Shown here one piece after another: positions 1 to 32,000 of a DNA stretch of 32,000 bases; positions within the stretch are counted from its first letter, which is position 1, and each line of letters begins with the position of its first letter. Made by a program: the position numbers and the translations under genes. Below the pieces are notes generated by a model. The model saw only the letters and a program-made list of their open reading frames with translations. It was not told the origin of the DNA and did no database searches. Source of the DNA: Flavobacteriaceae bacterium (lineage in GTDB: Bacteria; Bacteroidota; Bacteroidia; Flavobacteriales; Flavobacteriaceae); NCBI GenBank assembly GCA_965224465.1, contig OZ245049.1, forward strand, positions 4,740,001 through 4,772,000, in the 5' to 3' direction.

Positions 1-102
1 TTTAGAATACCTGAAAACTATACTCCAGAACAAAAAGATTATAAATATGATGAATTTAAAAATACAAACCTCAGTGTTGAAACCTTATCTAGTACTCGTT
101 AA
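1..102 (+). CDS. 3' end of a gene that starts left of the window (33 codons + stop); possibly the C-terminus of a toxin paired with the lipoprotein at 47..1045
   Basis: Frame 1 is open from base 1 to TAA at 100-102 (FRIPENYTPEQKDYKYDEFKNTNLSVETLSSTR*). It overlaps the start of the next ORF, the same coupled layout as the other toxin/lipoprotein pairs in 1068..5484. No domain is recognisable from 33 residues. Confidence 0.3.
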   Translation, partial: FRIPENYTPEQKDYKYDEFKNTNLSVETLSSTR

Positions 103-1045
103 AATAAGTATACTTGCTTTTTGTTTAATTTCGTGTAAAAATGAGAAAAAAGAAAATCTAATTTCTTCTCAGAATAGCATAAATAAAACTTACAAAGGAA
201 GAAAAGTTATTAAAGAAGTTATGTTTAAATATAATAAACAAAACTTAAAATCTATATTTTTATTAAAAGAGGAAGGAGAACTCGGTACTAAAGGTTTTAC
301 TAAAGAGTTAGAAGTTTTAATTTTAAATAAAGATATTTTAATTGATAGCTTTTCTTTTAAAAATAAAAGTATCCTTTGTGACTTAAAGATTTTAATTGAT
401 GAAATTAAGGTTATAAATGAGGATAATCATCAAATTTTATTCTTTCCTATTATACATAGCTGTGATGGTGAAGAACCTAAATTGCTAAAAATAAATATTT
501 GGGATGATAAGAAATCAAGTTATGAAATAGGTATTCCTGTATATTTTCAAAATTCAGAAAGTAAAAGAGAGTTTGCAGAAAGTGTTTCTTTAATTAATTT
601 TAAATCAAATCAAATTAGAAATAACGCATATATTACAATAGGTAAAGAGACAAAAATTAATCTATTTAAAATTAAGGGTGAAAAATCTAATAAGATAGAT
701 AGAGAAAATCCTAAATGTTTTACAGAATCTGATATTTCTAAAATCAAAGATTTTTTTGCTGTACCAACAAAAGATAATTTTTTTAATAATTTTGATAAAA
801 AAGAAAATATAAGTGTAGAGTATATAGTTAGTTACTTGAAGAGTACAGATTGTTTAAATCAAAATATATCTATAACTAAAATTAATGATTGTACAGATGA
901 ATTGAAATGTGAGATCTATTGTTCTTTCAATTTAACACAAGATGAAAAAGATGACGGAGAGCTAAGTGAGGAAACTTTATATATTTATTTTAATAAAATT
1001 AATGGCAAAATCTACTTAAATAAATTAGAGTCTGAAGGTAGATAA
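47..1045 (+). CDS. Lipoprotein of unknown function, candidate immunity protein
   Basis: 332-aa ORF with an N-terminal hydrophobic stretch ending in a lipobox-like LISC followed by KNEKKE. Its position directly after an upstream gene end matches the other cassettes. The true start may be an internal GTG/TTG near 74-77. Confidence 0.6.
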   Translation: MMNLKIQTSVLKPYLVLVKISILAFCLISCKNEKKENLISSQNSINKTYKGRKVIKEVMFKYNKQNLKSIFLLKEEGELGTKGFTKELEVLILNKDILIDSFSFKNKSILCDLKILIDEIKVINEDNHQILFFPIIHSCDGEEPKLLKINIWDDKKSSYEIGIPVYFQNSESKREFAESVSLINFKSNQIRNNAYITIGKETKINLFKIKGEKSNKIDRENPKCFTESDISKIKDFFAVPTKDNFFNNFDKKENISVEYIVSYLKSTDCLNQNISITKINDCTDELKCEIYCSFNLTQDEKDDGELSEETLYIYFNKINGKIYLNKLESEGR

Positions 1046-1067
1046 GTGTTTTTCCACCTCTTCTGAT

Positions 1068-2555
1068 GTGAGCGTCACGCTCGTAACAACTCCAACACCA
1101 AAAACTAAAGTATATGAAAAAGAACCAAAAGAAACCGATAATGATATTGTGACTACAGAAGCGTTTTCTGTACGAAAAGTAACAGCTACTAAGGATAAAG
1201 ATGGTACAGAATGGTTACAAGTAAAAGGTAAAAGAAAACATAAAGATAAACAAGGTTGGATAAAATTAAGTGAACTAACAGAGATAAACCCATATGAATG
1301 GCAAATCCTTAATGATACCGGATCACAATACTTTTATCAATTTGGAGATTCTGTAGAAAATACCGAGCCTCATAATTTTGTTACTACATTATGGGAGCAA
1401 TTAAAGCAATACGATAGCGATAATGATAAAGTGTTAAGCGTATATGAGTTACAAAAAGCAAGAAGTTCAGAAGCAGGAGCTAAAATACTAAGTAAATTTA
1501 TATGTAAGCATTTTAGTGAGTGGGATACTAATAGCAAAATAAGAGATTTTAAAACTGAGGTAGAAAATATTTATAAAAAAGGAATAGAGCAAGAAACAGT
1601 TAAAGCTGAGATAACAGCTTTAGAAGAGGCAAGAGATAATAAAATAGCACTCTTAGAAGATAAAATTAATAACCTTTGTTTTTGGGATAAAATCCAAACA
1701 GGAGATCTTGTACCTACCAGTAAACGTAAACAAGATTATATTGACAAACATAAACCTGTGCGTACAAGTATGTTACCGAAAGGCACAAGTAAAGAAGAGA
1801 TACGTTTAGCAAAAGAGTTTGATGACTTAGAGAAAGAAAGAACACCTAGAAAATTCCCTACGGATTCTAATGTGTATCACTTCCATCCTATTGCATTTGT
1901 TGAGCAGATGAAGATGATATGTGCTACTACACCACCTTGGATGGAGGTGGCTTTAGCAGAAGCTAAAAAAGCTAAGTTTATTAGAGAAACTTTGAGTCCA
2001 ACATCTGAAATGGCTAATAAATACCATACTTATGTAGGGATGCCTAAAGCTACTGGTTCTACAGCTTGGTGTGCCTCTTTTGTTAATTGGTGTTTAAACG
2101 AATCTGGTCAAAAAAGTGTAAAATCAGCGGGTTCACAAAGTATACTTTGGAATGAAGGAAAACTATTTAAGCGTATTAATGAACCGGTATATGGTTGTAT
2201 TGTTTTATTAACTAATTATGTTAAAAGTAATGGTAAACAAACTTCTAATGGACACGTTACTTTTTTATACGGAATTGATTCTAACGATAATTTAATATGC
2301 TTAGGAGGAAATCAACGTGATACAATAAAGTTTTCTAGATATAAAAAAAAAGGAGTTTTAGCTACTTTTGAACAATATCAGAAGTCTGAAAAAGGTGTTG
2401 TTTTTGTGGAGCAGAAATTTAATGGTTTTTTCTTACCTATGGATTATTTTACATCTAATAGTAAGGAACCAGATGTTGTAAACATGAAAAAATTAAATAA
2501 TGAACTGGCTGGTAAAGCTGTAAAATCTGATGGGAAAAATGAAAAAACTACTTAG
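1068..2555 (+). CDS. Peptidoglycan amidase toxin; the C-terminal domain resembles the TIGR02594 / CHAP (NlpC/P60 superfamily) family
   Basis: The C-terminal ~200 aa carry the family pattern PPWMEVALAEAKK...TAWCASFVNWCLNESG (Cys nucleophile)...YGCIVLL...NGHVTFLYG (His)...LGGNQRDTIKFS. The junction NVYHFHPIAFVEQMKMI precedes it. There is no signal peptide. The ORF starts at GTG and its frame is open back to 1029, so it may itself be a 5'-truncated module. Confidence 0.75.
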   Translation: MSVTLVTTPTPKTKVYEKEPKETDNDIVTTEAFSVRKVTATKDKDGTEWLQVKGKRKHKDKQGWIKLSELTEINPYEWQILNDTGSQYFYQFGDSVENTEPHNFVTTLWEQLKQYDSDNDKVLSVYELQKARSSEAGAKILSKFICKHFSEWDTNSKIRDFKTEVENIYKKGIEQETVKAEITALEEARDNKIALLEDKINNLCFWDKIQTGDLVPTSKRKQDYIDKHKPVRTSMLPKGTSKEEIRLAKEFDDLEKERTPRKFPTDSNVYHFHPIAFVEQMKMICATTPPWMEVALAEAKKAKFIRETLSPTSEMANKYHTYVGMPKATGSTAWCASFVNWCLNESGQKSVKSAGSQSILWNEGKLFKRINEPVYGCIVLLTNYVKSNGKQTSNGHVTFLYGIDSNDNLICLGGNQRDTIKFSRYKKKGVLATFEQYQKSEKGVVFVEQKFNGFFLPMDYFTSNSKEPDVVNMKKLNNELAGKAVKSDGKNEKTT

Positions 2556-3021
2556 TATAATCTTATTAACACTACTCTTAATAGCTTGTAAAAAAGAAGC
2601 TAAACCAACTAAAAGTAATATCTCTAATAGAAATAAAATTATTATTAAAAGTGATACTTTAAAAAGAATAAAGACCATTAATGATAAAGAAGTAGAAAAA
2701 CAGACCATTGTAGTTTTTTTAAAAAGGTTACAACTTGCTGTTAAAAGTAATAACATTGAGATAATAAATAAATCTATAAAGTTTCCTTTAGAATTTAGCA
2801 GTGGTGGAGAATCTATTTTTTACAATAACTATCAAGAGATTAAAGAAGATGGAAGCAATGAAGAATTTTCAAAAATATTAGAAGCTAAATTTATTGAGAA
2901 AAACAATTCTTTCTATAAAGTTAGATATCAAGATCCACAAAGTATAGATTATTTTATTACTTTTTATTTTATTAAAAGTATTGATGGTTTTAAATTAAAG
3001 AGTTTTTCAGAACCTTATTAA
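2530..3021 (+). CDS. Lipoprotein, candidate immunity protein for the 1068..2555 amidase
   Basis: 163-aa ORF overlapping the toxin stop by 26 nt (17 nt if the second ATG at 2539 is used). Signal peptide with lipobox LIAC then KKEAK. Confidence 0.6.
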   Translation: MGKMKKLLSIILLTLLLIACKKEAKPTKSNISNRNKIIIKSDTLKRIKTINDKEVEKQTIVVFLKRLQLAVKSNNIEIINKSIKFPLEFSSGGESIFYNNYQEIKEDGSNEEFSKILEAKFIEKNNSFYKVRYQDPQSIDYFITFYFIKSIDGFKLKSFSEPY

Positions 3022-3347
3022 AAAAACTAAACGGTGAATTAATTAAAAATATTGAAGATGCTTTTGTGGGAGCTGTAATAGTTTTCTCGCATTCCCATGT
3101 AGCTTTTATTGCTGGACAATCTAAAGACAAAAAAAGTTTAATTTATTTAGGAGGTAACCAATCAGATGGAGCTACAAATGAAGGGCCGGGAAAAAGAACA
3201 ATTTGTACAAATCCAAAATCTAAATCAGGTTTTAATACAAAGTTTTGGTTAGTAAAACCAAAAAATCATCCTTTAAATTCAAATAAAGAATTACCTGTAA
3301 TATCTTCAGGTGGAAAAGAATTAGGTTATAAAGAAACACATAACTAA
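2994..3347 (+). pseudogene. 5'-truncated remnant of a second TIGR02594-type amidase (C-terminal ~110 aa only, catalytic Cys region missing)
   Basis: The frame is open from 2994 with no ATG. FVGAVIVFSHSHVAFIAGQSKDKKSLIYLGGNQSDG aligns colinearly with VYGCIVLL...GHVTFLYGIDSNDNLICLGGNQRDT of the 1068..2555 protein. The WCASFVNWC segment is absent. Confidence 0.6.
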
Positions 3348-3349
3348 TT

Positions 3350-4189
3350 ATGAAAACATATAATAATATTAGATTACTATTAATTGAAATAATTTTCTTA
3401 ACAATTATTTCTTGTAAGAATAATAAAGAAACCCCTAAAAACAATCATGTTTCAATATATTTAAAAACAAAAACGGAAGCAAAAAAACAAGACAGTACAA
3501 AAAAACAAATATTTGATGACAAAGAATTAAAAAATATTTTAAAACAACAATTAGCGAAGGGTAAATCTGCTTTGTATGATGATTCTTTTGATGTTGTGAC
3601 CTATAAATATAGTCAGAAGGATTTAGATGTCATTCTACCTTTTTTGAAGGAAAATCTAATCGGTTATGATGTTCCTTCAAATATAAAGTTTAAAAAAATA
3701 ATCAAACAGATATTTGGTAGAACTGTTGATTTTGCAAGTAATTCAAATTATTTATATGTGAATTTTAATAATAAATTAGATAGAGCTAAAAAGTTTTATA
3801 GAAATGATAATTCAATTCAAATAAACCCTTTCGCTATATTTATTATTAAAAAGGGTAATTTTATAACACCTCTTTATTCTGTAGCAGAGATTTTAAATTA
3901 CAAAAATATATATCCAGAAATATCTAAATTTGAAAATAAAGTTAAAATCAATCAAAAAAATAAAAATGGTGAATCAATAAAGGTATTTAAATGGAGTGAA
4001 GACAAAGAAAATAATATTTCAAATAATTTAAAAACATTTGTAGCTAGAAATAAATATCTTTTTAATAACGATAAAAGCCAATTAGATTGGCTACTAAAAA
4101 ACGACGAAGAGTTTATGGAAGCGTTGATAAGGGTTTATAATTATTCTAAAGACCAAAAACATAAAGATTGGTATGCTAAAAGAAATTAA
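3350..4189 (+). CDS. Lipoprotein, candidate immunity protein retained next to the amidase remnant
   Basis: 279-aa ORF starting 2 nt after the remnant stop. Signal peptide with lipobox IISC then KNNKE. Confidence 0.6.
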   Translation: MKTYNNIRLLLIEIIFLTIISCKNNKETPKNNHVSIYLKTKTEAKKQDSTKKQIFDDKELKNILKQQLAKGKSALYDDSFDVVTYKYSQKDLDVILPFLKENLIGYDVPSNIKFKKIIKQIFGRTVDFASNSNYLYVNFNNKLDRAKKFYRNDNSIQINPFAIFIIKKGNFITPLYSVAEILNYKNIYPEISKFENKVKINQKNKNGESIKVFKWSEDKENNISNNLKTFVARNKYLFNNDKSQLDWLLKNDEEFMEALIRVYNYSKDQKHKDWYAKRN

Positions 4190-4205
4190 ATACAAATACG
4201 AACAC

Positions 4206-4332
4206 ATTGATAAACATAAATATGGACACATCAGTATGCCTCCTAAAGGATTGAGTTAAAAGACAATTTTCAACTAATTCTAATGTGTATCATTTTCACC
4301 CGATTGCATTTGTGGAACAGATGAAGATGATT
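4206..4332 (+). repeat. Decayed copy of the conserved pre-toxin region of 1068..2555 (homologous to 1740..1919)
   Basis: IDKHKYGHISMPPKGLS (4206..4256) matches IDKHKPVRTSMLPKGTS (1740..1790). 57 nt of the long gene are replaced by 4 nt (taaa), which gives a stop and a frameshift. RQFSTNSNVYHFHPIAFVEQMKMI (4261..4332) then matches RKFPTDSNVYHFHPIAFVEQMKMI (1848..1919). Confidence 0.8.
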
Positions 4333-4929
4333 GCTGGGGAACTTGATATTAAATCTGGTATTGAGTGGTTAGACTCTATTGCTATAACAATGCAAGAAAG
4401 AAAAGAAGGTGATAATTTTAAAGTAAAATATAAAAATGATGTTAATAGTGATACTAGAACTGCAATTACAGACAAAGGGGAAGAATCTTTAGACTGTTCA
4501 GAACTTGTTTGTAGGTATTTACAAAAAATCGGTTGGAGTAAAGAAGTTAAATGGCTTACAACAGCTTTGCTTTATTCATATGCACAGAAACATCCTGATA
4601 AATTAAGAATTAATGATGACGAAAATTACAAACCTATAAAAGGAGATATTTTTCTTTGGAAAAGCAATTCTGGCAGAATGGGACATACAGGCGTTGTTGT
4701 TGCTTATGACCAAAATACAGATACCGTTACTACAATAGAAGCCATTACAGGAAATACTTTAGCAAATGAAAATAGTAAAGGTTTTCAACTAATTAATAAA
4801 TCATCTTACTATAGGTTTAATTTTGGAGGTACTATTAAATGCGTTTGGAAAAGAAAAGAATACCACTTAATAGGTCATAAAAAAGTAGGCTATACAAATT
4901 GTAGGTTTTACACTCCGTTAAAAAAATAA
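4285..4929 (+). CDS. Orphan NlpC/P60-type cell-wall hydrolase toxin module
   Basis: Begins (GTG) inside the conserved junction YHFHPIAFVEQMKMI. It then has the NlpC/P60 signature LDCSELVCRYL (Cys) and GDIFLWKSNSGRMGHTGVVVAY (His). No signal peptide; decayed conserved sequence lies upstream. Confidence 0.65.
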   Translation: MYHFHPIAFVEQMKMIAGELDIKSGIEWLDSIAITMQERKEGDNFKVKYKNDVNSDTRTAITDKGEESLDCSELVCRYLQKIGWSKEVKWLTTALLYSYAQKHPDKLRINDDENYKPIKGDIFLWKSNSGRMGHTGVVVAYDQNTDTVTTIEAITGNTLANENSKGFQLINKSSYYRFNFGGTIKCVWKRKEYHLIGHKKVGYTNCRFYTPLKK

Positions 4930-4932
4930 TAT

Positions 4933-5484
4933 ATGTATAAAAAATTTTTATTTATTTTATTTGTTTCTGTTATAACTTTCTCTTGTAAAAAGAAACAAAA
5001 AAACTTTATCAATAAGAAATTAGAAATTCCCATTAATAAAGTTCAAGTTAAAAAAAGTTTATTAGATACAATTTCGACAAGTTTAAAAAAACTTAATTAT
5101 GAACTACATCCTTATTCTGGATTTCCTTTGTTTTTTAATAATAAAAACAAAGACTATTATTATGCAATAACAGTAATCTCCAATAACAACGAAATAAAAG
5201 ACAATTGGGTATTTGATGAGCTATCTTTTAATGAGAAAGTTGTAACAGAAACAAAACAATATATTTTAAAAAACGAAAAATCATATAACCTTGTTTTATT
5301 ATTAATTAAAGATAATATTTATGAACAAGATGGTGTTTTTAGTCCTAGTGAAAATTTCAATTATGAATTATACTTAAAGAAAAATAATGTTTGGGTTTTA
5401 AAACAAAAATCTTTTTTCGATCAAGATTTCTTTGTATTCTTAGACTCTATATTTCTTAAGGAAGTTGAGCGTATTTTAAAATAA
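4933..5484 (+). CDS. Lipoprotein, candidate immunity protein for the NlpC/P60 module
   Basis: 183-aa ORF starting 3 nt after the toxin stop. Signal peptide with lipobox TFSC then KKKQK. Confidence 0.6.
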   Translation: MYKKFLFILFVSVITFSCKKKQKNFINKKLEIPINKVQVKKSLLDTISTSLKKLNYELHPYSGFPLFFNNKNKDYYYAITVISNNNEIKDNWVFDELSFNEKVVTETKQYILKNEKSYNLVLLLIKDNIYEQDGVFSPSENFNYELYLKKNNVWVLKQKSFFDQDFFVFLDSIFLKEVERILK

Positions 5485-5558
5485 AATTGCTTAGAACAAA
5501 GTGTATAATTAATGGCGGTTTCGTGCTAATTTATAAAGTTTAAGCATTTATAATCCCG

Positions 5559-5596
5559 AAAACGAATTGTACACATTTTAAAAACGAATTGTACAC
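5559..5596. repeat. Two direct copies of aaaacgaattgtacac spaced 22 bp start to start
   Basis: Exact 16-mers at 5559..5574 and 5581..5596, in the intergenic region between the toxin array and the prophage-like block. The function is unknown; a protein-binding site is possible. Confidence 0.7.
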
Positions 5597-5611
5597 TATT
5601 TTTTTAAATTT

Positions 5612-5644
5612 AAAAGCCGCTTAAACAGAGTTTAAACGGCTTTT
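5612..5644. terminator. Bidirectional rho-independent terminator between convergent genes
   Basis: Hairpin aaaagccgcttaaac / gtttaaacggctttt with loop agag and one mismatch. An A-run lies on one side and a T-run on the other. It sits between the 3' ends of 4933..5484 (+) and 5650..6501 (-). Confidence 0.7.
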
Positions 5645-5649
5645 AAGTA

Positions 5650-6501
5650 CTATGATACCGTGCTTGTCCAGCCTTTATGAAGCATTATATCCGTATAACT
5701 GGTATTGGATGTGGTGTTAGCCTTCATTTCCTTCTTTTCTGCATTATCAAAGGGATTATTATCAAATGTACTGTGGCTTATCCACTCACATAGCTCTATA
5801 ATTGAGGATTTATTAGAAGTAAAGTAAAAGTAGTTTGTACCATCCAATACCGTTAGCACATCTAAGTAATCCTTTAATTTCCAATAATTTTTGTAAGTGC
5901 TACAGTCTGTGCTTAGGTATGGTGGATCTACTAGGAATACTACCGACTTCTCACTTTTATACTTAGCAAATAAATCTTTATAATCCATTTTAACCACTTT
6001 TAAACCATTCAAATAGCCATCAGCATTATAATTACTCTTTCGTATCTTATTGTAAAGTGTTGCCTTTGAAAGTCCTTTAAAATCGGTCACAGTGTTCATT
6101 GCGAATAGTAACGAGCTAGAGATTGTTTGGTAATCTACAAAACCAGTGTTTTTTTCAAATAATTCCAATACTTCAGATCTGAATGGTTCTGTTATTTTTA
6201 TTCCTCGAGGAGCATTTTTTAAAACAATTCTTAGTTGCTCTAGGTAGGTGTTAGTAGTTGGAATTGCTTCAATACGCTCCCTGAAATTATCGTAATCGTT
6301 ATAAATTACTGTAGCCTCTTGGTAATAATCTTTTACAGTTCTTGAAAGTAATCCACTACCACCAAACAAGTCTACATAAATAGCATTCTTGGGATATTTC
6401 TCAAGCGCTTGTTTAAAGGCTGTTAGGTAGTTACGTTTTTGCCCCATAAAAGGCAATGGAGACACCTTAAAAATTTTCTTAATAATTGGTGTTTTTATCA
6501 T
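5650..6501 (-). CDS. N6-adenine DNA methyltransferase, Dam-like (D12 class), with no adjacent restriction gene
   Basis: SAM-binding motif VDLFGGSGLLS near the N-terminus and catalytic DPPY (VFLVDPPYLSTD) at ~residue 192. This is the motif order and spacing of Dam/D12 enzymes. Confidence 0.85.
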   Translation of the reverse strand: MIKTPIIKKIFKVSPLPFMGQKRNYLTAFKQALEKYPKNAIYVDLFGGSGLLSRTVKDYYQEATVIYNDYDNFRERIEAIPTTNTYLEQLRIVLKNAPRGIKITEPFRSEVLELFEKNTGFVDYQTISSSLLFAMNTVTDFKGLSKATLYNKIRKSNYNADGYLNGLKVVKMDYKDLFAKYKSEKSVVFLVDPPYLSTDCSTYKNYWKLKDYLDVLTVLDGTNYFYFTSNKSSIIELCEWISHSTFDNNPFDNAEKKEMKANTTSNTSYTDIMLHKGWTSTVS

Positions 6502-6545
6502 TCTTATATTAATATATTTGTCATCTGACCACTAAAAAACAAAAA

Positions 6546-6594
6546 AACCACACAAGCAACCAAAGGATTTTGTCCTTCAGTAGCCTGTGTGGTT
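6546..6594 (-). terminator. Intrinsic terminator after the tail-collar gene, embedded in a larger set of nested inverted repeats
   Basis: On the - strand, stem aaccacaca(gg)/(ct)tgtgtggtt (9 perfect bp plus 1) is followed by tttttttgtttttt. It lies between the stop of 6672..7535 and the start of 5650..6501. Confidence 0.55.
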
Positions 6595-6671
6595 CTTGTT
6601 TAAAAAGTGGTCAGATATTTTTTAAAACTGAAGGACTTTTTTTAATTCATTCCCCCAATGAATTTAGTTTT

Positions 6672-7535
6672 CTATCCTACATAAATAATGTACGCAACAA
6701 CATAATAAGGAGGTCTATTCTCATGATCTTCATTCCCTCCTTTGTTTATAGTACTTAGAGATACAGATTGCTGAGGCGAATAAGTTGTCTCAGAAACACT
6801 TAAGGCATTAATGTTATTATTATTTGTAAGTACATTCTGAGATGATGATCCTCCTTTTGCATAAACTGTATGAGGTAGCGAATGTTTATGAGGCGGAATA
6901 ATTATATTACCATTATGGTTATGAGAAGGCATTTGTGATTCACTTAATTTAACTTTTTCAAACCCTCCAGTCCTATTTATATAAGTACTAATATCACTAT
7001 AATCTGGAGATGAAGAATCAAAGCCAACAATAAACCTACCTGATAAATTAGGTGTTCCGTTAGATCCATTACACAATTTCCATCCATTAGGAATGGTATT
7101 AATTGATCCAGACCACATTATTATTCCTCCAATAGGTGTGCTATGATTTTGTAATTTTGAAATCCGTTTTAATTCCGAAAAACTAAACGTTATCACTCCT
7201 CCAGTACCGCATTTTGCCTCTCTAATAATATGTGCTGGCTTGGTGTCTAAATTACCATCCAAGTCTAAATCTTCATTATAAACAGCAGCTACATTAGTTT
7301 CAATAATAGTTATTGTAGTTGCTTCTACGGATGCTTTAAACGGAAATATTTCGCCATTATAAATAATTGTTCCTGCGGACACATTCCCTGCAGTAACAAC
7401 AACACCTTCCAAAATCACACTTTTACCTATTGCTTTAGATAATCCAATGATTCCATACTGTAGTGACTTTTGAAGGAATTTGAATCCCTCTATGGTAAGC
7501 CCAAAACCACCTGATTTTAAATCTAAATAATCCAT
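6672..7535 (-). CDS. Phage tail fibre protein with a C-terminal tail-collar (MdpB-like) domain
   Basis: Typical collar-domain motifs: IPNGWKLCNGSNGTPNLSGRFIVGF, GGFEKVKLSESQMPSHNH, and C-terminal HENRPPYYVVAYIIY. Confidence 0.85.
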   Translation of the reverse strand: MDYLDLKSGGFGLTIEGFKFLQKSLQYGIIGLSKAIGKSVILEGVVVTAGNVSAGTIIYNGEIFPFKASVEATTITIIETNVAAVYNEDLDLDGNLDTKPAHIIREAKCGTGGVITFSFSELKRISKLQNHSTPIGGIIMWSGSINTIPNGWKLCNGSNGTPNLSGRFIVGFDSSSPDYSDISTYINRTGGFEKVKLSESQMPSHNHNGNIIIPPHKHSLPHTVYAKGGSSSQNVLTNNNNINALSVSETTYSPQQSVSLSTINKGGNEDHENRPPYYVVAYIIYVG

Positions 7536-8041
7536 TGTATGTTATATGTTTTACTTGCTAATTTGTAATAATCAATTAATGCAGCCACTCCACTTACATA
7601 TGCTGTTTTTGCAATTTCATCTACTGGTAATAGATCTGAAGGAGCCAATACTTCAAAGTCGGATCCAACCCCCATAAAATCGTTGTCTGAATATACAAAC
7701 ACTGGCTGTTGTTCTTGTTCTGAATAAATAAAGGCTGGTTTGTTTTCTGCCTCAGAATAGATCCATAATGGTTCTAAGAATCTTCCATCTGTTATTTTAA
7801 ACCTTCGCTGTTCCTTGTCAAATATATCATTTAAGGCAGCCTGTAAATAACATACTTGACTATTATGTGTTACCTCGTAAATAGACACAAATCGAAAGTT
7901 TAAAAACTGCCCATACAACTCTTTAAATGGTGTTATAAGAGCGTTTAACCACTCAATCTGAATACGCTTACGTAGCTCTATTGGTAAATTTAGTACCAGG
8001 AGTTTTTTAAAGTTGATAATATAAATACGACTATTGACCAC
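7523..8041 (-). CDS. Phage structural-module protein, function unknown
   Basis: 172-aa ORF overlapping both neighbours by 11-13 nt (translational coupling) within the tail gene block. No motif recognised. Confidence 0.5.
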   Translation of the reverse strand: MVNSRIYIINFKKLLVLNLPIELRKRIQIEWLNALITPFKELYGQFLNFRFVSIYEVTHNSQVCYLQAALNDIFDKEQRRFKITDGRFLEPLWIYSEAENKPAFIYSEQEQQPVFVYSDNDFMGVGSDFEVLAPSDLLPVDEIAKTAYVSGVAALIDYYKLASKTYNIQWII

Positions 8042-8915
8042 GAGCTATCCAATTTATAGTTGTTGCACCTTCATCCATTCGCATATATCCAGCATCTGAA
8101 ATGTAGGTTTCATTTATAGTTGCCCATTCTAAGTTGCCATATTTTGTCTCAGCTGACTTAATAATTGGCAATTTTACACCTTCTATTAATTGTAAATGAT
8201 CCGTTAGTTGGGTTAACACCAACTCACCGTTAAAATCAAGATTATACAAAAAGCTTTTAATTGCTTCCTGTACTGGAGTATTAGCAGTTCCATCCAATCG
8301 AGCACCTGCAGCACTCAATATTTGTGGATTGTAATGAATATCCAATACTAACTTTAAACTATCATTTACTCTGGAGGTGGGAATAATCTTAGTACCCGCA
8401 TCCCCCGTTTGTTTAATATAGTCTTCAAATGCCAACATTTCAGCCGGTTCTAAAGGGACATACTCATTATTAACCTCCTTTGCCAGTTTTAATTCCAAAT
8501 GCCCCCGACCATTCACTATTTTACGAATAACAGCTACATGTTTTATTATTTTAGCAGCATCTATTTGAGCAATTGTTAGGGTTGAATTATTATACTTATC
8601 CGTCTCCGTAACTAAAGCATGTCCAAATTGGAATGCCAATGCGAGTTCTTCATACCAAGTGAAATTATGAATCTTGTTTTTTTTAATTAAATCATCCATT
8701 TCCTTTTTATGGATATCAAATATTGATTCCAATGTCCAAACTACCACAGCGACAACCCAAATCCATAAACGCCAAATAGCCACTCTCGAGGTACTTGTGA
8801 GCCCAGCAATTGTATTGCGTTCATTTGTTGTTAGCACCTCTAATGTATCTAACTCCGAAGCCTTTTTCTTAGCTCTTAATATTGATTCCTGTATGTCGTT
8901 GAGTGTTCTTGCCAT
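8031..8915 (-). CDS. Phage tail/baseplate-associated protein (assignment tentative)
   Basis: 294-aa ORF in the tail block, coupled to its neighbours. I cannot verify baseplate-J-like similarity without a search, so the call rests on context only. Confidence 0.4.
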   Translation of the reverse strand: MARTLNDIQESILRAKKKASELDTLEVLTTNERNTIAGLTSTSRVAIWRLWIWVVAVVVWTLESIFDIHKKEMDDLIKKNKIHNFTWYEELALAFQFGHALVTETDKYNNSTLTIAQIDAAKIIKHVAVIRKIVNGRGHLELKLAKEVNNEYVPLEPAEMLAFEDYIKQTGDAGTKIIPTSRVNDSLKLVLDIHYNPQILSAAGARLDGTANTPVQEAIKSFLYNLDFNGELVLTQLTDHLQLIEGVKLPIIKSAETKYGNLEWATINETYISDAGYMRMDEGATTINWIARGQ

Positions 8916-8917
8916 CT

Positions 8918-9199
8918 TTATTGTTTAGGAATCCAACCTATTTGTATTTGATTTAATAATTCAAATGCTTTGCCTATAGCTTGATTGGCTACTTTTAAAG
9001 CTTCATTCACTTGTGAGGCATCTACGGATAATTGCACGCCAAACTCTTTTTCTAGTTCCTGTCGTTTTTTATGAAATTCCTCCATTTTTTTTACTAATTC
9101 CTCTTGAGCTTCTTTTTCCTCATTTTTTGCTTTTTGAACTATCTTAAACGCTTCAAATTCCTTTAAATCTTCTTTGTTGATTGTGACTGGATTACTCAT
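8918..9199 (-). CDS. Small coiled-coil phage protein
   Basis: 93-aa ORF rich in E/K heptad-like sequence (KAKNEEKEAQEELVKKMEEFHKKRQELEKEF), lying between tail genes. Confidence 0.5.
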   Translation of the reverse strand: MSNPVTINKEDLKEFEAFKIVQKAKNEEKEAQEELVKKMEEFHKKRQELEKEFGVQLSVDASQVNEALKVANQAIGKAFELLNQIQIGWIPKQ

Positions 9200-9212
9200 T
9201 ATTTATATTTAT

Positions 9213-9719
9213 TTAGCATCCTGTTGATGCTGTTACTGTATCTGATAATATTATTGCGGTTATTACTCCATTTACGATATGATAAATTGTAAATGTATTT
9301 GTAGATCCTGAAGAACCTCCATAAAAATAAGTTCCTGTAAATGTTATTTTATAATATGGGGACATATATCCATAGAGTTGTTCACCTACAGTAATAGGAG
9401 CTGTCGAATATCTTTTACAAGTAAATCCCGAAATGTTGATTGATTCCTTACTGTAAAGGCATTTTAAATCTTCATCTGAAAACTGTGATATGTTCACACC
9501 TCCTATTGAATGTTGTAAATTCACATCCATTGTTGGCTTAACATGCTGATACCCTCTAAAACTTAAAAAATTATTACCGTCTCCTACTTTATAAGTTGGG
9601 TCATAAACACCTATAGCATCTATAAATATTTGTATAGAAGAACGCCCCAATGTATTTGTATCCCCATATATCTCTTGTAAAATATCCTCTATAGTTATAG
9701 TGTTGGTCGTTGTTATCAT
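9213..9719 (-). CDS. Phage protein downstream of the tail fibre (possible fibre accessory/assembly protein)
   Basis: 168-aa ORF whose ATG overlaps the tail-fibre stop by 4 nt. The function is inferred from position only. Confidence 0.45.
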   Translation of the reverse strand: MITTTNTITIEDILQEIYGDTNTLGRSSIQIFIDAIGVYDPTYKVGDGNNFLSFRGYQHVKPTMDVNLQHSIGGVNISQFSDEDLKCLYSKESINISGFTCKRYSTAPITVGEQLYGYMSPYYKITFTGTYFYGGSSGSTNTFTIYHIVNGVITAIILSDTVTASTGC

Positions 9720-11562
9720 TTTATGCCTAGTTGTTGAGTTAAAAGTGCTACTTGATACTTTAAATATGCGATTTCCTCTGAATGTAAATCTATAATTGCA
9801 ACTTTATATGTGTCCTTTTCAGAACCTGATACGAATGTTTTTAAATCATTATCTAACAACATATCCTGTGCTATTGGTGAAACATGACGCATTTTAGTAT
9901 CTCCTTCTATGAAATTAAAAGAAGCATATCTCGTATTTAATTTTTTTGGTGATAAATAAATGATATTCTTTTTTGCTCTACGGTCTGAGGTTCCTTGCCA
10001 TGATTGGCTGAAAACAGTCCCCTTTGATGTTACATCTCCTGAGAATGTAGCTCCATCTCTATGCAATCTAAGCCTCTCCTGCATGTTATTAAACCCGTTC
10101 CATGCATTAAATGAAATATCTGCATAATTAGATGGTGTTGCAATATTTGGCAACTCAAAAGAAATGTTAGCTACTGGTAAGCCCTGATTCCTGTTCCATG
10201 CTCGGAGTTTGAATAAAACATCACCACTTGCTGCTCCTATCCCTTTACCTGTTAACTCATTGTCTAATGTAACGTTCCCTAAAAATGCAGCATTACCACT
10301 AAAGTCAATACTTGCCTTTACTTGGTCCGAATTATTTAAAAATTGCAATGTACTACCAGATGTTTTAATATTGTAAGAATTTCCTGAGGGGTCTTTTATT
10401 GCTAATAAATTAGGTATTATTATAGCTGCTGTTATTTTTCCTGAGAACACCCCATTATTAGCGTCAAAATCTCCAGTAGAGAATTTGCCTGTTACCCTAT
10501 TTATATTAAAACCTTGCCCAATATATGCTCCTGTATTTGAAAATCTATTTACAACAAAATCATCACCTGCACCTCCTAAAATCATATCCCACTTCTTAAT
10601 AGGACCTCCCGACCTTTCTGTAAAAGTTAATCCTGAACTGCCTCCTACGTAAATACCTTTAGACGTAACGTAATTTGCCACAAAATCAACGTCTGATTTA
10701 TTAAAATTCCCTGAGTGATAATACTTATTAGATAATAAAATACCGCCTTCAGAAATACTTCCTCCAGTCTTAATATTCACACTACCAAAATCTCCTCCAG
10801 TTCTTAGCAAAGAATTTGCGGTGGTATCAGATTTTATAGTATCTAAATTAATTATTGCAGAAACGCTTATAAAATTAACTTTAGCCTGTGATGCATCCGT
10901 AAAGGCATTAGTATCAGCATTGCTTTCATATTTAATTTTTATTGATGCAGCGGTTTCAGCAGTGCTTTTTCCTTGCTGTAAAATCCACTCATTATCCGTA
11001 TTGTCCCATATATAAGATTCTACATCTGAACCAATACCCGCATCTACATAGGCATAATTACCTTCTATACCCACAGGGATAGTTGTTCTTAATGCCGTAA
11101 TATTTGGAAACTGCCCTTTAAAATGAGGTGCTTCTAAACCTGCTAATTTTGTTTTTTCGGCATCCGTAAACCCATTGGTATTAGGTTCTGCCTCATATAA
11201 AGATTTTATTTCATTTCCTGTTTGATCTGCGGTGGCTAATTTCTCAATACTTTGTAATTTCAATATTAAATCGTTTGTAAAATTATTTTCAGACAAGCCT
11301 TGTCCGACAATTTTATCAACCTTTAAAATATTATATGCATCAAATTCAGCCTGTAAACCATCTATCATAGACATCGGATGGGATTGAGGATGTATATAAT
11401 TTGACAAGTTTTTTAGCTTTGTAAGTAAAGTCCCTGTAAAATTATTTTCAGAGAGTCCTTTCCCATCAATTTTATCAACTTTATTATCAAGTGTGTTTTG
11501 TAAATTGGTTATATAATTAATGTTTTGATTGGGGGGTAATGTTGGTACAGCAATCTCACGTG
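9716..11562 (-). pseudogene. Tail fibre with a C-terminal peptidase-S74 intramolecular chaperone domain, 5'-truncated by IS21
   Basis: S74 signature TSDRRAKKNIIYLS...HVSPIAQDM...KVAIIDLHSEEIAYLKYQVALL. Fibre repeats are present (KVDKI.G.GLSENNFT twice; NGFTDAEKTKL; NAFTDASQAKV). The reading frame stays open upstream of the listed TTG (11407) right up to the IS21 end at 11563, with no start codon. Confidence 0.8.
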
Positions 11563-12686
11563 GATATTCCGGAGCAAGCTGCCCCCTCTACCGGGACTCA
11601 AAAAAGATGTAATTACATACTGACGTTCTGACGTATGTTGACCCCCTCTAAAATTATCGGATTAATATTCCGGAGCATATTGACCCCTCTAATTATTAAG
11701 AGAGCTCATTTTTGTAACGGAGCATGTTGATCCCCTAAATAATTTTGGTTTTACTTAGTGGTAATTAATCACTAAATGAGAATAGATGGCAGGTAAATCA
11801 ACACGTATGAGTCTCGTAAAACAATTATTAAGAATGCACCACAATGGCATTGGTATTAAAACCATTGCAAGAACACTTTGTGTGAGTAAAAACACCGTTA
11901 AAAGCTATATTTTAAAAGTCAAAGACAGCGGCATTCCATTCGAAAATTTATTAAAACTAGAAGATCCTTTATTAGAAAAAGCATTGCTCGCTGGAAACCC
12001 AGCCTATAAAGATCAACGCTATGAAGTTTTAAAGGATAAGTTGGGCTATTATGCCAAAGAACTCACAAAGATTGGTGTAAACCGTGTGGTTCTGTGGGAT
12101 GAGTACAAAGCAGAGTTCACCCCCAACTATTATAGTTATAGTCAATTTTGTGATCATTTACGCCAATATCGTCGCAGTAGTAAACCATCGATGGTTTTAG
12201 ATCATCATCCTGGAGACAAACTTTATATTGATTACGCAGGAAAAAAGTTGTCTTATATTGACATTGATACAGGGGAAATAATAGATGTTCAGGTATTTGT
12301 AGCCTGCCTTCCTTATTCTGATTATTGCTTTGCTATAGCTGTTCCAAGTCAGAAAACAGATGATTTTATTATGGCATTACAATGCTGTTTAAAAGATATA
12401 GGAGGCGTACCACAAACACTAGTCCCCGACAATCTTAAAGCTGCCATAGTAAAGGCTAGCAAATTATGAGCCAACAGTAAATAAAGTGCTTGAAGATTTT
12501 GCGAACCATTACAATACCACTGTAACCCCTGCAAGATCTAGAAAACCACAAGACAAAGCATTGGTTGAAAACCAAGTAAAGCTAATCTACAGTAGGGTTT
12601 ATGCTAAGTTACGCAATCAGCAATTTTTATCATTATCATCACTTAATACAGCCATAAAAACATTGGTTAAAGCTCATAATCAAACT

Positions 12687-13810
12687 TAAATTCAAGTAGT
12701 AAATGCAACTTCTTAGATTTGAGAGTTTCTAAGGTTTATTTTTCAAAACAGAAAGAGAGTCACCTCTCCTTCATGTTTTGATGGAATAGTTACCTTACGC
12801 CCTCAAGTCTCTGAAAAAGAAGTAGTATGGCACATTTAACCAAAGAACAAAGATACACAATTACCTGTATGTTATCACAGGGGTATTCTAAGTCCAAAAT
12901 AGCCTTGGCTATAGGGAAACATAAAAGCACTATAAGTAGAGAATGCAAACGTAATTGCGATGCTCGTAGCGGCTCCTATGAATACGAATTAGCACATAGA
13001 AAGTGGAAGGATAGACATAAGAAAAAGCGAAAGCACATTAGGTTTACTGAGAAGATAAGAAGCGAGGTTGAAAAGCTGTTACGTGATGATTATAGTCCAG
13101 AACAAGTGGTTGGAATACTTACTAAGCAAGGAAAAGAAGTTGTTTCAGTAGAACGTATTTATCAGCATATCTGGCAAGATAAGAAGCATAAAGGCACACT
13201 CTATACTCATTTAAGAAGACAAGGAAGGAAGTACAGGAAACGAGGGGCATTCAAGGACTCACGTGGTATTATTAAAGATCGAATTAGTATTGAAAAACGA
13301 CCAGATATAGTGGAGAAAAGAGAACGTTTTGGAGATTTAGAAGTGGATTTAATAATTGGAAAAAATCATCATCAAGCCATTCTTACAATCAATGACAGGG
13401 CTTCTGGGATGCTAAAGATGAAAAAAATAGCATCTAAAGAATCTTCTGTTGTAACAGCTGCTATTAATGAGCTTTTAGAAGATTGGATACCGTATATAAA
13501 CACTATAACAGCTGATAACGGAAAAGAGTTTGCAGGACATAAAAAAGTAGCTGAATTTTTAGGAATCGATTATTATTTTGCACATCCTTACCATTCATGG
13601 GAAAGAGGATCTAATGAAAATTTAAATGGGCTTATTCGGCAATATTTCCCTAAAGGAAGTGACTTTTCGATATTAACTAAGCAGATGATAAAACAGGTGG
13701 AAGGAAAATTAAATAGAAGGCCTAGGAAAAGGTTTTCATATCAAAACCCTATATTTGTAATGAATCAATTATTGTTTAACCAAAAAGTTGCGTTTATAAG
13801 TTGAATTCAG
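12687..13810 (+). mobile_element. IS30-family insertion sequence nested inside istA
   Basis: Imperfect ~25-bp inverted repeats (taaattcaagtagtaaatgcaactt / aagttgcgtttataagttgaattcag). The element is flanked by direct repeats caaact at 12681..12686 and 13811..13816. Boundaries are +/-1 bp. Confidence 0.8.
12827..13804 (+). CDS. IS30-family DDE transposase
   Basis: 325-aa ORF with an N-terminal HTH region (LTKEQRYTI...GYSKSKIALAIGKHKSTISRE) and a C-terminal DDE core (GDLEVDLI...ITADNGKEF...SWERGSNENLNGLIRQYFPKG), the IS30 pattern. Confidence 0.85.
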   Translation: MAHLTKEQRYTITCMLSQGYSKSKIALAIGKHKSTISRECKRNCDARSGSYEYELAHRKWKDRHKKKRKHIRFTEKIRSEVEKLLRDDYSPEQVVGILTKQGKEVVSVERIYQHIWQDKKHKGTLYTHLRRQGRKYRKRGAFKDSRGIIKDRISIEKRPDIVEKRERFGDLEVDLIIGKNHHQAILTINDRASGMLKMKKIASKESSVVTAAINELLEDWIPYINTITADNGKEFAGHKKVAEFLGIDYYFAHPYHSWERGSNENLNGLIRQYFPKGSDFSILTKQMIKQVEGKLNRRPRKRFSYQNPIFVMNQLLFNQKVAFIS

Positions 13811-14500
13811 CAAACTAGAATGCAACGCAAGGATTACTCTAGAGAAGAAAAATTTATAGCTGATGAGCAACATACTTTAGCGGCTTTGCCAACTACTGAT
13901 TTTGAAGTAAAATATTATAAAAGCTTAAAAGTAGCTCATAATAATCACATCTATTTAGCTTCAGACAAGCATTATTACAGCGTTCCTTACATTCATATAG
14001 GAAAACAGGTTAGGGTGATTTACACACGTAGCTTAGTTCGTGTTTATTACGATAATGAGCAGATAGCTGTACATCCAAGAGGACTGAAAAAATCAGGATA
14101 TACTACAACAAGTGCACATTTATGTTCAGAACATCAGTATTATAAAAAACGAAGCCCAACCTATTATTTACAAAAAGCATATCTTCATTCTGAGGAGTTG
14201 TACCTATTTCTAAATGGATTATTTAAGCAGGACAAGTACCCTGAACAGCTTTATAGAACCTGTGATGGCATTTTAAACTTGTCTAAAAAAACAGATCCAA
14301 CAGAATTTATAAAAGCCGTCAAAATAGCCCAAGAAAACAATAATTACTCCTATGGTTTTTTAAAACGAATACTAGAAAATAAGATGACAGAAAATACAGA
14401 ATCTGCATCTTCAAAACCACTATCTGATCATAAGAATATCAGAGGAAAAAAACACTATAAATAAGCGTTTAAATGTATAATTACTAAATTTTAAATAAAG

Positions 14501-15220
14501 ATGAACAACATTGAAAACAAGTTTAATCAACTACGACTGCTAGGAATGTCTACCCAATGGGAGGCCTTAAAAGAAACACGTCAGCATCATGATTTATCAC
14601 TACCAGAGGGCTTAGAAATATTGCTACAAGCTGAACAATTAGATCGAGAAAATAGGCGTTTTGAACGCTTAAAACGAAGTGCTAAGTTTAGATATAGTGC
14701 CAGTATAGAGGAGTTAAACTTTGAAACCTCTAGAGGCTTAAATAAATCACAAGTGACCGAGCTTGCAACGGGAAACTACATTAAAAACGGAGAGTCAATA
14801 CTTCTAACAGGCTCCACTGGATGTGGTAAAAGCTTTACAGCATCGGCATTGGGACACAGAGCATGTTCTCAAGGAGTAAAGGTGTTATACTATAATCTTC
14901 AAAAACTACTCATCATTATTAAAATGGCACGTATTGATGGAAGTGTTTTTAAGTTATTGGAGAAAATATCAAAATCTGGATTATTGATACTCGACGATTT
15001 TGGAATAACTCATTTAAATAACCAGCAACAAATGGATTTAATGGAACTAATTGAAGATCGACACGGAAAATCATCCACCATAATAGCGAGTCAATTACCC
15101 GTGGAAAACTGGTATGAAATCATCGGAGAAGCAACCATAGCAGACGCCATTTTGGATCGATTAGTACACCGCTCTCACCGAATAGAATTAAAAGGAAAAA
15201 GTCTAAGAAAAAAACTGTAA
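14501..15220 (+). CDS. istB: IS21 helper ATPase IstB
   Basis: Walker A LTGSTGCGKSF and Walker B LLILDDFG, plus the typical C-terminus ADAILDRLVHRSHRIELKGKSLR. Confidence 0.9.
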   Translation: MNNIENKFNQLRLLGMSTQWEALKETRQHHDLSLPEGLEILLQAEQLDRENRRFERLKRSAKFRYSASIEELNFETSRGLNKSQVTELATGNYIKNGESILLTGSTGCGKSFTASALGHRACSQGVKVLYYNLQKLLIIIKMARIDGSVFKLLEKISKSGLLILDDFGITHLNNQQQMDLMELIEDRHGKSSTIIASQLPVENWYEIIGEATIADAILDRLVHRSHRIELKGKSLRKKL

Positions 15221-15304
15221 CTTTGTCAGTATCTCATTTTTAAGACCAAAATCTACAGAGGGGTCAACATCACCGGAATGAGGGGTCAACATCATCGGAA
15301 TATC

Positions 15305-15472
15305 TAATGTATAAGTAATTGCTTTTCCTAGTGGACTTTTCGGTAAGCTTCCTTGGGTATTATGGATCAACCATTTTATAAATGTATCCATTATTGGTTG
15401 TGCTTTATCTAGGCGATAAGCATGCCGTTGCTCAGGAGTAAATTCCTGGTTTTTACAATGTCGTTCTATCCA
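15305..15472 (-). mobile_element. Internal fragment of an IS66 tnpC gene (~170 bp), cut on one side by the IS21 end
   Basis: Near-identical in reverse complement to 21700..21866 of the complete IS66. It encodes ERHCKNQEFTPEQRHAYRLDKAQPIMDTFIKWLIHNTQGSLPKSPLGKAITYTL, against ...CKKQEF... in the full copy. The inner boundary (~15470) is approximate. Confidence 0.8.
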
Positions 15473-16004
15473 AATTGGAGGTAATGATAGAGCTGGTGCT
15501 ACCTTTACTTCTGCCAATATTACAAGAGTAACCATCCAAACCTCATTCCGTCAATTTTTATGGTATGAAGATCAATATGAATATCAGTCTTTTATAGTAG
15601 ACACACGTACAGGTGCTTATGAAGAAATTCCTTTTGAAGAATTAAGAGGGGAAGTTAATATTGTAAAAGAAGAAGGTAGTATTCCTAGAACCGAAACAAG
15701 CATACGTATACCTGAATGGGTACATGAGAAAAGGAAAAAACATGAATATAGGTTTACTATTTTTCAACTAGTATTTGTATGTAGATTGCTACTAAATGAA
15801 CAACATAAAAAATATTATCCACATACTTATGTAGGCAAAGATCGCTATATGGGTATAAAAATGCAATTATCACAATCTAGAACTCATAATTTTAAAAACA
15901 TGAATGGATTACTATTCCCTCCGAAACCAACCGAGTTTAAAGGGTATTATCATAAAAATGTAGAGGTAGATACTCTAGATAAACTACTCAAGTTTCGCAC
16001 TTAG
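15473..16004 (+). pseudogene. 3' portion of an uncharacterised toxin-like gene (paralog of 18408..19271). It has lost its 5' part and its last 13 codons are displaced by the IS4 insertion
   Basis: The frame of the listed 15786..16004 ORF is open back to ~15473 with no start. After in-silico removal of the IS4 element the reading continues ...VEVDTLDKLLKWAKEPVLNI* (17565..17601) and stops 4 nt before the ATG at 17606. It shows weak colinear similarity to the C-terminus of 18408..19271. Confidence 0.6.
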
Positions 16005-17559
16005 ATAGATTTACGCAACCTCTTGATAGTTAAGCTTGTGGGTATTCACTAGGAATCCAAAATCTTCAATATTCGCTATTATTTTACGTGTAACCATTTC
16101 AACATCAATAGATTCAATCATCTTTTCCAAAATGTCAATCACCAAGCTGATAACTGCTAATATCCTGATGTTTAGCTTATTCTCTATATAATCTTGTTTT
16201 AAATCTTTAAACAAGCCTCCTATAGTTTCGTAGGCTTCCATTCTATATCGAATACTGGTGAGTAAATATTGAACCATTATAATGCTTATTTGTGCGATTT
16301 GAATATCGAAATTAGTAGACTGACATTTTCCAAGACCAAACAACTGCTTAGCTTCTTTAAAAAACACTTCTATGGACCATCTGATACTGTATATTTCAAT
16401 AGCCTTTACAAATTTCAGTGTTGTATCCGTTGATATTAACGTGTGCCATTTGCCATTCTTTCCACGTTTTGAAATAAATACAGCAACCTTAAGACCATCA
16501 ATTTCAGTTATGTAATGATGGTAGTAATAATTGAATTTACGGCATCGTTTTGGTTTTATTTTCTGTTTTTTGAGTTGTGACAACGTTTTTATCTTTGATC
16601 GAACTTCAATCTTACTGTTGTATTTATACATCCCAATAATATGAGTTGAACTACTAATGTTCCGTAGCTTTCTAAGTAATTTAACACTTGTAAACCAGGT
16701 GTCTATTAAGATGTAATCTATGGGGATTTTACGTTTTACAAGCCTTGAGAACATTTGAACTAGCAGGTCTGTTTTCTTTTTATTGAGTTCCTGATACCTC
16801 TTTGCTGCAATTGTTTTACTACATCTTGGAGTTTTCTTTTGAAGCCTACGTTGCTTCGCCGTTAGACCGTATTTTAATTTTGATGTTTTACTTTCACGAT
16901 GCAAACTAAAGTCAACAGGGATAAATACACTTCCATTCCAATAACCAGCTACAAGTAGCTTAAAGCCTAGGTAATACGTTTTTGACACATGGTTGTATAT
17001 TTTTGAAACACCTTCAATTGTCTTTCCTGTTTTAGAAAGATCAGTATCGTCAAAGATCAAGCACTTTGTAGCGTCTTGAGATGGAGTAAAGAACTCTTCT
17101 TTTAATAGATATTGCTTCACAAACTGAGCTAGAAAAACCCTCCAATTTATCTTTTGATTTGCTAGGATTCGATAGTATGAATCTTTACCCGACTGACCTA
17201 ATCCCTTGTCTTTACTACTTGTAAGTCCATGAATAGAATCAAATCCGATAATAGGTAAAATTAAAAGTGTAGAGATTAAATTACCGAATGAAATCCCCGA
17301 TTTCTTACACCAACTAAACTTGTTTTTAATTTTATTGAATCCTAAAATATTTAGATGTGCTTGTAGGTATTCTGAACTAAGCCAAATCTTATTAAATTTT
17401 CCTTTTATCTCCTGTGTTTTTGTGATATCTTCGTGTTCTAGCATGTTTTGTACTTTCTTGTTCGTACTTAAAAGTACAATAAAACCAGGGGATTACCTTG
17501 GTTTTCATGCTATTTATTTTTACTTAAACACCTGTAAATGATGGGTGCGAAACTTGAGT
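15986..17559 (-). mobile_element. IS4-family insertion sequence (1574 bp)
   Basis: Perfect 15-bp terminal inverted repeats: actcaagtttcgcac (15986..16000) and gtgcgaaacttgagt (17545..17559). They are flanked by a 5-bp direct repeat aaact (15981..15985 and 17560..17564). Confidence 0.9.
16011..17444 (-). CDS. IS4-family DDE transposase
   Basis: 477-aa ORF with the Y(2)R(3)E(6)K signature YSIRWSIEVFFKEAKQ and DDE-region blocks (LIFDDTDL, ILIDTWF). Confidence 0.85.
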   Translation of the reverse strand: MLEHEDITKTQEIKGKFNKIWLSSEYLQAHLNILGFNKIKNKFSWCKKSGISFGNLISTLLILPIIGFDSIHGLTSSKDKGLGQSGKDSYYRILANQKINWRVFLAQFVKQYLLKEEFFTPSQDATKCLIFDDTDLSKTGKTIEGVSKIYNHVSKTYYLGFKLLVAGYWNGSVFIPVDFSLHRESKTSKLKYGLTAKQRRLQKKTPRCSKTIAAKRYQELNKKKTDLLVQMFSRLVKRKIPIDYILIDTWFTSVKLLRKLRNISSSTHIIGMYKYNSKIEVRSKIKTLSQLKKQKIKPKRCRKFNYYYHHYITEIDGLKVAVFISKRGKNGKWHTLISTDTTLKFVKAIEIYSIRWSIEVFFKEAKQLFGLGKCQSTNFDIQIAQISIIMVQYLLTSIRYRMEAYETIGGLFKDLKQDYIENKLNIRILAVISLVIDILEKMIESIDVEMVTRKIIANIEDFGFLVNTHKLNYQEVA

Positions 17560-17605
17560 AAACTATTAAAATGGGCTAAAGAACCCGTATTAAATATATA
17601 AGTCT

Positions 17606-18301
17606 ATGGCAAAAATTAAAAAGCGTTTTGGTAAATGGGGAGGTTATTTGCCACATTGTATTGATGGACGACCTACAATAGATATAAAAAAAGAAGAAAT
17701 GGATGGAGAATATTATATTAAAGCTAATGATGAGTTTTTTATAATGAATAATGATTTATTTGGTAATATATATCTATATATAGGGTTAGCCCTTTATTTC
17801 TTTATGTTATTAACAATAGCAATAAGACTTTCTGCAGATAAAGATGTTGGTTTTATTTTTTTATTTTTTTTATTTTCTTTTGGAACATTATCTATCATAT
17901 ATAATTATACAGCTCCAGTAAAAAAGATTATTTTAGATAGACTCAATGGGATCGTTACTTTTCCCAACTTTTTATGGGGCAAACCTATTTGCATGCCTTT
18001 TAAAGATATGTTGGTAGCATGGTCAGTAAAAAATTCAGGAATCAACCCTTCAGGACCTTCGCTTTCTGCTTTTCATCCCAACGGTTTTTTTAGCACCGAT
18101 ATTATGGGGGCAGATGTGTTGGAAGATTGGTATTTTATAGTATGGTATATGGATAAAAACCGTCCTTTACCTCCGGGTACTGCTTTTGATGAATATCGTG
18201 AGAAAGATTATCTGCGAAGAAAATCTGAAGGCTTTCCAGAAGGGTTATATCCTTGTAGTATTCATATTCCAGAATACAAGCCTTCAAAAAAAAGAAAGTA
18301 A
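17606..18301 (+). CDS. 2-TM membrane protein, candidate immunity partner (copy 1)
   Basis: 231-aa ORF with two hydrophobic helices (~IYLYIGLALYFFMLLTIAI and GFIFLFFLFSFGTLSII). Conserved C-terminal motifs GIVTFPNFLWGK, WYMDKNRPLPPG, RRKSEGFP and PCS are shared with the split gene 19265../22413... It starts 4 nt after the restored stop of the upstream gene. Confidence 0.6.
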   Translation: MAKIKKRFGKWGGYLPHCIDGRPTIDIKKEEMDGEYYIKANDEFFIMNNDLFGNIYLYIGLALYFFMLLTIAIRLSADKDVGFIFLFFLFSFGTLSIIYNYTAPVKKIILDRLNGIVTFPNFLWGKPICMPFKDMLVAWSVKNSGINPSGPSLSAFHPNGFFSTDIMGADVLEDWYFIVWYMDKNRPLPPGTAFDEYREKDYLRRKSEGFPEGLYPCSIHIPEYKPSKKRK

Positions 18302-18407
18302 AAAACAAAGAATTGTAACTCTTATTAATTAGAAAATAATATGATAACTATTAAGAATTGTTAGTGTCTTTAATAAACGTGATGTTGATGCCAGTATTGC
18401 TTGGGGA

Positions 18408-19271
18408 TTGGCAGGTGTTGCTTTTACAGTAAGTACTGCGGCAGGTATTTGGGGAGGAACTGTTTTTTTATTATCAGGGCCTGTAGGTTGGATTGCCTTA
18501 GGGATTGGTTTAATAGGAGTGGTTTTAGCAAATGTTTTTATAGACACAGACTTGGAATTCTATTTTAAACACTTTTTATTATCCGATCATAAAAAATTAC
18601 CTATTGGTAATAACAGTCCTATGGCATACAACCGTCTTGTCTATAAAAGTATTGAGACTTTAGTAGAGAGTGAGGATGACGACATTAAAAATAGCCTAAT
18701 GTATCCTGAGGATGCTATTGCTAGTTTACACGATCTTACGGTATGTACCAGCATTAATTACTATGTAGAAAACATGAAAATGAAATTTGCAGGCAGACGT
18801 GGTAGAAGTACGGGGTATTATGTAAGTAGTTTTGGTATTACTATGAATTTTAATCATTTTTTATACGATGTAAATCAATTAGAAGCAAAAGGTATGATAG
18901 TGCGTCATACCTGGGTTAATAGTATTGGAAGTAATGCCGAAGAATTTAATTTAATATTAAAAGATGCCAAAATAATAAGCATGAAAAATGGACAACAACA
19001 ACTTTTAGTAATTGTAGCAATACCTTACGAAAAAAGAAAATTAATAAAAGACGATAAAGATTTAGAAATGGTACTAGCCATACGTGTAAGAATTAATAAA
19101 GAGAAAAACCATTACTTCCCTTACAGACTACTAGACAAACCTGAACGCTATATTGGTGCTAAATTTAAGTTATATAAAAACATATACACTAATTCAGGGG
19201 AAAATAACACAGATAATCAAAATTTAGTTTTTGATACCTTAGCGAACTTAAAACTTGATAAAACATGGTAG
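18408..19271 (+). CDS. Gly-zipper membrane protein with a ~240-aa C-terminal domain of unknown function, toxin candidate (copy 2)
   Basis: The N-terminus GVAFTVSTAAGIWGGTVFLLSGPVGWIALGIGLIGVVLANVFI has GxxxG-type small-residue repeats. The only in-frame start is TTG at 18408, while the frame is open from 18348 (...KRDVDASIAWGLAG). The stop overlaps the next ATG by 7 nt. Confidence 0.55.
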   Translation: MAGVAFTVSTAAGIWGGTVFLLSGPVGWIALGIGLIGVVLANVFIDTDLEFYFKHFLLSDHKKLPIGNNSPMAYNRLVYKSIETLVESEDDDIKNSLMYPEDAIASLHDLTVCTSINYYVENMKMKFAGRRGRSTGYYVSSFGITMNFNHFLYDVNQLEAKGMIVRHTWVNSIGSNAEEFNLILKDAKIISMKNGQQQLLVIVAIPYEKRKLIKDDKDLEMVLAIRVRINKEKNHYFPYRLLDKPERYIGAKFKLYKNIYTNSGENNTDNQNLVFDTLANLKLDKTW

Positions 19272-19686
19272 ATGCGACTTTTAATTACAAACGCCCTATA
19301 ACCCATACCCAATACAAACATGGAGATAAAGAAACCAAAAAAGGAGGATTTAGCAGAATGCTGACTATGCGTATAACAGATGACATGCATGTTATGAAAA
19401 AAAGTGATGTAGGTACTAAAGGGGGCTTTCCTTTTGCTACAGATGTTTTTTTAAAATGCCCTGTTGTTCCTAAGATAATGCCTTTATGGTTGGGTAGCGT
19501 ATTTTTATTTTTATTTTGTATTTATGTATATCTTACACCAAGTGACAAAGACAATGGCGATTATATATTATTTTATTTAATAACTTTTCTTTCTTTTCTA
19601 GGATTTTTGTTTTTTGCAACCTATTATTTTACGATGCCAACAAAAGAGCTTATTTTTAATAGAGCGGACGGTTTGGTTACTTTTCC
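19265..19686 (+). pseudogene. 5' part of 2-TM membrane protein copy 2, interrupted by IS66
   Basis: Two hydrophobic helices, then ...KELIFNRADGLVTFP at the insertion point. The listed ORF tail YPSDHPHIF* is read from the IS66 left end. Confidence 0.75.
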
Positions 19687-19744
19687 GTATCCGTCCGACC
19701 ATCCCCATATTTTTTAGTGGAAAAATAGCTTCTATTTTTGACGC

Positions 19745-20053
19745 ATGAGAAAAAACGAAGAAAAACGAGCCTATATGACAGCTGTTGTTTCCGATTGGAA
19801 GTTGAGTGATTTAACCTTGGAAGATTATTGTAAAAGTCATAAAATTACACTTTGTAAATTTAGGTACTGGAATAAGAAATTGACCTCCAAAAATGCCAGT
19901 GGATTTTCAAAGGTTGAACTTATTGATGCTCCTATTGAAAACAGCAGAAATTCTATTTTAGATAGTTTTAAAATCGAGTATCCAACAGGTGTAAATTTGG
20001 TCATTAACAAAGAGATTACACTTATCGATTTACAAAATTTAATTCATTTGTAA
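19745..20053 (+). CDS. tnpA: IS66 accessory protein TnpA (orf1)
   Basis: 102-aa first ORF of the IS66 unit, abutting tnpB (stop at 20053, next ATG at 20055). Confidence 0.75.
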   Translation: MRKNEEKRAYMTAVVSDWKLSDLTLEDYCKSHKITLCKFRYWNKKLTSKNASGFSKVELIDAPIENSRNSILDSFKIEYPTGVNLVINKEITLIDLQNLIHL

Positions 20054-20054
20054 T

Positions 20055-20396
20055 ATGCTAAATCTTTCAAGTGAACTTGATTTTCATCTGTACCTAGAAC
20101 CCACAGATATGCGTAAAGGATTTAATGGTTTGTCAGGTGTTATCCGTAATAATTTAGAAGAGGATCCTAGTAATGGAGCTGTTTTTATCTTCATAAATAA
20201 ACCTCGAAACAAAATAAAACTATTGCATTGGCAAGCAGGTGGATTTGTACTGTATTATAAACGATTGGAACGAGGTACTTTTGAACTTCCGGTGTATGAT
20301 AATCTGAAAGGAAGTATACAAATGAAATACAGCCAAATGGTGATGCTTCTTGATGGACTGTCTATAAAAAACATCCAACAAAGGAAACGTTATTAA
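20055..20396 (+). CDS. tnpB: IS66 accessory protein TnpB (orf2)
   Basis: 113 aa with the characteristic pattern PTDMRKGFNGLSGVI...GAVFIFINKPRNKIKLLHWQAGGFVLYYKRLERGTF. Confidence 0.85.
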   Translation: MLNLSSELDFHLYLEPTDMRKGFNGLSGVIRNNLEEDPSNGAVFIFINKPRNKIKLLHWQAGGFVLYYKRLERGTFELPVYDNLKGSIQMKYSQMVMLLDGLSIKNIQQRKRY

Positions 20397-20464
20397 TGTC
20401 TTTTTACAGGTAAAAAACCTAATAAAACCAGGCTGTTCATGTATATTTTTCGTATATTTAATGT

Positions 20465-22150
20465 ATGGAAAAAGACTTAGAACAGCTATCAAAAAAAGCA
20501 CTTATAGCCCTATTACAGGAGGCTAATTCTAAGTCAGATTTACTTATCAAAAAGACAAATTCTCTTAGCTCAAAGAATGAGTTACTTAATACAAAGACAA
20601 GTTCTCTTAGCGCAAAGAATGAGTTACTTACTATAAAGACAAAAGACGTTACTTTACAAAAGGCTATCCTAGAAGCTCAATATAAAGAATTAGAGACAAA
20701 ATACGGATATGGACAATTTCAATTAGAGCAATTACGTCGTATGATTTTTGGGACAAAACGTGAGCGTTTTATAATGGCTAATAACCCTTTTCAAATGCAA
20801 CTCCCTTTCGAAGTTTTAAAAGAGATGCCCCAGGAAGAAGAAGCTCCTGTAAACATTACATATCAACGTAAAAAGGCTAAAAAAAGAACGATTGGAAGTT
20901 TAAATCTCCCCAGTCATTTACCTGTTGAAATTATTAATTTAGAGCCTAAAGAGACTATAGAGAACCGAATAAAAATAGGTGAAGAAATTACAGATAAATT
21001 AGAACTTGTACCCACAAAGCTATACATAAAACGATATGTCAGACCAAAATACGCCTTAAAAAAGAAAGTACAAGACACATTGATTGACAATGGAAACCCT
21101 TTAGGTATTAAGACCGTTATTATGGCTGATTTACCAAGTTTTGCTATTGAAAAATCTGTAGCATCAAACAGCCTGCTAGCACAGCTATTGATTGATAAAT
21201 TCTTAGATCACTTACCGTATTATCGACAGATAGAACGTTTTAAACGAGAAGGAATCTCTATAAGTTCATCTACAATAAATGGATGGCAAAACAGCTTAGG
21301 ACACTTACTTAAGCCGCTGTATCAGGCTATGAAAAACACGGTGCTGTCACAAGGATATGTACAGGCCGATGAATCAACTATTCCAGTGCTAGACAAACAG
21401 AAAAAAGGAAAAACTCATACTGGATATCATTGGGTGTACTATTCACCCATACAAAAAATGGTATTGTTTGATTATCGTCCCTCTAGATCTAAACATGGAC
21501 CTAGAGAAATGCTTAAAAACTTTAAAGGGTATTTACAAACAGATGGCTACGCTGTATATGATGAATTTGCACATAAAAAAGATGTCACTTTAGTAGGGTG
21601 TATGGCACATGCACGTCGTTATTTTGAGAAAGCACTAGACTATGACAAAGTAAAAGCGAGTCATGCGATGGTACTCATTCAACAATTATATGCCATTGAG
21701 CGACATTGTAAAAAACAGGAATTTACTCCTGAGCAACGGCATGCTTATCGCCTAGATAAAGCACAACCAATAATGGATACATTTATAAAATGGTTGATCC
21801 ATAACACCCAAGGAAGCTTACCGAAAAGTCCACTAGGAAAAGCAATTACTTATACATTAAAACGATGGGACTACTTAAAAGCCTACCTGTATGACGGTAC
21901 TTTAGAACTAGATAATAACCTAGTAGAAGGATCTATCAGAACATTAGCTATTGGACGTAAAAATTATTTATTTGCAGGTAGCCATGATGCTGCAAAAAAT
22001 GCAGCGATGTTCTATTCCTTTTTTGGGACTTGTAAAAAACACCAAGTAAACCCCTATAAATGGATGAAAAAAATACTGGATATAATCCCTGATTACAATG
22101 CTCAAAAATTAAGTGAGCTATTTCCACAAAATTTAAACCTCGATCAATAA
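20465..22150 (+). CDS. tnpC: IS66-family DDE transposase TnpC
   Basis: 561 aa. N-terminal coiled coil, LRRMIFGTKRERF, LPYYRQIERFKREGISIS, ADESTIPVL, LQTDGYAVYD, GCMAHARRYF and DNNLVEGSIRTLAIGRKNYLFAGS are all typical IS66 TnpC blocks. Confidence 0.9.
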   Translation: MEKDLEQLSKKALIALLQEANSKSDLLIKKTNSLSSKNELLNTKTSSLSAKNELLTIKTKDVTLQKAILEAQYKELETKYGYGQFQLEQLRRMIFGTKRERFIMANNPFQMQLPFEVLKEMPQEEEAPVNITYQRKKAKKRTIGSLNLPSHLPVEIINLEPKETIENRIKIGEEITDKLELVPTKLYIKRYVRPKYALKKKVQDTLIDNGNPLGIKTVIMADLPSFAIEKSVASNSLLAQLLIDKFLDHLPYYRQIERFKREGISISSSTINGWQNSLGHLLKPLYQAMKNTVLSQGYVQADESTIPVLDKQKKGKTHTGYHWVYYSPIQKMVLFDYRPSRSKHGPREMLKNFKGYLQTDGYAVYDEFAHKKDVTLVGCMAHARRYFEKALDYDKVKASHAMVLIQQLYAIERHCKKQEFTPEQRHAYRLDKAQPIMDTFIKWLIHNTQGSLPKSPLGKAITYTLKRWDYLKAYLYDGTLELDNNLVEGSIRTLAIGRKNYLFAGSHDAAKNAAMFYSFFGTCKKHQVNPYKWMKKILDIIPDYNAQKLSELFPQNLNLDQ

Positions 22151-22164
22151 ATCGAGGTTTTTTT
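22135..22164 (+). terminator. Hairpin + T-run spanning the tnpC stop, inside the IS66 right end
   Basis: Stem cctcgat (22138..22144) / atcgagg (22151..22157), loop caataa, followed by ttttttt. The same structure recurs in the solo right-end copy, ending near 22365. Confidence 0.6.
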
Positions 22165-22205
22165 ATGTATTTTTAATTCCTATACGTACTTCGTCGGACG
22201 GATAC

Positions 22206-22404
22206 TGTTCTATTCCTTTTTTGGGACTTGTAAAAAACACCAAGTAAACCCCTATAAATGGCTGAAAAAAGTACTGGATATAATTCCTGATTACAATGCG
22301 CTAAAATTAAATGAGCTATTTCCACAAAATTTAAACCTCGATCAATAAAATCGAGGTTTTTTTATGTATTATTAATTCCTATACGTACTTCGTCGGACGG
22401 ATAC
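22206..22404 (+). mobile_element. Solo 3' end (~199 bp) of a second, slightly diverged IS66 copy, directly abutting the complete element
   Basis: 22206..22404 parallels 22009..22205 with a few substitutions (KWM>KWL, KI>KV, AQKLSE>ALKLNE) and one extra A. It ends in the same IR gtcggacggatac (22392..22404). Confidence 0.85.
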
Positions 22405-22412
22405 ACTTTTCC

Positions 22413-22773
22413 TGGGTTTATGTGGTGTAAAAACATAACGATGCCTATACATAAGATAATATTTTCTATGTCATCACCTAGTATTCAGGGAGGAGGTGCT
22501 TATATGTTGCAAATTGTACGACCAGACAGGACGTATTCCTTGTATTTATGTACAAGGGGCTATAGTTGTTATGAAGATTTATCATCTTATTTATGGTATA
22601 TGGATAAGAATAGACCATTACCTACGGGGGAAGGTTTTGATCCGTGTCGTTTACAAGATTTTGAACGTAGAAAATCTGAGGGTTTCCCTAAGCCATTATT
22701 TCCTTGTAGTTTTGAAACTCCAGAAGCTACGCTTGAACAACAGGCAGAACGTGAGCGTATTGGCGGTTGGTAA
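22413..22773 (+). pseudogene. 3' part of 2-TM membrane protein copy 2
   Basis: Joining 19686 to 22413 (one copy of the 8-bp duplication removed) reads ...GLVTFPGFMWCKNITMP...YLWYMDKNRPLPTGEGF...RRKSEGFPKPLFPCSFETPE... in frame. This is colinear with 17606..18301. Confidence 0.75.
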
Positions 22774-22800
22774 AAGTTGATAGCGCAAAGCAATGCATTC

Positions 22801-22821
22801 GCGCGGATTTAAAATCCGCGC
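22801..22821. other. GC-rich hairpin just downstream of 22773
   Basis: gcgcgga tttaaaa tccgcgc: a 7-bp perfect stem with a 7-nt loop. No T-run follows, so it is not a canonical terminator. Confidence 0.5.
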
Positions 22822-23179
22822 CAGTAACTGAGTGTCTGCTAGGAATGTTTCGCGGAAAGGTTTACGGAAAAAGGTGATTTATGTATCATTAGTAAATACA
22901 GATGATGTAGTAGATGAGAATGCGCACTGGTTTGAAACCTGTGATTGAGTTTCCGATGCTGCCTTGGATGTTTTTCCGGTCTATCGAAGCAGCGCTACTG
23001 CACAATTGTATTGTATAGCGTCTACGAGTAAACCATGCAATTATTTTTATTATGTAATATTGGAATGTGTAAGAAGAGTCATGTTAAATACTCTTAATCT
23101 ACTACGGTCACACGACACAATCGTTTGAGAGCGAAGGATTCTACGGTTTTATAGCTGTACTTTTATTCGTGTAGATTAT

Positions 23180-24061
23180 TTATTTCCAAATATTAGAATC
23201 ATCTAAATTTTTTACATCCTTACGTTTTAAGAAACCCGAAGTTATAACTTTACCATCAAAATATACTTGTACTCCTTTATCTCCCATACTTTCTAGGTAA
23301 GCAATATCTCCCTTTACTAAAAAGGCTTTTCTTATTTTTTTTAACTCGTAATCGCTATAAAAATAAGTTTTATCTGCTATTACTTTTATTTTTTTAGAAA
23401 ACCCTATTATATTATATTCTTTTATATAATCTTTTTTGTCTTTTTTTGATTGTTTTTTGATAAAACTAAATACAACATTATTAAGGACATCTTTTTTATA
23501 AAATGTAGCCGTTGTGTCCTGTATATCAAACCTTCCATAGTAAATTGTTTCGTACATGTAATTTGACGACAGTGTTGTTTTGTAAGATTTTAAATCTGAT
23601 CTATATAGCTGGTTTTCATCAAAACGTATTTTGGTTAATAAATTATCGTTTATTTTTTTATTTGCATAAATCAGGTATTTGCCTTGATTTTTTAAATCAT
23701 TTGTTTTAAGGTTTTTAATAGGTATTTTTATTTTATTTATAAAACCAATATAACCAAACTCTAAGTGTGTAAAATCATTAACTCCATCACAAACTCCTTC
23801 AACACATATAATTTCTAGTACTTTATTATTATTAATAACCCTATATGCTTTTGTCATATTAATATCTTTTTCTCCATTCCAAATACCTTGTATCAATTCT
23901 AAATCAAAGGTGTTTTCAGATTCAGTGTTTGTATTTATAATAGAATCTTTTTTCTTCTCTATAACTATTTCTTCTGTAAGTAGTTTTTTATGTACTTTAT
24001 TATTACACGATACTGCTAACAGTAAAATTGTGAAAAGTATTATTTTATTTTTCATCTTCAT
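23180..24061 (-). CDS. Lipoprotein, candidate immunity protein for the LysM/GH19-like effector
   Basis: 293-aa ORF overlapping the upstream stop by 17 nt. Signal peptide with lipobox AVSC then NNK. Confidence 0.6.
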   Translation of the reverse strand: MKMKNKIILFTILLLAVSCNNKVHKKLLTEEIVIEKKKDSIINTNTESENTFDLELIQGIWNGEKDINMTKAYRVINNNKVLEIICVEGVCDGVNDFTHLEFGYIGFINKIKIPIKNLKTNDLKNQGKYLIYANKKINDNLLTKIRFDENQLYRSDLKSYKTTLSSNYMYETIYYGRFDIQDTTATFYKKDVLNNVVFSFIKKQSKKDKKDYIKEYNIIGFSKKIKVIADKTYFYSDYELKKIRKAFLVKGDIAYLESMGDKGVQVYFDGKVITSGFLKRKDVKNLDDSNIWK

Positions 24062-26639
24062 TGCTTAAAATTTCATATGCTTTTTTAGTGTATTTTTTTC
24101 TATCATCTAATCCATTATCACCCCCATTAACATCCTGAGTAACACTAGTAATAATAGCGTTTGTTATTCCTCCATCACATTTTGTATTTGTTGTTTTTGA
24201 AGAGTCTATCCAAATAATCATAGATGCTCTCATTGCAATATCTACATCCGTTTTTAAAAGAGAAATGTCATCGTTCATAAAATCCTTAGGATCCTTAGGA
24301 TATAGTTTTTTCCATTCGTCGTTTAACAGTTTATATTTATTTTTTCCTGTTAAATGTATAAATCCAACTCCGAAGTAATCTGAACCATCTAAAGTTGATT
24401 TATTACCATTATCCATTCTACATCCATATACATAATCAAAAAGAGATTTACTTTTTACATAACTCGATTTTATTGTATATAACGCTTTGAATTCCGCATA
24501 TGACCAAGAAGCTTTCCCCGCAGTTTTTGTTACTTCAATAGGATTTGTCACGCCTCTTTTATGTCCATGATTTTTCTGGGATGACGTTGTAGGATTGGTA
24601 TATTCACAAGTTAAATCTGCATTATAGCCATCTATTAAATCATGATATTTAAAAGTATATTTCCCAGAGGCAGTTGGATGGCTTATTAAAACTTTTCTTA
24701 AGAAGATATTATATATTGTCTTAGCACTATAATTATAATTCTCTTTTAATTGATTTAATTGACCTGTTTCTGCTCCAATTTGTCCTATAAAGTGAGAAAG
24801 ACGGTTAATGTTATTTATTTTGAACTTACATTTATGTTTATTAATCGCCTCAGATACTTCTTTTCTTCTTCCTTCTTTTGAGTCAGTAAAAATCTGTTTT
24901 AACATTTCAGGAGTAACTTCTATACAACAGTTTCCTTTTTTCACCTCAAACTCCTCACCCTCCAAAAACACAAGCTCATGCCGTTTATCTTCCCCTTTAG
25001 AAGTTACTTTTAGGTAGAGTTTTGCTACTTTATCATCCTTAAACTCCTCTTTCTGCTTCTTAAACTCGGCTTCACTTTTTTTACGGAGTTTTATTTTTAC
25101 TTTGGCTTGTCCGCTATCATCAAAAATAAGGTTTTCTAGTTTAGTAACTTCTGTATCATCTTTTAATATGGTCAAAGGTTTTTCTTCTTCGGCTAATAAT
25201 GGGGCTTTTTCATAGATTTCTATACTGCATTTTTTGCCTTGTAGGTTGGCACTTTCTACAACTAACCAAACCTCGCTTCCAATACTTATGGTTTCTATAC
25301 GCTCGTACACAGTTTCTGTTGCTGCTTTGGGTGTTTCTTCTTTTTTTGTGGTGGTAGTGGTGGTTTCTTTGGGTATTACGGTATTGTCTGGTAATATAAT
25401 TTCTTGATTAATGCGCAATGTCCAAGGAGCATAAATTTTATTATCACTTCCTAGTTTTTCCCAGTTGGAGATGCCATATTTCTCTGCTATTTTAGAAAGG
25501 CTTTCGTTACTTTTTACAGTATGTATCTTTTCTTGTTTTTTTTCTATTGAGTCTTGTACCGTAGCATCGGTTATGGTCTGTTGCTTTGTTTGTTTTGCAA
25601 AATAGGCTGCTGTTATTTTTTCTTTGGTGCTTAGGTAAAGTAACCTTCCAAATTTAGCTTGGTAACCTCTGGTTTGTCTTTCACTTGGTAGGGCATAGAA
25701 CAACTCTAATGGGTCGGATTCCCAAATACCTTCGCGTTGTTTTTTGTAATCTTCGCTATCTTGGTCTGGGAGTACTAATTTTTTATAAGTACAGCGTTCT
25801 GTAATTTTAAAGCGTACATCTTCGTTCATGCAAATTGTTTCATCATTACTGTTGATATTCCCCATAAATGATATGCCTTCTTCCCATAATTCACTTATAA
25901 TTTCCCTACCTGACATTCCTAAGGTTTTTACACACATATATACGGTGTCCTTATAGCCGACAGTTTTATTGGTTATTTTCTCTCTTTTGTCGTTGGTCCA
26001 ATAGCCTTCTGTAATTTCGGGAGGGGCTTTTACGGTGGTAGCTACAGTACTTCCATTTGCTTCTTTTTTTATGTCAGGGTTGCGTCGGTAAGCTTCTATA
26101 TGTATATTGTAACCATCTAGCCATTTAGAGAACTTTACGGTGAGTTTTGTTTTTTGATTTGTTTCGTCACCTCCAATTTTCACATAGGTAATGCCATGTT
26201 TCATTATGGCTTCGGTACGTTTCTTGGGGTCGGCAATATCCATAAAATCGGTCTTACTATCGGCTTGTCTTTTTGCGCGACCATTTATTCCATTACAGAG
26301 TTCAAAATATTTTAAAAGGTTGTTTTTTATTTCAACATCAGGCATGTGAAATATCCACTTAAACTTGGTTTTATCTTTTACTAAGTCTTCTTTATTTTCT
26401 TTTTTTCCATTATACAGCGAAAAACCGGTTACCTCATAAATTGCTTCTTCTCCTGATTGTATGGTTTTGGGACCAGTTACCTTACTGGGGTAATAACTGC
26501 CATTGGTAGATGCTTCTGGGAGACCATTGTTTACCATTACTGTGTTGGCAGTACCAAGTATTCCTTGTACTTCTTCTAAAAGTGCATTATACCTATCAAA
26601 TGTTCGAGGACTTTGAGCTATTTTTTTTATTTTAAACAT
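24045..26639 (-). CDS. Large leaderless protein with a LysM domain and a C-terminal glycoside hydrolase family 19-like (lysozyme/chitinase-fold) domain; cell-wall-degrading effector candidate
   Basis: LysM-like segment HTVKSNESLSKIAEKYGISNWEKLGSDNKIYAPWTLRINQEIILP (~aa 370-417), then a Thr-rich linker TTTTTTKKEETP. The C-terminal domain has LSHFIGQIGAETGQLNQLKENYNYS and YFGVGFIHLTGKNKY, matching the GH19 phage-lysin pattern (..Q..hE(S/T)g...E.. and G.G.iqlTG..NY). There is no N-terminal signal peptide. Confidence 0.7.
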   Translation of the reverse strand: MFKIKKIAQSPRTFDRYNALLEEVQGILGTANTVMVNNGLPEASTNGSYYPSKVTGPKTIQSGEEAIYEVTGFSLYNGKKENKEDLVKDKTKFKWIFHMPDVEIKNNLLKYFELCNGINGRAKRQADSKTDFMDIADPKKRTEAIMKHGITYVKIGGDETNQKTKLTVKFSKWLDGYNIHIEAYRRNPDIKKEANGSTVATTVKAPPEITEGYWTNDKREKITNKTVGYKDTVYMCVKTLGMSGREIISELWEEGISFMGNINSNDETICMNEDVRFKITERCTYKKLVLPDQDSEDYKKQREGIWESDPLELFYALPSERQTRGYQAKFGRLLYLSTKEKITAAYFAKQTKQQTITDATVQDSIEKKQEKIHTVKSNESLSKIAEKYGISNWEKLGSDNKIYAPWTLRINQEIILPDNTVIPKETTTTTTKKEETPKAATETVYERIETISIGSEVWLVVESANLQGKKCSIEIYEKAPLLAEEEKPLTILKDDTEVTKLENLIFDDSGQAKVKIKLRKKSEAEFKKQKEEFKDDKVAKLYLKVTSKGEDKRHELVFLEGEEFEVKKGNCCIEVTPEMLKQIFTDSKEGRRKEVSEAINKHKCKFKINNINRLSHFIGQIGAETGQLNQLKENYNYSAKTIYNIFLRKVLISHPTASGKYTFKYHDLIDGYNADLTCEYTNPTTSSQKNHGHKRGVTNPIEVTKTAGKASWSYAEFKALYTIKSSYVKSKSLFDYVYGCRMDNGNKSTLDGSDYFGVGFIHLTGKNKYKLLNDEWKKLYPKDPKDFMNDDISLLKTDVDIAMRASMIIWIDSSKTTNTKCDGGITNAIITSVTQDVNGGDNGLDDRKKYTKKAYEILSNEDEK

Positions 26640-26802
26640 AGTTTTATCCTATTATATTTTTAAAATTACTAGCTGTGATTGATTGCAGGAATACAAACAC
26701 TTCTAATTGATCTTACGATCATTCTCACTTTACTCTTATTTTTTACATCATGAATTTTACCTTGAGATAAATTCATTTCTCAACTTATTTTTGTATAAAC
26801 TG

Positions 26803-27102
26803 TTATGCTAAACCCAATTTACTTTGTATCCAAAACAGTACATCTCCTCCTTTGATCATAAGTAAGGATATCAATATGTATAGCGCTATTAAAATAATAG
26901 CTTTAAAAAACAACTTTATTTTAGTATTCTTTTGAAGTATATAATAGTTTATAATCAAAAACAGTATTGATGCTATTATACTAGCTGGTATTCCAGCTCC
27001 CCACACTACAAAAGCATGATCTTCATACAGAAACATAAACCCTAATGTAAGCGTGAATGAAGAAACTATAATAAAAAGTATTCTATAAATAAATATTTTC
27101 AT
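26803..27102 (-). CDS. Small 3-TM membrane protein, paralog of 27165..27464 (immunity candidate)
   Basis: 99 aa. It shares MKIF..., SILF(L/F)LI(N/D)YY(I/Y)L.K and its overall hydropathy pattern with the neighbouring 99-aa protein. Confidence 0.55.
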   Translation of the reverse strand: MKIFIYRILFIIVSSFTLTLGFMFLYEDHAFVVWGAGIPASIIASILFLIINYYILQKNTKIKLFFKAIILIALYILISLLMIKGGDVLFWIQSKLGLA

Positions 27103-27164
27103 GTTACTTGTTTTTATATTTTATATTTTTCCCTAGACTAGAAATGTTATCTCCTTTTACCACA

Positions 27165-27464
27165 CTATTTAAATTCTTTAAATAAAATATTAATCTCTCC
27201 AAATGTTATTAAAAATGCAATTAATATTATAATTACATGAAGTAGTAGCAGAAATAAAAAACGTACGCTATATAATTGTAGCCCTTTATGTTTTTTTATT
27301 AAATAATAATAATCTATCAGAAAAAACAATATACTTGTTATAAATACACTAGGAAAAACAGCATAATATAGCGAAGAGTTTTTGTCTAAAAACAGTGTCC
27401 ATAATTGTAATATTATAAAAGTTAATAATGCTACTAATAGTATGTATTTAAAAAATATCTTCAT
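27165..27464 (-). CDS. Small 3-TM membrane protein (immunity candidate); start moved to the internal ATG
   Basis: The listed ORF (to 27527) overlaps the lipase gene by 62 nt. The internal ATG at 27464 lies 1 nt after the lipase stop (27466..27468) and gives a 99-aa protein, MKIFFKYILL..., equal in length to its paralog. Confidence 0.55.
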   Translation of the reverse strand: MKIFFKYILLVALLTFIILQLWTLFLDKNSSLYYAVFPSVFITSILFFLIDYYYLIKKHKGLQLYSVRFLFLLLLHVIIILIAFLITFGEINILFKEFK

Positions 27465-27465
27465 C

Positions 27466-29205
27466 CTACTTTTTTTTATATCCTGGGTTTTTACCGGAAC
27501 TAAATGCCTTACGTAATTCTTTTTCAACTCCCTCCCATAAGCGCGTATGACTTAAGCTATGCGACACTGTGGCTAAATAATGGATGCTTCCATGTACTAA
27601 AACTGTAGCTGTTGTCTGTGTGTTAGTTTCAATTTCTATTGCTGCTAATTGCTCGTTAAATTGCTCCTGCGCTTCGGTAGAGAACGCATTGTCTGGCATC
27701 CTGTTTTCGTTTTCTTCCTCATTTTCTTCGGTTGGAATATCCTCTTCGGCTATTAAATTAGCGTTAAACTGATCTATCAAACGTCTGTATACAGGTAGCA
27801 GATCTTTTCTTAATCGTTTTAATTGGTTGTCTGCTTGACCTTTAATAATATATTCAACCTTGTCTACACTATCAATAATCGAATCTATATTTTCAACAGC
27901 TATTAATTGACTTAATAGCCTCATTAATACTTCTCTTAAATTATTGTTCTTTATAGCATTTTCAACACCAGAGACAAAACCATCGTAATTTGTTTTTCTG
28001 TTTCTTGTATGATATTCATCCTCTGTTGTAATATTAACAGGCTCCATGCTAATATCTTTTATTTGATTCTTAGGTGTCCAAGAGGTATCGTCTATACTAT
28101 CCGTAACTCCAGAGTTATCACTAAAAATAGTTGCTAAAATCCCTAGAATATTAGAATCCTCTACACCATTTTCAATTTGAAGTAAATTATTGAGAACTTG
28201 TAGTTCTGGCAGTAGATTTAAATCAGTACCAAAGTCCCAAGAATCGTATCCTCTATTTCTATTATTGGAATTACGTTCAAAAACCTGAGCTGTTGTAGTT
28301 GCCCAATTATGAAGTGCTGTGAACGCCCTAATAAGTTCATTTTTTTCAGCTAATAATGTTTCTATTTTAAAATTATTAATAGTTTTGAGTATTTCGCTAA
28401 AAATAATAGCAACGTTATTTAGTAAAAGAGCCGTTCTAGCCCATATAAGTGGACCCTCTGTGTGATTATCTATTGTATTAAATGTTTCTGTTAACGGTGC
28501 ATATACATTAGAGGCTATTATTAAACGAATCTTTTTAAGTGTCTTAGTAAGTATATCGCTATCAAGAGAAGCTAAAACGTATTCTAAATTTACCAACGAA
28601 AAATCTGCCACAAAACGCTGTGTAATATCGTACTCATTATATACATTAATAATCTTACAATATTTATGCAGTTTTACATGGTTAAGTTGGTGTTTTTCTT
28701 TAAAAAACGGTGTTGATAGATAGGTAATGCTTTTTATTTTCCATTTTTCAGGAAAACGCTTATCTGTTGCTATTAACTCTGTAAATTGGTTTATTACATT
28801 CCCTCCGTGGGAATGACCGATAAGGTGAAAATGAACATTGTTTTTATCATACCCAGGGTAGTACCTTAGTAATAAGTCTAATAAGCGATCGGCGGCTTTA
28901 ATCCGCTCATCCGTATTATTATCCCCAGACCAACTAAGGTGTTCTTTAAGAATATGTAAATCGAGAAACTGACGCTTTAATTCACCTACTTTTCCCAGGA
29001 GTTCGTCATGAAAATAAGAGGAATTAAGTGCTTGATGCTTTAAACCTGATGTATTTATGGGGTCTGTTGTGCCAGGTACAAATACAACAATATCTGTTGG
29101 TACTTTATGGATATTAAGCTTCGCTACTTCTGACTCCACAACCTTATCTCCTGTTACAAAGAATGCTTTCCCTTTTAAAGTTAGTATTTTAGTTTGTTCC
29201 GACAT
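27466..29205 (-). CDS. Alpha/beta-hydrolase lipase/esterase-like protein with a long C-terminal extension; phospholipase-type effector candidate
   Basis: Nucleophile elbow HLIGHSHGGNV (GxSxG, Ser ~132), preceded by VVFVPGTT and followed by ITYLSTPF and NEYDITQ, as in lipase/DUF676-type hydrolases. No signal peptide. An acidic low-complexity stretch EEDIPTEENEEENEN lies near the C-terminus. Confidence 0.65.
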   Translation of the reverse strand: MSEQTKILTLKGKAFFVTGDKVVESEVAKLNIHKVPTDIVVFVPGTTDPINTSGLKHQALNSSYFHDELLGKVGELKRQFLDLHILKEHLSWSGDNNTDERIKAADRLLDLLLRYYPGYDKNNVHFHLIGHSHGGNVINQFTELIATDKRFPEKWKIKSITYLSTPFFKEKHQLNHVKLHKYCKIINVYNEYDITQRFVADFSLVNLEYVLASLDSDILTKTLKKIRLIIASNVYAPLTETFNTIDNHTEGPLIWARTALLLNNVAIIFSEILKTINNFKIETLLAEKNELIRAFTALHNWATTTAQVFERNSNNRNRGYDSWDFGTDLNLLPELQVLNNLLQIENGVEDSNILGILATIFSDNSGVTDSIDDTSWTPKNQIKDISMEPVNITTEDEYHTRNRKTNYDGFVSGVENAIKNNNLREVLMRLLSQLIAVENIDSIIDSVDKVEYIIKGQADNQLKRLRKDLLPVYRRLIDQFNANLIAEEDIPTEENEEENENRMPDNAFSTEAQEQFNEQLAAIEIETNTQTTATVLVHGSIHYLATVSHSLSHTRLWEGVEKELRKAFSSGKNPGYKKK

Positions 29206-29278
29206 TATCTCATTTATTTATTAGTAAAAACATACGCTCCGTAGCATCATTTTTTTTTGAATATGAATTACATATAAA

Positions 29279-29737
29279 TCATGTTTTATTTTTTCTTAAA
29301 TAAAACATGTAACTCAAATAACTACTTAATATTATTACAATGGGATAAATCACTAAAATAAATCCCAAAACTCGATGTGCCATAGGTTCTTTTCCGAAAT
29401 CATATTTATTCCATCCAAATAAATCCAACCATCCATTTGTTATTGCGTAATTATGTGTGAATCCCTCATCAATATACGCTATTCCTAAACAAAGTATTGC
29501 CGTTGTAACAACGACTAGTATGGTATAAATTGAATATTTATTGTGATGTTTTTTTGACAAAACTAAAAATACCACCAACCAAACAATCAGTACTATAAAT
29601 TGTATGACACCAGAAACAGCTATATGTTCTTCTGTGCATAATAAATTAAAACCTCCTATAAAAATACAGGTAGCAACACTTGCCAATACACTTGCCATAA
29701 GAATTAATAGATATTTTATACTCTTTTTTATATTCAT
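29279..29737 (-). CDS. Polytopic membrane protein (4 predicted TM helices), function unknown
   Basis: 152-aa strongly hydrophobic ORF. It lies upstream of the lipase gene and is preceded by a decayed coding remnant that stops 4 nt before its ATG. Confidence 0.5.
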   Translation of the reverse strand: MNIKKSIKYLLILMASVLASVATCIFIGGFNLLCTEEHIAVSGVIQFIVLIVWLVVFLVLSKKHHNKYSIYTILVVVTTAILCLGIAYIDEGFTHNYAITNGWLDLFGWNKYDFGKEPMAHRVLGFILVIYPIVIILSSYLSYMFYLRKNKT

Positions 29738-30140
29738 AAAATCACCATTTTATAGGTATTGTAATTCGTTCTCCTAATTTTTCAAACAGAGTATCAAGCC
29801 TGTATTCTTAATCTTCACAAGAATTTTTTTGTTTCCAATATTTTTTCAGATAAGCATCATCTCTAATAATTATATATATTTACTCATACTTATAAAGTTG
29901 AGAACAGTTAATACTTTTTGAGCCCCTTTTAGGGCACCATTAAAGATATCATAACCATTAAAGTAATTTGAAAATTTTTTAGCCTTAGAATATTCTATCA
30001 TGTTAATATCTGCTCTCCCATGGCTTGTTTTTATTTTTTAAACCCACTAGTGGGTTTAATTCCCCGATGCTTGCATCAAAATGATTAAGGTTTTTTTGTT
30101 TTTCATATCTCATGGGCTGTCCCGAGGTTATTGACTTATT

Positions 30141-30506
30141 CTATTGCAAAACCTTATAAAAATGGATCTTATTTTTTTTATTTGGTAAACTATCAAAAGT
30201 CAACTTCTTATTATCAACCTGGTATTTAGTTTTAAATAAAAAATTTTCATCAAAAATAGATTTAAAAATTATTGTGTTTTTTTTAATATGATACGTATAT
30301 CTATATAAAGTATCTCCTTTACTTGTTAATATTAGATTTTTATCCTTAATAATTATCTCAGGATAATTAACTTCTTCTAATTTTAAATTTGCTTTCCAAT
30401 TCCCCTGCAAATCGTTTGTCATGTTAAATTCATTTTGTTTTTCAATATGTGGTGGTTGTTTACATTGAAAAAAAATAATTACCATTATGCTAAGTGATTT
30501 TCTCAT
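30141..30506 (-). CDS. Small exported/lipoprotein-like protein, candidate immunity for the metallopeptidase toxin
   Basis: 121-aa ORF overlapping the toxin stop by 17 nt. N-terminal signal MRKSLSIMVIIFFQC with Cys then KQPP (a less canonical lipobox). Confidence 0.55.
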   Translation of the reverse strand: MRKSLSIMVIIFFQCKQPPHIEKQNEFNMTNDLQGNWKANLKLEEVNYPEIIIKDKNLILTSKGDTLYRYTYHIKKNTIIFKSIFDENFLFKTKYQVDNKKLTFDSLPNKKNKIHFYKVLQ

Positions 30507-30815
30507 GATATCTATTTGTTAAATTAGAAAGATTAGACCAATTATTCTTAAATATTAAATTTTCTATTTTCAAATCATCAATATTTTTCTTTAGTACTTT
30601 TCTGTGTTTTGGGTTGATTGTTGATCCTTTTTCTCCAAGATTCACTTCAGCATTAGAATCGTATTGGAATCTTTTATCAACATAAGTTCCTCTAGGAAGC
30701 ATAATATGTGGTGTTCCTTTACCGCGATAATCATGTCCTGTAGGGTGATCTAACCCCCAAGTATGTCCAAACTCATGTGCTTCCGTGGTAGAATTAGACT
30801 TTTGAATATTTTTTA
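30490..30815 (-). pseudogene. 3' part of a metzincin-type zinc metallopeptidase toxin gene, interrupted by IS1595
   Basis: The frame is open from the IS junction: ...NIQKSNSTTEAHEFGHTWGLDHPTGHDYRGKGTPHIMLPRGTYVDKRF.... HEFGHTWGLDH fits HExxHxxGxxH. The listed ORF (ATG 30702) is only its tail. Confidence 0.7.
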
Positions 30816-31805
30816 TAGGGTTACCCTCTTAAGTCGCAATATATTTGATTGATTTATAGGTTATTGGTTTTTCTTTACACATTCTTTTTAGTAGGTTTTC
30901 TAAGATGTTTTCTCTAAAATTGAGTCGATTAAATCGATAGAAATACTCTTGAATGTATTGATTTATATACTCTTTCTCACAATACGAATGAACGCCTCTT
31001 AACCAATTTTTAAAGTTTCTTATCTGAAAATGTAGCATCTTAAAATTCTCACCATTATTAGATAATATTTGTGTTAAATTTGGGAAGTTCTTTTTTAAAG
31101 GTTTATATCCTGACCAGCCATCTGTAACTATATTGGCATCAAACTTTATATGTTTCTCAAATATTGGTTTTAATGATTTGCAACTATAATCTTCTATCAC
31201 CTTTGCGTATGCTCTGCCTGGTTTACCATTTCTATTTTCAATGGCAATTACAACTCTAATTTTAGTAGCTGATTTACTACGTCCTTGCTCTCCTTTTTTT
31301 GGTGTACCTATTTCAAACTCGTCTACATGAACTTCTTTTTCTAAAGGATATTTCTCACTACTTTTCATTGCTTCTTGTACTTTTCTTCTAAACAACCAAG
31401 CTGTCATCTGTTTAACACCGTGCCTTTCTGCTAACCAAATACTATTCGCTCCTTTCTTACTGGTAACTATATCATAAGTCATTTCAAAGGCTTCTACAAT
31501 ACCAAATTTAACTTTATGAAATAGAGTGTTCGCAGTTGGAGACTCATCATATCCGCATTTTGTACAACGTCTATTATACGCTCTTTTTCCTTTTAAAAAC
31601 TTTGTGTTTTTACATTTAAAACAGGAAAAACCTTCTTCCCATTTTACAGATGATAAAAAAGATAAACATAAACTCTCTTCTCCAAACTTAGTGTGAAATT
31701 CTTTACGAGATAATTCTTTTAATATTTTCATAGCTTTCTTTTTCTAAAAGTAAAAAATCCTTTCAGAAAAACAAAATATTAGTGAGATTTAAATAGGTAA
31801 CCCTA
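30816..31805 (-). mobile_element. IS1595-family insertion sequence (990 bp)
   Basis: Terminal inverted repeats tagggttacc (30816..30825) and ggtaacccta (31796..31805), flanked by an 8-bp direct repeat atttttta (30808..30815 and 31806..31813). Confidence 0.85.
30829..31731 (-). CDS. IS1595-family (ISXO2-like) transposase
   Basis: 300 aa. N-terminal zinc-ribbon CFKCKNTKF...RRCTKCGYDES, then a DDE-type core (VHVDEFEIG, IVTDGWSGY), as in IS1595 transposases. Confidence 0.8.
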   Translation of the reverse strand: MKILKELSRKEFHTKFGEESLCLSFLSSVKWEEGFSCFKCKNTKFLKGKRAYNRRCTKCGYDESPTANTLFHKVKFGIVEAFEMTYDIVTSKKGANSIWLAERHGVKQMTAWLFRRKVQEAMKSSEKYPLEKEVHVDEFEIGTPKKGEQGRSKSATKIRVVIAIENRNGKPGRAYAKVIEDYSCKSLKPIFEKHIKFDANIVTDGWSGYKPLKKNFPNLTQILSNNGENFKMLHFQIRNFKNWLRGVHSYCEKEYINQYIQEYFYRFNRLNFRENILENLLKRMCKEKPITYKSIKYIAT

Positions 31806-31813
31806 ATTTTTTA

Positions 31814-32000
31814 ATTGAAAAAAACCTGTATTCGATTTTAAATCGTCTACATAAGATACAGATGCTTTAGTTTTATCTTCAATCCGAATAAATTTCTTCC
31901 ACTTATCTCTATTATTTCTAATGATATTTTTAATGTTACTATTTATTATTTTTCCTTTAATAGAAAATTTCACAGAATAACTTTCTCCTTTTATAACAAC
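31814..32000 (-). pseudogene. Upstream part of the metallopeptidase toxin gene (continues beyond the window)
   Basis: The - strand frame is open from 32000 (VVIKGESYSVKFSIKG...SYVDDLKSNTGFFQ). It joins in frame to 30815 when the IS and one copy of the duplication are removed (...FFQLKNIQKSNSTTEAHEFGH...). Confidence 0.7.

Follow-up and report, generated by a model that had tools for sequence, protein, structure and literature searches.

Why would a marine Flavobacteriaceae genome carry, in direct succession, four units that each pair a peptidoglycan hydrolase or its remnant with a lipoprotein gene? We examined positions 1-5484 of a window of 32,000 nt (the whole stretch of DNA analysed here), which lies on a 5.24-Mb contig and has its nearest relatives in Aquimarina and Tenacibaculum. 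The initial annotation had read this segment as a polymorphic-toxin or orphan-cassette array, as in T6SS amidase/immunity loci. Our analysis supports that reading and makes it likely that the segment is the distal part of a T6SS effector locus of the TseP family with displaced toxin/immunity modules.

Architecture of the array

The proposed four-unit layout, a hydrolase or remnant followed by a coupled lipoprotein gene, was recovered with all eight open reading frames or gene pieces in place. The segment contains the end of an effector gene (33 codons), four mutually unrelated lipobox lipoproteins and three displaced pieces of toxin genes. The first piece is an ORF of 495 aa, truncated at its 5' end, in which the TIGR02594/CHAP amidase is intact; the second is an amidase remnant without Cys; in the third, a frame-broken relic precedes an intact CHAP domain. 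The features are as follows.

1..102, + strand: 3' end (33 codons) of the upstream effector gene, with the tail FRIPENYTPEQKDYKYDEFKNTNLSVETLSSTR before the stop (read from the sequence)
47..1045, + strand: lipoprotein 1, 332 aa, lipobox LISC then KNEKK; 56-nt overlap with the upstream effector gene
1068..2555, + strand: orphan module 1 (unit 2), an effector truncated at its 5' end (495 aa, start codon GTG), equivalent to residues ~517-1012 of the full-length protein
1413..1448, + strand: EF-hand-type loop DSDNDKVLSVYE in the retained part of the N-domain (weak Pfam EF-hand_7/EF-hand_6 matches)
1848..1918, + strand: junction repeat copy 1, YHFHPIAF at nt 1875-1898; 83% identity over 71 nt to 4261-4331
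1926..2555, + strand: TIGR02594/CHAP-type amidase C-domain with catalytic-type Cys335 (nt 2070-2072) and His396 (nt 2253-2255)
2530..3021, + strand: lipoprotein 2, 163 aa, LIAC then KKEAK; 26-nt overlap with the unit 2 toxin
3027..3347, + strand: remnant of a toxin, comprising the C-terminal half of another TIGR02594-type amidase (listed ORF 3066-3347; frame 2994-3347)
3350..4189, + strand: lipoprotein 3, 279 aa, IISC then KNNKE; 56% identity to an ORF of locus L008 (11396-12199)
4190..4260, + strand: decayed relic of the scaffold 3' end (DNA alignment, translation)
4261..4929, + strand: orphan module 3, junction repeat copy 2 (4261-4331) and an intact CHAP C-domain (CHAP profile, repeat)
4933..5484, + strand: lipoprotein 4, 183 aa, TFSC then KKKQK; 68-69% identical proteins on L042-L045
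5608..5648, no strand assigned: strong hairpin with T/A runs on both sides; it ends the array and lies between it and a convergent methyltransferase gene

The spacing from toxin to partner is -56, -26, +2 and +3 nt in units 1-4, and homology to the scaffold or effector begins right after the stop codon of the preceding partner gene, at nt ~1062, ~3027 and ~4190 for units 2, 3 and 4, respectively. On the + strand, no site resembling a terminator was detected within 1-5484. The hairpin behind the array has a folding energy of -18.2 kcal/mol (z = -5.3), and 0/200 shuffles fold as well. A prophage remnant (methyltransferase, tail fibres) starts 166 nt past the array on the opposite strand, and within 30 kb there are a truncated prophage and five or more IS elements. 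The window opens inside the upstream effector gene and holds neither a T6SS gene nor a full-length effector.

In unit 1, the tail encoded at 1..102 shares 50% identity (E=8e-6) with the C-terminal tail of P0002. This homolog of 765 aa ends in a CHAP domain, and a PAAR gene lies upstream of it on its contig. Lipoprotein 1, the gene of which has a GC content of 22.6%, has no Pfam or NCBIfam match and no detectable homolog among 45 loci; it is a candidate immunity protein for the C-domain of the upstream effector.

The profile search that the initial annotation had called for confirms unit 2 as a TIGR02594/CHAP-like amidase, with 83.4 bits on TIGR02594 (cut-off 70.55) and both Cys335 and His396 present; CHAP reaches 24.4 bits, slightly below its cut-off of 26. 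The module retains the distal N-domain, the junction and the intact C-domain. It is 57% identical to residues 517-1012 of the full-length effector of Tenacibaculum geojense (L003; tblastn), and its C-domain shares 68-80% identity with those of full-length effectors in L001, L002, L003 and L006 (AlphaFold mean pLDDT 82.5). The AlphaFold model has a helix-loop-helix at residues 103-133; EF-hand matches also occur in the scaffolds of relatives, and the family profile yields weak calmodulin matches. A fold search with the C-domain yielded just non-significant CHAP matches (E about 0.04). A 96% identical paralog, P0019, likewise truncated, lies on the same contig; the window copy is 7 aa shorter through a deletion in a conserved stretch.

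Unit 3 is indeed an amidase remnant that lacks its catalytic Cys. It matches TIGR02594 at profile positions 73-115 only (25.6 bits) and keeps the His (nt 3096-3098), and the junction and scaffold are also gone. From nt ~3027 onwards its identity is 72% to L008 11054-11368 and 68% to L025 9792-10094; each of these stretches forms the end of a longer effector ORF, and the ORF in L008 is intact. The L008 counterpart of lipoprotein 3 sits directly behind this intact toxin, and identity to the corresponding L025 ORF is 43%. Lipoprotein 3 is thus a candidate orphan immunity protein that would have outlasted its own toxin.

In unit 4, a 53-nt deletion relative to 1720-1850 breaks the frame of the relic, which contains an in-frame stop at 4252-4254. 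The ORF behind it (4285-4929, GTG start) encodes Cys71 (nt 4495-4497) and His134 (nt 4684-4686). Its first label, NlpC/P60, came close to the family, which is CHAP (36.6 bits, cut-off 26), a member of the same clan. The toxin recurs with 80-81% identity and an identical junction on four metagenome contigs.

A conserved junction between scaffold and toxin

Both junction copies encode NVYHFHPIAFVEQMKMI. The motif noticed earlier is real and exceeds chance; it was found in 67 modules from 41 sequences, with the H, H, P, A and F of YHFHPIAF invariant in 61 modules. Relatives align up to YHFHPIAFVEQMK and are unrelated beyond it. Judged from these alignments, YHFHPIAF is the boundary between a conserved scaffold and a variable toxin, at which modules evidently swap. 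The C-domains behind the junction in relatives comprise CHAP (20), M23 (5), GH19 (5), PG_binding (3) and YkuD (2), and further a VgrG3-like C-domain, DUF5675, Amidase_5/6 and lysozyme-like types; by their domain assignments all are peptidoglycan hydrolases. This sharp boundary and the variety of hydrolases behind it speak for an orphan-cassette array. In loci with a visible main gene, orphans keep 250-500 nt of the scaffold 3' end up to the junction at 88-94% nucleotide identity, and may therefore serve as recombination substrates.

Relationship to TseP and the T6SS

Full-length relatives have about 1000 aa and no signal peptide. In their conserved N-terminal scaffold, a helical region accompanies an M23-like Zn site, an SH3 domain and an EF-hand. 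Against a profile built from 25 scaffolds, proteins of Aeromonas and Pseudomonas score about 200 bits. The A. dhakensis homolog shows WHGGIH, YMHLL and HQVHLEVF as well as an EF-hand, and at residue 604 it has VWHFSPIG, a variant of the junction. TseP, described in 2025, is a T6SS amidase-lysozyme effector of Aeromonas with a reported EF-hand; its N-terminal part acts as a Zn amidase, binds VgrG2 and is neutralised by the immunity protein TsiP, and the published N/C split is 603/604 (PMC11893102). The YHFHPIAF junction coincides with this split. On these sequence grounds we assign the window's effector scaffold to the TseP family. The combination has in part been described in Proteobacteria, but without orphan arrays.

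In 28 related Bacteroidota loci a PAAR gene lies directly upstream of the full-length gene, preceded by VgrG in 16 and accompanied by TssD, the Bacteroidota-type Hcp, in 7. The T. geojense locus reads TssE, TssF, two TssD (PF17642, 175 and 163 bits), VgrG, PAAR, a 1012-aa effector and a lipoprotein, and downstream of these follow orphan M23, M23 and YkuD modules with one lipoprotein behind each.

The lipoproteins as candidate immunity proteins

As first annotated, all four partners possess a lipobox Cys at the end of a hydrophobic leader and are mutually dissimilar, with no similarity in any pairwise comparison outside the leader (all E > 0.4). Bacteroidota lipoproteins are sorted by an acidic signal behind the lipobox Cys, which directs surface export. 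This signal is absent from all four proteins, which have Lys after every Cys; their sequences thus fit a periplasmic location.

Are these lipoproteins specific to their toxins? A strict-lipobox ORF comes next after 46/59 testable modules, against a background of 132/573 ORFs in the same loci. Homologous lipoproteins accompany homologous C-domains in 49/60 such pairs (56 modules; odds ratio 39, Fisher p about 1e-35, for pairs that are not phylogenetically independent). Units 2, 3 and 4 recur as toxin and lipoprotein pairs in other genomes: homologs of lipoprotein 2 (32-42% identity) sit after the homologous toxin domain in L001-L006, and those of lipoprotein 4 directly behind the 80%-identical toxin on L042-L045. 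Lipoproteins 2 and 4 are accordingly candidates for the cognate immunity proteins of the TIGR02594 and CHAP C-domains, respectively. No match to a characterised immunity protein, in structure or in sequence, was found. Co-variation, conserved pairing and the PAAR/VgrG/TssD adjacency in relatives lend further weight to a T6SS-type toxin-immunity array.

Alternative explanations

Could the effector locus be inactivated throughout, the gene that stops at nt 102 included, with the lipoprotein genes kept as an islet that serves purely as immunity to the toxins of neighbours? Arrays that consist of immunity genes only are well known from Vibrio cholerae (PMC5361080) and Bacteroidales (PMC10470768), and four intact lipoprotein ORFs beside decaying toxins, the 5' truncation of both genomic copies of the unit 2 module and the nearby IS elements and truncated prophage would suit such a fate. 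No scaffold protein from the window's contig appears among the best 120 of 253 profile matches; this is weak evidence, however, coming from a word-filtered search that scored 8000 candidates. Moreover, positions 1-102 contain 33 in-frame codons with a tail typical of the family, and their overlap with the lipoprotein gene is exactly that of intact pairs. We regard complete inactivation as unlikely. It is somewhat less probable still that the array is a multi-effector operon, in which units 2 and 4, translated from GTG and possibly coupled to the preceding lipoprotein gene, are secreted alone and several hydrolases are fired together. The C-domain of TseP alone does bind VgrG2 and is secreted, though weakly (PMC11893102), the annotation of other genomes includes short proteins with starts within the scaffold (P0004, P0008, P0011), and the intact catalytic domains of units 2 and 4 and the single strong hairpin at the array end would agree with co-expression. 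Against this, some 515 residues at the N-terminus, with the Zn site among them, are missing from unit 2, a part that restores T6SS assembly in Aeromonas (PMC11893102), and the unit carries the 7-aa deletion; unit 4 has just 11 in-frame codons ahead of the junction, behind a broken relic; neither ORF has an ATG start, and unit 3 is clearly dead.

The adjoining prophage raises the question of whether the hydrolases are its endolysins or virion-associated lysins, with the lipoproteins as spanin-like or superinfection-exclusion partners, a reading that the initial annotation, for prophage endolysins with holin/spanin partners, had named among those that would overturn its own. TIGR02594 and CHAP domains are known in phage baseplate lysozymes and endolysins. 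Yet scaffold and junction occur in none of 2.9 million viral contigs, and phage genomes match the catalytic domain only (residues 279-460, 35% identity or less). The prophage genes converge on the array with the terminator hairpin between them, the related arrays L001-L007 have no phage genes, and the gene follows PAAR/VgrG in the 28 loci described above. There is no holin, and partners of 163-332 aa that differ from toxin to toxin are far bigger than o-spanins. We consider this explanation refuted in practice.

Proposed mechanism

For a TseP-family effector locus with displaced modules, we propose that the scaffold loads the effector onto the VgrG/PAAR spike and that the exchangeable peptidoglycan-hydrolase domain behind YHFHPIAF, fired into a neighbour's periplasm, would cut its cell wall. 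Sister cells would be shielded by the periplasm-facing lipoprotein encoded directly downstream. Unit 1 would represent the end of the effector gene with its own lipoprotein, and units 2-4 older modules, each displaced downstream when a new cassette of C-domain and immunity gene recombined in via the conserved scaffold sequence. The units would then stand at different states of decay, unit 2 being truncated with its enzymatic domain intact, unit 3 reduced to a toxin remnant and unit 4 left with a frame-broken relic and an intact domain; the lipoprotein genes are intact in all four. The orphans probably preserve immunity to those toxins where relatives continue to fire them, and probably also serve as a reserve of C-domains for return to the scaffold by recombination. 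The array is a clear example of a known arrangement, previously undescribed for this toxin family and bacterial group.

Organization of the toxin array

The array spans positions 1-5484 of the window on the plus strand and is composed of the end of an effector gene, three displaced toxin pieces and four lipoprotein genes, which together form units 1 to 4. The layout of ORFs and pieces described in the initial annotation is borne out by our analysis with the same coordinates.

Features of the array
1-102, plus strand: last 33 codons of a gene begun before the window
47-1045, plus strand: lipoprotein 1 gene, 332 aa
1068-2555, plus strand: unit 2 ORF, 495 aa, GTG start
2530-3021, plus strand: lipoprotein 2 gene, 163 aa
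2994-3347, plus strand: frame of the short ORF of unit 3
3350-4189, plus strand: lipoprotein 3 gene, 279 aa
4285-4929, plus strand: unit 4 ORF, 214 aa, GTG start
4933-5484, plus strand: lipoprotein 4 gene, 183 aa

The spacing from toxin to partner in units 1-4 is -56, -26, +2 and +3 nt, respectively. Homology to the effector and its scaffold (the conserved N-terminal part of the full-length proteins) begins right where the lipoprotein gene ahead of each unit stops, at about nt 1062 in unit 2, 3027 in unit 3 and 4190 in unit 4. Scaffold and variable toxin C-domain meet at a junction with the motif YHFHPIAF, which is found in the window as a 71-nt direct repeat (1848-1918 vs. 4261-4331, 83% identical), each copy encoding NVYHFHPIAFVEQMKMI. 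Unit 2 retains 286 aa of the scaffold, and unit 4 the junction repeat together with a decayed relic; the conserved remnant of unit 4 is thrown out of frame by a 53-nt deletion and also contains an in-frame stop at 4252. Between 47 and 5484 the G+C content alternates sharply, with 21-23% in the four lipoprotein genes and 31-32% in the toxin pieces. Domain-wise differences in G+C have also been reported for TseP, the amidase-lysozyme effector of the Aeromonas type VI secretion system (T6SS) (PMC11893102).

Co-transcription of the array is plausible, because its strand has no internal terminator-like site and a strong hairpin at 5608-5648 closes it. A scan for sigma-70 promoters, a model unsuited to Bacteroidota, returned fewer sites than were found in shuffled sequences. 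Between the lipoprotein 4 gene and the terminator hairpin, at 5559-5601, there are two adjoining 21-nt copies of AAAACGAATTGTACAC(A/T)(T/A)TTT.

Toxin modules of the window

The profile comparison of the toxin C-domains proposed in the initial annotation was carried out with the curated cut-offs of TIGR02594 (70.55 bits) and CHAP (26 bits). The unit 2 ORF passes TIGR02594 with 83.4 bits and narrowly misses the CHAP cut-off, and the unit 4 ORF passes CHAP with 36.6 bits. Cys335 and His396 are present in unit 2, as are Cys71 and His134 in unit 4, and both units are predicted to be TIGR02594/CHAP cysteine amidases. Unit 3 had been read as an amidase remnant devoid of the catalytic Cys, which agrees with its partial match: only profile positions 73-115 of TIGR02594 are covered, at 25.6 bits, and the active-site His is kept without the Cys. 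A score under the cut-off is expected for a remnant.

The unit 2 ORF corresponds to approximately residues 517-1012 of the full-length protein of Tenacibaculum geojense (locus L003). A second copy of the module, the 511-aa protein P0019, is recorded from the same 5.24-Mb contig and is likewise 5'-truncated; compared with this 96% identical paralog, unit 2 in the window lacks seven conserved residues. The break point of both is at about residue 500-515 of the full-length protein, immediately beyond its M23-like core. None of the ORFs in the window includes the Zn-binding M23-like amidase core, because the orphans begin after it, and the window therefore holds parts of TseP-family members and no complete member.

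Searches of the sequences of solved structures with both C-domains gave no match. A Foldseek comparison of the unit 2 C-domain model (mean pLDDT 82.5) with the PDB returned non-significant CHAP matches only (LysGH15 and LysK, E of about 0.04), and we describe the modelled fold as consistent with CHAP and claim no more. The AlphaFold model of the whole unit 2 ORF is mediocre (mean pLDDT 74, pTM 0.50) and consists of an SH3-like β region, an EF-hand helix-loop-helix and long helices, followed by the junction and the C-domain. The junction itself is modelled as a short strand (269-272) and a helix (274-285), with a pLDDT of 54-62.

Full-length relatives and their linkage to spike genes

A motif scan of GTDB restricted to one genome per species identified 40 loci, with a best match of 63% identity. 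They span Aquimarina, Tenacibaculum, Tamlana, Olleya, Cellulophaga, Saccharicrinis, Labilibaculum, Cytophagales and Saprospiraceae as well as two Pseudomonas, and their junction is located about 650-1100 residues into proteins of about 900-1500 aa. These full-length proteins lack a signal peptide, and their N-terminus is invariant (...GFYPIGRLNxWHGGIHIE...AIADGRIIAYR...YSLYMHL...HLEVFTDD). The Zn-site residues H51, H55, H128 and H356 (T. geojense numbering) are invariant in 25 full-length relatives, which also give weak Pfam matches to M23 (7 of 25), SH3_3 and EF-hand.

In the T. geojense locus the linkage to T6SS genes is clear.

Gene order in Tenacibaculum geojense (L003)
Upstream: TssE, TssF, two TssD (PF17642, 175 and 163 bits), an unannotated ORF with a lipoprotein gene, VgrG, PAAR
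Effector: 1012 aa, C-domain 71% identical to unit 2, then a homolog of window lipoprotein 2
Downstream: M23 remnant and lipoprotein; second M23 remnant and lipoprotein; YkuD domain starting from the junction, with its own lipoprotein

In 28 loci a PAAR gene ends at most about 360 nt, and usually less than 100 nt, before the start of the full-length gene; VgrG precedes PAAR in 16 loci, and TssD is within reach in 7. A PAAR gene is also located upstream of the effector homolog on L041, the contig of database protein P0002. In Pseudomonas brassicacearum (L040) the order is VgrG, an accessory gene, a 918-aa homolog (IYHFHPIAF, lysozyme-like end) and a secreted small protein. Both this locus (5324-11677) and L039 have an extra NlpC/P60-like domain ahead of the M23-like scaffold, which places three potential cell-wall hydrolase domains in one chain of a VgrG-linked protein. 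Within the 32-kb window itself there are no Bacteroidota-type T6SS genes (TssD PF17642, TssE/F, VgrG, PAAR).

Relationship to TseP

TseP of A. dhakensis has an N-domain (residues 1-603) that is a Zn-dependent amidase, superimposed on 3SLU, and a C-domain (604-845) that is a lysozyme; it also has an EF-hand. T6SS assembly requires the N-domain, which also binds VgrG2, the only physical interaction of effector and spike known in the family, and the immunity protein TsiP inhibits both activities. AHA_1849 and PSPTO_5204 are described as homologs (Wang et al., eLife 2025, PMC11893102).

Proteins of Aeromonas, Pseudomonas, Plesiomonas and others reach about 200 bits with a profile built from 25 scaffolds, and their C-termini are annotated as GH73, GH19, pesticin-like, GH104/GH24 or M23. 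The scaffold part of unit 2 matches P0133, the A. dhakensis homolog, in the EF-hand region with E=9e-7 and across the junction with E=0.008. Because the junction variant VWHFSPIG of this homolog starts at residue 604 and the published split is at 603/604, the junction is the published domain boundary of TseP. Judged by sequence, the pieces in the window belong to the TseP family.

The likeness extends to a homologous scaffold with HxxxH, YMHL, HLEVF, EF-hand and helical region, to the missing signal peptide and the adjoining spike genes, to a peptidoglycan hydrolase that starts at the junction, and to an immunity gene, here a candidate one, directly downstream. TseP, however, is described as a fixed amidase-lysozyme chimera of the proteobacterial T6SS-i that is carried by VgrG2, whereas the relatives studied here have a Bacteroidota T6SS-iii context with a PAAR gene directly upstream. 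The C-domains in the window are predicted CHAP/TIGR02594 cysteine amidases, and relatives also have M23, YkuD or GH19; a lysozyme C-domain of the TseP type is absent from the window, and lysozyme-like ends occur only in some relatives. A further difference lies in the orphan C-domain/immunity modules and, for the window itself, in the lack of the Zn-amidase core. In the TseP paper the protein is treated as a single fusion event, and the words polymorphic, orphan and Bacteroid- are absent from it (PMC11893102). A literature text search for the motif string found nothing relevant.

Polymorphism and pairing with lipoproteins

The 40 loci and the window contain 67 junction motifs, and 59 modules with an intact C-domain and enough downstream sequence could be tested (29 full-length, 30 orphans). 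In 61 modules the core residues H, H, P, A and F of the motif never vary, and alignments of the relatives show a mean identity of 11% past the junction. Likewise, the database relatives of the 495-aa ORF are alike over the first ~285 residues up to YHFHPIAFVEQMK and diverge completely beyond it, where their C-termini include M23 peptidase, GH108, CHAP and others without assignment. The C-domains of the modules are drawn from 10 Pfam families, with CHAP (20), M23 (5), GH19 (5), PG_binding_1 (3) and YkuD (2) accompanied by a VgrG3-like C-domain, DUF5675, Amidase_5/6 and others without assignment; each assigned one acts on peptidoglycan.

An ORF with a strict lipobox comes next after 46 of the 59 modules, compared with 132 of 573 ORFs overall in the same loci, a background that is itself rich in such genes. 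Homologous downstream proteins pair with homologous C-domains in 49 of 60 pairs (odds ratio 39, p ~1e-35, for pairs that are phylogenetically non-independent). Where the main gene is visible, the orphans retain 250-500 nt of the 3' end of the scaffold with 88-94% nucleotide identity, ending at the junction, a pattern of truncated copies seen in loci L001, L003, L004, L007, L011 and L019. Such a stretch is ample for homologous recombination.

All four partners in the window have a hydrophobic leader that ends in a lipobox Cys (LISC, LIAC, IISC and TFSC), with a Lys next to it; the lipoprotein call, made by this pattern alone, confirms that of the initial annotation, as does their mutual dissimilarity (E > 0.4 in all comparisons outside the leader). 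Lipoproteins 1-4 are Lys-rich after the lipobox Cys and have no acidic stretch there, which, by the way lipoproteins are sorted in Bacteroidota, fits a periplasm-facing location. The pair of toxin 2 and lipoprotein 2 recurs in six loci. The pair of toxin 4 and lipoprotein 4 was found by database search on four metagenome contigs (80% and 68% identity). For unit 3, the counterpart is in a Saprospiraceae genome (L008), where the end of an intact, full-length, PAAR-linked effector matches the remnant at 72% and its neighbour matches lipoprotein 3 at 56%. Lipoprotein 1 had no detectable relative in the comparison with the related loci, and lipoprotein 4 showed no similarity to the partner in locus L007.

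The proposed architecture of a polymorphic toxin with orphan cassettes is thus recovered in three of its four defining features, namely an abrupt switch at a fixed motif from a conserved N-terminal region to unrelated C-terminal toxin domains, a downstream partner gene that covaries with the toxin domain and is a candidate for its neutralisation, and 5'-truncated downstream copies that retain some of the conserved region. The fourth, a full-length gene at the head, would lie outside the window.

Genomic neighbourhood

Features downstream of the array
5650-11407, minus strand: prophage remnant converging on the array; the remnant ends where an insertion sequence (IS) begins at 11786
5650-6501, minus strand: DNA methyltransferase of the prophage remnant
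6672-7535, minus strand: tail-collar fibre of the prophage remnant
8031-8915, minus strand: conserved phage protein of the prophage remnant
9716-11407, minus strand: 563-aa tail fibre with S74 chaperone end, of the prophage remnant
11786-12469 and 13820-14464: IS21-type istA, split in two by an IS30-like transposase gene (12827-13804)
14501-15220: istB, intact
15203-15535, minus strand: IS66 transposase fragment
16011-17444, minus strand: DDE (IS4-like) transposase
30829-31731, minus strand: IS1595/ISXO2-like transposase

The insertion sequences at 11786-15220 are nested, and the density of mobile elements in the region of the window is unusually high. Three ORFs without assigned function and with predicted membrane segments (17606-19717 and 22381-22773) have homologs in the pair downstream of the orphan array in T. 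geojense (L003 17640-18760), which suggests conserved synteny with a T6SS effector island. The third of them (19265-19717) is broken by a complete IS66 (19745-22150) and resumes at 22381-22773; at 22008-22404, the 3' end of the IS66, with the transposase stop and a hairpin, is present as a 199-nt tandem duplication (96% identity).

The region 23180-26639 on the minus strand encodes a protein of 864 aa that combines LysM with a GH19/endolysin-like C-domain and whose last ~300 residues resemble the C-domains of TseP-like effectors in loci L029, L035 and L022. It is followed, with a 17-nt overlap, by the gene of a 293-aa lipoprotein, and the two look like another peptidoglycan effector/immunity pair on another carrier. 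Also on the minus strand (26803-29737), a 579-aa α/β-hydrolase with a GHSHGG motif and weak DUF915/PGAP1 matches is encoded among small multi-pass membrane proteins, with two related ones after it (27165-27527 and 26803-27102) and one before it (29279-29737). The arrangement is reminiscent of a lipase-type effector accompanied by membrane immunity proteins.

Alternative explanations

Because the prophage remnant is situated just downstream of the array on the opposite strand, we tested the possibility, raised in the initial annotation, that the hydrolases are endolysins of a prophage lysis cassette. We reject it: no holin-like ORF and no spanins were found as partners of the toxins, which are instead accompanied by large lipoproteins, distinct for each toxin; none of 2.9 million viral contigs encodes the scaffold, and phage genomes match the catalytic domain only, with at most 35% identity. 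Related arrays also occur without phage genes. Cargo of an extracellular contractile injection system does not agree with the TssD, TssE, TssF, VgrG and PAAR genes of the relatives, which are those of a T6SS, and the truncated copies, junction repeats and linkage to spike genes do not fit housekeeping cell-wall enzymes.

Two further readings concern the present state of the locus. It could be a fossil kept for immunity alone, in keeping with the crowding of the region with IS elements and with the finding that no full-length scaffold protein from the contig of this genome is among the best 120 of 253 profile matches; we consider this unlikely. It appears quite improbable to us that orphans whose domains are intact are made and secreted alone, for all that the C-domain of TseP can be secreted by itself (PMC11893102).

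Proposed origin of the array and comparison with known systems

The anatomy of the array, the family membership of its pieces, the spike linkage in relatives and the covariation of toxins with partners are the observations to be explained. By analogy with TseP and with T6SS peptidoglycan effectors at large, the scaffold would load the effector onto the spike, the hydrolase would act in the periplasm of the target cell, and the lipoprotein would be the exported immunity protein that protects kin. We infer that the current effector is encoded by the gene whose end lies at nt 102, with lipoprotein 1 as its immunity protein, and that units 2-4 may be earlier C-domain/immunity cassettes, pushed downstream by successive replacement. 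Displacement of cassettes is familiar from Rhs and CDI orphans.

A cassette-replacement model has been proposed for immunity arrays of Vibrio cholerae. As far as the account of its T6SS auxiliary clusters by Kirchberger et al. (2017, PMC5361080) bears on this, an effector-immunity pair heads the locus, with older immunity genes and 3' remnants of effectors behind it. Intact immunity genes and toxin pieces that begin just past the stop of the previous immunity gene are common to those clusters and the window. Relative to the features described in that account, the effector family and the T6SS class here are different, two of three displaced toxin domains are still enzymatically intact by sequence, and the swap point is a conserved peptide motif within one gene.

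Rhs and CdiA-CT orphan modules reportedly combine a conserved N-terminal part, a demarcation motif (PxxxxDPxGL or VENN), a variable toxin and an adjacent immunity gene. The window is similar in its invariant motif YHFHPIAF, its variable C-terminal toxin and the candidate cognate gene next to it, and its downstream orphans likewise retain a conserved stretch usable for homologous recombination. Unlike those systems, it has no Rhs/YD repeats, no two-partner secretion and no filamentous haemagglutinin repeats, and because all toxins here are predicted to target peptidoglycan, the immunity proteins would be exported lipoproteins and not cytoplasmic as in Rhs/CdiA. In the same phylum, acquired interbacterial defence (AID) clusters are described as arrays whose immunity genes lack functional cognate toxins and would guard against the T6SS effectors of neighbours. 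They are found on mobile elements or beside recombinases, detached from effector genes, whereas the present array is joined to the 3' end of an effector gene and keeps toxin domains and junction repeats. The clusters are mentioned, as orphan-immunity clusters of gut Bacteroidales, in a passage of PMC10470768.

TIGR02594 has already been noted as a putative VgrG-linked effector domain in Stenotrophomonas, in LysM-TIGR02594 proteins (PMC13055248, PMC13340143). The putative use of this domain (NlpC/P60-CHAP clan) as a T6SS peptidoglycan-degrading toxin is shared with the window, but the carrier there contains LysM and has no YHFHPIAF junction. The unit 2 query also matched proteins with LysM and a TIGR02594-type C-domain (P0005, P0007, P0009).

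What role could the junction have? It may serve as a structural cap, be processed in the target cell to release the C-domain, or anchor the exchange of cassettes. More broadly, and as a tentative proposal that we consider less likely than not, the TseP N-domain may be a cross-phylum delivery scaffold, used by T6SS-i and T6SS-iii, on which at least ten classes of peptidoglycan hydrolase are swapped at YHFHPIAF; orphans such as units 2 and 4 would then be secretable alone and form a live, re-assortable arsenal rather than debris.

No concept is overturned by these findings, and the architecture is as the polymorphic-toxin model predicts. Modestly new are the extension of the family to T6SS-iii, its polymorphic C-domains and a defined swap motif. 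The TseP family, characterised in 2025 in Proteobacteria, now takes in the Bacteroidota-type T6SS of marine Flavobacteriia, Cytophagia and Bacteroidia; it is polymorphic, with many cell-wall hydrolases carried by one scaffold, and leaves orphan toxin/immunity arrays. The junction offers a precise fusion point for engineered T6SS-delivered lysins, and the modules provide a ready list of candidate pairs of hydrolase and inhibitor lipoprotein, as well as a natural record of how effectors have turned over in marine bacteria that live on surfaces.

Follow-up and report, generated by a model that had tools for sequence, protein, structure and literature searches.

A probable degraded VasX-family effector–immunity locus in a marine Flavobacteriaceae-like genome

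What is encoded by the two gene pairs, A1-B1 and A2-B2, that lie among insertion sequences in the 32-kb stretch of DNA analyzed here (the window)? The initial annotation described an uncharacterized, duplicated two-gene cassette whose products could not be assigned to any known family. The genome is marine and Flavobacteriaceae-like, and the region is very probably a degraded effector–immunity locus for pore-forming T6SS toxins of the VasX (BTH_I2691/Bte2) family. Sequence relationships and gene linkage were observed directly, and pore formation, immunity and expression are presumed. As VasX toxin remnants and immunity genes cut by insertion sequences, the pairs would amount to an ordinary locus rather than a new system.

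Two insertion elements could be delimited precisely. An IS4-family element on the minus strand (15987..17558; transposase 16011..17444, with Pfam matches to DDE_Tnp_1 and DDE_5) has 14–16-nt terminal inverted repeats (15985–16000 and 17545–17560) and is flanked by the direct repeat TAAACTA, its target repeat; with the second TAAACTA copy the insertion spans 15987..17565. An IS66 element on the plus strand (19687..22404; tnpA/tnpB/tnpC, Pfam TnpB_IS66 and DDE_Tnp_IS66) interrupts B2, with ends GTATCCGTCCGAC and GTCGGACGGATAC and an 8-bp target duplication, ACTTTTCC, at 19679–19686 and 22405–22412. Excision of both in silico restores the reading frames and yields the proposed gene order, A1-B1-A2-B2. 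The pairs are as tightly coupled as had been noted: the A1 stop is followed by GTCT and the B1 ATG, which starts 4 nt past the stop, and A2 and B2 overlap by 7 nt. The right end of the IS66 element is tandemly duplicated (repeat families D1 and D2).

The IS4-family element inserted 12 codons ahead of the A1 stop. Once it is excised, the A1 remnant (plus strand, ~15470..15986, with the final 11 codons and stop reconstructed at 17566..17601) reads as 183 aa ending in ...VDTLDKLLKWAKEPVLNI-stop, which matches the C-terminus of a Tenacibaculum toxin, ...VDTLNNLLVWAKDLILNI-stop. A1 is 58% identical to residues 901–1083 of this 1083-aa VasX_N protein (E = 3e-74) and aligns with positions 892–1042 of a full-length toxin profile. 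Toxin homology sets in at 15462, and ~900 codons are gone from the 5′ end; what is left encodes the β-rich C-terminal domain and none of the central helical region. By homology, A1 corresponds to the terminal 183 codons of a VasX-family T6SS toxin of ~1083 aa.

A2 (plus strand, 18366..19271) was previously taken as a gene starting at 18408. The TTG at this position is the sole canonical start (18408..19271, 287 aa), but homology to relatives begins upstream of it, at ~18366 (FNKRDVDASIAWGL), with in-frame stops ahead of that point and neither an ATG nor a GTG to start from; A2 is therefore read as a 5′-truncated fragment. It is 40% identical over its full length to residues 802–1077 of an Aquimarina protein named “toxin VasX” by NCBI and 29% identical to residues 777–1072 of the Tenacibaculum toxin, and aligns with profile positions 746–1046. 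These alignments identify A2 as the putative last ~300 codons of a second VasX-family subtype. Its weak but colinear similarity to A1 was confirmed (24% identity over 122 aa, pairwise E = 4e-6), as was its N-terminal Gly/Ala-rich hairpin, in which there is one glycine-zipper-like match, STAAGIWGG. The hairpin corresponds to residues 775–819 of the Tenacibaculum toxin, where it is the last and strongest hydrophobic hairpin; A2 lacks the two weaker upstream helices and the remaining helical region.

The family assignment rests on full-length relatives. An HMM of the A sequences, searched against 1.84 billion representative proteins, gave 124 matches, about half of them proteins of 990–1335 aa that align at their extreme C-terminus. 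Pfam VasX_N (PF20249) scores above its gathering threshold in all eight full-length relatives sampled, and two of these relatives carry the NCBI name “toxin VasX.” Their predicted layout is a MIX/VasX_N delivery domain at the N-terminus, then a helical region for pore formation and a β-rich C-terminus. Among solved structures, a full-length profile matches Ptx2, a toxin of the VasX family (9qpv_A, E = 3e-9), and a VasX_N protein of 996 aa (9r8g_A, E = 0.005), which is probably Tke5, judging by length and molecule name only. The NCBIfam model BTH_I2691_fam matches the full-length relatives weakly, up to and including the hairpin, and conservation within the toxin's C-terminal third is highest around that hairpin. 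The family of A is not only named by Pfam and NCBI but also experimentally studied, ion-selective pores and membrane depolarization being known for VasX, Ptx2, Tke5 and Bte2 (PMC12718326, PMC12909789).

V. cholerae VasX, P. aeruginosa Ptx2 and P. putida Tke5 share with the full-length relatives of A the VasX_N domain, a length of ~1000–1100 aa and, by prediction, hydrophobic helices within a helical region as well as a β-rich C-terminal domain. Linkage to VgrG/PAAR and a membrane immunity gene directly downstream (TsiV2, Tki5) are likewise common to both (PMC12909789). In contrast, the window holds 3′ fragments only, sequence similarity to the proteobacterial VasX proteins does not extend beyond the N-terminal domain and a weak match around the hairpin, and the host belongs to the Bacteroidota, with a T6SS-iii type apparatus. 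Closer by phylum is Bacteroides fragilis Bte2 (Bfe2), a pore former that a 2025 study placed in the VasX family as a divergent member, with the immunity protein Bti2 (Bfi2) (PMC12718326). Bte2 has in common with the A relatives, as far as their architecture can be predicted, a MIX domain, a helical transmembrane region and a C-terminal Ig-like domain, together with an adjacent immunity gene; dependence on the Rnf complex is a trait on the Bte2 side.

The predicted structure of A2 (AF2, pLDDT 85) shows a helical transmembrane hairpin, linker helices and a β-sandwich at residues 113–276, a model in line with the published helical and C-terminal Ig-like/β-rich architecture (PMC12718326, PMC12909789). 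The Foldseek search proposed earlier for A2 did return matches, but these were generic Ig-like folds (E at least 1e-3), with Ptx2 and Tke5 absent among the 50 matches listed. As the A2 portion itself gave no direct sequence or Foldseek match to Ptx2 or Tke5, the link to them passes via the full-length intermediates.

Could A nevertheless be a complete small membrane toxin, a Gly-zipper hairpin joined to a soluble domain, that forms with B a self-contained and uncharacterized toxin–immunity cassette? Read from the TTG, A2 stays open for 287 codons and is tightly coupled to B2, short A-like ORFs followed by B recur in other genomes, and dN/dS between A2 and its closest orphan relative, P0121 from marine metagenomes, is ~0.1, with dS saturated. 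However, all well-covered A relatives are C-termini of ~1000–1100-aa VasX_N proteins, the homology of A2 runs back past the TTG into in-frame stops, and the 5′ ends of toxin fragments across genomes are spread over profile positions 284 to 999, which fits truncations and not a defined gene start. In Tke5, moreover, the β-rich C-terminal region alone is non-toxic and toxicity requires the helical region 239–863 (PMC12909789); the ~240-aa soluble domain described initially corresponds to this non-toxic domain and is not a toxic one. The two-gene cassette is thereby largely refuted and very improbable, the A units being 3′ ends of ~1000–1100-aa VasX-family T6SS effectors. Neither A1 nor A2 has a Pfam or NCBIfam match, so there is no MIX/VasX_N delivery domain in either, which marks both as remnants rather than working effectors. 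Lacking this domain and most of the region that is toxic in Tke5, neither fragment is therefore probably an active toxin in this window. A tblastn search of the 32-kb window with the full-length toxin found the two 3′ fragments only, and no 5′ part.

B1 (plus strand, 17606..18301) is intact and encodes a 231-aa immunity-type membrane protein of the type cognate to A1. B2, the putative immunity gene of the A2 subtype, is split into a 5′ part (plus strand, 19265..19686), whose start overlaps the A2 stop, and a 3′ part (plus strand, 22413..22773), which carries the conserved WYMDKNRPLP...RRKSEGFP tail; rejoined, the two give 260 aa in frame. The paralogy of B1 and B2 described initially is clear (40% identity over 172 aa, E = 1e-33), with the motifs G[IL]VTFP, WYMDKNRPLP, RRKSEGFP and PCS all found in B proteins and two hydrophobic helices in each. 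In the AF2 model of B1 these form a transmembrane hairpin (55–76/83–102). For the B proteins in general, the Lys/Arg distribution, assessed by eye and not with a topology predictor, predicts a cytoplasmic location of the two soluble parts. B1, which has 696 homologs, is 63% identical to the gene immediately 3′ of the Tenacibaculum toxin, and rebuilt B2 shares 54% identity with the immunity gene of Aquimarina and 45% with Tenacibaculum B250.

The only family match of the B proteins is the NCBIfam model bfi2_fam (NF053700), with scores of 15.9 bits for B1, 25.4 bits (E = 8e-6) for B2 and 37.7 bits for the best Bacteroidales homolog, and E = 1.5e-9 for a Dysgonomonas homolog; at 16–38 bits the family lies far below the curated equivalog cutoff of 350 bits. 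B is thus placed outside the equivalog, as at most a remote relative of Bfi2 (Bti2), from which it also differs in its own invariant WYMDKNRPLP tail. B is best described as a putative downstream immunity family of VasX-type toxins, the protective role following from homology only. As the sole intact gene, B1, if expressed, would act as an orphan immunity gene.

Neighboring genes were counted for 188 B genes at 67 genome loci. Sixty-six of these lie directly 3′ of a toxin (38 full-length, 28 a C-terminal fragment), in keeping with a strong A–B linkage in other genomes, and 89 come after another B. Arrays reach up to nine paralogs, and B is also kept as an orphan without a toxin. Both types of junction are conserved: ...LNI-stop, 3–4 nt, ATG for type 1, and ...TW-stop overlapping ATG-GTA for type 2, the A2/B2 overlap having the same form as in the full-length Aquimarina pair (W-stop/ATG-GTA). 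The earlier suggestion of diverged pairs, each made up of a membrane-acting toxin and an immunity protein in the membrane, is right by homology and linkage, except that the A units are toxin 3′ ends and not whole toxins. Among the 40 loci with a full-length toxin, a PAAR homolog is found in the flanks of 30 and a VgrG homolog in those of 19; the Tenacibaculum operon has the order TssD-VgrG-PAAR-260 aa-toxin-B-B-B, and Capnocytophaga copies sit within a TssN/TssC/TssD/TssR cluster. No DUF4123 adaptor was seen among the related loci examined. The 32-kb window itself contains no T6SS structural gene and nothing that ties the locus to VgrG, PAAR, Hcp or a T6SS cluster, insertion sequences having replaced its 5′ flank.

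These arrangements also bear on whether B might be an accessory factor of the toxin (a chaperone, adaptor or membrane-insertion helper) and not an immunity protein. Its C-terminal tail (WYMDKNRPLPPG..FD.YR..D.ERRK.EGFP) is near-invariant (pairwise identity averages 63% in the tail and 23% elsewhere in B), which is unusual for an arms-race surface, and the structure search found no solved structural relative of B. Against such a role, a position downstream of the toxin, arrays of up to nine paralogs and toxin-less orphans are the signature of immunity genes, and the sole family that B resembles is an immunity one, Bfi2. Known adaptors of the VasX family (DUF4123, Tap) are encoded upstream of the toxin gene (PMC12909789), and every vasX-like gene examined is reported to adjoin a predicted immunity gene (PMC12718326). 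An accessory function is accordingly most unlikely.

With B as the immunity protein, an intact toxin would be loaded onto VgrG/PAAR via its N-terminal MIX/VasX_N domain and reach the periplasm of a neighboring cell. Its hydrophobic helices, among them an A2-type Gly/Ala-rich hairpin, would enter the inner membrane, where ion-permeable pores would then depolarize the target cell; B proteins in the inner membrane would neutralize the cognate toxin.

How the second pair came to lie behind the first is suggested by two contigs of one metagenome-assembled genome, L019 and L022, which are 99% identical apart from a 5.07-kb block in L019. This block consists of a new toxin 3′ part and three B genes and takes the place of 1.3 kb of toxin gene in L022, while the old toxin 3′ end and its B gene persist downstream as an orphan; the comparison shows, at the level of sequence, how orphans arise as by-products of displacement. 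A2-B2, a toxin fragment with neither start nor delivery domain and an immunity gene of cognate type, 3′ of the A1-B1 pair, has the same arrangement. The original layout was thus probably vasX (type 1) with B1, followed by an orphan module in which A2, left over from the 3′ part of an older type 2 vasX gene, precedes B2; an incoming effector–immunity module would have recombined into the resident toxin gene, shifting the old tail and its immunity gene downstream.

Alternatively, A2-B2 might be maintained rather than a relic, either as a silent cassette, for instance a recombination reservoir for C-terminus/immunity switching like that of Rhs and CDI orphan modules, or as an independently active fragment, for example a hairpin/β-domain product that aids immunity as a dominant-negative partner of incoming toxin. 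Rhs and CDI orphan toxin–immunity modules form comparable arrays. The frame of A2 is intact over 300 codons, and long open frames are kept in both A2 and the marine-metagenome orphan P0121 (dN/dS 0.10); A fragments could therefore still be under selection. Several orphans start near the same conserved motif (profile positions 738–747), three identical tandem units of a 266-aa fragment and a B gene occur at a Capnocytophaga locus (L014), and the hairpin region is so well conserved that it could serve as a homology arm. On the other hand, fragment lengths vary widely (56–744 aa), many fragments lack the hairpin, and the L019/L022 orphans are displacement by-products. Because A2 and P0121 were truncated at different 5′ points, their low dN/dS may predate truncation and stem from the full-length toxin stage; in the window, IS66 has disrupted the partner gene B2 as well, and there is no full-length gene left that could act as recipient. 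Maintenance of A2-B2 is considered unlikely. It is similarly doubtful that orphan tails in general (hairpin and β-rich domain, with an internal start) are kept with B as a functional unit, whether a decoy or dominant negative against incoming toxin oligomers or a cassette for switching toxin/immunity specificity. If so, the near-invariant, probably cytoplasmic tail of B would point to a conserved intracellular partner or neutralization step, which we do not know from any VasX-family immunity protein.

Orphan immunity genes and effector remnants arrayed by sequential displacement have been described in V. cholerae T6SS clusters (PMC5361080). Shared with these arrays are the 5′-truncated toxin tail and cognate immunity gene 3′ of another pair and, in related loci, the arrays of immunity paralogs, with L019/L022 as a direct before/after example in related genomes. 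Unlike them, the present locus belongs to a Bacteroidota genome and has suffered additional damage from IS4, IS66, IS21 and IS30-like elements, which cost it even the leading toxin gene. The first ~900 codons of vasX type 1 were lost in an IS66-associated rearrangement: an internal piece of an IS66 transposase gene (minus strand, 15203..15469; Pfam DDE_Tnp_IS66, profile positions 185–238 only) abuts A1 on its 5′ side and truncates it, and a 165-nt stretch of the fragment is 98% complementary to 21695–21859 of the intact IS66. The IS4-family element inserted near the stop of vasX type 1, and the second IS66 split B2. To the left of the IS66 fragment lies an IS21 element, itself split by an IS30-like element.

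Excision in silico of two insertion sequences restores four reading frames, all in the same orientation and in the order A1-B1-A2-B2 put forward in the initial annotation. The first, at 15987..17558, is an IS4-family element: it encodes a DDE_Tnp_1 transposase, has terminal inverted repeats and is flanked by the repeat TAAACTA. The second, at 19687..22404, is an IS66 element with genes of the TnpB_IS66 and DDE_Tnp_IS66 families and a duplicated 8-bp ACTTTTCC. The frames comprise the A1 remnant (15471..15986 + 17566..17601; 183 aa), B1 (17606..18301; 231 aa), A2 (18408..19271; 287 aa counted from TTG) and B2 (19265..19686 + 22413..22773; 260 aa). Identity is 40% between the two B proteins (E = 1e-33) and 24%, across 122 aa, between A1 and A2 (E = 4e-6). 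The motifs and two hydrophobic helices previously described for each B protein, the Gly/Ala-rich hairpin of A2 and both gene junctions are all present. The extents given to the A genes hold only in part: the frames are real, but homology of A2 to its relatives starts approximately 14 codons 5' of the TTG, directly past in-frame stops and with no ATG or GTG, and the 5' side of A1 is truncated by an internal IS66 transposase gene fragment.

None of the four proteins gave an above-threshold match to Pfam or NCBIfam, the only weak matches being to the bfi2_fam model; no Pfam family covers them, and precomputed Pfam domains are likewise absent from the listed homologs. With A2 as query, a word-index search returned just two close relatives, so that the family is seen only by exhaustive profile search. 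The identity of the A units came from the genomic neighborhoods of B homologs. In a Tenacibaculum operon with the order TssD (Hcp), VgrG, PAAR, a 260-aa gene, a 1083-aa VasX_N protein and three B-family genes, the last 183 residues of the 1083-aa protein are 58% identical to A1 (E = 3e-74), and the likeness extends to the ...LNI* end and the 3-4-nt spacer ahead of the B start. NCBI gives the name 'toxin VasX' to a 1073-aa protein of Aquimarina sp. SS2-1; A2 is 40% identical over its full length to residues 802-1077 of the corresponding toxin ORF (locus L050), whose ...TW* end overlaps the ATG-GTA start of a B2-type gene (54% identical to B2) by 7 nt, as at A2/B2 in the window.

An A-sequence profile searched exhaustively against 1.84 billion representative proteins gave 124 matches; approximately half are proteins of 990-1335 aa matched solely at the extreme C-terminus, and the remainder are short fragments. 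VasX_N scored above the Pfam gathering score in all eight long matches sampled, so the full-length A homologs, which the initial annotation had suggested inspecting for delivery domains, are VasX family members by Pfam's own criterion. A profile of 32 full-length proteins matches the solved VasX-family toxin Ptx2 (9qpv_A, E = 3e-9) and, at E = 0.005, 9r8g_A, a 'VasX N-terminal region' protein of 996 aa that we take solely from its length and name to be Tke5. The NCBIfam BTH_I2691 family model weakly matches the full-length proteins, through the hydrophobic hairpin inclusive. A profile of the A C-terminus only found no match among PDB sequences. Given the Tenacibaculum and Aquimarina matches, the A profile, VasX_N and the links through solved structures and the hairpin, A1 and A2 are not small genes in their own right but the 3' ends of two diverged T6SS effector genes of the VasX family. 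They are thus neither halves of self-contained two-gene cassettes nor unassignable to a family, as had been supposed. VasX-family effectors have a delivery domain, whereas A1 and A2 do not; the window copies are therefore remnants and do not qualify as functional effectors.

AlphaFold2 models A2 (mean pLDDT 85) as a hairpin of two helices (residues 2-14 / 25-43) followed by several linker helices and then a β-sandwich (113-276). This predicted fold matches the published architecture of the VasX family, in which a MIX domain at the N-terminus precedes a large helical region bearing transmembrane helices, and an Ig-like/β-rich domain forms the C-terminus (PMC12718326, PMC12909789). Foldseek comparison of the model with the PDB, one of the checks originally proposed, returned weak generic Ig-like and Kir-channel-like matches only, and Ptx2 and Tke5 are absent among the matches listed; the fold assignment is accordingly consistent with the family, not specific to it. 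The Kir-channel resemblance (two transmembrane helices plus an Ig-like domain) is taken as coincidental. The counterpart of the A2-type hairpin in the full-length Tenacibaculum toxin is its strongest hydrophobic segment (775-819); A2 lacks two weaker hydrophobic helices that lie upstream of it there. For toxicity of Tke5, residues 239-863 (the helical region) are both necessary and sufficient; on its own, the β-rich C-terminus is non-toxic (PMC12909789). By analogy, A1, the β-rich domain alone, would be non-toxic, and A2, where the last hairpin and the β-rich domain remain but a delivery domain and a proper start are lacking, is unlikely to act as a toxin.

B has 696 detectable homologs, those named being from Flavobacteriaceae. 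A scan of species-representative genomes identified 67 B loci, nearly all in Bacteroidota (Tenacibaculum, Cellulophaga, Aquimarina, Capnocytophaga, Zobellia, Olleya, Marinilabiliaceae, Dysgonomonas and others). When the 188 B genes in these loci were sorted by immediate upstream neighbor using HMM mapping, 89 directly followed another B gene, 38 a full-length toxin gene and 28 a C-terminal toxin fragment, with nothing inside 400 nt upstream of 26 and a contig edge upstream of seven. The expected linkage in other Bacteroidota is borne out by toxin-B adjacency in 48 of the 67 loci, and the flanks of loci with a full-length toxin include a PAAR homolog (30/40) or a VgrG homolog (19/40). B arrays reach nine paralogs. 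The position downstream of toxins, these arrays and orphan persistence give B the signature of an immunity gene type, in line with the toxin and immunity roles first suggested.

The sole family similarity of B, to NCBIfam bfi2_fam, is weak and repeated (B2, E = 8e-6; a Dysgonomonas homolog, E = 1.5e-9), with all matches well under the 350-bit cutoff. The relationship of B to the Bfi2 immunity model is remote, and B falls outside that equivalog. Bfi2 is presumably the same protein as Bti2, the immunity protein of Bte2, and by analogy the A/B system would work like VasX/TsiV2, Tke5/Tki5 and Bte2/Bti2. The B1 model (pLDDT 81) combines strands at the N-terminus with a transmembrane hairpin and a strand-rich domain that includes two helices; neither Foldseek nor a sequence profile of B found a solved relative in the PDB. 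The Lys/Arg distribution, judged by eye, suggests that both soluble parts of B, including its tail, are cytoplasmic. The tail, W.F..WYMDKNRPLPPG..FD.YR..D.ERRK.EGFP.PL (B1 residues 175-214), is almost invariant between genera and the transmembrane part is variable; mean pairwise identity is 63% for WYMDKNRPLPPG..FD.YR..D.ERRK.EGFP versus 23% for the remaining protein. Such strong conservation is unusual in an immunity protein.

Among loci, the identities of adjacent toxins and B proteins correlate (Mantel r = 0.3-0.56, p ≤ 0.002). For the toxin β-rich domain these correlations are no stronger than for the N-terminal part, and they are therefore uninformative on the part recognized by B.

Related loci commonly contain toxin tails with B genes after them, and the tail 5' ends are scattered between profile positions 284 and 999, as expected of truncation. 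Two contigs of one MAG (L019 and L022) are 99% identical apart from one place, where a 5.07-kb L019 block, containing the distal two thirds of another toxin gene and three B genes, stands in place of 1.3 kb from the middle of the L022 toxin gene. The 3' end of the old toxin and its B gene are kept just downstream in L019 as an orphan. Judged from sequence, this pair is a before/after picture of sequential displacement, a process reported in V. cholerae T6SS clusters (PMC5361080), and the arrays carry that picture of effector displacement from Vibrio to Bacteroidota.

The window locus fits the same scheme: a type-1 toxin and B1 would have stood ahead of an older type-2 tail (A2) and B2, and insertion sequences would then have wrecked both B2 and the toxin gene at the front. 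Only B1 remains intact. The 5' part of the toxin gene was probably lost through IS-mediated deletion or inversion. Nested insertion sequences lie 5' of A1 (11786-15535): an IS21-type element (istA split, 11786-12469 + 13820-14464; istB, 14501-15220) contains an inserted IS30-like transposase gene (12827-13804) and adjoins the internal IS66 transposase fragment, which is inverted relative to the complete IS66. The right end of the complete element (22008-22404) is a tandem duplication with a period of approximately 199 bp (22008-22164 vs 22206-22362, 22149-22205 vs 22348-22404), giving it two copies of the terminal inverted repeat GTCGGACGGATAC. The Bacteroidota-type -7 promoter motif TAnnTTTG was not found upstream of B1, A2 or B2, an absence of little weight.

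A low dN/dS might suggest that orphan fragments are kept for a function of their own: A2 and its nearest relative, a marine-metagenome orphan, are 69% identical with dN/dS ~0.10 and both frames open. However, dS is saturated and the 5' breakpoints differ by nucleotide homology, so most of the divergence may predate orphaning, and we consider retained function improbable. That relative (L002, a marine metagenome contig, 3-4351) sits 3' of an M23 peptidase gene and a lipoprotein-like gene, and on its 3' side come a B2-type gene with a frameshift and a longer B paralog (323 aa) that has an additional C-terminal domain; this orphan module is thus present in another effector-island context too.

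The window locus is a degraded member of an already known kind of toxin-immunity system, and current understanding of VasX-family toxin action is unchanged. The 'hypothetical' short ORFs of marine Flavobacteriaceae with a Gly/Ala-rich hairpin, followed by two-TM WYMDKNRPLP proteins, both at present without names, are VasX-family tails and immunity genes, and B could be given a family definition as the flavobacterial Bti2 counterpart.

The locus is flanked by further candidate antibacterial effector/immunity pairs (47-5484 and 23180-29205), and the window looks like a toxin island, as first described. Two CHAP-domain proteins (1068-2555, also matching TIGR02594, and 4285-4929) are each followed by a small ORF, an 864-aa LysM protein gene (24045-26639, minus strand) is overlapped by a 293-aa lipoprotein-like ORF (23180-24061), and a 579-aa protein (27466-29205) has weak α/β-hydrolase (lipase-like) matches. 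A minus-strand gene run (5650-11407) with phage tail-fiber/baseplate-like domains (Gp10_C, Phage Tail Collar; Peptidase_S74 chaperone at weak E-value) may derive from a prophage or belong to a contractile injection system beside the toxin genes.

In Cellulophaga algicola (CP002453, locus L001), the toxin is in two pieces, a 622-aa VasX_N ORF and a 515-aa ORF. A 229-aa PAAR-like ORF (locus positions 11531-12220) is 70% identical over its first 78 residues to the N-terminus of the toxin-downstream B2-type immunity gene (15656-16471), and the remainder matches a Tenacibaculum PAAR protein from residue 68 onward. The common N-terminus was considered as a B feature; a B::PAAR chimera arising from deletion appears more likely. 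Two Capnocytophaga loci, L014 (e.g., 9896-15376) and L008, contain three tandem units of a 266-aa toxin-tail fragment and a 251-aa B gene. HMM scores are equal among units, which are therefore probably identical copies; they could represent amplification of an orphan module, possibly for immunity dosage.
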